NCBI GenBank assembly: GCA_043803765.1 | Contig: JAZDJQ010000012.1 | Location: forward strand, 66,238 to 130,237 | Source of the DNA: Candidatus Iainarchaeum sp. | GTDB taxonomy: Archaea; Iainarchaeota; Iainarchaeia; Iainarchaeales; VGJJ01 | Direction of reading: 5' to 3' | DNA length: 64,000 nt | In this document: positions 1-64,000 of the stretch, in pieces | How the letters are laid out: each line of letters opens with the position of its first letter | How positions within the stretch are numbered: position 1 is the stretch's first letter | Notes under the pieces: generated by a model | The model's database searches: none | What the model saw: only the letters and a program-made list of their open reading frames with translations | Told to the model about the DNA's origin: nothing | Position numbers and translations under genes: made by a program

Positions 1-3000
1 CTCGGCAGTTTTCATTATCGGTTCCTGTGCAGAATAATAAGTCTATTGGAACCGACCCGCAGTCGGATGTATCTACTTTGAATTCTACTTTCTCTTCATC
101 CGATTCCATTTGAAGCACGGCTTCGGGTTCGGGGTCGAATTTGATGCATGATTCGAGGTTGGTTACTTTTATTTTGACGTCGAAGCTCTCGCTAATCACG
201 TTGACTTTTCCCAGTATTCCTACTTCTCCTGCGATAGTAACAGTGAATTGCGCGGTTTCTCCAATGTTTTGCGGGAATGGAGTGAATGTCAACACTCCCT
301 CGTACAGCGTATCATCTGCATGTCGAAACACGTCAAATAGGGTAACATACGTCCCATTTTTCAGTACCTCGATGCTTTGATTGCTTCCTTCAATATCGGT
401 TAGTGCTAATTCCACGTTTCCAATGGGTTCGCTCTTCCATACTATTTTGGCTTTCATTTTTTTGAGTGGAAAGGATTGTCCATCTACTATGCATGTATTG
501 AATGCTTGGAAGGGTGTCTGGGATTTAGAATTGAATGAGGTAGTAACGAGTTCTCCCGATGCCGGTGTTCCGGATAATTGGATTCCTCCTTCATCGCAGT
601 TGGAGATTATTTTGATTCCAATGTTTAGTGGAACGTTTTGTACCCATTCTTGGTTTGTTTTGGATTTGAGAGTGAGTAGGAGGTTTCCTTTCAGGTTTTT
701 GTTGTTGATTACATTCACGGTAGCAGAAGTGGCGGCTTTTACTTGGATTGTTTTGCTTTCGAGGGAGTTAATGCTCGTCGTGTTTTCGTATTGTTTTACA
801 TAGTTTTGCATTTCTCCATTCGATAGGAATCCTTGGAAGTCTCCCGTGATGATGGCCTTTGTTATGAGTAAATTTTCTTGTGTAAGATTGGTAATATCCA
901 ATGGTAAGAATTCGTCCGTGTTGGGGGCATTCGGCAGGTTGAAATTGAGCTGGGTAGGCTCGAATACCACTACGTTTTCATCTACTATAATTTCAACGGG
1001 GTTTGACTCATAACCACCTAAAGTTCCACTTATGACAAAGTGGGTTTTGGGCAGGGATGGCGGCGCGTTGAGCGTTGTTTTTCCTGTTGCATCCGTGTGT
1101 TTCATGGAGATGAACTGCTGGTTCTTATTCGGGTCGATTTTCAACAGGCTAACCACTACATCTTGTAGGTCGAATCCTTCACTATCGGTTGCATGCACCT
1201 CGAATGTGGTGGGGATGAATGCGGCGGCAGTAGTGGGTGTTACGCTCAAGTGTAACATGTCGTGGCTGAATAAGTCCAGTTGTACTTCTTTCTCGAATAT
1301 GATTTCTCCGTTGTTAATGAGCTGTACGATAATCGAGGTAGGCAGTACTTCTTTTGTTAGGAATGAGAATGTTCCTGAAATGGTTTGGTATTGTTTCATT
1401 TCTCCTACGTTAATTCCTTGTCCTTCTCCCCCCGGAATATCATTCGTTGCAAGTCCAAATGCTTGAATGGGTTGTCCGTTTGTTCCTATTACGGTGTATT
1501 TGGAAAAGCTTGCTTCTTCGCTTGGATAGTTTCCATTGCTCGAAAAAAATACTCGCAGTTTGGGATTCTGATACGTGACAGTGGATGCGGATGTGAGAAC
1601 GAATGCGTAGTCGAAATTCTTATTCACGGATACGTTGTAGGGAGGGCCGTCAACTAACAATTCGTCGTCCGTATTCAGGATGGTTTCTCCCGAGTAACAG
1701 AATTTTTCCTCGCATACGACGGGTTTTCCGCTGTAATATATTTTTTGGAATGCTTCGGCATATTGTCCTTCTTTTCCGCTTGAAGAATCGCTTTCTCCTA
1801 GAACATTGTCAACCGGATTGCGCAGCCATTCCCCATCTTCAATGACCCATCCTCGGTAATAGATTAGCAGTGGTTCTAGCGGTCCTGATTTTTCATCCAC
1901 TCGCATTAATACCCCAATCTCATATACTCCGTTCTCGGGGTTATTCCATTCGGCATTAATCCATTTGGCATCCCCATTCGTTAAGTATTCTTGGTCGGCA
2001 TCGTATCCTTCATTGGGCTGGTAACTCGTTCCCTTGATGATGTGCGCGTTGGGAATATTCGTTGCAACGATGCGAATAGAATCGTTCTCGGATAATGTTT
2101 CATCTCCTACCCGCACGTGAATGCCTGCGTAATCGGGCTGTAGTGCGGTGGGTATTTGCAGTTGGAATGTGACGAGATAGGTTTTTCCTGCTTTCATTTC
2201 ATTTGCGCTTGTCCCTGTTATTGGGTCTTTTACATCCACGAATTGGATAGAGGGATAGTCTCCTAGAATTGTTTTGGGCAATTTCACGGTGATGTTTTGG
2301 ATTTTTCCAGAATAGAGTTGATAGGACAGGCTTGCATAGGAGGAATAACCGGTGGCGCTCACTCGCACATAGACCTTTCGATCCGCCTTGAATGCTTTAG
2401 CGGCTACTCCATCCGCTCCTGTTTGAATCACGCATTTTCCTTGAACACATTCATCGCTTCCATCCGTTAGGAATTCTACTAGTGCGAATGGAATGGGCTT
2501 ATTCTCCACGTCTTTTACGTATACTTGTACGGTTCCTAATCCAATCGTGAGTGTTATGCCCGTTTGGGTTGGAACCGCTTTGTCGGTTGTAAAAGTGGGA
2601 GAATCACTCGGACCTGCCGGATACTTCGTTGCGCGTGCGAAGTATGTTCCGGATTTAACTCCAGTAAAGGATGCGGTTCCATTTGAATCGGTTATTCGTG
2701 CATCGTGTGTGTGAAGAATAAATCCCGTTCCGGCATCGTATAATAATACGTGTGCATTATCAACGGGCAGTCCATCTTCATCGAGTACGATTACTTTTAT
2801 TTTTCCTGAATTGAATGAGGTGAGTTTTTCCAATGAAAATGTTATGTCTTGCGTTCCGCTTACGGTTCCAATGTCCTTGCTTTGGGCTAGATAGGAAGAG
2901 TGGGATGCCGTAACCACGTAGGGGATTTTTTCAATGAGATTAAAAGTAATCGTTTTTTCGGTTGAGGTAGTGCTTGCAGTAGCATACACTTTGTTGTCAT

Positions 3001-4063
3001 TCTTTCCTATGAGCTTAATCGTCACGTCCGTCAATGCCGTATTCGTTCCCTTGTCGATCACGCTCACGTTTACAACACCCGTGATTTCTTTTCCGAGTGT
3101 TACTTCGGTTGTTGTTGTCTGATTCGCGCTTACACTTACTTGACTGCTTGTTCCCAATGCGTAGTTTCCATTCGGGTCATTCACGCTCGCATAGTATTCT
3201 CCTACTGGAACGTCATAGAAATGGGCTACTCCAAAAGAGTTGGTGGTCGTACTATTAGTTGTTATTCCTTGGGAGGAGAATAATTCCACTTCCATTCCGG
3301 GAAGGATAATTCCCGTGTCGCTTTTCACTGTGACTTTTATTTTTCCTTTTTCGACGTTGATAGCTTGTAATTGAATGATACTATTTTGTGCAGAGAAAAC
3401 AACTCCTTCTTTTTTCACATACCCATTACTAGTAATGGTTCCCACTAAACTGCCGCAGTCCGCTGGGGGTTTGATGGATAACACTCCGCTCGTCACGATG
3501 TAGGTGGACTGGGGCAAAATGGCACCGCTTGTACAGGATAATTGTACCTGCACTTGTTTTCCTCCTAGATTTAATCCTCCTTCATCGGTGAATTGGAATG
3601 ATAATTCGGATGGCATTGCCTTTAGTAATGCGAGGGTAAAGGAAAGTGTTTCTCCTTTTCCCTCCAGCGTCTTTTCTTCTGTTAATGGTGCATAATCATT
3701 GCTTGTGACGTGAACGGAAATAGTGGTTCCTACTGGTATTTCCTTCAATAATATTTTTCCTACCGAATTGGTTGTTTGTTCCATTGCTACGTTGTTATAC
3801 GCAATATCCACGCTCAATCCTGAAATGGGATTTCCCTGCTCATCCCTAAAACTTAACACAACGTCCGTGCTTCCTCCGCTCAATAATGGCAGTCCAATGA
3901 ACGTAATCAATAGGAAGAAGAGCAACCCCAAAACGATGACAAAACTGGGGATGATTTTATCGAGGGGGTCGATGACCTTGTATACGGGTAACGCAGGGTC
4001 AATCTTGTCCAGTAGTGCATACCATTTGCCTTCTCCTGCGTGATAGATTTCCCTGAGTCCCAT
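1..4063 (-). CDS. Giant surface protein paralogue G0 (partial). Its N-terminus is at 4063 and the gene runs off the window start.
   Basis: Hand translation of the minus strand from ATG at 4063..4061 gives MGLREIYHAGEGKWYALLDKIDPALPVYKVIDPLDKIIPSFVIVLGLLFFLLITFIGL. This is the same N-terminal motif plus TM as the three complete giant genes. No complete minus-strand ORF is listed in 1-4063, consistent with one unterminated frame. Confidence 0.7.
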   Translation of the reverse strand, partial: MGLREIYHAGEGKWYALLDKIDPALPVYKVIDPLDKIIPSFVIVLGLLFFLLITFIGLPLLSGGSTDVVLSFRDEQGNPISGLSVDIAYNNVAMEQTTNSVGKILLKEIPVGTTISVHVTSNDYAPLTEEKTLEGKGETLSFTLALLKAMPSELSFQFTDEGGLNLGGKQVQVQLSCTSGAILPQSTYIVTSGVLSIKPPADCGSLVGTITSNGYVKKEGVVFSAQNSIIQLQAINVEKGKIKVTVKSDTGIILPGMEVELFSSQGITTNSTTTNSFGVAHFYDVPVGEYYASVNDPNGNYALGTSSQVSVSANQTTTTEVTLGKEITGVVNVSVIDKGTNTALTDVTIKLIGKNDNKVYATASTTSTEKTITFNLIEKIPYVVTASHSSYLAQSKDIGTVSGTQDITFSLEKLTSFNSGKIKVIVLDEDGLPVDNAHVLLYDAGTGFILHTHDARITDSNGTASFTGVKSGTYFARATKYPAGPSDSPTFTTDKAVPTQTGITLTIGLGTVQVYVKDVENKPIPFALVEFLTDGSDECVQGKCVIQTGADGVAAKAFKADRKVYVRVSATGYSSYASLSYQLYSGKIQNITVKLPKTILGDYPSIQFVDVKDPITGTSANEMKAGKTYLVTFQLQIPTALQPDYAGIHVRVGDETLSENDSIRIVATNIPNAHIIKGTSYQPNEGYDADQEYLTNGDAKWINAEWNNPENGVYEIGVLMRVDEKSGPLEPLLIYYRGWVIEDGEWLRNPVDNVLGESDSSSGKEGQYAEAFQKIYYSGKPVVCEEKFCYSGETILNTDDELLVDGPPYNVSVNKNFDYAFVLTSASTVTYQNPKLRVFFSSNGNYPSEEASFSKYTVIGTNGQPIQAFGLATNDIPGGEGQGINVGEMKQYQTISGTFSFLTKEVLPTSIIVQLINNGEIIFEKEVQLDLFSHDMLHLSVTPTTAAAFIPTTFEVHATDSEGFDLQDVVVSLLKIDPNKNQQFISMKHTDATGKTTLNAPPSLPKTHFVISGTLGGYESNPVEIIVDENVVVFEPTQLNFNLPNAPNTDEFLPLDITNLTQENLLITKAIITGDFQGFLSNGEMQNYVKQYENTTSINSLESKTIQVKAATSATVNVINNKNLKGNLLLTLKSKTNQEWVQNVPLNIGIKIISNCDEGGIQLSGTPASGELVTTSFNSKSQTPFQAFNTCIVDGQSFPLKKMKAKIVWKSEPIGNVELALTDIEGSNQSIEVLKNGTYVTLFDVFRHADDTLYEGVLTFTPFPQNIGETAQFTVTIAGEVGILGKVNVISESFDVKIKVTNLESCIKFDPEPEAVLQMESDEEKVEFKVDTSDCGSVPIDLLFCTGTDNENCR

Positions 4064-4110
4064 ACCTTTCCTTATCCTACTTAATAATGGAGGAAACGGG
4101 TTTTTGGGCT

Positions 4111-4125
4111 ATTTAAAGGTTGAGC
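4111..4125 (-). promoter_or_regulatory. Putative TATA/BRE promoter of G0 (minus-strand GCTCAACCTTTAAATA).
   Basis: Near-identical to the G1 upstream motif. About 45 nt upstream of the G0 ATG. Confidence 0.45.
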
Positions 4126-4592
4126 TCATCATGGAGTTGGAGGAGAGGAACCCCATATTTTCTAGCAATGGAATTATACTGTTTCACTTCTTCTTCCACT
4201 TCCCTACGATGTCGAAATTTCTTTCCGCCTACTAGAATAACCACTCCTTCTCTTCTGACTCCATACTTTTGTGTGAGTGTATTCATTGATTTTTGCATTC
4301 GCAGAATGTCCATTCGAGGCATCCTAAGGGGGGGTGTGATTTTTTTTCTCTTCGCGAGCTCGCTTCGTATTATTCTCATTTGTTTAAGGAAGTGAACCGC
4401 AAGCCCTTTTTCTTTATTCACTTTGGCGTCGATGGCACGGCTCCGGTAATGGTTGAGCTTGTCTAGTAGTACTGGCAAAGGAAGAGTTGCCCTATGTTCT
4501 TTACTATTGGGATGAGTGCCTTCTCTTCCTGAAGCGTGATGGGAGAATATGCTTTCCCACCCGGGTATGAGTCGGACGCGTCTTCTTGGCAT
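4113..4592 (-). CDS. Hypothetical basic 159-aa protein between giant genes G1 and G0.
   Basis: Uninterrupted minus-strand ORF, tightly spaced (18 bp after the G1 stop, 50 bp before the G0 start). Lys/Arg-rich. No family recognised. Confidence 0.45.
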   Translation of the reverse strand: MPRRRVRLIPGWESIFSHHASGREGTHPNSKEHRATLPLPVLLDKLNHYRSRAIDAKVNKEKGLAVHFLKQMRIIRSELAKRKKITPPLRMPRMDILRMQKSMNTLTQKYGVRREGVVILVGGKKFRHRREVEEEVKQYNSIARKYGVPLLQLHDELNL

Positions 4593-4609
4593 ATGTGATT
4601 ATTTTTCTC

Positions 4610-7600
4610 CTATTTCACGATGCATTGTTGGCCTGCATTTTTTTCTTGTGATTCAATAGCATTCAGTACTTCTTTTGGGTTCCAGAAGAATTCTGTTTTT
4701 GCCCCGCTGTTGCGTACGCATACTGCTCTTTCCGTGATGAGGTTCAATATTTCTTCGATGCTGGTAAGCGTGTCCCCCGGGGTGTTTCCGGGAATAGCAT
4801 TGGTTCCGTTTAGTGGGATTCCTGCTCCGCTTATTCCTTCTCCTATGAATTGCATCTCGCTCTTCCATGCGGTGCGGTTAATACTGGATAGGCTTTCCTG
4901 CGGGGTATAGAATACGCTCTTCAAGAAAACGTTTCCTGTGTGAATCGTATCTCCGCACCATTCGAATCCATAACTAATATTTTCCTGTGGTCCCACTAGT
5001 GCACAATCCGTGTTAATTGCACTGGTATCATACTTTCGATTATATGAATCGAGGAGTGATTTGTCTTCAAAGTCTCGGCAGTTCGCTCCTACACCGTACC
5101 ATGGATTTCCCTGCACCCCGATATAGGATTGCGATGTGTCATTGTTTACTCCTACTGAATAGAATCCGAACACGTCGCTCTGGGCGCTCTTGTTTCCTAT
5201 TTTCATCATGACGGGAGTAGCGAATGAAGGCGACCATTTTATGCTCAATGAGTTCGTGCTGTTTTTTGTTACCGTGAGAATGTTTCCTCTCTCCAAACTA
5301 TTGAGTATTGTGTATGCGTTCACGGTGCTTGATTGTACGCTTGCAACGGGGGTTGAATCCGGAATATCAACGGTTACTACTTGGGAATGGGGCTCGTCAT
5401 TCACGACTATCTTTTCTCCAGAGAAGTTGACTCCGTATCCTACTCTTCCTTGTCCGTCATCCGTTCCAATCAATCCGTTGAATGGCAGGCTGTAGAATGG
5501 ACTATTATCCTCAATTGTGCTTGTCTTCTCTAATAATACGTTCACGATGGCGTCCGGTTCTTGTCCATTAACGAAACTCATTTCAGGTCCATCAAAGTTG
5601 ATATCCAATGTTACGTCGTATATTCCGGGGCCGGGCAATAGGTATCCTTCTACTGTGGGAACGCCTCCTTCTCTTTTCACAACCCAATGGTTTCTATTCT
5701 TGAACAATAATGCAATTCCATTCATGGGGTCAGTATAATACGATGGGGCGTCAAAGAAGCTTACTTTGTTGGCGTACCGGTCAAAGTCAGTAAAGAAGTC
5801 TGGACTGAATCGGTCCTGCATGAGGTGGGCACGGAAACTAACTAATTCGAGTATTTCGTCCTTTCCTATTCCGTTTGGATAATTCACTCCTATTCCCGCT
5901 TCCTCGTTTGCTGCAATAAATTCGCTCAAGCGCAATGTAGTAAAGGGTTGGCAGGCTACAAGGGCGCTGGATGTTCCAATAAAGAACTCCGTAGTAATCG
6001 TGTCGGATGCGGGAACGCTGTTGGAGCAGTTCTCACAATCCTCTGGAATAATGGTGGCCGTTATTTCATAGTGTCCTTCGGGTAAATTGGTGGCAGTGAA
6101 CCCCAAACTAACCTTGCTTCCTCCTATTGGAATCAACACCATCTTGGATTGGGTGATGGGCGCAGTGAGAGCGTCTTTTATCTTATACGAAATGCTTACT
6201 TTCGCATTATTCATTGCGGGCGTCTTGTTTTCTATTCCTACTATCATATTCACATCCGTTGGGGCTGTTTTGTCAACGCTTAATGAGGCGATTCCAATAT
6301 CGGCTGCTGGAATGGGCTGTGTTTTTACTCCTGATAATTGGTCTTCTAATGGGCACTCGAATGGGGCATTGGCTTCAATGAATTCTCGTAATAATTGTAC
6401 TTTCTGGATTAACTCGATAGAGAATTGGGTGGCGTCACAATAGATGTGCGCGCTATTCCCTTCATTATCCACTTGTCCTTGGTCGCACGCGTAGGCATCA
6501 ATGTCATTAAAGTTCCACGCAAACGCAACGCGTGGAGCCGCGTTGATTCCTGTCTTCCCTGTCTTCTCGGAGAACGTATCGCAATCCAGTGCAATGGGCG
6601 GGACTCCTGTTTTGATTAATGTTTCGGGAGTGAATGAATTATACTGCAAGTGGAACCGTGCTTTTGAATCCAATATGTCTTCCTCTTTCAAATCATCCGG
6701 TGATGGAATCTTATTCTTGTATTCAACATCTTGTGCATAAACAAATCGTTCTCCTGTTACAAGCAGGTTGCGGAAAATGGTTTCGTTCACAAACTTGGAA
6801 ATATTGGTAAACGTGAGGTTGAATGCTTCTACTCTTCCTAGTATGGGTTGTTCTAATGCAATCTTTGGAAGAATCGCCACATCGTCTTCTTTCACTTCGA
6901 TATCCTTATCCTTTACTTTCTCATCGCTTCCCTTCTCTCCTCCAATCACTTTGATTTCATCAATGACCAAATCCTTTCCAATAATCGTTACATCAAACTC
7001 CTCATCATCCGACATGAAGTAATGGGTTAGTCCGGCTACAATCGTGGTGACGGCGAATGAAACGAATGGGTTTCCAGTGCCAAGCGAAACCGCTCCCACT
7101 ACCTTGTTGAGTATTCCCCCAACGAGGGACTCGCCAATCTTGGAGCCCAAACTGGATTGTTGAGTAGCTCCCCCGCCAGTGGCATCCAATGACTTAGTTT
7201 CGCCAGTACCCGCAACAAACCCTGTGATGGGGGATGTGGGAATCGACTCGACAGAATATTTCTTAGTAATAGCCTCAACTTTTTCATTGTCAGCAGGGAC
7301 AATAGTTAACATGTACCCCCCATCGAAAACACCTCCTTCAATCGTTGCACCTACAACTGTAATAGTTGATCCTGAATGAGAGAATTTAACGCCATTAATG
7401 GTAAGTTCTTTAGCATATTTATCGGCCGCTGTGGCATTCTTGAATGTTATCGCGTTACCCGCCGTAGATTTCACATCGCCTTCCTCAATCCAAAATTCAG
7501 TTCCTTTACCAGAATTTTTTTCACCAGAATCGGGAGAGAGATCGCTTTTCGGTTCCTCTCCATTCCCTGGGGTTCCCTCTGTCTCCGTAACCTCATCCTT

Positions 7601-10600
7601 CTCTCCGCCAAACGCGTCTTTTCCTTCGAGTAGGTTGCTCACCATGGTGACGACTCCCGCGACGATTCCTGCTTGGAGTCCAACGCAGAGGCTGTCTTTC
7701 CAATCCTTTGGAATTTCGATGACAACGTTTACTCGTTGCTCGGTGCAGTAATTGTCCAATCGTGCGGTATCAAATCCGTCGAAGTCATTTTTCGGGTCAT
7801 CGTACACGTCGAACTCGTAACGATTCAATTGCAGACAGGCATTCGGATCGCGTATGCGGGCGCGGAGTATTTTGTTTTGGGATGGAACCTTGTTCTCGAA
7901 TCCTTCCACGTTAACATAGATGGGGTATTGTCCTTGGTCGAGTTCGTTATCCCCCACTTCGATTGCTTTTTTGTCGTCTCCTTGTAGTTTGAATGTTTTG
8001 GATGCTACTGCTAAGTCTGTTTGGAGTGCGAATTCTACTGGTGCACCGCATCCTTTTGTTTCAATCGTGATGGTGTCTTTCTTTCCGGGTTGTAAATCAA
8101 TTATTTCTTTATCGTAGGTTATACAATCCACTAAGTTCACTACGGTTATTTGAGTGTTTATTTTTCCGCTTAATAGTTGCGGTTTTCCTTCGAGTGGATT
8201 GGTTGCTTGTATTTCCACGTCAAATATTCCTTCTCCTTTTATTCCGCCGTAGGGGGCGAAATCAAGTCGTGCAATTAATATGTCTCCTGCGGGAATAGTG
8301 GGAAGCACGTTGGAATAAAATCCGGAACGGACCTTAGCTGCCCCTATTGGGGTGGGGGATGTTTGTTCGAACACGCTCAGTGTGGTTTCACCCAATTCGT
8401 TTCCTGCCCAATTTGCTTTCGTTTTTAATTCCTTGAGAGGGGCAGGTATTCCTCCGATACTGCAATTGTTCTGTATTTGGAATTCGAATGTGACACTTTG
8501 TCCATCCGTGCTGGTAATCCATGCTCGAGGTGCGATGTTGAGGCACGTGGGGTCGTCTACTTCGCTTGCAACCGAGAGGGAGTATTTGATTGGTAATTCT
8601 AACAAATACTCGTTTCCATAGCTTTCTATTTCAACGTTGAGCGTGGCTTCCACGTCCTCATGTTCAATTAGGTTGAGTGCTTCGGGTGTTAGAACGGACT
8701 TGAGATTAACTTCGAGTGTGCTGTTTTTTTGTATGACGATTCCTTCGTAGGGCAGCAGGTTGGAATTGGTTTTCTCTTTGTCGATGAATCCTTCCAAATT
8801 TCCTAATAGGGAAAGTTGTTTTACTACTACGGGAATGCCCATTTCGTTGGTAATCGTGAATGTTTTAGATTTCTCTGATTCGGTCTTAACGTTGATGTTT
8901 ATTCCGAGTGTTTCGGGTTTGAGTGATACCACTTTGTCTGAAATGGTGATGATTTGTACATGGGGATTGTATTCTTCTTTCTCTACTTTTAGTGTTATTT
9001 TCTTTCCTGGCAGTTGAGCAGGCATTTCTATTTCTGCGTTTCCTGCCGCATCCGTGTATTTTGTTGCCAGAACAACCCCCAGATTGGTTGTGAGCGAAAC
9101 AAGCGCGTGTTCCACTTCATTCTGGGTTGCACTATCCTCTACGTGCAGATTGAGGGTGAAGGGTACGTTGCTTGGATAGTTTTCCGGTTCGATGGTGACG
9201 CTTAATTCTTTGTCCCCGTTCACATTTATTTGGATGTTTTTGCTGAATACCACTTGGTAGTCGGATACCAATTCAATAGTAACAATGGTTGTTCCCACTT
9301 GTTTTGGTTTGAAGTGGATGCTTCCCCCTATTTTTTTCTGCGGGGTGAAGTCTCCCATGGGAATAGGATTTGGGAATTCGTAATCGTTTACCGTTCCACT
9401 TAGTTTGAGTGCGTCCGCGTTGTATATCTCGTACGTTGTAAAGTCGAATCCTTCGCTGGATGATTTGATGCGTAAATTGGAATTGGTATGGAATGCGTTT
9501 CCATTGTTGAGCAGGTTGAACGTGAGCGTATAATTCTGGAATACGGATGCATTGTATTGTTCCGTTACGTCTTCAATGAGTTGTTTGTCTTCATCTAATA
9601 TGGATGCATCGAAGCAGAATTGGGAATCGCATACGGTGGTAACGCCTACTTGGTAACTGGCGGATTTGGTGGCAGCATATAATTCATCTGCGGGGTTGGC
9701 ATCCTTAGGGTCGCGCAGAATTTCACTATTCTCTGCGTGTACTTTGTAGGATAAGAATAGTATGTCTTGGGGTAATGCGGTGGTGCGCACGTGAAGGGTT
9801 GCCTCCAATTCGTACACGCCGGGATTAGGTCCGAAAATGTGGGCATTAATCCATTTTGCGTTACCAAACGTAATGCTTTCCCCGTCAACGTTCACTCCAT
9901 TGGCCGGGTCCCATGAGCTTCCTTTTACTATTCCTGCTTTGGGCATGTTGATCGAGGAAATGTACCATTCGTCTTTCTCTACGATGTCCTTGTCTCCCGT
10001 GCGGATGTGAATGGTCATGTCGTCTAATTCATCTTGTTCTTCTGGAATCTCTACGAGGAATTTGGCGATGTAGTCTTTTCCTTTTCCTACTCCCGTGACT
10101 ATTTTTCCATCCGTTGTAAAGAGTCCTACTAGTTCGATTGAAATATTTCCTTTTGGTTTAGTTGGAAAAAGTATCGCATTGAATGACTGCGTGCTGTTTG
10201 GAAGAATGGGTTTTTGTATGGTAGTAAGAGTAGCATAATTTGTTTTGCTTACCACCAAAAATACGTCTTTATCCGCTTTGCTGTCCTGCCCGTTGCTTGG
10301 CAGGACATAGGTTCCGTTGCTGTCCGTTAGGTCGCTTCCGATGAGTTTGTTTTTGAACGCATTATACACACTCACTTTGGCGAATGGAACGGGCATTCCG
10401 TCTTGGTCCATCACATGAACACTTACAACGCCGTCGGGTATTTCTAATGTAAGTTGATAATCATACGTTTCAGGGTCCGAAATGTCAAAGAAGTGTTCTT
10501 CACTGAACCCGGTGAGGGATGATTTGTAGGCGAATGCTTGATAGTTTCCCGATATGACACTGTTGAATGTTCCTACTCCATTCACGTCCGTTAGCACGGC

Positions 10601-11953
10601 TTCGTATGGAGAAAGAAATCCCGTATCCGCATCATATAATACTACTTTGGCATCGGCGATGGGTTCCTCATCTTGGTCTACTAAAAATACTTTTAGTTTT
10701 GCCGTATTCGTTCCGGTTGCTTTGTCGAGTGCAAATGAAACATTCGTTTGTCCTCCTGAAACGGTTTGCTGGGATGGAATGTAATCATTCTTGGATGCGG
10801 AAACCGTGTATTGGATTGTTTTATCTGGAATGGGAATAGTTGCTTTTCCATCCGTTCCAGTAGTAATAGTAGTGAGTATTGTTTTTTCTTGTTTGAGTTT
10901 GATAATAGCATCATTCAATGCGGTGTTTGTTTTCTTGTCAATAACAGTAACATTCATCATGGATGCGGCGTTCTTGTTGACGATGATGGTTGTTGTGACG
11001 GTGCTTCCGGATGCAACTATTACACTGTCTTGTGCGCTCGTGAATACTCCATTGATGGGGTCGGAAGCTACGAGGGTGTATTCTCCCGCTCCTACTGAAA
11101 AAGTAGTCGTTCCAAGTGCATCCGTGTTTCCATTATCCACTATTACTCCGCCGAGTTGTACGCTCACATTTAGTCCTGGAACGGGTTGTGTGGTTTGATC
11201 TAATACGGTTACTACAATCGCGGCATCCTTTACTAGTTTGGGTGTGAGAATAATCGAGTACACGTCTTTTTCTGCTGTGAGCGGATAGGATTGAACATCC
11301 TCATATCCGTTGGAGTGAATGGTTACGCTGAGGGGGATGCAGTCCGCATTGGGAGTAATCACGAACAATCCGCCTGTTCCGCTTACGGATTGAGGAGGTG
11401 TTCCATAGGCGGTGCTGCACGCGAATGATAATTCTGCATCACCCAGTATGGGTTGTCCGACCGAATTGACGAGTTTGATTGTCTTGGATAAGTTTTGTGT
11501 TTGCAGTTCGGATAATTGGATTATTTCCATTTGGTTGCCGGCGATGGTGACGGACTTCTTGACTATCTCATATTTGGATAAGTCGATTTGGTAATCCACT
11601 TTGGTTCCGCTTGGAATAAACAAGTCTATTTTTCCTTCGCTGTCCGTAGTAATAGTTTCTTTAGTGGTATTATAGGAAAAAGCAATGGGAACGTTGGGCA
11701 GTGGAGAGGACTCTTCATCTACTACTTGGAAGATGGCGTGAACATTTTCTCCTTGAATGAATCCTCCAAACGAGAGGAAGAGAAAACCTAATCCGAATAA
11801 CACGAGCAATGCGAATAATGCAAAACTGGGGATGCGTTTGTCGATGGGGTCGATAATTTTGTATACAGGCAACCCGTGCGTATCCAAGAAGTCGAGTACC
11901 GCGTACCATTTATCTTCTGTCGCGAAATAAAAGTCCTTGATGATGTCGCCCAT
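4610..11953 (-). CDS. Giant surface/adhesin-like protein G1 (2447 aa): conserved cytoplasmic N-motif, TM anchor, long repetitive ectodomain.
   Basis: 7.3-kb ORF. N-terminus MGDIIKDFYFATEDKWYAVLDFLDTHGLPVYKIIDPIDKRIPSF followed by a hydrophobic helix. Many beta-rich repeats with a TVxVxDxxGxPxxxAxV pattern (carboxypeptidase-regulatory/Ig-like). Abundant N-x-S/T sequons. Confidence 0.9.
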   Translation of the reverse strand: MGDIIKDFYFATEDKWYAVLDFLDTHGLPVYKIIDPIDKRIPSFALFALLVLFGLGFLFLSFGGFIQGENVHAIFQVVDEESSPLPNVPIAFSYNTTKETITTDSEGKIDLFIPSGTKVDYQIDLSKYEIVKKSVTIAGNQMEIIQLSELQTQNLSKTIKLVNSVGQPILGDAELSFACSTAYGTPPQSVSGTGGLFVITPNADCIPLSVTIHSNGYEDVQSYPLTAEKDVYSIILTPKLVKDAAIVVTVLDQTTQPVPGLNVSVQLGGVIVDNGNTDALGTTTFSVGAGEYTLVASDPINGVFTSAQDSVIVASGSTVTTTIIVNKNAASMMNVTVIDKKTNTALNDAIIKLKQEKTILTTITTGTDGKATIPIPDKTIQYTVSASKNDYIPSQQTVSGGQTNVSFALDKATGTNTAKLKVFLVDQDEEPIADAKVVLYDADTGFLSPYEAVLTDVNGVGTFNSVISGNYQAFAYKSSLTGFSEEHFFDISDPETYDYQLTLEIPDGVVSVHVMDQDGMPVPFAKVSVYNAFKNKLIGSDLTDSNGTYVLPSNGQDSKADKDVFLVVSKTNYATLTTIQKPILPNSTQSFNAILFPTKPKGNISIELVGLFTTDGKIVTGVGKGKDYIAKFLVEIPEEQDELDDMTIHIRTGDKDIVEKDEWYISSINMPKAGIVKGSSWDPANGVNVDGESITFGNAKWINAHIFGPNPGVYELEATLHVRTTALPQDILFLSYKVHAENSEILRDPKDANPADELYAATKSASYQVGVTTVCDSQFCFDASILDEDKQLIEDVTEQYNASVFQNYTLTFNLLNNGNAFHTNSNLRIKSSSEGFDFTTYEIYNADALKLSGTVNDYEFPNPIPMGDFTPQKKIGGSIHFKPKQVGTTIVTIELVSDYQVVFSKNIQINVNGDKELSVTIEPENYPSNVPFTLNLHVEDSATQNEVEHALVSLTTNLGVVLATKYTDAAGNAEIEMPAQLPGKKITLKVEKEEYNPHVQIITISDKVVSLKPETLGININVKTESEKSKTFTITNEMGIPVVVKQLSLLGNLEGFIDKEKTNSNLLPYEGIVIQKNSTLEVNLKSVLTPEALNLIEHEDVEATLNVEIESYGNEYLLELPIKYSLSVASEVDDPTCLNIAPRAWITSTDGQSVTFEFQIQNNCSIGGIPAPLKELKTKANWAGNELGETTLSVFEQTSPTPIGAAKVRSGFYSNVLPTIPAGDILIARLDFAPYGGIKGEGIFDVEIQATNPLEGKPQLLSGKINTQITVVNLVDCITYDKEIIDLQPGKKDTITIETKGCGAPVEFALQTDLAVASKTFKLQGDDKKAIEVGDNELDQGQYPIYVNVEGFENKVPSQNKILRARIRDPNACLQLNRYEFDVYDDPKNDFDGFDTARLDNYCTEQRVNVVIEIPKDWKDSLCVGLQAGIVAGVVTMVSNLLEGKDAFGGEKDEVTETEGTPGNGEEPKSDLSPDSGEKNSGKGTEFWIEEGDVKSTAGNAITFKNATAADKYAKELTINGVKFSHSGSTITVVGATIEGGVFDGGYMLTIVPADNEKVEAITKKYSVESIPTSPITGFVAGTGETKSLDATGGGATQQSSLGSKIGESLVGGILNKVVGAVSLGTGNPFVSFAVTTIVAGLTHYFMSDDEEFDVTIIGKDLVIDEIKVIGGEKGSDEKVKDKDIEVKEDDVAILPKIALEQPILGRVEAFNLTFTNISKFVNETIFRNLLVTGERFVYAQDVEYKNKIPSPDDLKEEDILDSKARFHLQYNSFTPETLIKTGVPPIALDCDTFSEKTGKTGINAAPRVAFAWNFNDIDAYACDQGQVDNEGNSAHIYCDATQFSIELIQKVQLLREFIEANAPFECPLEDQLSGVKTQPIPAADIGIASLSVDKTAPTDVNMIVGIENKTPAMNNAKVSISYKIKDALTAPITQSKMVLIPIGGSKVSLGFTATNLPEGHYEITATIIPEDCENCSNSVPASDTITTEFFIGTSSALVACQPFTTLRLSEFIAANEEAGIGVNYPNGIGKDEILELVSFRAHLMQDRFSPDFFTDFDRYANKVSFFDAPSYYTDPMNGIALLFKNRNHWVVKREGGVPTVEGYLLPGPGIYDVTLDINFDGPEMSFVNGQEPDAIVNVLLEKTSTIEDNSPFYSLPFNGLIGTDDGQGRVGYGVNFSGEKIVVNDEPHSQVVTVDIPDSTPVASVQSSTVNAYTILNSLERGNILTVTKNSTNSLSIKWSPSFATPVMMKIGNKSAQSDVFGFYSVGVNNDTSQSYIGVQGNPWYGVGANCRDFEDKSLLDSYNRKYDTSAINTDCALVGPQENISYGFEWCGDTIHTGNVFLKSVFYTPQESLSSINRTAWKSEMQFIGEGISGAGIPLNGTNAIPGNTPGDTLTSIEEILNLITERAVCVRNSGAKTEFFWNPKEVLNAIESQEKNAGQQCIVK

Positions 11954-11992
11954 ACTATCGTGCTCCTACTGCACGAAAACCCTGTTTTAGCG

Positions 11993-12008
11993 TATTTAAA
12001 GGTTGAGC
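11993..12008 (-). promoter_or_regulatory. Putative TATA/BRE promoter of G1 (minus-strand GCTCAACCTTTAAATA), about 40 nt upstream of the ATG.
   Basis: 16/17 nt identical to the motif upstream of G0 at 4111..4125. The TTTAAATA core is archaeal TATA-like. Confidence 0.45.
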
Positions 12009-12011
12009 CTT

Positions 12012-12494
12012 TTACACTCCTAATCCGGCAAAAGGGAGCCATTTTTCCATTTGTTCCGCGTTTGGAAGAATTCCAAAGAGGTACCATACGACGATACTGC
12101 ATAATACGATGAATCCGAGATTGAGGAATGCGGCAACCATCAGTCCGGGTAGTCTCGTTTGGGCGTTCGAATAGATATCAACCAGTGTTAAATCGCCGAG
12201 TGTTTTTCCATATATTCCGGCTGCAATCGTGCACACGCCTAACAATAATCCTGCTACTGGAAATGCATGCACCCATCCGCTTTGCCAAAAACCGATTCCC
12301 ATGATTAATAGCGGGGTTAATCGTCCGAAGAATAACCATCCAGAAAAAAATCCTGCGATGATGAATCCGATGATAACCATTAATGCGGGAATGTCAACTG
12401 CTGGAACACTACCAAGCCGTGCGGCCATTACTCCTACAATCCATGCAAATCCCAATACGAGTGCCGTGTTGCTTCCCATGTATACGTGTCTCAA
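12012..12494 (-). CDS. Small polytopic membrane protein (about 4 TM, 160 aa) between G2 and G1.
   Basis: ORF with four hydrophobic helices. Starts 23 nt after the G2 stop. No family recognised. Confidence 0.55.
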   Translation of the reverse strand: MRHVYMGSNTALVLGFAWIVGVMAARLGSVPAVDIPALMVIIGFIIAGFFSGWLFFGRLTPLLIMGIGFWQSGWVHAFPVAGLLLGVCTIAAGIYGKTLGDLTLVDIYSNAQTRLPGLMVAAFLNLGFIVLCSIVVWYLFGILPNAEQMEKWLPFAGLGV

Positions 12495-12517
12495 CTTTTT
12501 CCTTTATTTGCTTATCA

Positions 12518-15500
12518 CTACGGAGAAGAAGAGGGTGGTGCAGCCGGTGGTGTAGCGGGGGATGCAACGGGTGGCGCAGCAGGTGGTGCAGTGGAAACGC
12601 TTTGGCATGTCATAGTGGATGGTGTAACATTGGTGTTCGCCAGATTCCATATAATGGACATTCCTTTTGTGTCCATTTTGGCGCACAGTACTCCTTCTTC
12701 TACTGCATCTAATAATCCATCCAGTGAGAATTCCACGCTTTTTGCTGCGTCTCCCGCGTATGATTCATCGAGGTTAATTATTTTCTTTTGGGTATCCGAC
12801 GTAGCATCAACGGAGTATGTTTGCTTTATTGTTTGCAGGTCCGCTTCGCTTTGGGCGCAGGAAACGTGCAAGTCATATAGTTTTCCGCTATTTGATGGGG
12901 GGAGAAGCAGTATTCCTGTGTAATAGTATTCTCCCGGGAAGCTTTGTGTGAGTGAGTAGGATTGCGCGGGCAAGTTATCACCGCAAACGGCTGCTCCTGC
13001 GAGGAGTGGTACGGGTTGAGTGTTGGTGCTGGTGCAATCATACCATTGCACGCTGTTTGCTGGAAGTGCTCCCGGATTAGGAACACCGCGCTCTACTAAT
13101 GCATATTGGAATGCGGGGTTTCCAAACGACGAACCGTAGCGTAGTTTTAGCGGAATGGGGACGCTGTATGCCGTATTCAATGAAGAACTGCCGTTTATTG
13201 CTAACTTGAATAATAGTGGAAGGTTTTCATTCTTCCCAATAAACTCGGCTATTTCTTCAATCGTGCCATAGTCCGAGTCTGCATTCCCAGTCAGCCTTCC
13301 TGTTGTTGGGTCGATGTGGAAAGGCGAACCATACTCACTGCGGCTATCCACACCCACTATTCCATCCAATGCCATGTAGAAGAATGGATTATTCACGTAA
13401 TCTTTTCCTTTTGGTTGCAAATCTTTGAGCGTCTTGGCATCTTTGTCGGATAGGCGAACAGTAAGACTACTCAACTTGTCTTCATTCCCTTTCCATTTTC
13501 CGGATAAGGAGAATGTATATTGCCCGGGTGTTGGGATGTCGGCGAGTATTTTGTTGTCTTTGTCATTAAATGTGACACCTTTCTTGTATGCTTCCAGCAC
13601 TCCTAGTGTAGTGAGATTGGTTTCATAGGAATACGGCACTTCTGTCGTGGCGAGGAAGTCCGTGACCAATTTCGCAGGATACTCCTGTGGTAGAAGCAAT
13701 ACTTTCTCATCCAGTACTTCTTTGATGAAAGTCCCGGCATCATTATATTCGCTCCAAGTGAAATTGCCTTTCTTCTTCCCACTGGATAGCAGGTAGTCCC
13801 GTGCTTCGGTGTTCGTTATGATGCTTCCTCCCTTTGCAACGTTGTATCCTACTACAACGGAGTCGATGCTTTGGTAGAAGGATTTGAGATCACTGAATGT
13901 GAGGTCAACCGGGGCTACACCACTAACTTCGATAGTGGTCGCGGCCATTACATAGTCGGTTATTACCTCTTCTCTTAATTGCTGGTGGAGTTCGTCGAAC
14001 TCGGCGAGGGTCATGATATAGTATTTTTCTCCATTTCCTAATGGATCCATTTTAAGTCGCTCGAACAACTCTTTCGTTGTTGGATTGCTATTCACTTTGT
14101 TTGCTGAAAAGAAGATGAGTGTGTCAGCATATAGTGGTCGATGACTTTCTTTGAGGGTGTTCAGCATCTCTTGAATGTTGTTGATGTAGGTTAGTGTTTT
14201 GTCAGTCCCTTCGTCAGGGAGCTTCAAATAGTCTTTGAACAAATTTTCGATTGTTTTTTTCGCTCCTGCGTCATACGTTGAGAGGATTTTTCCATCCGTG
14301 CTGAGGTAATACTCGGCAGTAGTGTCTACTCCAGTTGAATAATCCGTGGATGTAATGGTAGTCTTGTCGATGATTTTTTCAATGAAGTTTTCGGGGGTGT
14401 ATGTTATGCTAGCATTGGTGAATACTCCTGCGGTTTTGTTTGCTTTGATGAATGTGTTGAATTTGCTTGTTTTCTTGGCAGTATGGATGAGTAGTTGTAC
14501 TCCGTCGCAGTATTGTTTGGTGCAGTCTGGTCCTTTCTCAAATGTCCAATCCCAGTTTAATTTGTCAAACCCGTAGTGGTCGCGGAAGCTTTCAGCGCTG
14601 TAGTAGCCGTATCCGCATGCGAGGGGTTTGAATGCCGCAATATTCGTTGTTTTCCCCGGCTTTAATACGGTTATTTCGATGGGTAGTTCAACGTTTTGTG
14701 TTCCCGTGTTGACGAATACACGTGTTACCGTCGTTCTGAGTGTTCCCTTTAGGTGTACGTCTTCTTGCACGTTTTTCGGGCGCACAATCGTCACTTCCAC
14801 ATCATGCTTTCCTACTCTCCTGAACGTGGCGCGGACGAGTGGGTTTTCTACTCCTTTTAGTTCAATTGGGGAAGTGATATCTCCAATGTAGTCGGACCCT
14901 CCGCACATTAATTCCCCGTCTACTTTTCCTGTTAGCAATACGCTTCCCGGCTCTTTCGTAGTATACGTGATCGTGGTTCCGTCGAGGAATGATTCGTCTC
15001 CAAACGTTAATCCGGATAGTGCTTCTTCATTGATGCATTTTCCAAAGCTGGTGATATTCGTGTTTCCCCCTTGTAGTAGTGCGTCGATTGCCGGTGCAAG
15101 GTTGAATAGGTTTTCAAATATGACAGCGAATGGTTTTTGTTGAGCAGCACCGTATGCGTCTAGGAATTTTACGGATATTGTTCCGTATGATTCTACTTGG
15201 TAATAGTTTCCTTGTGCGAATATTTGTATGTCGGAGATGCGTTTTCCTATTCCTCCTTCATTGAGTGAAAGGTCGGGTTGCGGTTTGTAGGATGTTAAGT
15301 CTGGGAATATTTGGAATTCCATTTCTTGGTACGTGTCTCGGTCGTGTCCTCTTGTTTGCATTCCAATAACCTGAATGTCGTGTACAAGCGTATTTTTTCT
15401 TTTGTCTGTTCCGCTTCCGTCGGGCGTTAGTGCTCCTTCTGCATTGAAGAAGGAAGCAATCGTGAGTGTGTCCGCGCTTTCAACCAATCGAACGCCTTGG

Positions 15501-18500
15501 TCGTAGCATTTGTTGATGACTTTTCCTTTTACTGGTTTTTGGATGAAATCATTGAATCGGAATTTTGTTTTTGAGAGTTCGATGCAGTCCGCGTTTATTT
15601 CGGTTGGACTTTTCACTAATACACGAACCAAGTCAATCTGTTTGGATGCGTCCGTGCTTCCTTTTGGTCGGGCGTTGATGGCAATATCATATCGTCCAAT
15701 CCGATACCCTGAGTAAATGCCTACTCGTTGGTTTTCATTAGGCTTGAGTGTAAAGGATGCAATGTTGGTTTGAAGATTAGGATTCACATCGAGGTTTACT
15801 TCTATTTCGGTTTGGCAGCTGTTTTCTACTCGTATTTCGGTTCCAGAGCAACCGTACATTCCTCCTTGAAGACCGCCGTAATTATACCGGTCAACGTAGG
15901 GGTTGGCATACATTCCATTCAGTTGAGAGTACCCCCCTGCATTAGAAGAAAATTGTTGTATTCCTCCTGCTCCGATATAGTTTCCATACCCGTCATACCC
16001 GCCTGCACCGTATGCGCCGGATTGGTTGGATGGTAATAAACTGCTCCCGCTGGGGTTGGTTGTTTTGTTGAGCACGCTGTAGGATGGATTATAGTAGGGT
16101 ACTCCTGTTGGTCGGTATGTTTGGTTGTAATAATTTCCGTATAATCCCGCTCCGGTGTTGATACCGCATGAGTCGATTTCCAATAAAGAGGGTGTTTTGA
16201 CTTGTACACAGCTTTTGAGTTTGTTTACGGCTGCGTTTATTTTTACTGTTTCGCTTAATACATCAGGTATTCCTGTTTCAGTAATGTTGAGTGCTTGGAA
16301 TACGATTTGGGGAATTGCTAATCCCGAGTCAATGGATGCGGGGTCGAATGTAATGGTTACGGTTACTTCTCCTCCTGCGGGGATGCTGTTTTGGATAACC
16401 TTGAATCCGCTTGTCAGCGGAACATTTTTCTCATCCGTGGTGGCGGTGAATGTTCCTATTTCGTCTCCTGCGAGTTGTTTGACTTTGGCTGATAAATCGA
16501 CTAGTTTTACGGGGTTTCCTTTAACGGTGCACGTGTTTCGTATTTCGAATGCTTGTTGTTTCAGCTGGGAAGGAGTAGCGAAAATGTCCCATTGCACGGG
16601 TTCAACAAGGAGGCAGTCTTCTACATCTACTTCTCCTCCGAATCCTATTTTCAATGCAAGAGGAAGCGAGGCGATGAAGCTTTTTCCTGTTTCCGCACTA
16701 TTCAGCTTGACTTGAATATTTCCCTTGAGTGTTTTTCCCACTAATAGGCTTTGTCCTTTTTGGGTTAGTCCTAGGCTGAATGAGAGTGTTTTCTCGGTGT
16801 TAATTCCGAGTGTTTCTCCCAGTATTTCATCATTGAGTACAACGAACTCAACCAATTCTTCAAAGTCTCCTGATAGAATGATGTCTTCTACTTGTAAGGG
16901 GATACTTGCGAGATTAATGAATTGTACGTCTTTTGTTTTCTTGGTTGTTCCATTTACAACGAGTGTTTCCGTGAGTTGTGCGGGAACGAATGATAAAATG
17001 TCCGATCCAACGGTTAATGAGGTAGTAACTGGTTTGTATCCCGGCTTTTCCACGGTAATGCTCACGACATCTCCAATGTTAGGTTCAATCAACTCGAATG
17101 GGTATACTCCTTCGATGTCGGTGAATCCGCTTGTGAGCAGTGTGTTATTTAGTGTGATGGTTACGCTTGCGTTCTCGAGCGGAATATCTTGTACTCCTTC
17201 AATAACGTGGATGAGCATTTGATTGGCGAGCAGGGGCAGAATCACTTTTGGTATTATTTCCACGTTCATTATTCCGGCTGCATTTATTTTGATGAGCACG
17301 TCCCGTGTGAATAATTCTTTTTTGTTGCTTACGAGTGATAATGTGACTTTTGAACTTCCTTCTTTTGCCGCGTTAAAATGAACGAATCCAAACACCACGT
17401 TGTTTTTTTGAATGATTCCGAGCGGGATTTCTTCTTTGTTTCCGCTCACAACGCCTGTTTTCTTTACTCCTACTGCATTCGTAACATCGTAGGCTCCCAG
17501 GCTGGCGCTTCCGGATGTGGATGAAATAACCATGCTTGTGTCTTGGAACACGTTTTCCGTTAGGCTGGTGAATGTGAATAATAGTTTGTGGGCGGTGGAA
17601 ATGTCGGCTTCGTATTCTCCTGCGAGTGATGTTTGGATTCCATTGGCTAAATCTTCTGCTACTAATCCTAAGCAAATATCCTGCGAGCATAGATGCGTTC
17701 CTGCACCAATCGAATAGAGTTTAACGTTGGCGATGGCATACAATCCCTGTTTTTGGGAGACGGATTCACTTCCTCCTAATACTGCGTCCACGGGAAAGCG
17801 TACGTAGGATCCTGTTTTTCCCCATGCGCGGTAATAGAGGGGTAAGTCTCCTCCTTGGATGGCCGTATCCTTTACGACTACATCGAGTTCGATTTGGGTG
17901 ATTCCTTCTCCAATGGGGGAGAATACGATGTTGGCCCATTTGGCATCCCCGCTGGTAATGTGTTGTCCGTCAACTCCTAATCCGGTGGGCGGACTATACG
18001 TTGTTCCTTTTTGTATTTTGGCGAACGCCCCTCGTACATCGCGGATATACCATCCGTCGTTCTCAATAGGATTGGTTTGTCCTTCATTGGATGTTCCCGT
18101 TCGTATGTGTACGCCGGCTTCGTTGAAAACGGAGTTTTTTGGAATATACAATCCTAATCGTATCGTGTAGGATTGTCCGGGAGCGAGTCCTGATTCTTCT
18201 AATACTTGCTGGTTGTTAACAAACGTTCCGAGTGTTTTTACTTCTAGTTTTTGAATGTCCTTTACAAGTGTTACGTCCATTGATTGGGTGATTCCTTTTT
18301 TGAGTTGCAATGGTATGGTAGTGAGGGGAAGGTGATTGGGTTCATTTATTACAAAATAGGCGAATTTGTCCGCGCGCAGGGTGAGTTCTACTTTTCCGTC
18401 TACTCCGGTAGCAATGCCTTCTCCAAATGATTCGTGTGTTAGTGCGTCAGCAGGTTGTACGACGGCTCCTGCGAGGGGTTGTCCGTCAGCCCCTTTTACG

Positions 18501-20042
18501 ATTAATGATACGGTTCCTGTTCCAATCACGAGCTTTACTGTGACTTCAATGTTTTCCCTTGCTTTTACCGTGAACACGTCCGAGCGTAATTGGTCGGAAA
18601 ACCCCGGCTTGTATGCCGATGCAAAGTAGGTTCCTTCTTCGAGTGATGTAAAAACGGCCGTGCCGCTTGCTCCGGTTATTTTGTTGGGTCCGATGCTTGC
18701 TCCGGTAGGGGACTTCTTGAGTGTAACGTAAGCATTCTCCACCGGCTGCCCTAACTCATCTACTACATGGAGGGTAACGATTTGACTGTTTTGCGGGGTG
18801 GCTTTTGTTAATCCTATCTGTGTGTATCCTGCATTCGAAACGGTTACCGGATACCCTGTTTTGATGAGATACGTGGGATGGTCAATTGAAACGTTCAGGT
18901 TGTTGGTCGAAGAAACGGAGAATGTGACTTGTCCTCCTTCGTTTGTTGTTTTGGTTGAAATGACTTGATTTCCCTTGTTGAGCGTTACTTTTGCTACCGG
19001 AATAGGAGATAGGCTTCCCTCATCAACTAATTGTAATCGTACTTCTCCAATGGATGCTTTCTGTAATGAGAATGTTTTCGCCACGGGATTTCCATCTGCT
19101 ACTTCGAATGAACCCGAGTCTAATTCGGCATGAACACCGTCGCTTGGGATGAATACCGCGTACGTGTCGGGAACTAGTCCTTCAAATGTGACGAATCCGT
19201 TGTTGGTGAATTTTTGGGCGAGTTGGTCGCCGAATTTGCTTACGAGTATTACGGTGATTCCGTTCACTTCATTTCCTGTTTCATCTACAACGGTTATTTG
19301 CAGGGCAGCATTTCCTGTTGGGTTTGTTTTAACATACAGTGATGGAGAAGTATCATCCAAGTCAATACTGCTTGTTTCGAGTTGTATCGTTGGATTCGTT
19401 GATTGGACGCTTAATGAACCGCAATCCGATGGAATGTCTACCGTGATTGAACCGTTGTTCACGGTTGCATTCTTTACGAAGGATGGTTTTTGTGAACATG
19501 CAAATGAGAGTGATACCGGTTCCAAAAATGATTCGGTTGAGTTGGACTTGTATAATTGCAGTGCGATGGATTTCATTACCGTTTTGGGTGTTCCCACAAT
19601 CGCTGTTTCGTTTTCTCCCGCGTCGAGGATAATTGATTTTTCGCTTAGGAGGTAATCCGTGCTTGTTGCGGTAATCGTAATGCTTGTTCCGGAGGGTAAC
19701 CCGCTGAACGTGGCTCTTCCTCCTGCATCCGTTAATCGTCCGCTTAACGCGTCTCCGGTTAAACCATTTCCAGATAGTTTGACGGTGATTCCCTGCAGAG
19801 GTGTTTGCGTTTCATCATACACTAACACGGTGAGTGATGTTCCTCCTCCAAGTGGATTGAGGAATACGAATAGTCCGCCCATGACGAGTAGTAAAAAAAA
19901 GATGGCGATTGGAAAAGAGGGAATGTTTTGTGCTTCGATGGCGTCCACTATTTTGTAGACGGGCAGTCCGGCATTATCCAGTCTGTCAAGGAAATGATAA
20001 TACTTGTCTTCTATTCCATGATAGAATTCGTTTAGCCCCATA
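12518..20042 (-). CDS. Giant surface protein G2 (about 2507 aa from the internal ATG; the ORF extends to 20068). Has a Pro/Ala-rich C-terminal tail.
   Basis: ATG at 20042 gives MGLNEFYHGIEDKYYHFLDRLDNAGLPVYKIVDAIEAQNIPSF plus TM, matching the paralogue consensus. C-terminus is ...APPAAPPVASPATPPAAPPSSSP. Ig-like repeats. Shares an internal G..V.GQ/E.ITxG.AKW motif with G1. Confidence 0.9.
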
Positions 20043-20131
20043 CCCACACAACCTGTTATACCTACCAAAGCCCGTTTTCCCCCTTTTTATATGTTGGGGG
20101 AAAAACGCCTAATAGTGTCCTTTTACTCATT

Positions 20132-21847
20132 TTATGGGGCGTCGAGGCACCCGCTCGTATCATACGTACACGTGCTATTATTGCAGGCGAGGATGCCGGA
20201 TACCTTTCCTTGTGTTTCGCATGTTCCTCCGAATAGATTATCAGAGTCGCACTCTTCTCCTGCATCCTGCACTCCGTTTCCGCAGGTGGGTTGCATTCCG
20301 TGGGTATTAGGTGGAGCGCATGCGGTTTTAGGACATACGCTGGCGCTTCCTGCTAAATCGGGTCCGAAAATGAATGTGCCAATTCCAACGTCTTCCAAAC
20401 AATAACTCACGCACACGCCGGGTGCTCCTTCTGTTTTGATGAACGTGTCCACGATTCGTACATCATATCGTAATGGTGCACGCGTATCAACAACAATGTA
20501 ATTCGTATTGCTTTCTTCGAACGTTAGTGTGACATTGGTTTCAACTAGTTTGGTGCATTTTGCTTCCGATTTGATTGGAACGCCTGCTAGTCCTTCGAAT
20601 TGAATTATTTTGGATGGAAAACTGGATACTTTTGGTTCAATGATTACGCTTCCTGTTAATAATTTGAAGTCGCTTGTTTCGGGCATGCTTAAATCCACGG
20701 TTACTTTTGTTCCGATGATATCTTTCACTAATTGGTTGAGTGCATTTGCTCGGCTGATAGCATCAAATGGATTGTAATAGGCAATACTGCTTCCTCCCGC
20801 GCACAATCCGAGTGAAGAAGCGATTCCATCGCACATGAGCGGGACGTTGTGCGGGTAGGCTGATTCCAGCATGGATAATCCTGATTCTTCTGCTGGGCAA
20901 AGGTTTCCTCCCGTGATAGGAGGAGAGGGTGGATCAGGTCCTACGGTTGTAGGAGATGCAGGAGTGAATGGTTTTGTTCGGTACGCGCAGTTTTCTACTG
21001 CTATTCCTCCGCTCGTGTCAACGGAATCGCACATTCCTACTCCTAATTTGTCAAGATTGGAATGAAAATCGGGGGATAATAATCCCGTGTTTCCGAGTGG
21101 TCCGTGTGCGATGTCGTGCGCGTAGCGTAGTGCGCGGAAAATGCGCAGTGGAACGTAGATGCGAAACTTTCCTCGTGGAATAACCGGTTCGACTAGTTCT
21201 CTTCCTGTTGAATTGTCATACACGTGTATCGCGGGAAGCGATTCATACGTAGTATCATCAATCATTGAAAAATCCAGATTTACATAGAATGTTCCCACAC
21301 ACTCAATGGGTGGTTTTTCTTCTGCACAGTTTACTACTTGCAGAAAATCCGACCCGGTTCCGCTTGTTTTCAGTAATACATCTTGGATGGCTGCTTTTAG
21401 TTGGGGTTCCGTTCCTCCTTTCACGGTAATTGTGTATCCGGATATTTGTTTGGGTTGGGATTGTACAATCACGTGCAGATTAGCTGCGATTCTTCCTGCT
21501 AATACGCTTCCGGTTGGTCCTCCGAAAAAGAATTTGGAGAAATCGTCTTTCACTTGCTGCCAGTCCAGTGTAGCGGACGAATAACGGTATGCGTTTCCTT
21601 CATTGCGCGTGTATTCTTCAATCGCATTTCGTATTCCATAGTTTACTACTTGTAATGCGTCTGCTCGTGTTAAGTCCGCTAAACTCTGCATTCGGGATTG
21701 TGCTTCTATTTCTAATACGACTTGGTTGGATGAGCGTTCCGCACTGATCATGGTATTCACGAGCAATCCGGCTAGTAGAATGAGGATGAAAGAAAGCAAT
21801 GCGGTGAAGAGAGTGAATGCTCTTTCATTTAGTTTTGGAGTAGTCAT
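20132..21847 (-). CDS. 571-aa protein with an N-terminal pilin-like hydrophobic helix (…NERAFTLFTALLSFILILLAG) and a C-terminal Cys-rich CGNGxxDxGEECD repeat. Sits between G3 and G2.
   Basis: Complete ORF. The N-terminal charged-then-hydrophobic segment resembles prepilin/pseudopilin anchors but lacks the canonical Gly. The C-terminus CGNGVQDAGEECDSDNLFGGTCETQG matches the myxo-type disulfide-rich repeat pattern. Confidence 0.7.
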   Translation of the reverse strand: MTTPKLNERAFTLFTALLSFILILLAGLLVNTMISAERSSNQVVLEIEAQSRMQSLADLTRADALQVVNYGIRNAIEEYTRNEGNAYRYSSATLDWQQVKDDFSKFFFGGPTGSVLAGRIAANLHVIVQSQPKQISGYTITVKGGTEPQLKAAIQDVLLKTSGTGSDFLQVVNCAEEKPPIECVGTFYVNLDFSMIDDTTYESLPAIHVYDNSTGRELVEPVIPRGKFRIYVPLRIFRALRYAHDIAHGPLGNTGLLSPDFHSNLDKLGVGMCDSVDTSGGIAVENCAYRTKPFTPASPTTVGPDPPSPPITGGNLCPAEESGLSMLESAYPHNVPLMCDGIASSLGLCAGGSSIAYYNPFDAISRANALNQLVKDIIGTKVTVDLSMPETSDFKLLTGSVIIEPKVSSFPSKIIQFEGLAGVPIKSEAKCTKLVETNVTLTFEESNTNYIVVDTRAPLRYDVRIVDTFIKTEGAPGVCVSYCLEDVGIGTFIFGPDLAGSASVCPKTACAPPNTHGMQPTCGNGVQDAGEECDSDNLFGGTCETQGKVSGILACNNSTCTYDTSGCLDAP

Positions 21848-21895
21848 CCTGCGTTCAACGAGAAGGGCCTTTTTCTATCTTTCTTTTATTGAATG

Positions 21896-24800
21896 CTATT
21901 TTGGACTGCAATCGTCCAACCACGCAGCAGCAGGAACCCGTTGATCAGGAGAAAGAATGTCAATGCTAATCTTCTCGCTCTTCCCTTCTCCTTCTCCCGG
22001 GCTTACAACGAATTTGTATGTGTGTCCTTTCTCGAATACGATGTTATTGCTCACGGGGTCGATGACGTTCACCGACTCCGCTCCGAGGGATATTTTGTTT
22101 TCTATTTCATCGGACAAGTCGCTTCGGTAGGCGGCGTATCCCGCGACGCCTCCAATTCCCCCGCATACTAATCCGCGTAGGAATCCTGTTGTTTTCTTGA
22201 CTGCTTTGGTTTGGATGAATTTTTCGGGAACGGTGATTTTTCCTGCTTTGTCTGCGGCTTCGGTAACCGCTTTTTTGATTGAGTTTTTGGCAACATCAAT
22301 AGGGCCCGTTCGGAGGAGGGTATTTTTTCCGTTTATTATGTTATTTTTCAGACCGTTTAAAGTTTCATCATATTCACTCGTAAGAATTCTGAGACTCGCT
22401 TGTGCTCTCTTCTCGAGTTGTTCGAATTCGGCCACATTAAAATTTGGGTTTGCCGAATATTTGGTCTTGAGATTGGCGAATCCATCCGCTATCTTTTGTT
22501 TTTCTGCATCGAATAATTCAATCTTATTGGCTAACTGTGTCCGAATAGGAGGATCGGGAGGAGCAGGAACTTTTATTTTTCCTACTTTAACCTGTTTAGA
22601 TGTCCATTTGCTTAGATACTCGTCCGCAACCTTCGTGTTGTTAACTATTTTTTTGGCAACGGATTCATCCACTTCCTTAAGAAATGCTAAATGAGCTTGA
22701 TCGATGGCTGCTTTGGGATCCACATACGTGAGTTTTTTGACAGGAATGGGGCTTTTGATCGCTTTGATTAAGTTAGTAGTTTCCGCTGCGAATAAAGAGG
22801 AATTAGCGGGTTCCATTTCCATGCTTTGGTCTAATGGGGATGTGGCAAAATCTCTTGGAACGCCATAAATGGTTTCAGTGGCATCCACAATATTTTCTAG
22901 TACTGGAATGCCGTCTGCTTTTTCCTTGTTCAATTCATAAAATCCTATTCCTGTTCCAACACCACAAGTAATTCCGCAATCAACTGCCGCCGCGGGAAGG
23001 GTTGTTCCTAATGTAAATACGGCTGCCACTCCATGGCATGCAAGGCATGATGCTATGCATGTTCCTCCAAACCATGCCATTGCTGCCTGTTGTTTCCCTT
23101 TGAATTTTTCCTGATATACCGGGTCGTCGCTTGCGAGTATTCCTTGTCCTTGATAGGCGAAGAATGCGTCTCCTGCCTTCTTTCCATTGGCTGCTTCGGT
23201 TACTGCTTGTTTGAGTGTTTTGCTGCTTACCGGGTCGTCCCAGTCGATGGTAGCGTACCATACTCCTGTTCCTTTTTCATACGCTTTAGCAAGAGCGTCA
23301 TCCGCGTCCATCGTGCAGGTGCGCAATTCAAATGTGAGAGGCCCCGCTTTGGTATTATCGAGTAACCGGGTGGCGCTTGTCTGGATGGTCATTTTGTTAG
23401 CAAGGTGTTGTGTTTCCGCGTTGGCGGTGGCGCATAATAGAATGTCTTTTTGGTATACTTGTTCTTTCGTGTCAAAGGGGAGTGCGTAGGGGCTTCCGAT
23501 GGTTAATTGGTCTCCGGGAATAGCACCATCGGTGTTGCTTCCTTTTTTCTCATACAAGTTGAGTGTGAGTAGTCCGGGCATGGGATCATTTCCATTGGGT
23601 TCGAGGGAATAGGTTGCTTCGCTTACTTCGGTTGACCTCGTTGATAGTTCACAGCATGTTGGATTGGGTCGCACGATTAGTCCGCCTTCTTTTGTTCCGG
23701 GTAATGCGCATCCTTCGAATGTGAATTTTCCTACATCCTTTACGGCGGAGATGCGCCATGTTTGTTCATCTTTTGTGATGCACCCGTTCACGTTTTTTCC
23801 TAGGCTTGTAATTATTTTTCCCGCTTCGATTACAGCTGCTTTTGGAATGTCGCTTCCGCTTCCCCTTATTGTGGTAATGATGCGTTTGGTTCCGTCCCCA
23901 TGCGTGGCAGGATCAAGTGTGAGTTCGACTACGCTTTGGGTTAGTTTTCCTATTTGTAGGTCCATTCGGTTGCTTCCCGTGTTTTGAATCGCCCTGTCTT
24001 TTGTTCCAAATACGGTTTCGGCGAGCCATTGAGCGGCCTCTTCTAATGCGATTGGATACTTGACTACTCCTAATAGTGTTTGTTTGTTGTTTAATGCAGT
24101 GAGTGACCTGTCTTTTGGTAGGAAGTTGGCCGCATTATATATTTTGTCTGCGCATTCGGCTGTTTTTTGTCTTGGGGAAATGAGTTTTACTGCCACGTTG
24201 ATTGCATCCGGTTGGAGTTGGTTTCCTACTACTTCCACGCTTCCGATAATAGCAATGCGGTATTTTCCGCATCCTTGTATTTCGGGTAAAAATATTTTAT
24301 TCCCGAGTGTTGTTCCGAGTCGTGCTTCGAATCCTGCGTCCGCGTCATCTCCTCCTAGTGAAGTGAGTGTTTCGGTTTGCATTCCGCTTAATCGGGGGTA
24401 TGTTCCATCTTTCATTACGAATTCGAGCAGATTGGGAGTAATTACGTCGTGTTGCAGGTACAAATCGATGGAGGAGGACTTTATTCCTAATTGTTCGAAT
24501 GTGCAATAGTGTTGGGTCAAATCACAATTTTTGAATAAGGATGCGTCGTTTTTCTTTGATTGTAGTTGCTGGGCGGCTTTGGCAATGTGTTGTTCGATGA
24601 GAGTGGATAGCATGTTGGCTGCTTGTTCCGCATCGCAGTAAGCCTGCGAGCATTCGTTTTTTTGGGCGAGTTGAGGAAATTTGATTTGGGCCATTCCTCC
24701 TTCACAGTAGGGTACTTCGATCGCGTTGGATGATTGAGTGCTTTCTAATTCGTTTTCTCCAAGGGCTATTTCAATATTGATGGGGTTTGATTCTACTGCC

Positions 24801-27800
24801 TTCTGGGACAAAATCATGATTCCTTTTACTCGAATGGGGAAAGTGGCCTTGTAGGGGTTGCTCTTGTTGAGAGTAATATTGAATTCTCTTTCTTCGTCCT
24901 TTTCGAGTGTGTCGGAGAACTCGACTGGAGTTATTCCGAGTGTGTTTCCGGATGCGTTGTCCGGATTTACTTGCGTGATGCGCACGGGTTCCAAACATTT
25001 GTTTGAAACCGTGATGCGCTTGGATAGTGTCCCTTGTATTTGGGAGGAAACAAAGCTTATTGGAGTGTTGAATGCGCTTACTTCCAGGCAGGAAGTAGCC
25101 CCTGTTTGAATGTACACGTCTACTGTTTTGAGTTGGATTCTTTTTCCGTCAACTACTCCAGTCAAAACGAGGCGTTGGGATCCTAATTCTGCTTTATCGG
25201 TAGTACTCTCACCGATGATGGCGAGCGGCGGATAAAGTGTTTGTCCGGGGGACAACGCACTGTCTTGGGAATAGTATCCTGTTTGGTAATATCCTCCTGC
25301 GTAGGTATCATTTCCGCTAGTAGATGTGGAAGAGGAATGATTGTTCTCCAGTTTGAGTGTAACCCCTTCTATTTTGTCTCCTTCGAGTGTTCCGCGTATA
25401 TCATAGATGAGCGATGCTCCGATGTTGGTGATGGGAACGCTGACTCGGTCGGTTGCTTTGGTGTTTCCTGCTTTTACCAAGTTGAGCGTCACGGAAAGCG
25501 GTGTTTGGAGTGATTTTGATTTGTCTTGGAATATAATATCGAGCGGCAGGCTTGCGGTTAGTTGCGGCGCCTTGAACATGAGAGCATAGTTTGCTTGTGC
25601 GGGAACAAATCCTGCGCGGAACAAACGATTCGATAGGGTAAAGTCCACTTGTCTTTCTTGTCCATTTCCTAGTCTCAGTTGCGAGTCGACGGCTGCGATT
25701 TTCAATCCATCTACTTCTAACTGTCCGCCTTGCGTGCTGATTCCGGGAATGAGAATGAGTTCTTCTCCGCAATTGTTTTTTGCCTTTACGCTTACTCGTT
25801 TGTTTTCCGCGTTCTGATAATATCCTTGATCGTCATACCCTAAGTTGTTGTATCCGTTGGATAAGTAATTATACTGGTTGGGAACAGCGTTATTTCCATA
25901 ATAGGAGGGTGTTGGATTGTAGGCTCCTCCCGTACCGTACATGTTTCCATAGGGTTGTGTTTCTCCTGACAATACGACGGATACGCGTTCCTTGTCAAAT
26001 GTTAGACAGGAGGAATCGAGTTGTTTGTTATACGTTGCTTCTAATTGTCCTTCCGTTTCCACGGGGAATGCGTCATTGATTTCTCCTCTTACTTTTAGTT
26101 TTCCCGCTCCTGACAGCACGGAAGTGTCTTCCGCATTCCCGGTATAGTGAGCGATTATTACCAAATCGCCTTTTCCATTGGCTGGAATAACGGGGATGAT
26201 TCCTACTTCAATGAGGATGTCTTTTGGGAATAAGTCATATTCAAGGAATTCTCCCGTAACATTCGTAACAGGTTGATTCGTTTTGTTCGTAAGAACAATG
26301 TTTTGGGTTGCCTGCATTTGCCCATAGGAAATGTGAATCGCGTTTTTCTCATTCATGGATAAGGGAGAATCGATTCCTACGTTGAGCGTGTCCTCAAAGT
26401 CAACAAATCCCGGTACTTTTACTTTTACGTGATAAAATCCGGGGGAAAGGGGTTTGTTGAATAGGTATTTTCCGCTTTCTCCCTTGTTGAGCGTGTTTTT
26501 TCCTTTGATGCTTCCAGCGAACTCTCCTGTTATACTAGTAAGCGTGATAAGTGCATCCGTAATAGGCGTTCCTTCTTCATCCGTGATGGTAAGTAAGAAT
26601 GATTCGTTTGGATTCACGTGGTCGGGCAGTGTAACGCGTAACAATTGTGCTTCTACGATGGGGAAAGGAATCGTTTGACTAAGTTGCGCGTTGTTTGAAA
26701 TGATTTGAAGAGTAATGCTCGCATCTCCCACTTCTTCCGTATAGAAATGAACCCTTGCTTGCGTTCCATTTGTTCCGCTCACCGCGGGAATGTTCACGCT
26801 AATGCTCGTGTCCTTGTTTCCATTGTTTTCTATCTTTCCAAATGTATTCACTTCGGTTTTAGTAAATACTATTAGCGGTTCGTCCGGGTCGGTTTGTGCT
26901 TTAATCACCGTTCCGTTGAGAGCGGGTTGTAGTTCCGTATTGGCAATAAGTCCTTCTTTTGGAATAGTAGAAGTAGAGAGTGATTGGCTTCCTTGTATGA
27001 GAGAGGGAAGCAGTGTTACTTGTAATGCGTAGGGTTTTTGTGCGACTGCTTGAAATGCCCCTGCATCAAATGAGCGGGCGTCCTCGTCGATGAGGGAGAT
27101 GACCGCACAAATTCCATTTTGGCAAAAAGGTTGTGCGTCAAACACGGGAACCCCCGTTGAGAGTGTTTCGGCATACAATCCTGATTTGGTTGAAACGAAT
27201 GAGCTTGTTCCTAATTCGGTATCGTTGGGCGTTCGAAATGTTTGAGTTACGTTGAGCGTAAAGGCACGGTAATGCAGTTCATATAATCCGGCAGGGCTTC
27301 CTTCCCTTGCACGCAGTCGTATATCAAATGTACTTGTTCCGGTAGGATTCATTCGTGTTATTTCAACCCATTTGGCTAGCGTGTTGGGACTAGCGACTGT
27401 TTTCCTGTCTTTTGCCTCATTCCCTGGTTTGGGAAGCGGTGTCCATGTTTTCCCATATGTAATAAATCCCGATTCCCCATTCACGCCGACTATTCCGACA
27501 TATTGCGAGTCCACGTTTCCCATCGTGTCAGGTCCTGTTCGGACAAGTAATCCTCCTTTGTTCATTCCGCTTGGCCATGCGACACTAAATCGGGCGAACA
27601 CGTCTTGTTCGGGGGATATTCCGGGTGCGGCTTCCCCGTTTGGAGTGAACAATCCCATGTAGGTAATCGTAGGTGCGTTTCCGCTTGCCGTCGCAACGTC
27701 ATCGAGTACCCATTCGAGTTGTGTTTTTCCTGCAATGGAAATGGTTTGGGTGAATGTTTTTCCGTCATCGCTCTCCGCGTGCATGTTAATCGTATCGTTG

Positions 27801-29500
27801 GGCGTGGTGCTTACAAATTCTATTATCCCGCTTGTTGTGTGTTCTTCTGCAAATGTGTTTCCGCCCGTGTCTTCGATGGTGATGGTTCCGATGAATGGGT
27901 TTCCATTAAGGTAGTGTGCATTTAGTGTTACTCCATGTAACCCGTCCGATAGCGTGAGGATAACTTTGTTGAGTCCCGGAATGATTTGGATTTGTTGTTC
28001 CGCTGATTCGTCTCCTTTTTCTGCTCGTACGCGGATTGTTTTTCCTGTTTGAATGCGCGATGTAAAACTCCCCGCGGCATCCGTTGGCTTTCCGCTCACA
28101 AGAGGAAGAAACTGTCCATCCACTTCTTCGTCGATTGAAACGCTCGCGGAGGGGGCGGCCGCTCCATTGGATTCGTTTACAAACACGGTTAGAATTCCCG
28201 CACTCCCGCTCGTGAATGGTGTTAAGTTGAGTGTCATGACTGCGGAATCGTCCTCGATTTGTAATTGGGTCCAGTCTACGCTTGCGCGTGTGGGGAAAAA
28301 GTTGGGGTGAAATCCCAGCAAATAATACGTGTTCACTTGATTCAGTCCGCCGAAAATAACTTCTCCTGAAAAGTTGCTTGTTTCATGGTCGATGCGTGCA
28401 TAGGATGCGTCCAGCACGTCTACATCTACTCCGTCTAATGGTTGAGTAGAATTCCCGTTCTGCGTAAGCACGACTAGATTGACTCCTCCATTCTGCAAGG
28501 GAATGAGCATTGTTTCTGTATCATTGCGCAGTGTTTTTCCTCCGGGATATATTGATTCGCTTGAAAAGGTAACGTAGTTTTCTTTCTTTACCGTTACCCG
28601 CACAACGTGACCTTTAGGCAACTGTTCAGCGTGTGTTCCCGTTCCAGTATCAACGTCCGTAATAATCTCATTTGTTTGGGCATTCTCAATTGTAATATGC
28701 ACATCGGACAAAGGAAATTGGGTCTTGGCATCCACTACTTTTATTTCCAATAAGCTGGGGCCGTTTGAAGCGCCGGCTTTGGGTGTCATTTCTTTTGTTT
28801 TAACATCTCCGCTTGTAAATGTAATGAAATCATGCAAATCTTCATAGTTGGTTGCCTTTATTGAGAGTGTAATTTCCTGGTTGAGCGGGACGTTTAACAA
28901 TGCAATTCCATCTCCTCCCGGATACGTTGTGAGTATGCTTCCTCCTCCGACCCATTCTGCTGTAATGGTTGCATCCTTGATTGTGGTTCCTGTTTCTCCA
29001 TCAATGAGCCGCAGTTTTCCCACAATGGCTTCATTGTCTCCTTTCAATAATAGTTTCAGGTTTTCCGTATCGGGATTGAAGTAGGATGTTTTTTCTCCAT
29101 ATCCTTGTTTGGTCGCCGTGATTTTCAATTCACTAGCAGGAAGAATTCCAGATAGGGTAATGGTTTGTCCATCCGATGCGGTCATTTCTTTGAGTAGTTT
29201 TCCATCCCCGTCATAGATGCGCACGGTTACATCACTTAATGAAAGTCCTTTTTCATCTTTCAATGAAAGTGTAAGCGAAACATCTTGTGATGAAATGGCA
29301 GTGGAGGCGAAAAATAGAATACTTAGTAGTAATATCAGCAATCCTGCCGTGAAGGGCATTGCAGGAACTCCTTTGGTTTCAAGAAAGTCATTGTATGCCC
29401 ATGGAAGTCCAATTCCTTTCTCTTCAAAGAAGTCGAGAATCCCATAATAGGCATCCTCTGCCTTCATGTAAAAATTCCCAAGCGTGTCGCTCAATCCCAT
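21896..29500 (-). CDS. Giant surface protein G3 (2534 aa).
   Basis: N-terminus MGLSDTLGNFYMKAEDAYYGILDFFEEKGIGLPWAYNDFLETKGVPAMPF plus TM, a more diverged copy of the motif. Long repetitive ectodomain with Ig-like repeats. A tatatata TATA-like box lies about 35 nt upstream. Confidence 0.9.
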   Translation of the reverse strand: MGLSDTLGNFYMKAEDAYYGILDFFEEKGIGLPWAYNDFLETKGVPAMPFTAGLLILLLSILFFASTAISSQDVSLTLSLKDEKGLSLSDVTVRIYDGDGKLLKEMTASDGQTITLSGILPASELKITATKQGYGEKTSYFNPDTENLKLLLKGDNEAIVGKLRLIDGETGTTIKDATITAEWVGGGSILTTYPGGDGIALLNVPLNQEITLSIKATNYEDLHDFITFTSGDVKTKEMTPKAGASNGPSLLEIKVVDAKTQFPLSDVHITIENAQTNEIITDVDTGTGTHAEQLPKGHVVRVTVKKENYVTFSSESIYPGGKTLRNDTETMLIPLQNGGVNLVVLTQNGNSTQPLDGVDVDVLDASYARIDHETSNFSGEVIFGGLNQVNTYYLLGFHPNFFPTRASVDWTQLQIEDDSAVMTLNLTPFTSGSAGILTVFVNESNGAAAPSASVSIDEEVDGQFLPLVSGKPTDAAGSFTSRIQTGKTIRVRAEKGDESAEQQIQIIPGLNKVILTLSDGLHGVTLNAHYLNGNPFIGTITIEDTGGNTFAEEHTTSGIIEFVSTTPNDTINMHAESDDGKTFTQTISIAGKTQLEWVLDDVATASGNAPTITYMGLFTPNGEAAPGISPEQDVFARFSVAWPSGMNKGGLLVRTGPDTMGNVDSQYVGIVGVNGESGFITYGKTWTPLPKPGNEAKDRKTVASPNTLAKWVEITRMNPTGTSTFDIRLRAREGSPAGLYELHYRAFTLNVTQTFRTPNDTELGTSSFVSTKSGLYAETLSTGVPVFDAQPFCQNGICAVISLIDEDARSFDAGAFQAVAQKPYALQVTLLPSLIQGSQSLSTSTIPKEGLIANTELQPALNGTVIKAQTDPDEPLIVFTKTEVNTFGKIENNGNKDTSISVNIPAVSGTNGTQARVHFYTEEVGDASITLQIISNNAQLSQTIPFPIVEAQLLRVTLPDHVNPNESFLLTITDEEGTPITDALITLTSITGEFAGSIKGKNTLNKGESGKYLFNKPLSPGFYHVKVKVPGFVDFEDTLNVGIDSPLSMNEKNAIHISYGQMQATQNIVLTNKTNQPVTNVTGEFLEYDLFPKDILIEVGIIPVIPANGKGDLVIIAHYTGNAEDTSVLSGAGKLKVRGEINDAFPVETEGQLEATYNKQLDSSCLTFDKERVSVVLSGETQPYGNMYGTGGAYNPTPSYYGNNAVPNQYNYLSNGYNNLGYDDQGYYQNAENKRVSVKAKNNCGEELILIPGISTQGGQLEVDGLKIAAVDSQLRLGNGQERQVDFTLSNRLFRAGFVPAQANYALMFKAPQLTASLPLDIIFQDKSKSLQTPLSVTLNLVKAGNTKATDRVSVPITNIGASLIYDIRGTLEGDKIEGVTLKLENNHSSSTSTSGNDTYAGGYYQTGYYSQDSALSPGQTLYPPLAIIGESTTDKAELGSQRLVLTGVVDGKRIQLKTVDVYIQTGATSCLEVSAFNTPISFVSSQIQGTLSKRITVSNKCLEPVRITQVNPDNASGNTLGITPVEFSDTLEKDEEREFNITLNKSNPYKATFPIRVKGIMILSQKAVESNPINIEIALGENELESTQSSNAIEVPYCEGGMAQIKFPQLAQKNECSQAYCDAEQAANMLSTLIEQHIAKAAQQLQSKKNDASLFKNCDLTQHYCTFEQLGIKSSSIDLYLQHDVITPNLLEFVMKDGTYPRLSGMQTETLTSLGGDDADAGFEARLGTTLGNKIFLPEIQGCGKYRIAIIGSVEVVGNQLQPDAINVAVKLISPRQKTAECADKIYNAANFLPKDRSLTALNNKQTLLGVVKYPIALEEAAQWLAETVFGTKDRAIQNTGSNRMDLQIGKLTQSVVELTLDPATHGDGTKRIITTIRGSGSDIPKAAVIEAGKIITSLGKNVNGCITKDEQTWRISAVKDVGKFTFEGCALPGTKEGGLIVRPNPTCCELSTRSTEVSEATYSLEPNGNDPMPGLLTLNLYEKKGSNTDGAIPGDQLTIGSPYALPFDTKEQVYQKDILLCATANAETQHLANKMTIQTSATRLLDNTKAGPLTFELRTCTMDADDALAKAYEKGTGVWYATIDWDDPVSSKTLKQAVTEAANGKKAGDAFFAYQGQGILASDDPVYQEKFKGKQQAAMAWFGGTCIASCLACHGVAAVFTLGTTLPAAAVDCGITCGVGTGIGFYELNKEKADGIPVLENIVDATETIYGVPRDFATSPLDQSMEMEPANSSLFAAETTNLIKAIKSPIPVKKLTYVDPKAAIDQAHLAFLKEVDESVAKKIVNNTKVADEYLSKWTSKQVKVGKIKVPAPPDPPIRTQLANKIELFDAEKQKIADGFANLKTKYSANPNFNVAEFEQLEKRAQASLRILTSEYDETLNGLKNNIINGKNTLLRTGPIDVAKNSIKKAVTEAADKAGKITVPEKFIQTKAVKKTTGFLRGLVCGGIGGVAGYAAYRSDLSDEIENKISLGAESVNVIDPVSNNIVFEKGHTYKFVVSPGEGEGKSEKISIDILSPDQRVPAAAWLDDCSPK

Positions 29501-29563
29501 ACCTTTTCCCTAATCAAACGCAGTTCTTGAGTATATATAAATGAAGGGTGTTTTCCGCAATAA

Positions 29564-30097
29564 CTAGACTAATTCCTGCGCATGAAGCCGCGTGATGATT
29601 TGATGCCGGTGTACCCATCCCGCGTATATCAGGGCAAACCCTGCAATGAGCAGGACGCGGAATAACACATCGTGCGTGAGCATGGCAAATGAAAGGGGAG
29701 TGTGTTCCAATTGGAGAATGGTAACCATCATGCGTGCTAAATTAAATCCATAGAGCAGGATGATTCCAATGATGATTCCTTTGATGCGCGCATACAACGA
29801 ATGTTTCTTCGTTGCCAGGATGGCGGTTCCAAGCAAAATGAATTCAATTAATCCCGTACATCGTGGGGAAATCTCAATATTTTTTCCATTCATCCAAAAT
29901 GAAATGGGATTGTTTCCATCGGTTGTTTGAATTCCTACTCGATTCAATAGTTCGCGCACATGTTCTGCTTCAATGATTTGCAAACGATATTCGTGTGGTG
30001 AAAAAAAAAGGAAGAAAATAGTAAATAATACTCCCCACCCTACAAGGAAAGTAATCAGTGTTTTTCTCCATTCGGTTGGGGAATGCAGGTTAACCAT
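29564..30097 (-). CDS. 177-aa polytopic membrane protein, candidate minimal exosortase/archaeosortase-family transpeptidase.
   Basis: About 5 TM helices. Cys80 sits in ISPRCTGL (compare the CSG active-site context). Arg122 is in GFNLAR and Arg164 follows, so the Cys-to-Arg spacing is +42/+84, similar to the ArtA catalytic triad spacing (+41/+80). Family assignment is from memory of motifs, not a search. Confidence 0.4.
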   Translation of the reverse strand: MVNLHSPTEWRKTLITFLVGWGVLFTIFFLFFSPHEYRLQIIEAEHVRELLNRVGIQTTDGNNPISFWMNGKNIEISPRCTGLIEFILLGTAILATKKHSLYARIKGIIIGIILLYGFNLARMMVTILQLEHTPLSFAMLTHDVLFRVLLIAGFALIYAGWVHRHQIITRLHAQELV

Positions 30098-30128
30098 TAT
30101 AAAGTAGCCCGGGTTCGCCTAATTAAAG

Positions 30129-31142
30129 GTGCGTACGATGCCGGCTAAATCCATTATGAGAAAAAATGTGAATCATGCTTTTTCGTTTTGGGATGTTTTT
30201 TGGGAGGGATTCGCACACGCAATCAGCCCCTCATTGTTGAGTGCACAGGCATTGGTGTTGATTATTCTCATTTTTGCTCTTCTTACATGGACGGGATTCA
30301 TGGGACTAGGAGGGTTGCTTCTCAGTATTATGGCACTTTCATTTAGTTCTCTTCCATTAGTCCTATTCGTCGTGTTATTTGGTTTAGTATTATGGATTCT
30401 TGGGATTATGGCAATCAATGCATTCGTGCAAGGAATAGAGTATCATCTTGCGATGCAATCCGTTACACGTAAACCGATTGATTTGAATTTGGCATGGAAA
30501 CTCGCATCAGCTAGATGGAAAGATGCCTTTATTGTACAGGGTTGCTTTTCAGCTATTATTATTACAGCATTCATCATCTCGTCTGCCGCGATATTCTTTT
30601 TTTCTCCTGAAAAAAATATTTTATTAGTACCTCCCCTGCAATGGATAAAAGCTCTTGCGATTGCATTCGCGGTATTGACTGGAGTGCTCGTGGCATTGCA
30701 GCCATTCCTTTTGCTTTTGCTTCCAACCGTATATTTTGAGAATGTTTCTCCCGCGCAGGTTTTTGCACGCATTCATTCGTATGTTAGAAGACGATATGTT
30801 CGATTGCTCGCAGTAGCAGTAGGAATTATTGCCATTAACATGATAATTGGTTCTATTGCGGATATGGCATACACGATTCCTATTGAAAGAACGCTGCCAT
30901 TTTCTATTATTGTGTTTGCCGTTGTTGCTACCATTATTCAGTTGCTGGTCATCCTGTTCACATTCACTCTCACCGTGTGTATTCAAACCCTATTGTATTT
31001 GCACGTGGGAAAGCCCAAAACCGCAACGCAGTTTGTTTCCACGGGGATTGTAGGAACCGCTCTTTCCAGGATGACTCCTGAAAATCCTCATTATTCGGGA
31101 AGACTTCCTGTCAAGTGGAAAAGCCCGCGGAAGCGAAAATAA
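30129..31142 (+). CDS. Polytopic membrane protein (337 aa), function unknown.
   Basis: Long ORF with more than 8 hydrophobic segments and a basic C-terminal tail. No motif recognised. Confidence 0.55.
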   Translation: MRTMPAKSIMRKNVNHAFSFWDVFWEGFAHAISPSLLSAQALVLIILIFALLTWTGFMGLGGLLLSIMALSFSSLPLVLFVVLFGLVLWILGIMAINAFVQGIEYHLAMQSVTRKPIDLNLAWKLASARWKDAFIVQGCFSAIIITAFIISSAAIFFFSPEKNILLVPPLQWIKALAIAFAVLTGVLVALQPFLLLLLPTVYFENVSPAQVFARIHSYVRRRYVRLLAVAVGIIAINMIIGSIADMAYTIPIERTLPFSIIVFAVVATIIQLLVILFTFTLTVCIQTLLYLHVGKPKTATQFVSTGIVGTALSRMTPENPHYSGRLPVKWKSPRKRK

Positions 31143-31294
31143 AATGACATCATCAATTTTGAATCACTAGAATAACATCCATAATGGACTATTTTCTCCA
31201 TGTTGGGCGCGCGATATTTTCTAACATTCTCACCCGCTTTTGGGTCACACCCTTTTTTCAGCATCAAACTTCCACGCGTCTGGAAAGAAAGCCC

Positions 31295-33301
31295 TCAACG
31301 ATTGGCTTTCTTAATAATTGTGACGATTCCCTTGTCCGCATCCACAATTATTTCGTCCCCGTCTTTCAGTATTTTGGTTGCAACGTTCGTTCCTATAATG
31401 CATGGTTTGTTTAATTCGCGTGCCACGATGGCAGCATGCGACGTTATTCCGCCTTCATCGGTAATAATAGCACGCGCCATCCTCATTACTGGAACGAAAT
31501 CTGGATGAGTCATTTCCGTAACTAGTATTTCACCCTCCTGGAATAGATTTAGTTTATCCTTGGATTGGATAATTCGTACTTTGCCTGTTACCTTCCCCTT
31601 GTAAGCAGGTTGTCCTTTAATTTCCTTCAAATTTTCAGCGACTTTTTCTTCATATAAAAAAAGGCCTCTTTTTTCAAGTTCGGATGATAATTCATCCCCT
31701 AAATAGAGATTGCCATTCAAAAGTGCATAACCAGCCAGTCGCTTTCGAATACGTGCCACAACTTTCTTTTCAAGCCCCTCTTCAGCCAACTTAATTGCTT
31801 CTGCCGGAGTTAGTATAGAGCTAAGTTCCGAATATGCTCCAAATTTTTTTGGCCAAAATTCCATCCATATGTCGCTCATACGGTCTGAGTATCGTTCAAA
31901 TAACGCGCGGCGTTTCGTTGCCTCTGCAATAATTTGCTGCGACATATTTGGCAAATTAGGAGCATAAAACATTACTTTCATTGCCGACCACCACATCATG
32001 AGACTATGATAATAAGCCTCAAAATCGTGGATTGCTTCAAGTTGTTTTTCTCCAGACAACCATGGTTTTAGAGTACCCCATTCAGTGTCCAATCGACTAG
32101 TTAAACGGTTCAACACTGTCGGATCTGCGTTCAAAACACCCACCATTTTCTCCTTCAACACACGCATTTCTTCTGAGTCATACCAAACCGAAGTCGAAGT
32201 GCCATCAAAAACAAAAAGATTATTAGAAAGTTGAAAATCAAAGAAGTCTTTGAAACTTACACGATCACTCTCATTCCACAAATAAAAATAAAATAATGGT
32301 CTTTCACGAGAAAAAGTTTTAGTCAAAAATATCTTACTATTTGTATTATCCAAAACTTTCGACAACGTCGTAATTGGTCTACTCTGCGTAATGTAAAAGA
32401 CCCCTTTCTCCAATGCCCACTCTACATCAACCGGAAAACCATAATGCGCTTCAATTTTCAAAATGAGTCTTCCCAATTCCTGAATTTGAGTATCATCAAG
32501 TTTCTGCAAGGAACCCTTTTCGGAACTTATTTCCTTCCATTCATTGCCCCCATTTTCCAAACGAAAAATACCTTTCTTCTGCTCGCTCACATTCTTATCC
32601 AAAATACCAAAAGGCTTCTTCTCCAACACATACGAATCGGGCGTAATCTGACCCGAAACAATCGCCTCACCCAATCCAAGGCCTGCTTCGATAACCATTT
32701 GATTATAGTCTTGCGTCACCGGATGCACGGAAAACGCAATACCTGATACTTCGCTCTCCACCATCTTCTGAACCACAACTGCAACCGAAATAGTTGCATC
32801 GTGCAGTCCCTTCTCAAAACGATAAAAGATAGCCCGCGATGTGAAAAGAGAGGCCCAGCATTTTTTCATATTCTCTAATAATTTATCTTTTGTCGTATTC
32901 AGAAACGTATCCAACTGACCCGCCCAGGCCGCCGAGGAAGAATCCTCTGCCGTAGCCGAAGAACGAACCGCAACAAATGGAGAATTTAGTTCGTTAAAAT
33001 GTGAAAGAATCTCCTCCTGCAAATCAACTGGCAGTGTTTGAGTTAAAATCAGTGATTGAATTTTCTCACTCGCACGCTCAACGGATTCCATCTCCAAATG
33101 ATTTACCTTATGCAAAATAGAGTCAATGTCCGCTTTGATGCCCTTTTCTGAAATATACCGGTCGAACGCGAAAGAAAGAACCACAAAACCAAGAGGAACG
33201 GGAATTTTCGCTTGGGTCATCTCCCCCAACGATGCTCCTTTTCCCCCTGCGATCGGGGTGTCATGCCGGTCAATCCGGGTAAAGGGTTTAACGAAAGGCA
33301 T
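31295..33301 (-). CDS. PEP-utilising enzyme family protein (PEP synthase / pyruvate, water dikinase-like). Has a PPDK_N ATP-grasp domain and a C-terminal phospho-His mobile domain.
   Basis: N-terminus from ATG 33301: MPFVKPFTRIDRHDTPIAGGKGASLGEM. C-terminus has GGITSHAAIVARELNKPCIIG. No C-terminal TIM-barrel PEP-binding domain. The ORF extends upstream to 33475 but that extension is unlikely. Confidence 0.8.
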   Translation of the reverse strand: MPFVKPFTRIDRHDTPIAGGKGASLGEMTQAKIPVPLGFVVLSFAFDRYISEKGIKADIDSILHKVNHLEMESVERASEKIQSLILTQTLPVDLQEEILSHFNELNSPFVAVRSSATAEDSSSAAWAGQLDTFLNTTKDKLLENMKKCWASLFTSRAIFYRFEKGLHDATISVAVVVQKMVESEVSGIAFSVHPVTQDYNQMVIEAGLGLGEAIVSGQITPDSYVLEKKPFGILDKNVSEQKKGIFRLENGGNEWKEISSEKGSLQKLDDTQIQELGRLILKIEAHYGFPVDVEWALEKGVFYITQSRPITTLSKVLDNTNSKIFLTKTFSRERPLFYFYLWNESDRVSFKDFFDFQLSNNLFVFDGTSTSVWYDSEEMRVLKEKMVGVLNADPTVLNRLTSRLDTEWGTLKPWLSGEKQLEAIHDFEAYYHSLMMWWSAMKVMFYAPNLPNMSQQIIAEATKRRALFERYSDRMSDIWMEFWPKKFGAYSELSSILTPAEAIKLAEEGLEKKVVARIRKRLAGYALLNGNLYLGDELSSELEKRGLFLYEEKVAENLKEIKGQPAYKGKVTGKVRIIQSKDKLNLFQEGEILVTEMTHPDFVPVMRMARAIITDEGGITSHAAIVARELNKPCIIGTNVATKILKDGDEIIVDADKGIVTIIKKANR

Positions 33302-33391
33302 GGATAAATTCTTCAGGAATCCTCTTTTTAACGCGTGGCGGTGGCGTGCCAACGGCATATTTATATTGTTTTTCTTACTTTTCTTACTTGT

Positions 33392-33649
33392 ATGACAGAT
33401 GTGGCGATTGTAACCGTAAGCGAAAAAGGGCAGATTGCCCTCCCTAAAAAAACGCGGGAGCGATGGGGAATTCATAAGGGGGACAAATTATTGTTGTTGG
33501 AAAACAAGGGAAAAATCGTTTTGGCACCCGTTAAAGGGTCAAAAGAAGCTGCGGATGTGGATGAGATGCAGTGGATAATGGGGGTGTCCGCTCAAGTCTT
33601 GAAGGAGGATTGGGATTACAAGGGGGATGATGTCTGGGATGAGTTATGA
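33392..33649 (+). CDS. AbrB/MazE-type antitoxin (SpoVT/AbrB swapped-hairpin domain).
   Basis: MTDVAIVTVSEKGQIALPKKTRERWGIHKGDKLLL is a typical AbrB/MazE fold signature. Overlaps the downstream toxin gene by 23 nt. The ORF track starts at GTG 33335; ATG 33392 is preferred. Confidence 0.7.
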   Translation: MTDVAIVTVSEKGQIALPKKTRERWGIHKGDKLLLLENKGKIVLAPVKGSKEAADVDEMQWIMGVSAQVLKEDWDYKGDDVWDEL

Positions 33650-33989
33650 GCAGGGGGATATTGTATTAATGTATTATCCCAATACGGATCTTTCAACGGG
33701 TAAAAAAAGACCCGCATTAGTAGTATCAAATAGTGCGTTTAATTCTCGACAGGATGATCTGATTACGTGTCTCATTACGAGCAATATCGAACAAGACCCG
33801 TTGGGAGTCATTATTGATTTCCATGATTTATCAGAGGGGAGTTTGCCGGTAAGGAGTCGCATTAAACCGTATCGAATTTTCACGGCTAAAAAAGGGGTCA
33901 TTGAAAAAAAGCTGGGGGTAATCTCGAAACGGAAATTAAATGAGACGTTTGAAAAAATACAAAAGGTAATACGGCCCGCCGTGGTGTAA
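33627..33989 (+). CDS. MazF/PemK-family toxin (mRNA interferase).
   Basis: GDIVLMYYP...KKRPALVVSNSAFN...LITCLITS matches the Kid/PemK/MazF pattern. Coupled to the upstream antitoxin. Confidence 0.75.
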   Translation: MMSGMSYEQGDIVLMYYPNTDLSTGKKRPALVVSNSAFNSRQDDLITCLITSNIEQDPLGVIIDFHDLSEGSLPVRSRIKPYRIFTAKKGVIEKKLGVISKRKLNETFEKIQKVIRPAVV

Positions 33990-34135
33990 AAATAGGCAAT
34001 CCTGCTGAAAAGGACGTCGGAAAGGATTTGTAATATACTCTATTTTTGGTCTCCAAACCTGCTCACCCTCCAAAACCTATTTTAACGCACGAGGCCTGTT
34101 TGCGTCATGTCGGTTGCAATTAACAGGGTAAGCCA

Positions 34136-37100
34136 ATGGATTGTCGAGCAATCCCTTTATACACGCGCGACTGGAGTGAGACAACGATGAAGATTGGAGG
34201 TTTTGAAGTCGGCCCCTATGCGGTGCGGGAGGAAGGGGGAAAGAAGCACCTCATCTATGCGTGTAAAGACTGTGTTTTTGGTGCGAGTCTAGCCGATGAT
34301 GCGCATTGTCGTTTTCACGTGTTGAATATTTTGCAAAAATCCGATGCGGATTTGATTGTGCTTGCGGATGTATATGAGCGCGTATACAATGAGGAGCAAA
34401 CAAAGAATTGGAAAGAGATTGCGGATTTGATTAATGAGTTCAAGGGAAAAGAATACTGGAGTTATTCTCATTTAGGCGACCCGGAGAAAGAAAACGAGGC
34501 AGAGTTTGGTGCGCGACACGATGAGATGATGCAGATAACGTATGAAGTTCTTTCATACGATCCAATCAAGGCATACCTTCGTTGTCTTTCTGCACTCAAA
34601 AGGGAAGCGGGAAAAGCAAAGAGTGGTGGAAACGCATCTCCAGTATATGGTAAAACTCTTCAATCGGTGAGAGAATCATTTGAGAAAACAAAATTTATTC
34701 AGCAGACAAAAGAATATTTGTTGAGATTGGATTCCATTCCCGATTCAAATGAATTGTATCGTCATTTCTTTGAAGCCGAAGTAAAGCCGTCCTTTATTGG
34801 TTCACGCTTAATGTTTGGAAATGAAGTGGAGAATTTTGAATTATTGGACGAGTATTCTGTTGGAAAGTCTACGGTTCAAATATTCAATCATCCAAACAAA
34901 GTGGCTAAATTATATTTTGTGAATCCGCCTGAATATTCTCTCTCTCCTGAAAAATATTTTCTCCTTAGTAAGACGAAAGAAGTAGTATCGGGATACAACC
35001 CCGGACGTTCCGGATTATCGGACATTGCTTCCTCTCGAAACTATTTTACTCGTGTCTATCAAGCCACCATTCGTGATTTGGCTCATCGGAATAACATCAA
35101 AATAGAAAACGAGGAAATTGAAGAGTTAGCGGAAGTCGTGTCCCGCTATACGGTAGGATACGGCATACTGGAATTGTTGCTGTCCGACCGAAAAATAACC
35201 GACATCTTTTTGGATTCCCCCATAGGGGGAAAACCCGTGTACTTGGTGCACGCCGAATACGGACAGTGCATGACGAATATTTTGTACACGGAGAATGAAG
35301 CGGAAGCATTTGTTTCTAAACTTCGCGCCATGAGCGGCAGGCCGTTCGATGAAGCCCACCCGGTATTAGACTTTGATTTGCCGGGGCAGGAAACCCGTGT
35401 GGCGAGCATTGGAAAACCGCTTTCCCCGGATGGTTTAGCATTTGCTTTTCGCCTGCACAAAACAACCCCCTGGACGCTTGAACAATACATTGACAATAAG
35501 TTTCTCACCCCTCTTGCTGCGGGAATGCTTTCTTTTTTTGTTGATTCTAAAGCAACGATGCTCGTAACCGGTTCCCGCGGGAGTGGAAAAACAAGCTTGT
35601 TGAGTGCATTGATGCTTGAAATATTGCAGAACTCGCGATTGATTGTGCAGGAGGATAGCGTTACAGGGGATTCTGAAATATTGGTTGAAAACAACAACCA
35701 AATGGAATACACCACGGTAGGAAAACTCGTTGACAAACAAATGGAGGAATTCGGAAGCCTGCCCATACACAATAGAGAATTATTAGACTGCAACCCGAAT
35801 AATATACACGTCTTTGCATTGGATAAAAATGGGAGAATCCAACTTCAGCGTGTGTCCCAATTCAGCCGGCACAAAGTGACAAAAGAGATTATTGAAGTCA
35901 CTACACGCAGTGGGAGAAAAATAAAAGTGACGTGCGATCACTCATTATTCAGTCTGAATGAGAGTGGAAGAATTGTTCCGGTCAAGACATCAGCATTAAC
36001 ACTAGGGAGTTATGTGGCAGTTCCTAAACTGTTTTCATCCGAAAACAGTCCTATCCCCGCATTTTCAGGATTGGAAGCGCTCGCATTGGAAGAAAAAGCG
36101 CTTCTCAAGGGGGAGACCTTACGGCTTTTTGTCAGCCAGAATTGGATAGAAGTAAAAAAATGGGCAAATGAAAAAGGATATCAAAAGAGCACCCCAAGCG
36201 CGTGGAAACGGGCGGGAATACTTCCAGCAAAGCTCTTTATACTATTGAATGGACCATCCCAAATTCCCATTAAAAACATTCAATTCAAACTAGACAGGAA
36301 ATCAAAGGAAATTCCACTTGTATGGGAAGCAAACGAAGATTTGGTGACTCTCGCGGGATTGTGGCTTGCGGATGGATGTTATGACACACGGTATGGAATG
36401 ATTGTTTCCGTTGGCGATGAGCCGAGCAAACAATTGCTTGAACGTTTCGCTGAACGATTGGGATTAACCACTCGGGAACATAGCGACGGGTTTTCCACTA
36501 TTATCTCAAACACGAATCTCGTGTGGTTCTGGAAAAATGTGATGAAATTGAATGGAAACGCGTACACTAAAGAATTCCCTCAGTGGATTTTTAATGCATC
36601 GAAATCCCAACAGGGCCGTTTTTTGAGAGGATTATTCAGCGGAGACGGGTGTGTAACCCAAAATGAAATAAATATTTCGTTAGCCTCGGAGAAGATGACC
36701 AAACAGATTCAAACGCTCCTGACCCATTTTGGAATTATTTCCCGTAAAAGAAAAATAGATGAAAAAGACAAAACATATCAAACCTATATTGGGGAATGGA
36801 ATCATTTCAATTCCTTCCAGAAAAATATCGGGTTTTTACCCCAACACAAAGTAGAACGGCTGAACAATCTGTGCTCCAAAAAAAGAGCCACGCATGACAC
36901 GCTTGATATCGTACCAATATCCAAAGAAAATATCAAAAATATTGCGGCCGTGTCTGAACCGTTTAATTCGCATGATTATATTGGAAAAGGAAATAGAATG
37001 GGAAGACGTAAGCTTCAATCATTGCTTTCCACAGTGAAAACGCAAACGGTTCTTATTGATGGTCTCAAACAAACAATGAACTCGGATGTATTTTTCGATG

Positions 37101-38038
37101 AAGTGGTGGAATTGCAAAAAATAGAACATGAAGAAACATATGTGTATGATTTTTCAGTCCCGGATGCGGAAAACTTTGTTTGTGAAAACATTATTGCACA
37201 CAACACACTGGAGTTACCAGTCCCCTACCTGAAAGAAATAGGGTTTAATGTTCAGCGATTGAAAACAAGATCTCCTATTGGAGTGAGCAAGAGTGATACC
37301 GAAGTGGCTCCGGAAGAAGCATTGCGTACCGCATTACGTTTAGGTGATTCTGCTCTCATACTGGGAGAGGTTCGTTCCGAGGAAGCACGGGTGTTATACG
37401 AGGCCATGCGGGTAGGGGCTGCAGGAAACACCGTATTAGGAACAATTCACGCCGACTCGGCCTATAGTGTGTGGGACAGAGTGGTGAATGATTTGAAAGT
37501 TCCTACGACTAGTTTTAAGGCAACCGATTTGGTCGTGGTTGCACGTCCCATTCGTTTTTCAGGAAGTTTAAAGTCGCATCGCCGAATGACCCAAATAACC
37601 GAAGTAAAAAAACACTGGAATAAGGACCCTGACCGTGAAGGCGGATTATTGGATTTGATGCTGTATGATGCCCGTACGGACGCATTAGAATTAATGGAGG
37701 ATAATCTAAAAGAAAGCGAATTGTTTGAACGCATACGCCGATTGTCAGGGTTAACACTTAATCAAATATGGGATGATATCCGAACTCAAGCGAATGCTAA
37801 ACTATTCATGGTTGAATTGAAAAACCAATACAAGATTCCTGAAATACTTGAAGGGGAATACACTTCCTCTGCTCGCGCCAAACTTGCATTAATCAAAGAC
37901 CAGCAAATACAAGAACACGGTTCTCCTGATTTTGCAGAATTATTAGTAGAGTGGAAAGAATGGGTGAAAAAGAACACACTACAATCCGTCCTAACGAAGA
38001 AACAACAGCGCGAAGAAGAAAAAAAAGAAAACGAATAA
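34136..38038 (+). CDS. Type II/IV secretion-system ATPase (FlaI/VirB11/PilB-like, archaeal pilus assembly ATPase) with an in-frame intein. Spliced product is about 784 aa.
   Basis: Walker A LVTGSRGSGKTS. Asp box RLIVQED|intein|TLEL, which is IVQEDTLEL when spliced. Walker B DSALILGEVRSEEA. His box VLGTIHADSA. The N-terminal extension contains a CKDC…HCRFH Cys/His cluster. Confidence 0.85.
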   Translation: MDCRAIPLYTRDWSETTMKIGGFEVGPYAVREEGGKKHLIYACKDCVFGASLADDAHCRFHVLNILQKSDADLIVLADVYERVYNEEQTKNWKEIADLINEFKGKEYWSYSHLGDPEKENEAEFGARHDEMMQITYEVLSYDPIKAYLRCLSALKREAGKAKSGGNASPVYGKTLQSVRESFEKTKFIQQTKEYLLRLDSIPDSNELYRHFFEAEVKPSFIGSRLMFGNEVENFELLDEYSVGKSTVQIFNHPNKVAKLYFVNPPEYSLSPEKYFLLSKTKEVVSGYNPGRSGLSDIASSRNYFTRVYQATIRDLAHRNNIKIENEEIEELAEVVSRYTVGYGILELLLSDRKITDIFLDSPIGGKPVYLVHAEYGQCMTNILYTENEAEAFVSKLRAMSGRPFDEAHPVLDFDLPGQETRVASIGKPLSPDGLAFAFRLHKTTPWTLEQYIDNKFLTPLAAGMLSFFVDSKATMLVTGSRGSGKTSLLSALMLEILQNSRLIVQEDSVTGDSEILVENNNQMEYTTVGKLVDKQMEEFGSLPIHNRELLDCNPNNIHVFALDKNGRIQLQRVSQFSRHKVTKEIIEVTTRSGRKIKVTCDHSLFSLNESGRIVPVKTSALTLGSYVAVPKLFSSENSPIPAFSGLEALALEEKALLKGETLRLFVSQNWIEVKKWANEKGYQKSTPSAWKRAGILPAKLFILLNGPSQIPIKNIQFKLDRKSKEIPLVWEANEDLVTLAGLWLADGCYDTRYGMIVSVGDEPSKQLLERFAERLGLTTREHSDGFSTIISNTNLVWFWKNVMKLNGNAYTKEFPQWIFNASKSQQGRFLRGLFSGDGCVTQNEINISLASEKMTKQIQTLLTHFGIISRKRKIDEKDKTYQTYIGEWNHFNSFQKNIGFLPQHKVERLNNLCSKKRATHDTLDIVPISKENIKNIAAVSEPFNSHDYIGKGNRMGRRKLQSLLSTVKTQTVLIDGLKQTMNSDVFFDEVVELQKIEHEETYVYDFSVPDAENFVCENIIAHNTLELPVPYLKEIGFNVQRLKTRSPIGVSKSDTEVAPEEALRTALRLGDSALILGEVRSEEARVLYEAMRVGAAGNTVLGTIHADSAYSVWDRVVNDLKVPTTSFKATDLVVVARPIRFSGSLKSHRRMTQITEVKKHWNKDPDREGGLLDLMLYDARTDALELMEDNLKESELFERIRRLSGLTLNQIWDDIRTQANAKLFMVELKNQYKIPEILEGEYTSSARAKLALIKDQQIQEHGSPDFAELLVEWKEWVKKNTLQSVLTKKQQREEEKKENE
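35657..37204 (+). mobile_element. Intein (516 aa) with a LAGLIDADG homing endonuclease, inserted in the Asp box of the secretion ATPase.
   Basis: Block A SVTGDSEILV (Ser1). Block B VTCDHSLFS. LAGLIDADG motifs LAGLWLADG and FLRGLFSGDG. Block F VYDFSVPDAENFV. Block G IIAHN followed by Thr+1. Confidence 0.85.
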
Positions 38039-38101
38039 TCCACCTACTACCCTGCGAAAAAAAGAAAAAAATGAGAGGAATAATTGTTTCCTCCCATGCG
38101 A

Positions 38102-39901
38102 TTACGTTAACCAATCAAACAATGTGTCCCAGAAAGAATCGGTCGAATCTTTACCTGTTCCATCTTCGCTCCCATTACTGGTTGTCCCGTTGGGCATGCA
38201 ATACAAGAGAATAGAGTCCCACTGGGTTCCATCGGTACACCCATAATCGTCTGAAGTATCATCTTGACCCGGTTCGTCCGGCATAAGTATGTAACACAGT
38301 TTATTGAGTTCGTCCCAGCCGAATCCGTCGGGGCACACGTGATAGTACTCACCGTTATCGGTTCCGCATAGCAACAAATCGCCAAAAGAGAAGGGATACT
38401 GGCAGGTCGGGACGGGAAAATTATAATTTAAGCACGTCGGATAAAGGGGATCGAATACCGAGATGGGCCAATTGCATTTATTGTAAGGAGTCAACATGCA
38501 CAGCTTGTCGGTTTCATCCCAGTCATAAAATTGGGAGCAGGGGTCACTTCCATCCGCACAAAACCAACTATACCCGCCATCCGGGGAAACGGGGTCGGGA
38601 CAGGAAGGCCACTTCCCTTCTTTTAAGAGACAAACCAAAAACGGTTCTGCTTCAGCTGGATCATGAGGAAGAGGACAAGGACCACTTGGCGTGCTCGTAT
38701 CATCTCCGTCGTCGTCATCCGTGCACTCAGGACACTTACAGGCTACTGCACTAATATCGTATTCGCAGATAGGCGGATCATTACAAGCCCCCGGACCCGT
38801 GGTAACAGGACAATATTTTCTGTTGCAATATTCTTCAAGAAGCATTACGAGATCATTTTCGCTTAGCTGACTAATGTCGAGTCCTTTTATTCCAGCCATC
38901 AACGCGACAGCCGCACTCGTGTCAACGCTCCCTGCACATTCTCCTCCCTCTGATGCCCCGCCTCCGCCGCCGGGTGCCACTGGACTATTTGGACCGGGCG
39001 TTGTTGAACCCGGGGGAGATCCACCGCCCCCAGTGGTCGTCGGACCCGACCCAGAAGGAGCCGTGGGGGAACCAGGGCCGGGAGTAGAACATCCTTCGGC
39101 ATCATATTTACACTCGCAACCGTACTTATCCTCTCCATGTTCACCCACAGCTATGTAGCCCGTACATTTTCCTTCCATCATGCATCCAAGAGGGCCTGTT
39201 TTGTCGGGGCATTCACGTTGGTTGCATCGTGCGTTGTTCACCATGTCGTAGTCTTCCGGAGTACTGTGTTCGTCAATAAGTTGGTCATACATTTTCGCAA
39301 GCTGTTCTTGGGTCAAACCCGGTGCATCCTTGCAAATGTTACTTCCCCCTGTAGTCGGACCACTGGGTTTCGATTCCGGCCCAGATGGTGCTTGGGGAGT
39401 TGTGGCTCCTCCGGTGGTTGGTCCATATGGATCCCTACACTCACAAGAGTATTCATCTTCCGACTCATAAGTAGACATGGTGCACACTTCCCCCGGTGGG
39501 CACCTTCCGCCACAATTGGTCGAACTTCCGCAGGTGTAAAAAGCTTCTATAACCTCGTTAACAATACCGGCTGCTACTCTTTTTGGAAAGCACAAAATAT
39601 TCTCAGCTGCATCGGCAGTAACAGAGATAAATCCCCCTATGTTCTCTGAAAGAACCCCACAAGCGAGTCCAGCGGAGCCAGCCGCTCCAATGATAACCCC
39701 CAACTCACTCGCAGCAGAGAAGGGAAGAGCAACAAGCGCGATGGATCCTTCCCCAAAGGTATCCACTGATTCAATAGCATTATCTTTGAACGAACTCATC
39801 CATCCTGCCGAGACGAGGGAGGCGTGTTGTCCTATCTGGAATCCTACAACCGACACCAAAAGAAGGGAGAGAATCAATACTTGAAAGAGAGGTGATTTCA
39901 T
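38102..39901 (-). CDS. Secreted Cys-rich protein (599 aa) with Pro/Gly/Thr-rich linkers.
   Basis: N-terminal signal peptide MKSPLFQVLILSLLLVSVVG. More than 50 Cys in CxC/CxxC clusters. PTTGG/PGS low-complexity linkers. An acidic DDDDGDD stretch. Confidence 0.7.
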   Translation of the reverse strand: MKSPLFQVLILSLLLVSVVGFQIGQHASLVSAGWMSSFKDNAIESVDTFGEGSIALVALPFSAASELGVIIGAAGSAGLACGVLSENIGGFISVTADAAENILCFPKRVAAGIVNEVIEAFYTCGSSTNCGGRCPPGEVCTMSTYESEDEYSCECRDPYGPTTGGATTPQAPSGPESKPSGPTTGGSNICKDAPGLTQEQLAKMYDQLIDEHSTPEDYDMVNNARCNQRECPDKTGPLGCMMEGKCTGYIAVGEHGEDKYGCECKYDAEGCSTPGPGSPTAPSGSGPTTTGGGGSPPGSTTPGPNSPVAPGGGGGASEGGECAGSVDTSAAVALMAGIKGLDISQLSENDLVMLLEEYCNRKYCPVTTGPGACNDPPICEYDISAVACKCPECTDDDDGDDTSTPSGPCPLPHDPAEAEPFLVCLLKEGKWPSCPDPVSPDGGYSWFCADGSDPCSQFYDWDETDKLCMLTPYNKCNWPISVFDPLYPTCLNYNFPVPTCQYPFSFGDLLLCGTDNGEYYHVCPDGFGWDELNKLCYILMPDEPGQDDTSDDYGCTDGTQWDSILLYCMPNGTTSNGSEDGTGKDSTDSFWDTLFDWLT

Positions 39902-39905
39902 GCTT

Positions 39906-40310
39906 TCATCCTCCGGGGAGGCTCTCCTTGATTTCAGTAATTATGGCTTGGGGCAGTTTTTCTGCAAAAATTTCTTGCATCTCTAAGCACTTGATAGACT
40001 CATTATGATACCCGCAAGTCATGGCAACCAATTCCCCTTTCTTCGCTGCTTCTTCAACTATCTCAGTGGCTTGTTCAATAGTGTAGATATTAGTAGTTTT
40101 CGAGTACGGTATCGCTTCCGTAATACTCATACCTTCAACCTTAAACAATACGGCCGCTTGCACATTACTGTTCTCCGCGCCCCCTCCGAGGAATCGGCTG
40201 GCGAATCCTTGGGGGGTATCTATCAAGCCTCCTAACATGATGCTGGCGATGAAAACAATGAAGAAAATGAGTGCTACTACAATCGTTCGCGAACGGTCAG
40301 CCTTCGGCAT
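39906..40310 (-). CDS. Small N-terminally anchored protein (134 aa), unknown.
   Basis: ORF 4 nt upstream of the Cys-rich gene, so likely an operon. Single N-terminal TM. Confidence 0.45.
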   Translation of the reverse strand: MPKADRSRTIVVALIFFIVFIASIMLGGLIDTPQGFASRFLGGGAENSNVQAAVLFKVEGMSITEAIPYSKTTNIYTIEQATEIVEEAAKKGELVAMTCGYHNESIKCLEMQEIFAEKLPQAIITEIKESLPGG

Positions 40311-40358
40311 GGAGAGCTAGGGATGTTTTGGCGTATAAAAACGTATGGGTTATGCAGA

Positions 40359-40455
40359 CTTTGCCCATAAAGTGAATTTAAAAAAAATTAAACGTGATAG
40401 CGCCCCAACACCCTTTTTTTGGTTCTTTTTTCCAATGCGTTGCAGGCAAAACCCA
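40359..40455 (+). repeat. Copy A of a ~90-bp repeated promoter/leader-like element (CTTTGCCCATAAAGTGAATTT-A8-TTAAACGTG…ACACCCTTTTTTTGGTTCTTTTTTCCAATGCGTTGCAGGCAAA).
   Basis: Near-identical to copy B at 44762..44850 and related to copy C at 43459..43560. Contains a TATA-like TTTAAAAAAAA. Confidence 0.7.
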
Positions 40456-40566
40456 TTATGCAGGTATCTTTAGTCTAAAAGTAATGGCTTGCGGATACGT
40501 GTAAGGGAGCAGGTTTGTCGTTGCCGAGGCCTTCTTTATAAAAACGACAAGTGTTCTTCACAAGGA

Positions 40567-42903
40567 ATGCCTCCTCAACGATTCGCTCAAAAGAAGGAAA
40601 GCGGGAACCGGCTCACTCCCCGTAATGAGAATGCATCTCCTTCTATTGGAAGCCTTTACAAGGATATTCCGGTTTCGAGTGATGCTTTTTTTGCTAAAGA
40701 GGATTTGGCTATTCCTAAAGAGCATGGATTCATTCGTTTCTGTCGGGACATGTACAAGCGTTTTCCGGGGATGGGAAAAGGAGCAGTATTCACGGAAGAG
40801 TATCAGGAAGCGGTTACGTTTTTAGGTTGGAGTTTGCGTCCGGAAGAATTTTCATCCGCAGTAAAAGGAAGCATGGTGTCAATACTACTAATTGGTGGAT
40901 TTCTTTCTGTTTTATTAGGAATTGTTTTTGGAGAAACCATTGGCGCCCTGTTGGGAGTAAGCGGACTTGTTTCCATTGTGTATCTTTTTTTTCCTGTTAT
41001 TGTTATTGCCGTGGTGGTTTCCAATTACATTCAAAAATTTCCCATTGCCGAAGCGCGTAGAGAAAAAATTCGTGCGCTTACATACGTTCCGGACATGATT
41101 GGATACATGATTATGTCCATGAAGCTTGTTCCTAATTTGGAAAAAGCAGTGGAGTTTTCCGCACAGCATGGAAAAGGAAGAATAGCGGAAGAATTTAGAC
41201 GGATCATTTGGAATACGCAATTAGGAGTATATACTACGGTAGCAGAGGGTTTGGATGATTTAGCCTATAAGTGGGGAAAGTTTTCATCCGAGTTCAAGCA
41301 GGCATTGATGAATATTCGCGCGTCGGTGTTGGAAAACACGGAAGCAAAGCGTTACCAATTGCTTGACAAAACAATGGATGATGTGTTGGAAAGTGTGCAA
41401 AATAAAATGGAACAATACGCGAGGGATTTATCTCAACCTTCTACCACATTGTTTTATGTGGGGGTGTTGCTTCCGCTAATACTTATTATTATTCTCCCGG
41501 TTGGAAGCGCGTTCTCGGGTTCTCCTCTTGCCCAGACATGGGTGTTGTTCCTCGTATACGATATTTTTCTTCCCATTTTAGTTATTTGGTTTGGGAATAA
41601 CTTGTTGCAATCCCGTCCTCCCACGTATACTCCTCCTGAGATACCGGATGGTTTTCCCGGGCTTCTTCCAAAAGATACGGTGCGCGTGGGAAAAGGAACA
41701 ATGAATGTATGGGTGGTAGTGGTAGGAATCATGATAGTAGGGGGTTTAACGTCCGGCTACCTGCACTTATTTGGTTTGGGGGTGGGAGAAGTGGATGCTC
41801 CCGGTTCATTGTATGTGCTTGCTCCTGACCATACTCTTCAACGGGTATTAGATGTGGATAGGAAACCGTTAGATTGGTTTGAGGAGAATGGAACACGGGA
41901 GTCTCAGCTCGTAGCACAAGGACTTTCGGTAGAGGAAGCGCGTGTTATTGTAGGAACGGAGAAAACGCGTTTTTTTGCTCAATCGGAAAATGATGTAACG
42001 CCCTATAATCTCATTTTTGGTATTCTGATAACGGTAAGCATGGCGATTGCCGCCTATGTTGGATTAACTCTCGCTGAGAAAAGAAAGATACAGCAGAAAT
42101 ACATGCAGATGGAATCCGAATTCAAGGATAGTTTGTATGTGTTAGCGTCTCGTTTAGGAGAAAACAAGCCGATTGAGGATGCATTGCGTCACGCGCAAAC
42201 GTTTTTGCCTAACAACATTGTTTCGCAGGAAGTGTTTGGTAAGACAGTAGATAATATTCATGTATTGGGAATGCCATTGGAGAGCGCGGTATTTGATCCG
42301 GCGTATGGTAGTTTGCGCAATAATCCTTCGCAAATGATTACGAGTTCAATGAAGATTGCCATTGACTCGGTTAGATTAGGGGTGGGAGTAGCCGCACGCA
42401 CGCTTATTTCTCTTTCACGGCAAATTGGAAATGCGGAAAGAGTAAGTAAAATGCTTACGATTCTCATCAAGGATATTACGGGAACAATGAAGACGGTATC
42501 GGTGTATATCGCCCCAATCGTATTGGGGATAACGACTAGTTTGCAGCGTGTAGTAATTGTTACATTAGTGAGTGTGAGTGCATCCAGTGAAGGAAGCCAA
42601 ACCATTGACCCTAATTTAGGGGCGAATATCCCTGGAGTCGAAAGCTTTGGAAGCACGGATATTGGTTCATTCATTAAAGCAGACGTGATTGCTACTCTTG
42701 CAACGCCGGGAGAATTCTTGTTGATTGTGGCGATTTATGTGATTGAGCTCGTGATTATTATGAATTATTTTGTCACCCTCATTGAGGAAAACAATAAACT
42801 TACCGCGAAACAGAATGCGGCAACCCAGCTCCCCATTGCGATTATATTGTTTGTTATTACGGTGATTGTGTCCAATTCATTAGTAGCAGGAAACTTTGGG
42901 TGA
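40567..42903 (+). CDS. Polytopic membrane protein, putative pilus platform protein of the FlaJ/TadC/PilC (T2SS-F) type.
   Basis: Two cytoplasmic domains carry the T2SSF-like signature: VPDMIGYMIMSMKLVPNLEKAV and FKDSLYVLASRLGENKPIEDAL. Each is followed by a TM bundle. Sits next to the secretion ATPase and pilin genes. Start is uncertain; the ORF track begins at a TTG at 40489. Confidence 0.5.
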   Translation: MPPQRFAQKKESGNRLTPRNENASPSIGSLYKDIPVSSDAFFAKEDLAIPKEHGFIRFCRDMYKRFPGMGKGAVFTEEYQEAVTFLGWSLRPEEFSSAVKGSMVSILLIGGFLSVLLGIVFGETIGALLGVSGLVSIVYLFFPVIVIAVVVSNYIQKFPIAEARREKIRALTYVPDMIGYMIMSMKLVPNLEKAVEFSAQHGKGRIAEEFRRIIWNTQLGVYTTVAEGLDDLAYKWGKFSSEFKQALMNIRASVLENTEAKRYQLLDKTMDDVLESVQNKMEQYARDLSQPSTTLFYVGVLLPLILIIILPVGSAFSGSPLAQTWVLFLVYDIFLPILVIWFGNNLLQSRPPTYTPPEIPDGFPGLLPKDTVRVGKGTMNVWVVVVGIMIVGGLTSGYLHLFGLGVGEVDAPGSLYVLAPDHTLQRVLDVDRKPLDWFEENGTRESQLVAQGLSVEEARVIVGTEKTRFFAQSENDVTPYNLIFGILITVSMAIAAYVGLTLAEKRKIQQKYMQMESEFKDSLYVLASRLGENKPIEDALRHAQTFLPNNIVSQEVFGKTVDNIHVLGMPLESAVFDPAYGSLRNNPSQMITSSMKIAIDSVRLGVGVAARTLISLSRQIGNAERVSKMLTILIKDITGTMKTVSVYIAPIVLGITTSLQRVVIVTLVSVSASSEGSQTIDPNLGANIPGVESFGSTDIGSFIKADVIATLATPGEFLLIVAIYVIELVIIMNYFVTLIEENNKLTAKQNAATQLPIAIILFVITVIVSNSLVAGNFG

Positions 42904-42960
42904 ATGGAAAGAAAAAGAGGAGAATGCGCTGTGCGAAAATTTTATCCAATTAGAAAAAAA

Positions 42961-43434
42961 ATGAATAACAAAGGACAGGCGTTTGAGGCCTACCGTGTTC
43001 TCATTGCGATGGTTATTTCTCTTGCCATCCTTACCATTATTCTTTCCGCGGTAACGTATTTTGACACGTTGCGTGAAAAAGTAAGCATTGATACATTGTA
43101 TTCCTCGTGGAAGAGTGCGGTTGATTCTCCTAATGGAAAAGTCGTGTTGGCTAAGGACTTGTATTTTACCTCTCAAACCACTTTTGGCAAACGCCAGTTT
43201 GCATTACAAGCGGGGTTGGATGAGGCCTGCATTGGTTTTGATGCGGAAAAGGCGGCCGGATTCATTTTGAATGATGCTAATCCCGATAAGCCGGTTGTGA
43301 CGTTAACGCGCGGAGTAGTAGGAAACGTGTACATGGAGTGCCAGACTGAAAACTTCCTCCTTGAGCCGGCTCCCCCTGATTGTTATGCGTACTGCCTGAT
43401 TTCTTTTGGAAAGCTCATTGCCGGACCTATCTAA
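42961..43434 (+). CDS. Archaeal type IV pilin-like protein with a class III signal peptide.
   Basis: MNNKGQAFEAYRVLIAMVISLAILTIILSAV has the KGQ prepilin-peptidase site followed by a hydrophobic helix. Confidence 0.7.
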   Translation: MNNKGQAFEAYRVLIAMVISLAILTIILSAVTYFDTLREKVSIDTLYSSWKSAVDSPNGKVVLAKDLYFTSQTTFGKRQFALQAGLDEACIGFDAEKAAGFILNDANPDKPVVTLTRGVVGNVYMECQTENFLLEPAPPDCYAYCLISFGKLIAGPI

Positions 43435-43458
43435 TCAAGGGATGCTGGCATAAACAGG

Positions 43459-43560
43459 CTTTGCCCATATGTGAATAAAAAAAATTAATGGGATATTTGG
43501 GCATCCCGCCATTGTTTTAGTTATTTTGTCCATACTTTACAGGCAAGCCGGGCAAACGTG
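43459..43560 (+). repeat. Copy C, a diverged copy of the promoter/leader-like element, upstream of pilin gene 43611.
   Basis: CTTTGCCCATATGTGAATAAAAAAAATTAA … TTTTAGTTATTTTGTCCATACTTTACAGGCAAGCCGG aligns with copies A and B with indels. Confidence 0.5.
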
Positions 43561-43610
43561 AACCTTTTTATAGACCCAGACTCTCGTTAAACGCTATAGG
43601 TGATGCATGC

Positions 43611-44132
43611 ATGAATACTCGAGGACAGGCCTTTTCCACATTCCAGTTGCTTATTGCCGCAGTAGTAGCGTTGGCAATACTAGTATTATTGTTGAATATT
43701 ATTGGTAGTCTCCCTAATTTGGGTGGGCAGAAACCCAACAAGGTAGCATCGGATTTGGTTGCAAGTCAAGTGAATGCTCCTTCTGAATTGCGTACGAGCA
43801 ACTCGGTTACGTTTACTCGGGAGGATTCCCTCAATGCTCAGGCGATTGCATCCGCTTCTCAAGTAGTAACACAGGGACAATTATGCTTGTCGTTGGGTGA
43901 TTTTCCTGAAGATGGGGATTTTACTACGAATGATAGCGGGAATATTATCAAGTATGCCGGCTCGTCCAATTTGCGCGTGCGGTTATCCGTTATTTGCGAC
44001 ACGGGAACCGAATTAATAGATGATTTGACTGATAATGGAATTGTGGATGATTGGACATCCAGTAATTCGGCATGCGGTGATGTCACCAGTTTGAGTCAAA
44101 CCGCGTGTATTGTTGCACTCCGCTTTGCGTAG
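43611..44132 (+). CDS. Archaeal type IV pilin-like protein with a class III signal peptide.
   Basis: MNTRGQAFSTFQLLIAAVVALAILVLLLNIIG is paralogous in its N-terminus to 42961..43434. Confidence 0.7.
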   Translation: MNTRGQAFSTFQLLIAAVVALAILVLLLNIIGSLPNLGGQKPNKVASDLVASQVNAPSELRTSNSVTFTREDSLNAQAIASASQVVTQGQLCLSLGDFPEDGDFTTNDSGNIIKYAGSSNLRVRLSVICDTGTELIDDLTDNGIVDDWTSSNSACGDVTSLSQTACIVALRFA

Positions 44133-44146
44133 GATTGAGAGAGGGT

Positions 44147-44314
44147 ATGATTTCCATCTGGAATGAAACAAGAGCGCAAGGGGAATTCAATTCCCTGTAT
44201 ATGATTCTAGTCCTAATTATTGCCGCATTGTTGCTCATTACGGTCGTGAAGCCCATGTTTCGCCAGTCACAGCAATTAGGAAGCAAGGTTCCTGTGGTAG
44301 GCGCAAGCAGTTAG
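44147..44314 (+). CDS. Possible small pilin-like protein (55 aa).
   Basis: MISIWNETRAQGEFNSLYMILVLIIAALLLITVV is a class-III-like N-terminus. Lies directly downstream of the pilin genes. Short and speculative. Confidence 0.3.
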   Translation: MISIWNETRAQGEFNSLYMILVLIIAALLLITVVKPMFRQSQQLGSKVPVVGASS

Positions 44315-44353
44315 GAACAACAGACGAATTCATTATAAAAAAAATAAAAAGGC

Positions 44354-44374
44354 GGGACATTTTATTCCTGTCCC
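44354..44374. terminator. Hairpin (GGGACA-N9-TGTCCC) followed by a T-rich tract. Terminator-like, downstream of the pilin cluster.
   Basis: Perfect 6-bp inverted repeat, then TTTCCTTAT. Confidence 0.35.
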
Positions 44375-44410
44375 TTTCCTTATACTATTATTCGATGTGT
44401 AACATCACAT

Positions 44411-44668
44411 TTAGTAGTACGTGTTGCAGCATGTCTTGTTTGACCACACCTTTCCATACCAGATGAGGGCAATTCCCACAACATACCATAATGCGACCCA
44501 CCAGTCGAATGTTCTACCAGTCACATTGAATTGGGTTACAAATCCTCCAATCAGGAACCAGAGACCTAATGCTTTTAACACAACGGAAATAATAGCAGAT
44601 GTCCAATCGATCCCCATTCCTCCCATCATGTCCATTTCCATTAATTTGCTTGTTTTTGCTCGCGCCAT
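44411..44668 (-). CDS. Small membrane protein (85 aa), hypothetical.
   Basis: ORF with two hydrophobic helices. Confidence 0.35.
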   Translation of the reverse strand: MARAKTSKLMEMDMMGGMGIDWTSAIISVVLKALGLWFLIGGFVTQFNVTGRTFDWWVALWYVVGIALIWYGKVWSNKTCCNTYY

Positions 44669-44761
44669 ACTTGAGTATTCCTCCTTTTCACCAATTGGCG
44701 GTTTATGGAGTGAGGCAACCGTTTCGGGTTTATTAAGGAAACGGATTTTCCAGATTTTCCA

Positions 44762-44850
44762 ATAAAGTGAATTTAAAAAAAATAAACGTGGAATTGGGCT
44801 AACACCCTTTTTTTGGTTCTTTTTTCCAATGCATTGCAGGCAAAGCCGGT
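44762..44850 (+). repeat. Copy B of the ~90-bp promoter/leader-like element. Orphan: no plus-strand gene lies downstream.
   Basis: Matches copy A except a 1-nt indel, a 10-bp variable core and a G/A change. Lies between two minus-strand genes. Confidence 0.7.
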
Positions 44851-44874
44851 TTTTTCTCTGGAGAAAAAAAGTAT

Positions 44875-45330
44875 TTATTTTTCTTGGAATGCCCCAAGAT
44901 AGTGCAATGTAAAAAATAATAGTAAAATGCTCCCCGCGTTCAACCAGATCGTATATTCATATAGAAAAGTGAGTGCGCTCACGGGGAGGAATAATGCTCC
45001 TAATGAAGCACAGGCAGGACACTGTGCTACAAGGAATATGCTTAATGCGCCAATACCTCCAATACTGCGACCCTTTGTTTTTTTAGCTGGAGTGCACACG
45101 GCAGGGGAACGCCATAAATAGGTTTGATAGGCAAAAGTAATCCCGAATAGTGCGAGAAAAATAACCAGTAGGATTGCATTAATGAGTGGAGTGTTCGCCA
45201 CCCACACGTGAATATTGTTTAGGTTTCCCAATACTTGCGTGTACAAATATAGTAAAAAAAAGAATATTGCGGAGAAAAATGCAATAATAGGATAGGAACG
45301 ATTTTCTTTGAAAACGAGAAGGAGGCGCAT
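44875..45330 (-). CDS. Membrane protein (151 aa) with a CPAC motif, possibly a thiol-disulfide oxidoreductase-like membrane protein.
   Basis: Four hydrophobic segments. CPAC faces a loop. Confidence 0.45.
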   Translation of the reverse strand: MRLLLVFKENRSYPIIAFFSAIFFFLLYLYTQVLGNLNNIHVWVANTPLINAILLVIFLALFGITFAYQTYLWRSPAVCTPAKKTKGRSIGGIGALSIFLVAQCPACASLGALFLPVSALTFLYEYTIWLNAGSILLLFFTLHYLGAFQEK

Positions 45331-45569
45331 CCAATGAAGCGAAACACGAACATTGTTTTAAGGATTGTCCTCATGGGACGGTAAACGCCCACATTACCCC
45401 TTCAATCTAAACTAAGTTGAGCGGGTTGATAATGGTATTATTGGGTGAGTGTTTCAACCAGTGCAATTTGATGGTATTTTTCTAGCTTCTTGGCCAAGGA
45501 TGAAAAATCATTTTTAATGCGTAAGACAAATTGGCTCATTCCTGTGTTTCGTAATGTAGAGAAGGAGGG

Positions 45570-46034
45570 TCATTCTAATTTTATTTCAAATACTTTTTCC
45601 CACTCTTCGTATTCTTTCTTGTTCATCTCCCTATATGCAAGTTTGTCGATTGCCTTTCCAATGAGTTCCATTCTTTCCCGTATGACGCTTCGTTCTTCAT
45701 TCACTTTTCTACATGTGATAAAATTTTTCATCAATCGTTCATATTCCTTGGAAAGGGCTTTGTAAACAGGATCGTTTAACGTGGCTTTATCTCGCATTAA
45801 TTGTCCTAGACCGGAGGGACGATAATCAGTATGCGGGGGGCGTTTTTCTGGGCGCATTTCTTTCATTTTACGTTGACTTACAAACAACTCAATCTTTCGT
45901 AACATGTCTCTTGTTTCCCATAATTTGAAACGTTCTTCTTCTCTAATTACTTCAATGGTTCGTCTTCGATTCTTTGCAGAAAGAACTTTTTTAGCTAATC
46001 GCTTAAAGGGAGAGGCCTGCGGTTTTCCAACCAT
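45570..46034 (-). CDS. Hypothetical basic coiled-coil protein (154 aa).
   Basis: ORF. Lys/Arg/Glu-rich. No motif recognised. Confidence 0.45.
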   Translation of the reverse strand: MVGKPQASPFKRLAKKVLSAKNRRRTIEVIREEERFKLWETRDMLRKIELFVSQRKMKEMRPEKRPPHTDYRPSGLGQLMRDKATLNDPVYKALSKEYERLMKNFITCRKVNEERSVIRERMELIGKAIDKLAYREMNKKEYEEWEKVFEIKLE

Positions 46035-46211
46035 AAGTCTCTAAACGTTCTTGTATTTTTTAATGTTCCGTCTTGCCGATGTAACACTCGCTGGTATTGG
46101 TGTGAAAAGTTGTATAGGGTATCTTCATCTTTTTAGTGTTGGTGCATTTCATAATTCATACGTGTTTACCTATCCTAAAAAGAAATAGGGGGCGTTGAAC
46201 CCAGCACCTTA

Positions 46212-46283
46212 CGCCCACTGCGGGAATCGAACCCGCGCCTCCACCGTGACAGGGTGGAATCCTAACCGCTAGACGAAGTGGGC
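46212..46283 (-). tRNA. tRNA-Asp: tRNA-Asp (anticodon GTC), 72 nt, CCA not encoded.
   Basis: Hand-folded. Acceptor stem GCCCACT/AGTGGGC. Anticodon stem CCACC/GGTGG with loop CTGTCAC. T-stem GCGGG/CCCGC with loop TTCGATT. Discriminator G. Confidence 0.85.
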
Positions 46284-46336
46284 ATCCGCAAACGTATTTC
46301 GCGTGAAAAAGCATTAAAAACACGCCGTCCAGCCCG

Positions 46337-46801
46337 CTAGTTTCCAAGTGCCTGAATCACTTCTTCCGCGTGCCCTTCCGGTGAGACGCGGGGAAAGACT
46401 TTCATTATTTTTCCATCTTCATCGATGATAAATGTTGAACGGATGATTCCCATGAATTTTTTACCATAGAGTGATTTTTCACCCCATGCCCCGTACTTTT
46501 CTAACACGATACATTGGGGGTCGGAAAGGATGGGGAAATTTAATTGGTATTTTTCAGTAAACCGTTGATGACTTTTTTCATCGTCTTTTGAAATCCCGAA
46601 AACCAATGCTCCTTTTCGTTTTACTCGTTCTAAGTTATCCCGAAACTCACATGCTTCTTTAGTACAGCCGGGCGTGTCATCCTTGGGATAGAAATACAAC
46701 ACTATTTTTTTCCCCTTGAAATGGGAAAGAGTAACATTATTTCCATTCGTATCCTTCAATGTAAAATCGGGTGCTTTTGTTCCTTCTTTTGGCATCGGCA
46801 T
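46337..46801 (-). CDS. bcp: Peroxiredoxin of the Bcp type (AhpC/TSA family thiol peroxidase).
   Basis: APDFTLKD…[26 protein letters not shown] is the canonical Bcp active-site region. Confidence 0.9.
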
Positions 46802-46870
46802 TTTAGTCCACTATCCCATCGTTTTCTTTTTTGACTGCGAACTACTTTTTTCTTTTGCAAAAAAAAAAGC

Positions 46871-47278
46871 TCAGCTCCAGCTCTTCCCGCACCCGCAAAC
46901 CGAATGCGTATTGGGGTTCCGCAGTTTGAATCCGGTTCCCTGTGGTGATTCCATAAAATCAATCACGCTTCCCCGTAATAACGATTCGGATTCCTTATCA
47001 ATATACAATGTAATTCCATTGGATTCTATTTTCATGTCATCTTCCTCTTTCCGATTGTTCAACGTGATGGAGTACGTGTACCCGCAACACCCACCGGATA
47101 CTACCCGCACGCGCAGTCCAATGTTTTCTTCCCCTTTCTTCAGAATGAATTCCTTTATTTTAACAGCAGCCTTCATGGTGAGGGAAATCGTTTTCTCATT
47201 AATTTCTTTCTTCTCCATCTTTTCAGCCCAAACGGTTCCGCTCGCGTTGCATGTATCCTCCATATCCTTTTCCTCCAA
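46871..47278 (-). CDS. HesB/IscA-family iron-sulfur cluster insertion protein.
   Basis: GLRVRVVSGGCCGYTY…GFKLRNPNTHSVCGCGKSW. These are the conserved Cys ligands of the IscA/SufA/ErpA family. Confidence 0.85.
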   Translation of the reverse strand: MEEKDMEDTCNASGTVWAEKMEKKEINEKTISLTMKAAVKIKEFILKKGEENIGLRVRVVSGGCCGYTYSITLNNRKEEDDMKIESNGITLYIDKESESLLRGSVIDFMESPQGTGFKLRNPNTHSVCGCGKSWS

Positions 47279-47390
47279 TCATAATCAACAATTACTATTC
47301 CGTTCCACGTAATCCAAAAAAAAATTATGGAATTCTAAAAAAAAAAAGAAAAATGGGATTGTTGATTAAACGCCCCCATTTCATTCATTG

Positions 47391-47681
47391 TTATTTGCTT
47401 GACAAGTTGTTTTTCTTGACGTATTCCCAAATCTTTTTGGTCATCATGGAAGGTGCGATGGGCTTGCTTCCCATAATACTTTCAATCGTATCCTTTTTAC
47501 CGGAAAAACTGATGCTGTAGCCACCGAAGGCGGGTTTCTTTCCTAGCATAATCTCCTCATTACTCCCTTGCGCGGTTCGCGCAAACTCGTTAATGCCAAC
47601 CAAACCCAGAAGCCTTTTTAATGCTCGCGCCTCAAAAACGGGATTTTCCCTTAGGAAAAAATCATTTCTCCTTTCCCGCAC
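47391..47681 (-). CDS. Small hypothetical ORF with a SWIB-like KKIWEYVKKNNL motif that appears truncated.
   Basis: ORF only. The motif resembles the SWIB helix but the domain does not continue in any frame. Confidence 0.25.
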   Translation of the reverse strand: MRERRNDFFLRENPVFEARALKRLLGLVGINEFARTAQGSNEEIMLGKKPAFGGYSISFSGKKDTIESIMGSKPIAPSMMTKKIWEYVKKNNLSSK

Positions 47682-47715
47682 TCATTTTTAAGGGTGTTTT
47701 GACTTGGGAGTAGGT

Positions 47716-49038
47716 ATGGAAAAATTCCATGATGTTGGTTCTTTTCTCTCGCAGTATGGCTTATCGAATGGTTCTCGTGTTCGTGTGAATTGGAAAGACC
47801 AAACGTTAAATGGATTAATTATTCCCCAATCTAAAGTAGGAGATGTGCTCACGTTGAAATTAGATAGCGGGTATAATGTTGGATTGCGTCTGGTGCACAT
47901 TCGTGATGTAGAGAAGATAGGAGAAGCCATTCCGTGTGAGTCGGTTCCCAATCCTCGTATTGAGGAAAAGCATCATTCTTCTACTAGGCCCGGATTTGTA
48001 TTGATTGGAGTGGGCGGAACGATTGCAAGTAAAGTGAATTATGAAACGGGCGGGGTTATTGCTAGAATGACTCCTGATGAATTATCTGGAATGGTTCCGG
48101 AGATTAATGATTTTTCTCATATTGTGAGGATTCGTTCTCCTTTTACTAAGATGAGTGAGGACTTGCTTCCTGAGGATTGGATTAGTATTGCTAAGATTTG
48201 TCATGAGGAATTAAACAAGAGTGATGTGGAAGGAATTATTCTTACGCATGGGACGGACACGTTGCATTATACGGCGGCTGCTCTTTCATTCATGTTGCAG
48301 GATGTTTCGAAACCGATTGTATTGGTTGGGTCGCAGCGTTCGAGTGACCGTGGAAGCAGTGATGCGGTAATGAATCTTGTGTGTGCGGCACGAGTTGCTA
48401 TTAGTGATATCGCCGAAGTTGGGATTTGCATGCATGGAACAACGTCGGATGATTATTGTTTGTTTAACAAAGGAACCCATGTGAGAAAAATGCATACAAC
48501 CCGTCGAGATGCTTTCCGTCCGATTAACCGGGTGCCTATTGCTCGTGTTTGGAGTGATGGAAAAATAGAGAAACTGAGCCCTCATGTCCACCGCACGAGT
48601 AAGCCGGTGGTGTTGGATGCCGTTTTTGAGGAAAAAGTTGCCCTTGTTAAAATGCATCCCGGATTAACACCGGATGTTTTTCACTTTTATGCGGATAAAG
48701 GATACAAGGGAGTAGTGATTGAGGCAACAGGATTAGGGCATGTTCATACAACACGTATTATTCCTGTGGTTAAGGCATTGACCGAGAAGGGAATATTTGT
48801 TTTTATCACATCTCAAACGATTTATGGGAGGGTTGATTTGAACGTATATACTAATCTTCGTCTCCTTCAGAATGCGGGAGCAATAGGATTAGGGGACATG
48901 ACGACGGAAACTGCTTTTGTTAAACTGGGTTGGGTTCTTGCGCATACGCAGGATAGGAAAAAAGTCATTGAGCGGATGACCCAGTCGATAGTGGGAGAGA
49001 TAACCGAGTACAGTGACCCTTCTACTTTCCTGTATTGA
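47716..49038 (+). CDS. gatD: Glutamyl-tRNA(Gln) amidotransferase subunit D (GatD), an archaeal asparaginase-family protein.
   Basis: N-terminal domain VGDVLTLKLDSGYNVGLRLVHI. Asparaginase motifs GVGGTIASK and ILTHGTDTLHYTAAAL. Length about 440 aa. Confidence 0.8.
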   Translation: MEKFHDVGSFLSQYGLSNGSRVRVNWKDQTLNGLIIPQSKVGDVLTLKLDSGYNVGLRLVHIRDVEKIGEAIPCESVPNPRIEEKHHSSTRPGFVLIGVGGTIASKVNYETGGVIARMTPDELSGMVPEINDFSHIVRIRSPFTKMSEDLLPEDWISIAKICHEELNKSDVEGIILTHGTDTLHYTAAALSFMLQDVSKPIVLVGSQRSSDRGSSDAVMNLVCAARVAISDIAEVGICMHGTTSDDYCLFNKGTHVRKMHTTRRDAFRPINRVPIARVWSDGKIEKLSPHVHRTSKPVVLDAVFEEKVALVKMHPGLTPDVFHFYADKGYKGVVIEATGLGHVHTTRIIPVVKALTEKGIFVFITSQTIYGRVDLNVYTNLRLLQNAGAIGLGDMTTETAFVKLGWVLAHTQDRKKVIERMTQSIVGEITEYSDPSTFLY

Positions 49039-49062
49039 TTTTTATAGGGATAATACATCCCT

Positions 49063-49710
49063 TTGAGAATGGAACCATTACTCTCGATTGACCGGATGGT
49101 TATCAATTCGCTGCATTCTTTTTCATGGCAGGATGTAGGAGTGTGGTTTTCGTATGCGATTATTCTTGCTGTTTATGTTATTCTTATTTGGAATTTTTAT
49201 CGTTCGGTTGCGCGCCGGGATATTTTTGCTCGAACGTTTACCTTTCATCATCCGGGAATCGTTGGTTTTCTTGAGGATTTCATCTTGGCGGTTCTGCGTT
49301 TGGTAAAATACGGGGTGTTCTTTCCCGTGTTTTCCTTTCTTTGGTTTGGAGGATTTGTAGTATTATTATTGGTCGTCGCGCAAAATCAAACGGTTTCCCA
49401 AGTTGTTTTGCTTTCCATCGCCATTGTTTCAGGGGCGCGCATTCTTTCTTACTACAATCAGGATACTGCTCAAGAGTTGGCTAAGATTATTCCAATGGTT
49501 GTTTTGGGTATCGCACTGGTTGAACCGGACTTTTTTGAATTAAATAAAGTCGTTTCCCGTTTGGAAACCATCCCAACATTGTGGAATAGTCTTCTTCCGT
49601 TCATTCTGTATCTTTCATTGCTTGAGCTCACATTGCGTATTTTGCTTTACACGAAGTGGATGATACTGGGAAAGAGTGTGAATGAAGATAGGATTGTTAA
49701 ACAAAAATAA
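49063..49710 (+). CDS. Membrane protein (215 aa), unknown.
   Basis: ORF with 5-6 hydrophobic helices. Confidence 0.45.
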   Translation: MRMEPLLSIDRMVINSLHSFSWQDVGVWFSYAIILAVYVILIWNFYRSVARRDIFARTFTFHHPGIVGFLEDFILAVLRLVKYGVFFPVFSFLWFGGFVVLLLVVAQNQTVSQVVLLSIAIVSGARILSYYNQDTAQELAKIIPMVVLGIALVEPDFFELNKVVSRLETIPTLWNSLLPFILYLSLLELTLRILLYTKWMILGKSVNEDRIVKQK

Positions 49711-49776
49711 AGGTATCATGACAGCATTCTTTCTTTTCATATGGAAATGACAGGGTAGTAGAATAACGTGATTGAT

Positions 49777-52700
49777 TTAGAATCCAATCAATCGGAGGAA
49801 GAATTGGAATAATAGGATGAGTGGATTCAGTGCCGCAATGAAAAAAAGTGAAGTCGATTCAGGAATAGGTAGGTAACATGATTGACTGCATACGCCTCCG
49901 CAATCAATTCCAAGTTCTCCCCTATCATATTGTCCATTCTCGCATGGAGACAAACTTTGAACAATACACCCTTCGTCTATTTCCAAATCGCAGTCATCAT
50001 CTATTCCATTGCATAACTCAATAGATGGAACGCACGATAGAGAAGGATTGTCTCCACCCCCTCCGCTGTTGCCGCTTCCACTATCTCCATCTCCGCCACC
50101 GTTTCCGCCATCTCCTTCTCCTGAATCAGAGTAATCGAAATCATCCTCATCGTCATCATCCTCATTTCCGCTATCGGGTGAAGTGACTTCGAAATTCAAT
50201 AAAACGAAGTTGTCGGTGATGTCGGTTTCGACTATGTTTGAATTTCCACCAGAAAAATCATAGATAATGGGGAAAAGAGACCCGATAAAGCGGTAGGTTC
50301 CCTTGCTTAGATTGAGTGCAGTCGGTTCTACCGTGATGGCGAGTGATGTGGTTCCTTCTGGAATGTCTATTCCCTTTTCCACGGAGGTAACGGGAAGCAA
50401 TGGTTGTGGATAAATGGAATTGTAGTTGTATGTCCGGGCGTTAAAGAAACTTCCAAGAACGAACGGGTCGGGAGACAAGTAGAAAACTTCTGCCATTTTC
50501 CAGAAATCATCCAGTTCCTGGCAGTGGAACGCCCGTTGAGGATCCGGATGGTCGATTCGGCAGAATACCCCAAATATCATACTGCGTGAGTGCGTGTACC
50601 CTTCTCCTGCACTGTGTAGTTTTTGGATAATAAGTTGGAGAGTGGCTTTTTGTCCTAGGGATACGCTGTCAAAGGCCGTGTTTGTTGTGAGGCTTCCTAC
50701 ATTAGGTTCTATGTTCGTGGATCCTCCTATAGTGATGCTGGCAACATTGGAATAGGGGGATAATCCAATGACGGATCGGGCGGCGATGCGGTAATAATAG
50801 GTTCCTTGTTGCACCGTGCCATCTGCATACGTAATCGTTCCGGGTGGCAACCCGTTTTTGATAATGCTCCAATTGAAGTTGTCCGTGCTCCGCTCTACAA
50901 TGTATTCGATTTCATCATCCGCATTGTCATTCCAAATTAGTGTCACGATTCCTCCTTGGATGGTAGCAGTCAAATTGGATGGGGCATTAGGTAAGGGGTC
51001 GTTTATCTGCAAAAACAATGATCCTGATTTCATTCCATTGGGGTGAATCACATACACTTCATGCTGTCCGTTTCCTAGGGAATTTATTTGATTTAGGGAA
51101 AGAGTATACGTGAGTTGTCCGGATGTAACCCATAATGGAGTAATATCTCCCAGACTTCCTATGTGAACTTTGGCGCTCATCTTGAAATTGGTTCCAGTAA
51201 ATGCGAGCAAGGAAGCAGTGTCGGATTCGATATTGTTGGGGGTTATCGCATTCAATGTGGGGGAAATATCTGCAAATAATACTGGAAGGGAATTGCTGTA
51301 TTCTGTTCCTTGTTTTATTCTCACGTTGTGCGTTCCGAGTCCCAGTTGTTGCTGGAACGATGCGGATAATCCTGCCTTGACTTGGGTGGAGTTGACAAAG
51401 GAGCTGAGCGCGAGAACTTTTCCATCGATATCCACTTGATCGGTTGCCGTAAAATTGGACCCATTCAACGTGAGCGTGGTGCCAATCTCATAGGCAATCG
51501 TTGTAGGAGAAAGGGAAGTGAGTGCTAATGTTTGGTCGACTCCCTGCACTGGAACAGCGTTTGAATTCTGTCCACTTTGCGTAACCTGAACAAAGTGGGT
51601 TCCTATTCCAAGCGAGTTGGTTTGGGAAATTGATAGGTTTACCGTGAGAGTAGTTGAATCCACAAAAACGGGAGTCAGAGTCAAACTTCCAATTTTTACT
51701 GTAGCACTGGGTGTGAATCCTACTCCTTTGAGAGTAAGAGAAGCTGTTTTTCCTACTCCAAATTCAGATGGAATGACTTGTCCAAGATAAAAAGTAGCGC
51801 TTGAGGAATATTGGCATCCTTGATAGAAGCTAGTGAAAGCAGGAACACACGTGTAAGGGGGAATAGGATTGATAGCGGTTCCATAGGATTGTAATGGAAC
51901 CACATCGCATGTTTCCCCTGAGTCCAAAACGGAATTTCCGCAATAGGGTTTTCCCGAACAGGAAGCGGAATCAATCACCCAAGAAGATGTAGCCCAGTGA
52001 TAAGTACCGCATCCGATATCTTGGCAATCGGTTAAGAGATTGCAATTGTCATCCGTTCCATTATTGCATGACTCTGCCACGTTGGGATTGATGTTGGGAT
52101 TCCCATCATGGCAATCCCCTGCACAAGTAGTAACGCCATCTCCATCTGCATCCGTACAGGATGGAGTATAATTGGTTGAAAAATAACCATTAAGAAAACC
52201 CTGATTGGCGGCATTGGGAACCCCCATGAAATAAGTGATTCCGCACACTTCATCATCATTCAGCGATTGGATTTGAATTCCTTTTTCGCTCGTCCGGGTG
52301 CGTTGATTGTGAATAGCTTGAAAGCTTTCGGCAAAATCTTGGAAATATTGGTCATACTCTGGAATGAAAGACGGGTCTGTTTTGCGGATGGATTCCGCTA
52401 ACGCCAATGTGGGGCATAGCCCTATTTGCTCCTGCGAGTCGGAGCCTTTCTCTCCATCAAAAAGGGTGTATTTTTCTCCTTGCGTGGAAGTAGCCGCCTT
52501 GTAAACGAACATGTAATAATCGGAGTCGAATCCCTTCCCTTCATTCAACGGATAATCATTGTAGAGAATTCCATTCCGCACAGCAGTAGGATTCTTGTAG
52601 AGATAATGATACACAAAATAGAGTCCATCCTGCACATACTGCCGAATAGTGGCATATTGGGCATCCGTAGTACGGAACACGTCTTCCCCTGCCGCGGCAA

Positions 52701-54738
52701 TACCCATCATGACAAGATAGTGATGAAACGGGTGAAGGGTGTTATACTCATATGTTCCAACTAGGGATGGAAAGTATTTCACAGGAAAGTTTTCTCCCGT
52801 GTACGGATTCACTCCTTGGGATCCTTCTTCTCCTTTGTTCCGGGCTAAATCAATCCAATCGAGTACTGCACTTGCAATCTGCTTGTATTCCGGATTCAGT
52901 GTAAGGGAATACGCCATGCTTGCCTGCTTGAGTGAACGGCCATCACTTCTTCCTTGGGAAGACCCTCCAGTAACCCCTCCTCCATTTTTCCAAAACCAGT
53001 AAAAGGAAAGAGAGCCCGTCTGGGCTTTGGCATCCCCTATGTACCACGCCATTTGGTCATCGGTTAGCATGTACCGATACCATAATACCCCATTAGAAAA
53101 GTGGGCAGTCTCCCATGCGTTCCAACCATGATGATACGGATTCTGACCGCTGGCCTGAGCATAATCCCAAATGTTTTGTCCATAAGCATCAATGCGATGC
53201 GAAAGAGGAGTTCCCTTCGTTGGATGACAAAAACCAAGAATATCAGGAGCATTATAGGTTTGGCCGCACTTCGTTGGACTGGTGGGACCTGTTCCTACTC
53301 CTTCGATAAGGGGAGCGGCATACGCATTGGGAAGAGCTTTAGGATTCTTGATCGTGGAATACCCTACTACGTAATTGGAACCATATGTTTCACTATACAT
53401 TTGGAACCGCATGGCATCCACTGCTCTTTTTTGGCAATGGTCCTGGCAACTGTAAAGGTAAGCCACCAATTGGGGTGGTTCAGCTTGGTAGTAGTCATAG
53501 TATCCTCCCGAGCGGAGGTCCTTATTCAATAAATTGGGGGAAAAACGATAACCTTTGTTCCCGTTGATCGTGTCCGTGTAGATAGTAGTATATTGTGATG
53601 TAGCCAGTCCTTTCACATCAAGGGATGGATTCACTTTCAAAGGGTTGGGGACTTCCGAAAAGAAATAACCGCTTATTTTGTTCCAGCGGGAAAGAGTTTG
53701 ACCCGAATTAATCACATATTCTTCTATTGGATGCTGGACGAATGGCACGCCAAACGTTATCACAAATCGGGTTAGGAAACCCTGTCCGGATCCAATGAAG
53801 TTGCTTTGCTGGGCTAGACTCGGCCCCTCATTATGAGTGTCTTTCAATAATTGTTGTCCATTTGCAGGCATGATTACTAATTCGGTGTGCGTAGAAGTGG
53901 TCTCCACCTCATTGATGGCCGTAGGAAAAATGAATGATTCATCCATCAAATAGGTAGTGTGCGCGTCGCCAGGAGTATCCACTACTATTTTTGCATCCGT
54001 GTAAAAAATAGCCCCATAATTTGGATTCTCATACAAGTAGCCATTATTGAATCCTCCTGTTGGCTGCGGCTCGGGGTCTTCATCCAAGTTATTTGAATTG
54101 ACTAGGAAATGGTCCACCGTAACATAGGGTTTTCCCGAGTAGGCGGTGATGAGGAAAACGGAAGAAAAAAGATGAGTCAACTCTTCGCTACCAGTTGCCG
54201 GGTCATGCCGTTTAACGATACGCCATGTTTTTTCCACGGGACCATTACGCACCAGCGTAACATTCCCAGAATAGGATGGACTGTCCACATCCACAAAAGT
54301 AGTATATAACCCTCCTTTGATATCATGCACTTCTACTTTCATTTTGCCATTTGTAAGAAAGGAATTAACCCTCGAATCCATCACAAAAGAAGGAGGGCTT
54401 CCTGAGTAAGTACCAATAGTGAAAATCTTTTCTTGATTTGGATTTAGTGTGACTAAAACTTTGGCAACGGCCGTTTTGACATAGCCGCTCTTATAGAAAC
54501 TCGTGGCATCTGCTTGCGTGATAAGATTCCCCGTTCCGCTCTGCAATTGGATTCCTGAAATTTGATCGGGTGTTTTTTCCCCATCCGAAAAGGATAGAGG
54601 AACGTGCACGGGATGATCGGTTACTAATCCCCCGGCGTTTTGAATAAACACCTCGGAGTCGGTTAAGGCCGAAACAGAAATGCTCCAACAGAACCAAAAA
54701 AATAAGACGATCCAAAAAAAATGGGGAAACGTTTTCAT
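49777..54738 (-). CDS. Large secreted multidomain protein (1653 aa). Contains a signal peptide, IPT/TIG-like and FN3 repeats, MopE-like Cys/Asp metal-binding motifs, an acidic Gly/Asp-rich linker and an extreme C-terminal hydrophobic tail.
   Basis: Signal peptide MKTFPHFFWIVLFFWFCWSISVSA. FN3 segment PNAPSNLTATIQGGIVTLIWNDN…YYYRIAARS. MopE-like segment CAGDCHDGNPNINPNVAESCNNGTDDNC. C-terminus …SLFFIAALNPLILLFQFFLRLIGF. Confidence 0.85.
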   Translation of the reverse strand: MKTFPHFFWIVLFFWFCWSISVSALTDSEVFIQNAGGLVTDHPVHVPLSFSDGEKTPDQISGIQLQSGTGNLITQADATSFYKSGYVKTAVAKVLVTLNPNQEKIFTIGTYSGSPPSFVMDSRVNSFLTNGKMKVEVHDIKGGLYTTFVDVDSPSYSGNVTLVRNGPVEKTWRIVKRHDPATGSEELTHLFSSVFLITAYSGKPYVTVDHFLVNSNNLDEDPEPQPTGGFNNGYLYENPNYGAIFYTDAKIVVDTPGDAHTTYLMDESFIFPTAINEVETTSTHTELVIMPANGQQLLKDTHNEGPSLAQQSNFIGSGQGFLTRFVITFGVPFVQHPIEEYVINSGQTLSRWNKISGYFFSEVPNPLKVNPSLDVKGLATSQYTTIYTDTINGNKGYRFSPNLLNKDLRSGGYYDYYQAEPPQLVAYLYSCQDHCQKRAVDAMRFQMYSETYGSNYVVGYSTIKNPKALPNAYAAPLIEGVGTGPTSPTKCGQTYNAPDILGFCHPTKGTPLSHRIDAYGQNIWDYAQASGQNPYHHGWNAWETAHFSNGVLWYRYMLTDDQMAWYIGDAKAQTGSLSFYWFWKNGGGVTGGSSQGRSDGRSLKQASMAYSLTLNPEYKQIASAVLDWIDLARNKGEEGSQGVNPYTGENFPVKYFPSLVGTYEYNTLHPFHHYLVMMGIAAAGEDVFRTTDAQYATIRQYVQDGLYFVYHYLYKNPTAVRNGILYNDYPLNEGKGFDSDYYMFVYKAATSTQGEKYTLFDGEKGSDSQEQIGLCPTLALAESIRKTDPSFIPEYDQYFQDFAESFQAIHNQRTRTSEKGIQIQSLNDDEVCGITYFMGVPNAANQGFLNGYFSTNYTPSCTDADGDGVTTCAGDCHDGNPNINPNVAESCNNGTDDNCNLLTDCQDIGCGTYHWATSSWVIDSASCSGKPYCGNSVLDSGETCDVVPLQSYGTAINPIPPYTCVPAFTSFYQGCQYSSSATFYLGQVIPSEFGVGKTASLTLKGVGFTPSATVKIGSLTLTPVFVDSTTLTVNLSISQTNSLGIGTHFVQVTQSGQNSNAVPVQGVDQTLALTSLSPTTIAYEIGTTLTLNGSNFTATDQVDIDGKVLALSSFVNSTQVKAGLSASFQQQLGLGTHNVRIKQGTEYSNSLPVLFADISPTLNAITPNNIESDTASLLAFTGTNFKMSAKVHIGSLGDITPLWVTSGQLTYTLSLNQINSLGNGQHEVYVIHPNGMKSGSLFLQINDPLPNAPSNLTATIQGGIVTLIWNDNADDEIEYIVERSTDNFNWSIIKNGLPPGTITYADGTVQQGTYYYRIAARSVIGLSPYSNVASITIGGSTNIEPNVGSLTTNTAFDSVSLGQKATLQLIIQKLHSAGEGYTHSRSMIFGVFCRIDHPDPQRAFHCQELDDFWKMAEVFYLSPDPFVLGSFFNARTYNYNSIYPQPLLPVTSVEKGIDIPEGTTSLAITVEPTALNLSKGTYRFIGSLFPIIYDFSGGNSNIVETDITDNFVLLNFEVTSPDSGNEDDDDEDDFDYSDSGEGDGGNGGGDGDSGSGNSGGGGDNPSLSCVPSIELCNGIDDDCDLEIDEGCIVQSLSPCENGQYDRGELGIDCGGVCSQSCYLPIPESTSLFFIAALNPLILLFQFFLRLIGF

Positions 54739-54988
54739 GGGCAGGAAAACGATCTTCTTTTAGAATATAAACAAATGCAGTATTCCGGCTTTCCCCGCAA
54801 CATATTAAAAAAAAGAACTTAAAAAAAAGGCATTAGCCCAATACTGCATTTAATTTTTTTTAATTCACTTTTATGGACAAATCGCGGTATTCCAGAGGCT
54901 TCCAATACCCAGTATAATCCAACGATACGTTAAGAATTAACACATGAAAAACACCCCTTCTTAAAAAGAAAGAAAATTCCCCTTGCCT

Positions 54989-55504
54989 ATGCAGAAAAAA
55001 AATGGGCAGGGAAGTATCGAATACTTACTCTTGATTGGAGGCGTAATATTAGTAGGAGTCATTATCCTCGTGATGGTGTTCGACGTTGCAGGGAAGGGAA
55101 AAGACATTTTACAATACAACTTGTACGCCAGCACTAAAATCACCGACACAACATTTGATAATACTTTTATTCCTCTCACGGATTTGTTTTTTGACGCGAT
55201 GGGTGCCCCGGCATCCGTGATTTTCACATATTCCGCTCCGGGGGCGAATGAGTTTTTACTTGTAGTGGAAAAAGGAGAACATGGAAAAATTGATGTATAT
55301 GATACTTCCATCGCGTTCACAGAAAATGCAGATGAACTCATCATGTATTCGCTCCCATTTTTTGAAACAAGCGCCACGTTGGGAGGATTAGAAGACTGCA
55401 CTCAATATTATTTCCGTCTACGCGCTTGCAGCAGCAGTGGCATTTGCAAAGTATCCGAAGTGGTATCGGCGACCCCTGCGTCAATAGGATATCCCTGCTC
55501 ATGA
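54989..55504 (+). CDS. Pilin-like protein with a class III signal peptide.
   Basis: MQKKNGQGSIEYLLLIGGVILVGVIILV has a basic n-region, G at -1, and Glu shortly after the cleavage site. Confidence 0.55.
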   Translation: MQKKNGQGSIEYLLLIGGVILVGVIILVMVFDVAGKGKDILQYNLYASTKITDTTFDNTFIPLTDLFFDAMGAPASVIFTYSAPGANEFLLVVEKGEHGKIDVYDTSIAFTENADELIMYSLPFFETSATLGGLEDCTQYYFRLRACSSSGICKVSEVVSATPASIGYPCS

Positions 55505-55507
55505 TAA

Positions 55508-56239
55508 TCAATCAATCATGCGAAAAAATAATACGAATCCTACTAAAATGGGTTGGTGAATGAGATAGATGAGAAGTGATTTTCTTCCCAACCATGCAAT
55601 AATGGAAGCGCTCTGTCGAGTAAGAAAAAAACATTCTCCCACCCTACCATATCGTTTATACCAATAATGACCAAACCCCATTCCAAGCAACATCAATCCA
55701 AACCATGGCAGTAAGGGAAAATAATCAAACGTGGTAAAAATGAAAGGAAAAATTCCAATCCAGTGGGGAAAAGAAAAAAGAGAAGGAGTAAGTGATAATC
55801 CTATTCCAATAAGTAAGACTATTGTTCCTATTCCTATTGCAACGCGAGGATGTTGCGCAAAAGGAATGGATAATATCATTCCTGCTCCTAAAAAGTGAAG
55901 AATGCCAAACCAGATAGTATACGCAGGGAATAGAAAGTATGTTACAAGGGTGATAATTCCTCCTAATCCAATCAAAAATAGTCCTCTTCTCAAAAGATAG
56001 GTTGTTACATTTTTTCCTTTTCGATTAAAAGCAAGCGGAATCGTTATTCCTGCAAGAAAAACAAACATTCCTGCAATGATGCGTGCAAACCAAAACCATG
56101 CACCCGTATGGATGCTTATTTCCAACACGTTAAAATAATTCAAATCAAAAAAAAAATGAAATAGTATCATCCCTAGCACCGCAAGACCGCGAAGAAAATC
56201 AAAAAAAACGATTCGTCCCAGAAAAATACCTACCGGCAT
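55508..56239 (-). CDS. DUF1624/HGSNAT-like membrane acyltransferase family protein.
   Basis: RIVFFDFLRGLAVLGMILFHFFFD is the typical N-terminal motif of this family. About 9 TM helices. Start taken at ATG 56239. Confidence 0.55.
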   Translation of the reverse strand: MPVGIFLGRIVFFDFLRGLAVLGMILFHFFFDLNYFNVLEISIHTGAWFWFARIIAGMFVFLAGITIPLAFNRKGKNVTTYLLRRGLFLIGLGGIITLVTYFLFPAYTIWFGILHFLGAGMILSIPFAQHPRVAIGIGTIVLLIGIGLSLTPSLFSFPHWIGIFPFIFTTFDYFPLLPWFGLMLLGMGFGHYWYKRYGRVGECFFLTRQSASIIAWLGRKSLLIYLIHQPILVGFVLFFRMID

Positions 56240-56246
56240 AACTTTC

Positions 56247-56549
56247 TCACACAACACCCATGAATATCCACACAAACCGTTGTCGTGCTACTTTATACAC
56301 GCGCTTCTCCTCATCTGTGAGAGAATACACAACTTTTTTTCCCTCTTTTTCCTCGTGAATAAGACCTATTTCTTTGAGTGACTTTAATGCAGGGTAAATG
56401 GTTCCCGGGCTGGGTCGTTCTCCTTTTCTTTTTTCCAGTTCAATGGCAATTTCCTGTCCGTGCATCGACTTTTTAGAAAGGAGAAAAAGAATAAGGAAAG
56501 AGAGCAATCCCCGCATGTCGCAGCAAGTCTTTTCTTTTGTTTTCACCAT
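56247..56549 (-). CDS. PadR-family transcriptional regulator.
   Basis: MRGLLSFLILFLLSKKSMHGQEIAIELEKRKGERPSPGTIYPALKSLKEIGLI is a PadR winged-helix signature. Confidence 0.8.
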   Translation of the reverse strand: MVKTKEKTCCDMRGLLSFLILFLLSKKSMHGQEIAIELEKRKGERPSPGTIYPALKSLKEIGLIHEEKEGKKVVYSLTDEEKRVYKVARQRFVWIFMGVV

Positions 56550-56610
56550 GCTGTCTATCGGGCACCCGACTTATATAAAGGGGATTGTTGCAAACAATCA
56601 GTTGCTCAGA

Positions 56611-57252
56611 CTAATTTATTTTCTTCCCATTTTCATAAACAGTCATTTTGCGTTTGCGTAATTCTTTGAAAAAGTACACTGGAGGAACCACTGCTTCTGG
56701 AGCAAAACTTCCTCTTTCAGAAATTACTTTTTCCTTTATCATTTGAGCGATAATACTTGCTGGCATGCCCGTGTCAATGTTACACCCGGCATCCATCCAA
56801 CCAGGAAGCGTATTTACAATACACTCAATCAGCAACATTTTTCGTTCGTGGTTTTTCTTTCCGTAGATACGAAGCCACAAGTTTTCCTTTTCTTTATAAC
56901 CTTTTGGAAATTCAATATCTTTGAATGTTTGAGTTACAACATCGATTGGACGAACGTATTTCCCATCAACTAAAACTTTATCTTGGCGGCCTAATCCAAC
57001 GTCAATTATTTTCTTGATGACGTCAAATGAATGTGGTGGAAATTCAGCAAAAAAACGGACATTTTTCAATCCCTTATGCTTAAAATAGTGATAAAACGTA
57101 TACGTTTCCGGATGTCGAACATAAAAACAATACTCTTTTCCTACGAATGGTTCTTTTGTTCGTTTCAATGAATCCATTGGGCGGGATTTAACGAATTTTC
57201 CACCCTCAACATTAGTAGAGGGTTCGGTAAACTCCTCGATTATACTTTCCAT
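56611..57252 (-). CDS. Probable C-terminal part of the same saccharopine-dehydrogenase-like gene (same frame, downstream of the TAG).
   Basis: Same reading frame as 57310..57765. The 57-nt spacer has no further stops and translates as *IEVGFAWNSNIKKFVVPFS-MESII…. Confidence 0.45.
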   Translation of the reverse strand: MESIIEEFTEPSTNVEGGKFVKSRPMDSLKRTKEPFVGKEYCFYVRHPETYTFYHYFKHKGLKNVRFFAEFPPHSFDVIKKIIDVGLGRQDKVLVDGKYVRPIDVVTQTFKDIEFPKGYKEKENLWLRIYGKKNHERKMLLIECIVNTLPGWMDAGCNIDTGMPASIIAQMIKEKVISERGSFAPEAVVPPVYFFKELRKRKMTVYENGKKIN

Positions 57253-57309
57253 CGAAAATGGAACAACAAATTTCTTTATGTTCGAATTCCATGCAAAACC
57301 GACTTCAAT

Positions 57310-57765
57310 CTAATAAAGTGAGTCAAATTTTTGTGCAGCATGATTGAGCATAACGTTACCGATGCCCGGAACCGAACCGCACCCCGTAATATGGGTGAGG
57401 CCTTTACGTTTCAACGTGCCGTGAAGTGCAAATTGTTTTCGTGTCATGGGTATTTCAGAACCCAAATCAATGGAATGAATTCCTGCTTTGACGCTTGCCT
57501 TCAGGATGTTTAAATTCCAATCTCCTTCAACACAGTTTACAACCACACTCGCTCCAGATTGACGAAATGTTTTAACCATTTTTGGAATGTTACGAGCATC
57601 AAGATACTCAAATTTTGTTTTTTTATAACGACCTAATAAATGCTTGACTCTTTCCTTATCGCGTCCGCATAATAAAACTGCACACCCATTTTCTAAAAGG
57701 TCACGTGCAACAATACGTCCTTGTATCCCGGTCGCTCCAATCACAACGAAATCAAACATTACCAC
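57310..57765 (-). CDS. Saccharopine dehydrogenase-family NAD(P)-binding domain, the N-terminal part of a gene interrupted by an in-frame TAG.
   Basis: FDFVVIGATGIQGRIVARDLL is a Rossmann motif. …ITGCGSVPGIGNVMLNHAAQ matches the GxDPG..N region of the family. Confidence 0.7.
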   Translation of the reverse strand: MVMFDFVVIGATGIQGRIVARDLLENGCAVLLCGRDKERVKHLLGRYKKTKFEYLDARNIPKMVKTFRQSGASVVVNCVEGDWNLNILKASVKAGIHSIDLGSEIPMTRKQFALHGTLKRKGLTHITGCGSVPGIGNVMLNHAAQKFDSLY

Positions 57766-57919
57766 CAGGCGATAGTTTACTAGAATATAAAAATATGTTT
57801 AGAAAATGAAGACGGATACCTATAAACGGGTTGTTGGCATACTCATCCTGCCTATTAGAATCAAAAATAATGACCGGAAAGACAAACCTTTTTACAACTG
57901 CCTATTATGGAAATACATT

Positions 57920-58813
57920 ATGCCTTTGATTGAGGGTTTCGATATTGGTGGAACTTCTATTCGTGCAGCACTTATTAGAAATGAAAAAATGATTGCAAAA
58001 AAAACCATTCCAAGCACAAAAGAGGGACATGAAAAACTTTTTTCGACCATCCAAATCCTTTCAAAGGAAATTAGAAGCAGCCTTGTTGATGAGAAAGTAG
58101 ACTATACCGTGATTGGCCTTCCGGGCCCAACGCAAGATAGGGTGTTGCTTAATTCTGCAACACTTGGAATTGCCTCTCCTGTCTCGCTCGAACCGCTCTT
58201 TCATTTTTTTCCTAATCCCCTGCGTTTTGAAAATGATATGAAACTAGCAGTAAAAGCCGAGTATTTTCATGAACAAGGAAAGAAACAGGACTCATTTTAT
58301 GTCCTAACATTTAGCACAGGGATTGGTGCTGGACTCGTATGGAATAAGAAAGTATTGGAAGGAACCATGGGAGAATTTGGCCATATCATATTGAACACTC
58401 ACACAAAGTCTCCTGCATGTTCATTAGGGCACACGGGTTGCTGGTTTGCATATTCTTCTGGGTTTGGAATCCAGAAACGTGCTGAAAAAGAAATGAATCA
58501 GTCACTTTCCACGATCGATGTTTTTTCGTTAGCCAAAGAAGGAAATGCGATCGCTTCATCAATCATTTCAGATGCACGAAGAGCAAACGCTCAAGGGATT
58601 GGCACCATGTTGAATGTATTTGCAGTTGAACGGATAGTCGTGATGGGAAGTATTGGATTGTCCCAATTTACTGAAATTATTCCAACGGTAAAAGAAATCC
58701 AGCCCTACACGATTCACCCTATTCCCTCCATCATTCCTACGAGTCTAGGAGATGACATTGGATTGTGGGGGGCATACTATTCGGGTGTTTCTTCTCTTTT
58801 AAAAAAAAGTTAA
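57920..58813 (+). CDS. ROK-family sugar kinase (glucokinase-like).
   Basis: MPLIEGFDIGGTSIRAAL. ROK Cys motif CSLGHTGCWFAYSSG. Earlier in-frame start at 57806 is unlikely. Confidence 0.8.
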   Translation: MPLIEGFDIGGTSIRAALIRNEKMIAKKTIPSTKEGHEKLFSTIQILSKEIRSSLVDEKVDYTVIGLPGPTQDRVLLNSATLGIASPVSLEPLFHFFPNPLRFENDMKLAVKAEYFHEQGKKQDSFYVLTFSTGIGAGLVWNKKVLEGTMGEFGHIILNTHTKSPACSLGHTGCWFAYSSGFGIQKRAEKEMNQSLSTIDVFSLAKEGNAIASSIISDARRANAQGIGTMLNVFAVERIVVMGSIGLSQFTEIIPTVKEIQPYTIHPIPSIIPTSLGDDIGLWGAYYSGVSSLLKKS

Positions 58814-58838
58814 AGGTAATGAAAAAAGCATAGAAATG

Positions 58839-59423
58839 TTATTTTAGGCATTGAAAACGATAATACCCATATCCTTTCATTCCTAGGTATTTTACGTTGT
58901 CAAGTTTGAACCCTGCTTTTTGAAAAATAGATTTAATGTCTTTATCAAAAAACATTCGTGGATGCTCATCATATTGAACATTGTGAGTAGTCATAAAAAG
59001 TAATGAGAGATAGTTTCGCCAATTATTCAATAATGGAATTCCAATCACAATTACCGCACCCTTTTTACTTACACGGGTTAATTCTTTCAAAAATCCGTTT
59101 ACTTGCCCCAAGTGTTCAAAAACATCAATAGCAATAATTTGCTCAAAAGAATTGTCGGGAAAAGGCCATTCATTGCGGGCATCAAAGCACACCGCTTCAA
59201 TTCCTTCGGACTGAAGCAGCTTGACGGACGCACTCGAAATATCTCCACAAACTAACTTGTGTATATGGGGTGTCTGTAATCGAGTCGTGATGCCCGAACC
59301 GATATTTAAAGTCGGAACATCGGCCAATCCGCTAAGAAATTTTTCATCGATTTTAGCTTTTCGCAACGCATGTTCCCGCTTTTCAGGACGATCAAAGTAC
59401 TTCTCATAATCATAGTCCAGCAT
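58839..59423 (-). CDS. Class I SAM-dependent methyltransferase.
   Basis: LNIGSG (motif I), …VCGDIS, AIDVFEHL (motif post II/III). Confidence 0.75.
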   Translation of the reverse strand: MLDYDYEKYFDRPEKREHALRKAKIDEKFLSGLADVPTLNIGSGITTRLQTPHIHKLVCGDISSASVKLLQSEGIEAVCFDARNEWPFPDNSFEQIIAIDVFEHLGQVNGFLKELTRVSKKGAVIVIGIPLLNNWRNYLSLLFMTTHNVQYDEHPRMFFDKDIKSIFQKAGFKLDNVKYLGMKGYGYYRFQCLK

Positions 59424-59525
59424 ACTCTACGTAGACGCACTATCTTTTTTACACTATCGATAACCCCAAAAAAATCGAATAACGATCGTATTCTCTAGCG
59501 ATTCCCATGCAATAGAAAAATAAGG

Positions 59526-59543
59526 AGTCCCGCCTCCGGGACT
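59526..59543. repeat. GC-rich hairpin AGTCCCG-CCTC-CGGGACT, a variant of the repeated terminator-like element.
   Basis: 7-bp perfect stem. Related to the elements at 63124 and 63949. Confidence 0.4.
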
Positions 59544-59737
59544 TCATCTCTAAAAATACTCATTTTTCAAAATAAGGCATACACAAATGAGGAAACAGCT
59601 GCTGATTGTCCAATAAAAATAAGCAGTGCCACCAGCATAAGCAATACCACAATAGGCACTAACCACCATACTTTTCGCTTCCACAAAAACTGAAGTAGCC
59701 CATTTAAAACAGTTAGTCTGCCCATAATGAAGATAGT

Positions 59738-60121
59738 ATGTCCTCCCATTTTAAAAATCTAGGGATTTTGCTTGGATTTCTCCCCATTGGGATAATCATT
59801 TATGGATTTGTTTTTTCTTCCCCCTCTTTGGTTTTGCCATTCCTTTTGAGTGCCGTGGCAGTAAATATCCTGCTATTAGTTATTGCGCCGCGAATTTGGA
59901 AAAATCCTGCTTTATCCAAAATTAAAATGGGTGCGATGAGTGTTTTTAGTCTATTGAATAACATTATTGTTTCAGCGGTACTAGCAGTGGCATACGTTTT
60001 CAGCGTAGGCATCGTTTTTATTTTCTCCCGCATTATCGGAAAAAAATTCATGAATCTTTATCCAAAAAAAACGAGCTGGGTGAAAATTGAAAAAGCAAAA
60101 GAAGACTATTTGGAGATGTAG
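59738..60121 (+). CDS. Small membrane protein (127 aa), an SxtJ-like protein sitting next to the carbamoyltransferase.
   Basis: Three hydrophobic helices. Immediately upstream of the carbamoyltransferase gene (9-bp spacer). Confidence 0.45.
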   Translation: MSSHFKNLGILLGFLPIGIIIYGFVFSSPSLVLPFLLSAVAVNILLLVIAPRIWKNPALSKIKMGAMSVFSLLNNIIVSAVLAVAYVFSVGIVFIFSRIIGKKFMNLYPKKTSWVKIEKAKEDYLEM

Positions 60122-60129
60122 GTGGCGCA

Positions 60130-61872
60130 ATGTACATACTTGGAGTTTCTGCATTTTATCATGATTCGGCTGCCTGCCTGATTAAAGACGGTGAGATTGT
60201 CGCCGCCGCTCAAGAAGAACGTTTCACGAGAAAAAAACACGATAACTCATTCCCAAAAAACGCAATTGCATATTGCCTCCGGCAGGCAGGCATTTCTCCC
60301 AAGGAGGTGAATAAAATTAGTTTTTATGAAAAACCTTATGTCAAATTTGAACGCCTTCTCTATCAATTTATTGAAACCTATCCAAAATCTTTCTCCACAT
60401 TCATTGAAACCATCCCTATTTGGCTGAATGAACGGTTAAATGTACCCCAGCATTTTGAAAAAGAAGGTTTTCGTGCACCCATTCAATATGTGAGTCATCA
60501 TCTTTCGCATGCAGCAGCCAGTTATTACACTTCCAAATTTGATAATGCGGCCATTCTCACTATGGATGGTGTAGGAGAATGGGCTACCACCACGATGGGT
60601 TTTGCAGAAGGAAATAATATCACACTCACCCATGAAATCCATTTTCCCCATTCGCTGGGATTGTTATATAGTGCCATTACTGCATATCTTGGTTTTTCAG
60701 TGAATAATTCCGAATACAAAGTCATGGGCTTAGCCCCTTATGGAAAACCCAAATATAAGAGTGAATTTGACAAGCTCGTTCATGTGTATCCGGATGGCAG
60801 TTTCTCCCTCGATATGGATTATTTTGCCTTTACGTATGAAAAAAAAATGAATTCAAAAAAAATGGAGGAATTATTCAACCATCCCGCTCGAAAAAAAGAA
60901 TCCGAAGTCACCCAATTCCACAAAGATGTGGCAGCCTCTCTCCAAACCAAAACTGAAGAAATCGTCATCAAGTTATGCAATGAATTATTTCATCAGACTA
61001 AAAAAGAAAATATTTGTTTGGGCGGGGGCGTGGCGCTAAATTCGGTTATTAATGGAAAAATTTTGACGCAAACGCCTTTCAAAAAAATATGCATCCAGCC
61101 CGCAGCAGGAGATGCCGGCAGCGCTATGGGCGCCGCGCTGCATGTATGGCACCATTATTCTCCTCAGTCCCTGCGCCTTCCTTTCTCACACGCTTTCTGG
61201 GGACCGGGTTTCTCACAGGAAGAAGTAAAAAAATTTCTGGACCAGAAAAAAATAAATTATTCCATGCTCAAAAATACACGGGAAATTGCTTCGCATACCG
61301 CTAAATTGATTCACGAAGGAAATATTGTGGGTTTTTTCCAAGGGAGAATGGAATGGGGCCCCCGCGCATTAGGGGCGCGAAGTATTTTGGCCAATCCTAC
61401 AGACCCAAATATTAAAGATATATTGAACCAGAAAGTCAAGCACCGTGAACATTTTCGGCCGTTTGCACCGGTGATTCCTGTAGAGGATGCAAAAAATTGG
61501 TTTGATTGTGATTTGCCTCTCCCTGAGCCCGCTGATTACATGCTTATGGTGTACCCTGTCAAAAAATCCAAGCGCGAAAAAATTTTGGGAGTAGTCCACG
61601 TGGACGGCTCTGGAAGGTTACAAACCATTCGCAAAAACCAACACGCATTGTATTATCAGACCATCCGCGAATTCGAAAAATTATCGGGGGTGCCGATTCT
61701 CATTAATACTTCTTTCAATATCCGTGGTGAACCCATTGTGTGCACTCCTGAGGATGCCTATCGCTGCATGATGGGAACAGGCATTGATTATTTGATGATT
61801 GAAAACTTCCTCGTGGCACGAAAAGACAACCTTCAAGATGCTTGGGATAGTGAAAAACTAGCAAATGATTAA
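60130..61872 (+). CDS. Carbamoyltransferase (NodU/CmcH family).
   Basis: MYILGVSAFYHDSAACLIKDGEIVAAAQEERFTRKKHDNSFP is the canonical N-terminus. About 580 aa with the carbamoyltransferase C-terminal domain. Confidence 0.9.
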   Translation: MYILGVSAFYHDSAACLIKDGEIVAAAQEERFTRKKHDNSFPKNAIAYCLRQAGISPKEVNKISFYEKPYVKFERLLYQFIETYPKSFSTFIETIPIWLNERLNVPQHFEKEGFRAPIQYVSHHLSHAAASYYTSKFDNAAILTMDGVGEWATTTMGFAEGNNITLTHEIHFPHSLGLLYSAITAYLGFSVNNSEYKVMGLAPYGKPKYKSEFDKLVHVYPDGSFSLDMDYFAFTYEKKMNSKKMEELFNHPARKKESEVTQFHKDVAASLQTKTEEIVIKLCNELFHQTKKENICLGGGVALNSVINGKILTQTPFKKICIQPAAGDAGSAMGAALHVWHHYSPQSLRLPFSHAFWGPGFSQEEVKKFLDQKKINYSMLKNTREIASHTAKLIHEGNIVGFFQGRMEWGPRALGARSILANPTDPNIKDILNQKVKHREHFRPFAPVIPVEDAKNWFDCDLPLPEPADYMLMVYPVKKSKREKILGVVHVDGSGRLQTIRKNQHALYYQTIREFEKLSGVPILINTSFNIRGEPIVCTPEDAYRCMMGTGIDYLMIENFLVARKDNLQDAWDSEKLAND

Positions 61873-61968
61873 CTATCAAATACGGAGATTCCTTCTCTTG
61901 GAAAAAAAGTTGACAGATTAAAAATCCAAAAGCCACCCATTATAAAATTATAGATTTTTATAGGGTTT

Positions 61969-63069
61969 ATGCGCTCATCTGAGTATCCTACTCTTGTCAT
62001 GGTAGTGCTTTTTTCATTTATTATTGGATTGTTTCTCGCCGAAGGACTGTTGATCGTTCTCAACATAGAACCTGCTCCCAATTTACTTTGCACATATATA
62101 TCGGATGAAACACGCGGTCACGCATTATACCCAAATCTTTCCGGTCATTTTGTTTATGAACCTGAAATCGACATGAACTTCACTATCAATAAATTAGGTA
62201 TGCGCGGAAGTGAACCAGACGAAAAACTAAAAAAAATATTTTTGGCAGGAGATTCCGTTTCTTTCGGATACAGTGTGGATCAAAATGAATCGTTTGCCGC
62301 AAAAACAAATCAAGAAATAAAGAAATTCGGATATGAACTGCTCAACTTGGGAACCCCCGGTTATGGTTTGACACAATCACTTATTACCATTAAAAAAAAT
62401 CTTGTGTTTAATAATCCCGAAATTGTAGTATTGGAAATAACTACTCCGAATGATTGGTCGGATGATTATACCTTCACCACTGTTGGACCTACTAACTGGG
62501 TGGATGAACAGCACTGTATGGTCAGCAAGCGCCCTGCTGGAGTCATTACCACAATCAAATCAATCGCTTACCGGAATTCAAGGCTGGCGCGGCTTATTAA
62601 CAAAAACTTTCGCCAGGAAAATCTGATAGAATCCAACAATGTGATATCTGACAGCCTGTTGAAAGACCCAACCCAAATTGTGGTTCAGGCAAGACAGATA
62701 CAACGCCAGCGTCTGAACGAATTTCGCGAGTTACAATCGCAATATCATTTCAAATCACTCATCTTGCTTATTCCAAGTCGTATTGAAACCGATGAGGTTT
62801 TTTTTAATCAGACCATCCAGAATACTCGCCCGGCCAATGAATACAATCGTCGAGAACAGATTGAATTTTATCTTGGGATTTGCAAGGAGATGGGTTTTGA
62901 ATGCATTGACATGGGAAAGGCATTTGAGGAAGAATACCAATCCGAATCCGCATCAACCGAATATTATAACCATAAAATTGACCATCATCCCAACAAAAAA
63001 GGAAACCTGTTCATTGCCGAAACACTGATACCGGAAATTGTCCAAAAAATTCAAGAAGATACAAATTAG
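61969..63069 (+). CDS. Membrane-anchored SGNH/GDSL-like hydrolase family protein.
   Basis: N-terminal TM. IFLAGDSVSFGY block I. Length 366 aa. Confidence 0.55.
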   Translation: MRSSEYPTLVMVVLFSFIIGLFLAEGLLIVLNIEPAPNLLCTYISDETRGHALYPNLSGHFVYEPEIDMNFTINKLGMRGSEPDEKLKKIFLAGDSVSFGYSVDQNESFAAKTNQEIKKFGYELLNLGTPGYGLTQSLITIKKNLVFNNPEIVVLEITTPNDWSDDYTFTTVGPTNWVDEQHCMVSKRPAGVITTIKSIAYRNSRLARLINKNFRQENLIESNNVISDSLLKDPTQIVVQARQIQRQRLNEFRELQSQYHFKSLILLIPSRIETDEVFFNQTIQNTRPANEYNRREQIEFYLGICKEMGFECIDMGKAFEEEYQSESASTEYYNHKIDHHPNKKGNLFIAETLIPEIVQKIQEDTN

Positions 63070-63123
63070 AATGGTTCATTTCTCAATAGCGTCATGCGTC
63101 ATTCGTCAATAGCATAAAAGAGA

Positions 63124-63146
63124 TAGTCCCGCCTCCCGGACTCGCA
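63124..63146. repeat. Repeated 3'-flank element TAGTCCCGCCTCCCGGACTCGCA (hairpin plus T-tract), 55 nt after the stop of gene 61969..63069.
   Basis: Identical 23-mer recurs at 63949..63972. The upstream 30 nt are also similar (aatggttcatttctcaata vs aattattctcaatcc). Confidence 0.55.
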
Positions 63147-63266
63147 CACGGGTATCTTCCGGCTTTATTCAAAGGTTCGGCTGTGGCCTCACAATTAGTG
63201 AAGTTAGTGCACATAGTGAATAATGGGATAGGCAAGCTCTTTATATGAAAATAATGCAATAGGGCT

Positions 63267-63893
63267 ATGTTTGAAAAATATCGCCCATTTTTACTGGGAG
63301 TTTCTCATTCTAAGGAAATGCTGTGGGATGTTTTTCAAGAGATTGACAAGGTAAAGCCAAAATCAATTGGAATAGAAGAATCAAAATGGTCTGTTGAGAA
63401 CTGGAGACAAATTGGGTTGAACCCCCACCACGCTGGATTTTGGCGAGTATTGATTAGAGAGTGTAGAGCGCGAGGTATTGAAATAACGTACCTTACTCCT
63501 GATAGAGTTGCCCAACAAAATATCCGAGAACAACTTCGGTTGAAAAAACTGGGAATTACCGCACAAAAGGTTCTTGAAAATCCACAAGGGCACACAGAAG
63601 GAAAGGAACTGTTACGACATATGCGCGATAAAACTACGGATGTCGTTGAAATGACTGCTCGGAAAAGACGTCCACAGATGCTTGTTTTGGGCTTATTTCA
63701 TTCTGCTATTTTACGAAAAAACTTGGGCATTCCAAAAGCTCGATTTAGTGTCCATGTAGTCCCTTCGCCACGTGCGATAAGAGAGATGGGTGTTCGCGTT
63801 CCAAGAAGAAAATTAGAAGCGAGAAAAAAACAATTAATTGAAGGAATGCTTTTTCATGTCAAAGGATACCGAAGAGCCGCTCGAAAAAGATAG
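63267..63893 (+). CDS. Hypothetical basic protein (208 aa).
   Basis: ORF. Arg/Lys-rich C-terminus. No family recognised. Confidence 0.45.
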   Translation: MFEKYRPFLLGVSHSKEMLWDVFQEIDKVKPKSIGIEESKWSVENWRQIGLNPHHAGFWRVLIRECRARGIEITYLTPDRVAQQNIREQLRLKKLGITAQKVLENPQGHTEGKELLRHMRDKTTDVVEMTARKRRPQMLVLGLFHSAILRKNLGIPKARFSVHVVPSPRAIREMGVRVPRRKLEARKKQLIEGMLFHVKGYRRAARKR

Positions 63894-63948
63894 AATTATT
63901 CTCAATCCGGTCGTCGGGACGAAAGCGAAGCTTGAGTGTGTGAATGGA

Positions 63949-63972
63949 TTAGTCCCGCCTCCCGGACTCGCA
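63949..63972. repeat. Second copy of the 3'-flank hairpin element, 56 nt after the stop of gene 63267..63893.
   Basis: Identical 23-mer to 63124..63146. Followed by GGGCTTTTACTC (T-rich). Confidence 0.55.
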
Positions 63973-64000
63973 ACCGGGCTTTTACTCACTTTCTCACCGG

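Follow-up and report, generated by a model that had tools for sequence, protein, structure and literature searches.

The question posed by this locus is whether an ATPase, a polytopic membrane protein and several small membrane-anchored proteins, encoded close together in a Candidatus Diapherotrites MAG, form a machine that builds a surface filament and, if so, of which kind. Our analysis of the entire 64,000-nucleotide stretch (hereafter the window) indicates that the locus very probably encodes a non-archaellar type IV pilus (type IV filament), including its subunits and the machinery that assembles them, in this Diapherotrites/Iainarchaeota (DPANN) archaeon. An earlier note on this DNA had read the region as an archaeal type-IV-pilus-like module comprising an ATPase, a platform and class III signal-peptide pilins; that reading holds up on the basis of the Pfam T2SSE match, the T2SSF matches of the platform family and the conserved pilin sites. 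All the genes it listed are present on their assigned strands, with several starts in need of correction.

The assembly ATPase of the T2SSE/PilB-FlaI superfamily (34187..38038, plus strand) is encoded by an ORF spanning 34136-38038, with its most likely start at 34187, to judge from the deposited protein MFH0970401.1 (1283 aa) and from the register of the blastn alignment to the closest relative. The 1283-aa precursor yields a spliced extein of 767 aa, with an N-terminal extension of ~300 aa that carries a C-x2-C...H-C-x2-H motif; the C-x2-C...C-x2-H form of this motif is present in 43/58 intein-less relatives. The Pfam T2SSE model, one of the HMM searches suggested in the earlier note, recovers the extein well above its cutoff (66.1 versus 24.9 bits). 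Against PDB the ATPase matches A. fulgidus GspE (1.9e-29), CpaF (1e-24) and FlaI (1e-18), with the Walker A, Asp box, Walker B and His box aligned in the comparison with A. fulgidus GspE. The best NCBIfam matches of the extein are FlaI (143 bits, 1.3e-41, against a cutoff of 550) and then TadA (135 bits), and a haloarchaeal pilus-type ATPase scores 241 bits, as against 106 for A. fulgidus GspE, 90 for CpaF and 70 for the solved FlaI. The label “FlaI-like” is loose, given the widely missed FlaI cutoff and the far closer haloarchaeal protein.

Within the ATPase gene lies an intein of 516 aa that carries a LAGLIDADG homing endonuclease (35657..37204, plus strand) and is delineated by Pfam (Intein_splicing, 89 bits; LAGLIDADG_3, 62.8 bits), by its junctions and by the blastn alignment to an intein-less relative (L005), which breaks exactly at 35655/37203. 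It sits within the Asp box (IVQED/S...AHN/TLELP, with Ser1 and Thr+1; a slash marks a junction or cleavage site throughout); therefore, the enzyme depends on splicing for its activity. The junctions and the TxxH block are intact, and the same insertion site is filled in 11 other relatives out of about 72 full-length ATPases. In residing within an archaeal VirB11/T2SSE-family ATPase it resembles the KlbA-type inteins of InBase, which are mini-inteins with Ala1; it differs from them in its large size, its LAGLIDADG endonuclease and its Ser1 and Thr+1 residues. The earlier account of this region did not include the intein.

The platform is a polytopic membrane protein of the T2SSF/PilC-TadC-FlaJ family encoded by a single gene (40567..42903, plus strand), with the likely start lying inside an ORF at 40489-42903; the resulting 778-aa product is identical to the deposited V1776_03005. 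It has about 9-10 hydrophobic helices and ~100 extra residues between its two halves. Taken alone, the sequence stays under the Pfam T2SSF cutoff (18.9 versus 25.2 bits), but 32/35 members of its family match that model, one member bears the name TadB from JGI, and the structural model of the platform matches the solved PilC, EpsF and TcpE domains. A profile of the whole family found nothing in PDB by sequence, and a Foldseek search returned nothing significant. For the second half, Pfam and hhalign gave no T2SSF signal; its assignment draws only on colinear BLASTP similarity to a haloarchaeal platform and on the helix pattern of the model. The proposal of a T2SS-F platform with two such domains, which was to match T2SS-F models, is thus upheld for the protein through its family and its model, whereas the single sequence is sub-threshold and the second domain goes without Pfam or hhalign support.

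Three small genes follow the platform on the plus strand. The first, pilin A (42961..43434, 157 aa), has a predicted class III signal, MNNKG/QAFEAYRVLIAMVISLAILTIIL, at the N-terminus MNNKG/QAFEAYRVLIAMV..., and then a globular domain with four Cys. The second, pilin B (43611..44132, 173 aa), is preceded ~40 nt upstream by a TATA-like TTTTATA; its predicted signal is MNTRG/QAFSTFQLLIAAVVALAILVLLL, at the N-terminus MNTRG/QAFSTFQLLIAAV..., and its alpha/beta head carries the invariant C129 and C166. The AF2 model of pilin B (pLDDT 91) displays a 27-residue N-terminal helix (residues 7-33) and a globular domain, its N-terminus is nearly invariant in the family alignment, and a profile search collected 769 cluster representatives at E<=1e-3, all of about 170-200 aa. 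The third, a 55-aa mini-pilin (44147..44314), is deposited as the hypothetical V1776_03020; it has a GAGGG Shine-Dalgarno-like sequence 4 nt upstream and a hairpin with a T-run on its 3′ side (about 44354-44382). The mature peptide, predicted at about 45 aa, amounts to little more than a single hydrophobic helix and has no globular head, the family consensus being E.rAQsEw.S.YmlivliIAALLLItviKPMF.qSQ and the mature length 38-48 aa across homologs. All three genes, the third tentatively, had been described as candidates with K/RGQAF signals: each indeed has a [KR][GA]/Q class-III-type N-terminus, but the predicted signal of the third is MISIWNETRA/QGEFNSLYMILVL..., and its motif is therefore RAQGEF. 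In Pfam and NCBIfam no pilin or class III model matched any of the three.

A scan of the window for [KR][GA]Q within 30 residues of a start, followed by a 16-residue hydrophobic stretch, covered 1927 start-stop combinations of >=45 aa on both strands and found only these three genes; hence, their clustering is not a chance pattern. The x-[KR]-[GA]-Q site and the hydrophobic helix are kept in 70/79 homologs of pilin A (as x-[KRS]-G-Q), in 68/70 of pilin B (as -G/A-Q, 61 of them as [KR]GQ) and in 45/52 of the mini-pilin. At positions -2/-1/+1 the triplets are identical to those in the five characterized EppA substrates, RAQI, KGQV, KGQV, KGQL and KGQI (PMC4371748, Table 1). EppA requires a +1 Gln (PMC4390842), and since this residue is invariant here, we predict that the processing peptidase is EppA-like. 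In line with the earlier note, none of the polytopic membrane proteins in the window was recognized as an A24 prepilin peptidase, and a crude motif scan covering +/-10 kb around 85 related loci likewise yielded none. A 337-aa polytopic membrane protein encoded between the archaeosortase-family gene described below and the ATPase (30129..31142, plus strand) has no assigned function and no Pfam or NCBIfam match; it has homologs in close relatives only, at the same position in 18/86 loci, and their lack of invariant columns and of a GxGD-type motif gives no support for a peptidase role. A further pilin-like gene had been noted at 54989 (54989..55504, plus strand). It codes for an unlinked protein of the classical DUF361/PF04021 type (MQKKNG/QGSIEYLLLIGG...) with an fn3-like C-terminal domain, which scores 30.1 bits with Pfam PF04021 Class_IIIsignal, above the cutoff of 23.7, gives weak fn3 and Pur_ac_phosph_N matches and bears the deposited name “class III signal peptide-containing protein”.

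The platform is encoded in 268 GTDB species genomes, and a comparison of 86 loci reveals the dominant order ATPase-platform-pilin A-pilin B-mini-pilin in most of the 85 related ones. Homologs of pilin A lie directly after the platform in 80/86 loci, and the mini-pilin, detected by BLASTP in 52/86, is always the final gene of the operon. The window departs from this arrangement through a two-gene insertion on the minus strand (38102..40310), in which 39906-40310 encodes a protein of 134 aa anchored by its N-terminus and 38102-39901 a secreted, Cys-rich repeat protein of 599 aa. The earlier note described this divergent pair correctly and suggested that it might supply a pilus tip or adhesin, which our comparison does not support. 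Neither gene occurs in any of the 85 related loci, a search of 5.8 billion proteins returned no match to the Cys-rich protein other than itself, and the closest relative, in which the ATPase-platform gap is 78 nt, aligns to the window on either side of the insertion. With a GC content of 49.5% versus about 43% in the flanks, and no Pfam, NCBIfam or phage match and no flanking repeats, the pair is a strain-specific orphan insertion and not a conserved part of the module; the PEP-synthase-like and AbrB/MazF block upstream is likewise a strain-specific insertion outside the machine. Because an opposite-strand insertion separates the ATPase from the platform and an intein occupies the ATPase, expression and activity of the machine are less certain in this genome than in its relatives.

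That separation, which means that the two genes are no longer co-transcribed in the window, would, like the intein, fit a decaying copy; together with the alternative that the ATPase and platform serve DNA transfer or another secretion system beside three unrelated small membrane proteins, we consider this very unlikely. DNA transfer is suggested by the closest annotated relatives of the pair, whose neighbors on a Haloterrigena plasmid are ParA, a DEAD/DEAH helicase and DUF87 (HerA/VirB4-like), with no annotated pilins. However, the window has no VirB4, VirD4 or relaxase-type genes, and the three downstream genes hold their order, with a conserved peptidase-type site, in most of the 85 loci; as for decay, all reading frames are intact, the intein retains its splicing residues, and its site is also filled in the otherwise intact ATPase genes of the 11 relatives. 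An archaellum or archaellum-derived motility system, to which the labels FlaI-like and FlaJ point, is more improbable still: the FlaI model is the top NCBIfam match of the extein, and the archaellum shares the parts list of ATPase, platform and class III subunits, its ATPase and platform being of the same superfamily, but TadA scores nearly as high, the solved FlaI is the weakest of the compared ATPases, no homolog of FlaH, FlaF/G, FlaC/D/E or archaellin (FlaA/B) occurs in the operon or any related locus, and the archaellin peptidase FlaK does not process +1 Gln substrates (PMC4371748).

Less remote, though still improbable, is a short T2SS- or bindosome-like pseudopilus that, with an archaeosortase and giant Ig-domain proteins, pushes or anchors adhesins through the envelope and forms no free adhesive pilus. 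A gene for a small archaeosortase/exosortase-family membrane protein (29564..30097, minus strand; TIGR04178 exo_archaeo, 39.8 bits against a cutoff of 23; Pfam Exosortase_EpsH, 27.4 bits; no subtype model passed) lies divergently upstream of the ATPase in 51/86 loci. It is the first gene of an operon that encodes giant surface proteins (21896-29500 and beyond) made of Ig-like/prealbumin-like domains (CarboxypepD_reg, Big_1, SdrD_B, SpaA), the giant N-terminus being conserved in 35 loci. S-layer-like or adhesin-like genes are known beside archaeal TFF loci (PMC4858521; preprint 10.64898/2026.04.22.720090), and a class-III-like N-terminus is likewise seen in a 571-aa protein encoded within the giant-gene cluster. 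Yet this link is one of position only, and the distant relatives L003 and L004 retain the pilus operon without an archaeosortase-giant pair directly upstream of the ATPase. Moreover, the giants have N-terminal anchors and no recognizable C-terminal sorting signal, the NCBIfam bindosome ATPase model gives 80 bits against a cutoff of 1000, and the pilins have no substrate-binding domains.

For the favored reading, a non-archaellar type IV pilus, the nearest counterparts lie in different systems. By sequence the ATPase-platform core is closest to the haloarchaeal PilB/PilC-type pair, e.g., HTUR_RS24145/24140 on Haloterrigena turkmenica pHTUR04: the ATPase cores share 40% identity over 379 aa, and a single-gene platform directly after the ATPase aligns colinearly with both halves of ours, which is about 170 aa longer and has the ~100-aa insert. 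This core is possibly Makarova subclade 4F, a membership that reflects resemblance, including the Cys/His motif of the ATPase and the giant surface-protein neighbors, and not a phylogeny; the pilin set differs from the haloarchaeal one. The subunits instead recall the Epd pilus of Methanococcus maripaludis (archaeal TFF “System 1”/Makarova clade 1), with the same [KR][GA]/Q context in EpdA-E (PMC4371748), a head-less major pilin (preprint 10.64898/2026.04.22.720090), several larger minor pilins encoded nearby and, as presumed here, a function in adhesion. The Epd locus, however, comprises about 11 genes, with two for the platform (EpdJ/K), and its dedicated peptidase, EppA, is encoded inside or close to it, whereas ours has a single platform gene among five core genes and no peptidase in its vicinity; our pilins are without the QxSxE(+5) pattern and a PF04021 match, and the best annotated match of the ATPase is a haloarchaeal one. 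The bacterial Tad/Flp pilus (CpaF/TadA, TadB, TadC, Flp, TadE/F) also combines a short head-less pilin, about 45 aa when mature, with two pseudopilin-sized proteins of about 150-190 aa, in addition to the CpaF, TadA and TadB likenesses noted above; here, in an archaeal context, [GA]/Q[GS]E[WF] replaces the Flp G/xxxxEY motif, a single fused-length gene replaces TadB and TadC, and secretin, TadZ, RcpC and TadV are absent.

Together, these features suggest how the machine may work. The ATPase precursor would excise its intein and rejoin the Asp box (IVQED-TLELP), giving a 767-aa PilB-like hexameric ATPase that would dock onto the cytoplasmic helical-bundle domains of the roughly 10-helix platform. 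The three prepilins would enter the membrane, where an EppA-like peptidase encoded elsewhere would cleave them after [GA] (-1) and before Gln (+1), whereupon ATP-driven movements of the platform would lift the mature subunits via their hydrophobic N-terminal helices into a helical fiber. By analogy with the Epd and Tad pili, for both of which head-less major pilins are known (preprint 10.64898/2026.04.22.720090), we propose the ~45-aa mini-pilin as the major fiber subunit; in that case a minor, priming or tip role would fall to the two globular pilins of ~150-170 aa. The pilus likely helps the archaeon attach to surfaces or a host cell. It is a lineage-specific, otherwise ordinary pilus machine, the fiber-subunit genes of which carry no annotation and yet are kept across hundreds of related genomes.

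We uncovered in the window a compact cluster of five forward-strand genes that codes for an ATPase (34187-38038), a polytopic platform protein (40567-42903) and three pilin-like proteins, namely pilin A (42961-43434), pilin B (43611-44132) and a 55-aa mini-pilin (44147-44314). The best-supported model for these genes is a standard type IV filament machine: a T2SSE-family ATPase, a T2SSF-family platform and three class III-type pilins are joined in a conserved operon, in keeping with the type-IV-pilus-like module proposed in an earlier note on this DNA. All the ORFs named in that note exist, several of them with corrected starts (34187 for the ATPase and 40567 for the platform). In the public record only the ATPase and the ORF at 54989 carry a functional name; the platform and the three pilin-like genes are deposited as 'hypothetical', and V1776_02995, 03000, 03015 and 03020 are listed as hypothetical proteins.

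We place the ATPase start at 34187, which is M18 of a long 1300-aa ORF, because the blastn alignment with the closest relative, the intein-less locus L005, begins there and the deposited protein (MFH0970401.1, 1283 aa, 'ATPase, T2SS/T4P/T4SS family') likewise begins at this position. Its spliced 767-aa extein scores 66.1 bits against Pfam T2SSE (cutoff 24.9). With the NCBIfam models it obtains 143 bits for FlaI (cutoff 550) and a similar 135 bits for TadA; it therefore belongs to the superfamily without being a FlaI equivalog, and its earlier description as FlaI-like is a loose one. Comparison with solved structures recovered the A. fulgidus GspE (2oap; 1.9e-29) ahead of CpaF (1e-24) and FlaI (1e-18), and the Walker A, Asp box, Walker B and His box all align with PDB 2oap, the Asp box reading IVQEDTLEL in the extein and VVSIEDTREI in 2oap. 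With these four boxes in place, it is by sequence a T2SSE-family ATPase of the kind expected in a type IV filament machine. Its best annotated match is from the Haloterrigena turkmenica plasmid pHTUR04 (40% identity over 379 aa, 241 bits). Ahead of the conserved core lie about 300 N-terminal residues, including a C-x2-C...H-C-x2-H motif that is found in the ATPases of 43 of 58 intein-less relatives.

The ATPase gene is interrupted by an intein, which is an addition to the earlier account. It spans 35657-37204 (+) and is a 516-aa LAGLIDADG intein (Pfam Intein_splicing 89 bits, LAGLIDADG_3 62.8 bits) with the features of class 1, namely Ser1, TCDH (the TxxH block), AHN/T and two LAGLIDADG motifs, the junctions being ...RLIVQED/SVTGDSEIL... 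and ...ENIIAHN/TLELPVPY.... The insertion is exact with respect to the ortholog in L005, which aligns to 35655 and resumes from 37203. As it lies inside the Asp box, which is intact only once the intein is removed, splicing would be needed for ATPase activity. The same site (VQED/S...HN/TLE) is filled in 11 other relatives among about 72 full-length ATPases by homologous inteins that are 42-53% identical (loci L076, L066, L062, L079, L082, L031, L063, L046, L043, L040 and L064). The ATPase gene of L062 is 1815 aa long, which suggests that it has taken up a further insertion; the intein of L018 is not the same one (24% identity) and sits elsewhere in the gene. Homing inteins typically show such sporadic occurrence.

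The platform ORF matches, at 100% identity, the deposited 'hypothetical protein V1776_03005 [Candidatus Diapherotrites archaeon]', encoded on a MAG contig of 173,193 nt. The ORF most likely starts at 40567, which makes its product 778 aa long, as are the deposited protein and more than 100 homologs; the earlier note had read it as an 804-aa protein with two T2SS-F domains. Taken alone, the sequence scores 18.9 bits against Pfam T2SSF, below the cutoff of 25.2, over residues 181-311; read to the letter, this touches the condition that the earlier note had set for its own refutation. The family fares better, with 32 of 35 sampled members matching PF00482 at E<=0.01 (best 2.7e-6), and it comprises more than 383 homologs of uniform length. 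Thus, on family-level and structural evidence, the protein is a T2SSF-family polytopic platform (PilC/TadC/FlaJ), and the first of the two proposed domains stands. The second does not have comparable backing: no T2SSF match was obtained for it when the isolated domain of eight family members was searched with Pfam at E<=10, and an hhalign comparison of the two domains, built first on 35 and later on 83 sequences, gave a probability of about 1%, such that an internal duplication is not demonstrable by sequence. The family profile likewise retrieved nothing from the PDB sequences at E<=1. In the structural model, 'long helix, 4-5 short helices, two long hydrophobic helices' recur in each half, and the C-half (residues 490-659) matches the C-half of the haloarchaeal platform (E 8e-11), the N-half matching that protein at 1e-23. 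The second T2SSF domain is, nevertheless, unproven at the sequence level. The platform is about 170 aa longer than its haloarchaeal relative, with about 100 extra, partly beta-structured residues between the halves.

The pilin-like genes were sought with a home-made motif scan of all 1927 start-stop combinations of >=45 aa, which called for a [KR][GA]Q no more than 30 residues into the protein and, after it, a stretch of 16 strongly hydrophobic residues. Across the whole window it matched only three genes, immediately 3' of the platform; hence, the cluster is not a chance pattern. These three are the pilin candidates that the earlier note had put forward next to the platform. Among the 86 loci (85 related loci and the window), a [GA]-Q site, mostly after K/R and just before the hydrophobic helix, is kept in 70 of 79 homologs of pilin A, 68 of 70 of pilin B and 45 of 52 of the mini-pilin. 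These are predicted to be class III signal-peptide subunits, as expected of a type IV filament. The 157-aa form of pilin A (start 42961) differs from the deposited one; consequently, the public annotation extends the protein at its N-terminus, so that the signal motif is hidden inside it. Pilins A and B are globular pilins; pilin B, with 769 cluster representatives, is modeled with a 27-residue N-terminal helix. The mini-pilin is the most conserved of the three, with the consensus E-x-R-A/Q-[GS]-E-[WF]-x-S-x-Y-MLIVLIIAALLLI-x-V-[VI]-KPMF-x-QSQ and the core motif [RK][AG]/Q[GS]E[WF]xSxY; its predicted mature form is 38-48 aa long (median 43), with one helix and a short tail. None of the three matches PF04021 (Class_IIIsignal, DUF361, EppA-type) even at E<=10, and structural comparison found no globular head resembling a solved type IV or archaeal pilin. 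Three signals were read directly from the sequence: pilin B has a TATA-like box some 40 nt ahead of it, the ATG of the mini-pilin is preceded at 4 nt by a GAGGG ribosome-binding site, and a hairpin with a T-run lies 3' of the mini-pilin stop. They would fit an operon that ends after the mini-pilin.

To survey the operon, GTDB species genomes were scanned, and a platform relative was found in 268; 80 loci were fetched along with five from metagenome assemblies, and components were assigned by BLASTP classification of all ORFs. In the 86 loci the ATPase and pilin A were each recovered in 80, pilin B in 72 and the mini-pilin in 52, these counts being lower bounds, since some loci run into a contig end and BLASTP has difficulty with so short a query as 55 aa. 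A single platform gene of 755-812 aa is present in all. The dominant order is an archaeosortase-like gene on the reverse strand, a gene for a 337-aa membrane protein, ATPase, platform, pilin A, pilin B (sometimes duplicated) and mini-pilin. L005 has a platform 81% identical to that of the window. In L003 and L004, whose platforms are about 50% identical, four extra genes follow the mini-pilin, and a pair among these has class-III-like N-termini (RGQES/RGQAA), implying that the lineage of the window has a reduced pilin set. Tandem pilin B duplicates also occur in some relatives, the segments with extra or duplicate genes being 13055-14143 in L001, 13921-16491 in L003 and 14392-17120 in L004.

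An A24 prepilin peptidase (PibD/FlaK/EppA) was not found among the membrane proteins of the window, as had been observed before. A crude scan of the 85 loci (+/-10 kb), requiring >=4 TM segments plus G.[GAH]D[..][KRG], returned nothing but a false positive, which lay within a fragment of a platform. We considered the 337-aa membrane protein as a cryptic prepilin peptidase; however, it has no Pfam or NCBIfam match, and its 18 homologs display no invariant Asp or GxGD-like motif, and we rejected the idea. In M. maripaludis the five characterised EppA substrates are cut at RAQI, KGQV, KGQV, KGQL and KGQI (PMC4371748, Table 1), and a +1 Gln is needed by EppA and rejected by FlaK (PMC4371748, PMC4390842). 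The -2/-1/+1 triplets of the pilins, KGQ, RGQ and RAQ, are those of the five EppA substrates (PMC4371748). The invariant +1 Gln therefore predicts an EppA-like peptidase elsewhere in the genome.

Every archaeal TFF shares the parts list of this locus (PMC4858521; preprint 10.64898/2026.04.22.720090). For Diapherotrites it has been stated, without detail, that they 'have type-IV pili' (PMC8561730), and Makarova et al. noted unrecognisable 'dark matter' pilins in DPANN T4P loci (PMC6393860). Among the known systems, the archaellum has an ATPase of the same superfamily; however, the ATPase of the window falls short of the FlaI cutoff, and FlaH, FlaJ, FlaF/G and archaellins were found neither in the window nor in the related loci. 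A likeness is seen with the Epd pilus (System 1) in the +1 Gln prepilins and in the short mini-pilin, which recalls a head-less major pilin (PMC4371748; preprint 10.64898/2026.04.22.720090). Yet Epd has two platform genes and EppA in or near the locus, whereas there is one platform here and, by the crude scan, no peptidase candidate within +/-10 kb; moreover, unlike in Epd proper, the pilins do not match PF04021. The mini-pilin is also Flp-like, as in Tad; nevertheless, the G/xxxxEY motif of the Tad Flp is absent, and the single platform gene differs from the separate TadB and TadC. The locus thus does not fit the archaellum, Epd proper or Tad.

The closest annotated counterpart of the ATPase/platform core is the haloarchaeal pair on pHTUR04, where the platform homolog likewise directly follows the ATPase. 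That locus (L086; NC_013747.1 10541-23800) has the pair set between genes for ParA, a DEAD/DEAH helicase, an AAA ATPase and a DUF87 (HerA/VirB4-like) protein. It has no annotated pilins, and its platform does not match Pfam T2SSF either. A standard type IV filament machine is retained as the model; in its composition the locus looks like a hybrid that would combine a haloarchaeal-type ATPase/platform core with pilins bearing Epd/EppA-type cleavage sites and a Flp-like mini-pilin. As a lead, the core might be placed in Makarova subclade 4F.

Three insertions set the window apart from L005, namely about 3 kb before the ATPase, the intein and about 2.4 kb between ATPase and platform. The upstream one (31295-33989), absent from the closest relative and lying between the gene for the 337-aa membrane protein and the ATPase, has a reverse-strand gene for a 726-aa PEP-synthase/PEP-utilising-enzyme-like protein, below equivalog cutoffs, and an overlapping pair on the forward strand coding for an AbrB-family antitoxin and a MazF/PemK-like toxin. 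The third insertion, in a gap of just 78 nt in L005, bears on the opposite strand genes for a 599-aa Cys-rich secreted protein (38102-39901) and a 134-aa anchored protein (39906-40310). With its 599 codons, signal peptide and three repeated Cys modules, the Cys-rich ORF is a real gene: the modules, approximately C-x4-C-P...C...C-x-C, occur three times, parted by Pro/Gly/Thr/Ser-rich linkers, and the C-terminal region has three C-[PT]-D-G...W-D...L-[CY]-C-like repeats. The GC content of the segment is 49.5% versus about 43% in the genome and flanks, a chimeric assembly being a possibility. It has no phage match by tblastn and no target-site duplications or terminal or flanking repeats, and we accordingly dropped a recognisable mobile-element origin. 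The earlier suggestion that the pair might be pilus-associated, as a tip or adhesin, does not stand: both genes are absent from 85 of 85 related loci, and the Cys-rich protein has no homologs but itself among 5.8 billion proteins. On this distribution it is a strain-specific orphan and not a pilus component.

The conserved adhesin-like neighbours of the locus are instead giant Ig-domain proteins encoded upstream. Their operon (21896-29500 and beyond, reverse strand) is headed by an archaeosortase/exosortase-family gene (29564-30097, reverse strand) with the TIGR04178 signature (39.8 bits versus 23), which scores far below the cutoffs of the ArtA, ArtB, ArtD, XrtX and pacearchaeosortase models and lies upstream of, and divergent from, the pilus ATPase in 51 of 86 loci. 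The giants, of about 2500 aa, are N-terminally anchored and have CarboxypepD_reg/Big_1/SdrD_B/SpaA-type Ig-like domains. We considered whether the archaeosortase might process the pilins or the giants, and recognised a C-terminal sorting signal on neither. At least three further giant genes occupy the first 20 kb on the reverse strand (1-4043, 4610-11953 and 12518-20068), one running off the window start; the readable ones have in common a conserved cytoplasmic motif at the N-terminus, FY..ED.YY..LDFLD..G.P.YK, after which comes a membrane anchor. Between giant genes, a 571-aa protein (20132-21847, reverse strand) has the pilin-like N-terminus MTTPKLNERA/FTLFTALLSFILILLAG, and its only homolog in the fetched loci (L055, 21453-22304) starts ...SDKG/FNLFTALVSFLLIAL; the 571-aa protein may thus be a further one of the class III signal-peptide type, in which +1 is Phe instead of Gln.

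Elsewhere in the window, the unlinked fn3-like ORF 54989-55504 (+), already noted as a further pilin-like gene, passes PF04021 (30.1 bits versus 23.7) with the canonical GQGSIEYLLLIGG, and is deposited as a 'class III signal peptide-containing protein'. Back-to-back with it lies the gene for a 1653-aa secreted protein (49777-54738, reverse strand) with IPT/TIG and MopE-like Cys motifs and a C-terminal hydrophobic tail ...PIPESTSLFFIAALNPLILLFQFFLRLIGF; the two may represent a sortase-type substrate and another pilin-like system. Just past the pilin operon, and running towards its end (44411-45330, reverse strand), are genes for two small membrane proteins of 85 aa and 151 aa, kept near the locus in seven close-relative loci; L001 and L005 have a DUF2391-family (PF09622) gene at about the same place downstream of the operon. 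Rfam identified only a tRNA-Asp in the whole window.

In the proposed mechanism, the intein would be excised from the ATPase precursor, the hexameric ATPase would then dock on the cytoplasmic bundles of the platform, the prepilins would be cut at [GA]/Q and the subunits extruded into a fibre. Because the major subunits of Epd and Tad pili are head-less pilins (preprint 10.64898/2026.04.22.720090) and the mini-pilin is the most conserved of the three, we propose that it may be the major subunit, pilins A and B having a minor or priming role.

The machine is a lineage-specific member of a well-known kind, and the advance is to that extent incremental. What is new is the assignment as pilins of three unannotated, widely conserved gene families, tied to the ATPase/platform pair by position, motif and conservation in 85 loci, and a conserved neighbourhood that codes for an orphan archaeosortase and for giant proteins resembling adhesins. 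We entertain, as a rather doubtful proposition, that this is an undescribed Iainarchaeota-wide type IV filament subtype, with a haloarchaeal/'4F'-like ATPase and single-gene platform core, EppA-type (+1 Gln) pilins and a ~43-aa head-less fibre pilin (an archaeal Flp counterpart), functionally coupled to the conserved orphan archaeosortase and giant Ig-domain adhesins as a surface or host attachment organelle. If true, this would supply the 'cognate pilins', missed by earlier surveys, for DPANN members of this ATPase clade. DPANN archaea are tiny and mostly uncultured, many are thought to be host-attached, and their attachment structures are poorly known; the families described here offer targets for Iainarchaeota annotation models, proteomics and cryo-ET.

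Follow-up and report, generated by a model that had tools for sequence, protein, structure and literature searches.

A premature in-frame TAG in a saccharopine dehydrogenase-like gene of Candidatus Iainarchaeum sp., probably a recent nonsense mutation

A single gene of the saccharopine dehydrogenase superfamily in this tiny DPANN archaeon of groundwater type carries a premature in-frame TAG codon at positions 57312-57310 on the minus strand, as is plain from the sequence and its ORF list, and this is the only stop that divides a recognisable gene in the window, by which we mean the whole 64-kb stretch of DNA analysed here. From the pattern described below we infer that the base is real in the organism and that function has been lost, a real and very recent nonsense mutation that gave rise to a nascent pseudogene or a null allele being in our judgement the probable explanation. 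An earlier note on this DNA had offered three options, a recent nonsense mutation, a sequencing or assembly error, and programmed read-through of UAG, and the first of these is favoured by the absence of an interruption in any of 80 orthologues, by a TCG codon lying one step away from the stop, and by the lack of decay. The stop is truly there in the sequence, but as a finding it is ordinary and of little consequence beyond annotation: MFH0970421.1 and MFH0970420.1 should be merged into a single gene marked as disrupted, and the reads should be checked before the saccharopine dehydrogenase-like enzyme is counted in any metabolic reconstruction of this MAG.

The joined reading frame extends on the minus strand from an ATG at 57759 to a TAG at 56611 and comprises 382 codons, while homologues recovered by database search are mostly 383 aa in length; the earlier estimate that the two halves sum to about 380 aa, the normal size for the family, thus stands. 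The sequence and ORF list also bear out the reported arrangement, in which the minus-strand ORF 57765..57310 terminates in the TAG at 57312-57310, the downstream ORF 57252..56611 shares its frame, and the 57-nt spacer between them (57309-57253) contains no stop and translates as IEVGFAWNSNIKKFVVPFS. The upstream part (57313..57759, minus strand; 149 codons) matches exactly the 149-aa NCBI protein MFH0970421.1, and contains a complete Rossmann NAD(P)-binding domain, a helix at residues 130-143 and the beginning of the strand that follows, the secondary structure being read from the model of P0002. The premature TAG itself (57310..57312, minus strand, CTA on the plus strand), evident in both sequence and translation, is followed by a downstream part of 232 codons (56614..57309, minus strand) that holds the remainder of the Sacchrp_dh_C domain fully intact and corresponds to MFH0970420.1; a database search returned a protein, P0100, that is 100% identical to it. 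The natural terminator (56611..56613, minus strand) is also a TAG and is located at the conserved C-terminus of the family (...ENGKKIN), and the aligned homologues all end at this position with the single exception of P0054, which ends one residue later.

The true start is likely to be the ATG at 57759, because it is preceded by a Shine-Dalgarno-like GGTGG (57762..57766, minus strand) situated 2 nt upstream of it, within the upstream sequence cctGGTGGtaATG, and because the NCBI 149-aa call begins there; the GTG at 57765 given as the start in the ORF list falls within the GGTGG motif and is an unlikely start. Two CDS are annotated at the locus by NCBI, MFH0970421.1 (149 aa) and MFH0970420.1 (232 aa), of which the second is given an ATT start immediately 3' of the TAG. 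This ATT looks like an artefact of stretching the CDS to maximise homology and not like an actual start.

That both halves belong to one saccharopine dehydrogenase superfamily gene, as the earlier note had claimed, is supported by two Pfam domains that both score above their cut-offs. PF03435 (Sacchrp_dh_NADP) matches residues 7-125 (E=5e-12, 46.7 bits against a gathering cut-off of 25.1), and the glycine-rich motif GATGIQG is seen in this N-terminal NAD(P)-binding Rossmann domain; PF16653 (Sacchrp_dh_C) covers the joined product from residue 133 to residue 372 (E=2e-15, 58 bits; cut-off 31). The Sacchrp_dh_C match is a single one that crosses the TAG, and we are therefore not dealing with a chance juxtaposition of two ORFs; its 58 bits also provide the homology of the downstream ORF to the C-terminal domain of the family on which the original proposal depended. 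Moreover, alignment with the homologues places invariant or near-invariant family residues within the 19-codon spacer, namely G154, W157, N160 and F164-S169, so that the spacer does correspond to conserved residues, a point that the earlier note had singled out for checking.

More than 1000 homologues were found by database search, and among the matches listed almost all are 383 aa long and derive from DPANN archaea, with Diapherotrites/Iainarchaeum, Pace-, Woese- and Nanoarchaeota represented; full-length identity reaches 80-81% in the best of them. Comparison of the family profile with solved structures gives carboxyspermidine dehydrogenases and related 'saccharopine dehydrogenases' (4ina, 8deb, 8h4z) as the best matches, with E values of about 1e-31 to 1e-28, and a Foldseek search with the model of P0002 returns 8deb, 8h4z and 4ina at TM scores of 0.85-0.87 (E about 1e-33) and an identity of only 23-25%. 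The NCBIfam equivalog for carboxynorspermidine synthase (NF043000) gives 47.7 bits with the window product and 63.3 bits with P0002, both falling short of the cut-off of 800. In view of this low equivalog score and of the 23-25% identity, we regard the family as a distinct, DPANN-centred and putatively carboxyspermidine-dehydrogenase-like subfamily. Homologues that are 52-58% identical are also present on contigs binned as Gammaproteobacteria, Saccharibacteria, Patescibacteria/Yanofskybacteria, Omnitrophota and Nitrosopumilaceae, and the occurrence of such non-DPANN-binned loci (L048-L050, L052, L055, L062, L069, L071-L073, L077-L080 and L083) points to misbinned DPANN contigs or to horizontal transfer. 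The family is a more interesting by-product of the analysis than the stop, in that it represents a 383-aa enzyme, 52-81% identical across many DPANN lineages, that is often paired with an FAD oxidoreductase.

The residue replaced by the stop is not a conserved one. Among 110 full-length aligned homologues the TAG column contains T in 47, S in 27, D in 19, A in 7, E in 5, K in 4 and Q in 1, and at the 60 loci, out of 80 representative ones, that allowed the column to be placed, it is occupied by T (38), D (9), S (6), K (3), E (2), A (1) and G (1), with TCG being used twice; direct translation of the orthologous loci in all 80 representative genomes reveals no internal stop in any of them. The two closest relatives have the Ser codons TCC and TCA at this position. 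The most parsimonious ancestral codon would be TCG (Ser), and since TCG does occur at the column, the stop requires no more than a single C>A change in the coding strand (plus strand, G>T at 57311). The course of events that we propose would thus begin with one gene encoding a DPANN-type oxidoreductase of the saccharopine dehydrogenase superfamily, with a carboxyspermidine-dehydrogenase-like fold, in which the TAG would have arisen, by a single and very recent substitution, from a codon for a non-conserved Ser/Thr, the simplest candidate being TCG. As TAG is an ordinary terminator in this archaeon, translation should end after residue 149 and release the Rossmann domain only, and the 232 downstream codons, which bear most of the family-invariant residues, would stay untranslated because they have neither a start codon nor a ribosome-binding site of their own. 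The locus would then be a pseudogene in its earliest stage, or a null allele that happened to be sampled from the population, and further damage would not yet have had time to accumulate.

Several measures agree in showing no decay apart from the TAG. No frameshifts and no stops other than the premature TAG are present in the gene. Of the columns conserved in at least 95% of homologues, 40 lie upstream of the TAG and 67 downstream; the window copy departs from the conserved residue at none of the former and at one of the latter, which is typical of intact copies, and in a three-way comparison it has 7 upstream and 10 downstream lineage-specific substitutions, as against 10 and 18 and 16 and 13 in its two closest intact relatives. 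Having the fewest such changes of the three closest sequences, it appears to carry a young lesion, and the lack of decay implies that the TAG is either very recent or not inactivating. Of the features by which pseudogenes are recognised, a premature stop within a conserved domain, with relatives intact, is present here, whereas beyond the stop there is no sign of relaxed constraint or of additional lesions, and if this is a pseudogene it must then be a very young one. We note that a gene free of any decay, in a family so strongly conserved, would be expected equally if the gene were still functional, through either a consensus error or some read-through.

The first of these possibilities, that the TAG is peculiar to the deposited MAG consensus and the organism has a sense codon (probably the Ser codon TCG) and an intact 382-aa gene, we consider unlikely, although it is the main rival to a real mutation. 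The stop could in that event stem from an allele of a minority strain or from a miscalled base, and such an origin would agree with a gene that is otherwise flawless and has fewer lineage-specific changes than its intact relatives, with the single base change that is enough to explain the TAG, and with the intactness of all 80 orthologues examined, which suggests strong selection to keep the gene. The source is moreover a MAG encountered once, the proteins of which are singletons in the protein collection, and no second assembly of the locus was found either by look-ups of the exact 232-, 213-, 151- and 149-aa products and of clusters, or by DNA pattern scans of genome and metagenome contigs in which the TAG codon was masked. 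There is also precedent, in that at least one 'interrupted' archaeal gene proved to be full-length on resequencing, suggesting a sequencing error (PMC8211752). The quality of the surrounding sequence argues against an error, however. Elsewhere in the window no interruption occurs in some 58 kb that code for protein, of which giant ORFs, among them ORFs of 7.3-7.6 kb, account for more than 8,800 codons, and no indel-type errors are visible; the sequence is therefore of high quality, its error rate must be very low, and a random error is a priori unlikely. Substitution errors are rare in assembled consensus sequences, and the number of error-made stops expected in 64 kb would be far below one, a figure taken from typical consensus accuracy and not measured here. 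Pseudogenes are common in archaea, making up as much as 8.6% of the protein-coding sequences annotated in S. solfataricus (PMC8211752), and from this frequency together with the quality of the window we infer that a real mutation is several-fold likelier than a consensus error.

The genomic surroundings of the gene were examined in 82 loci with 3-kb flanks. The commonest neighbour is an FAD-dependent oxidoreductase of about 394 aa, present at 33 of the 82 loci, and no cluster of the size of a carboxy(nor)spermidine decarboxylase is prominent among the commonest neighbours, part of these clusters having been scanned against Pfam. In L004 the oxidoreductase (5419-6579), annotated there as DAO family (PF01266), lies directly downstream of the saccharopine dehydrogenase-like gene, and the association suggests a conserved two-enzyme pathway. 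The window is collinear with L004 for the saccharopine dehydrogenase-like gene (80%), PadR (68%), HGSNAT (42%) and a giant protein (37%), and both the DAO-MscS-LigB block and the Pirin gene of L004 are absent across the entire 64-kb window. The missing DAO partner is a possible hint of pathway loss, which would sit well with a nonsense mutation; it is weak evidence because the close relative L001 also has no DAO nearby and yet has an intact saccharopine dehydrogenase-like gene, and for the same reason we reject it as proof of pathway decay and treat it as suggestive only. In the window the PadR-family regulator ORF (56549..56247, minus strand) overlaps the TTG-started ORF of an HGSNAT-like membrane protein (56275..55508, minus strand) by 29 nt (56247-56275); as 12 nt separate the PadR and HGSNAT genes in L004, the TTG start of the HGSNAT-like gene has probably been called too far upstream.

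UAG is the codon for pyrrolysine, and the TAG could specify this residue or, with TAG reassigned across the lineage, be an ordinary sense codon, although we judge this to be exceedingly improbable. Of 35 likely genes in the window 12 terminate with TAG, 14 with TAA and 9 with TGA, and the saccharopine dehydrogenase-like gene is itself among those ending in TAG; the position of that TAG at the conserved C-terminus of the family indicates that it is read as a stop in this genome. Furthermore, when TAG is read as a sense codon the ORFs are lengthened no more than they are for TGA or TAA, and genome-wide recoding of TAG was rejected on the strength of these alternative-code ORF statistics and of stop-codon usage. 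A local pyrrolysine event calls for separate consideration, since in Sifarchaeia the use of pyrrolysine coexists with frequent UAG stops (PMC9723677), so that stop-codon usage alone cannot dismiss it, and the part of the genome inspected is the 64-kb window, out of a contig of at least 173 kb. Within that window neither ARAGORN nor Rfam finds a tRNA with a CUA anticodon, the only tRNA detected being tRNA-Asp, and no pyrrolysine genes are present among the approximately 26 window proteins scanned. The stop is not conserved and its column holds an ordinary, variable residue in the homologues (Ser, Thr or Asp), both of which argue against a local event, as does the lack of any relationship between this enzyme and the methylamine methyltransferases that use pyrrolysine. 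No report of pyrrolysine in DPANN archaea was found in the literature searched.

Continued expression of the gene in spite of the stop is a somewhat less remote, though still improbable, alternative to a nonsense mutation with loss of function. It would require either leaky or programmed read-through of UAG by a near-cognate or suppressor tRNA, or re-initiation at the adjacent AUU to give a two-piece enzyme. The perfect conservation of the downstream part is compatible with this, as is the ATT codon that follows the TAG and is taken as a start by PGAP, and a 141-nt segment surrounding the TAG has a more favourable fold than shuffled sequences do (z=-2.7), one that ranks, after correction for GC content, within the lowest 0.1% when 962 coding-strand stretches of the window are compared. 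Against read-through, neither the 80 representative orthologues nor the 110 aligned full-length homologues share the stop, and with the stop conserved in no relative nothing suggests an evolved mechanism. The established cases of archaeal stop-codon read-through are those of selenocysteine and pyrrolysine only (PMC8211752). Were the TAG indeed real and partly read through, or bypassed by re-initiation at the AUU, so as to keep a strongly conserved enzyme working in a DPANN archaeon, this would constitute archaeal stop-codon read-through without selenocysteine or pyrrolysine and would be notable for archaeal translation; we think it very improbable.

The favourable folding around the TAG is due mainly to a hairpin at 57240-57188 (minus strand; z=-3.5 relative to shuffles), which is located 70-120 nt downstream of the TAG. 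The hairpin lies within the coding sequence and has an ACCCUC...GAGGGU core and an energy of -18.8 kcal/mol. There is no structure directly 3' of the stop in the 60 nt following the TAG (z=0.04), the fold energy is the same whether the codon is TAG or TCG, and intact relatives form a different and less stable fold over the homologous stretch. An RNA recoding signal was rejected on these grounds, with the hairpin distal, the 60 nt after the stop unstructured, the TAG base not contributing and the relatives without the structure, and the hairpin is probably a chance feature that is incidental to the stop. The option of programmed UAG read-through raised in the earlier note is consequently disfavoured by the routine use of TAG terminators, the lack of a conserved stop, the unstructured 60 nt beyond it and the absence of a tRNA-CUA from the window, and we regard read-through of the TAG as unsupported.

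Re-initiation and a split gene meet with other difficulties. None of the candidate restart codons (ATT, ATA and ATG) is preceded by a Shine-Dalgarno-like motif, as compared with the GGTGG at the true start; such motifs are used patchily, at 9 of 33 starts in the window, and the argument against the restarts is therefore weak on this count. The first downstream ATG corresponds to residue 171 (M171), with only ATT and ATA codons before it, and a product initiated at M171 would miss the invariant segment G154-S169. Split genes are known in DPANN archaea, as in Nanoarchaeum, and the position of the break was considered in the AlphaFold (AF2) model of P0002, the closest named relative (pLDDT 92, pTM 0.91). 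The TAG column coincides with residue 151 of this model and falls inside the beta-strand 148-160, the first strand of the C-terminal domain, and not in a linker. An evolved split gene was rejected because the downstream piece has no start or Shine-Dalgarno sequence of its own, the break is inside a beta-strand and not at a domain boundary, and none of 80 relatives is split. A recent nonsense mutation thus continues to be the reading that we prefer.

The remainder of the window is dominated by giant minus-strand ORFs in window positions 1-29500 and 49777-54738, which comprise one of at least 1369 aa that runs off the left edge, followed by others of 2447, 2516, 2534 and 1653 aa. Scanning of two of these proteins, those of 2447 and 2516 aa, showed Ig-like and CarboxypepD_reg domains, and the pair are 27% identical to each other over 1300 residues. 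An exosortase/archaeosortase-like protein of 177 aa is encoded at 29564-30097, and together with the giant ORFs it probably constitutes a DPANN surface-protein cluster. A MazF/PemK-type toxin gene (33627-33989, plus strand; E=3.5e-16) is situated between the surface-protein genes, and the presence of GatD and of a class III signal-peptide protein agrees with an archaeal host. One further stop was considered as a possible second gene-splitting codon, a TGA at 42901-42903 (plus strand) that ends an 804-aa ORF (40489-42903) and is adjoined by the ATG of an in-frame 176-aa ORF (42904-43434). It was rejected in this role since neither flanking ORF has a Pfam match and an ATG lies directly 3' of the stop; the two are probably adjacent genes, a read-through fusion being the less likely reading.

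In comparison with known systems, the enzyme resembles CASDH/CANSDH (8deb, 8h4z and 4ina; NF043000) in its two-domain fold, its pair of Pfam domains and its similar length, and departs from them in its identity of 23-25%, an equivalog score far under the cut-off and an FAD oxidoreductase as its commonest neighbour. With the pyrrolysine-encoding methylamine methyltransferase genes the locus has in common an in-frame UAG inside an otherwise intact archaeal gene, but the UAG is not conserved in its orthologues, the enzyme family is a different one, and the column is variable and non-catalytic, with no tRNA-CUA in the window and no pyrrolysine gene among the proteins scanned. Split genes of the Nanoarchaeum equitans type are similar in their DPANN host and in having two annotated CDS that cover one ancestral protein; here, however, nothing but a stop codon comes between two pieces that adjoin each other in one frame, a canonical start and a ribosome-binding site are both missing from the second, and the break, which interrupts a beta-strand, is shared by no relative. 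From the nonsense pseudogenes and null alleles of prokaryotes the locus differs in the absence of secondary decay in the form of frameshifts, stops or excess substitutions, and the lesion is therefore either extremely recent or not real; it is like them in having a single premature in-frame stop in a conserved domain while all relatives examined are uninterrupted, and in a downstream part that is without an independent start.
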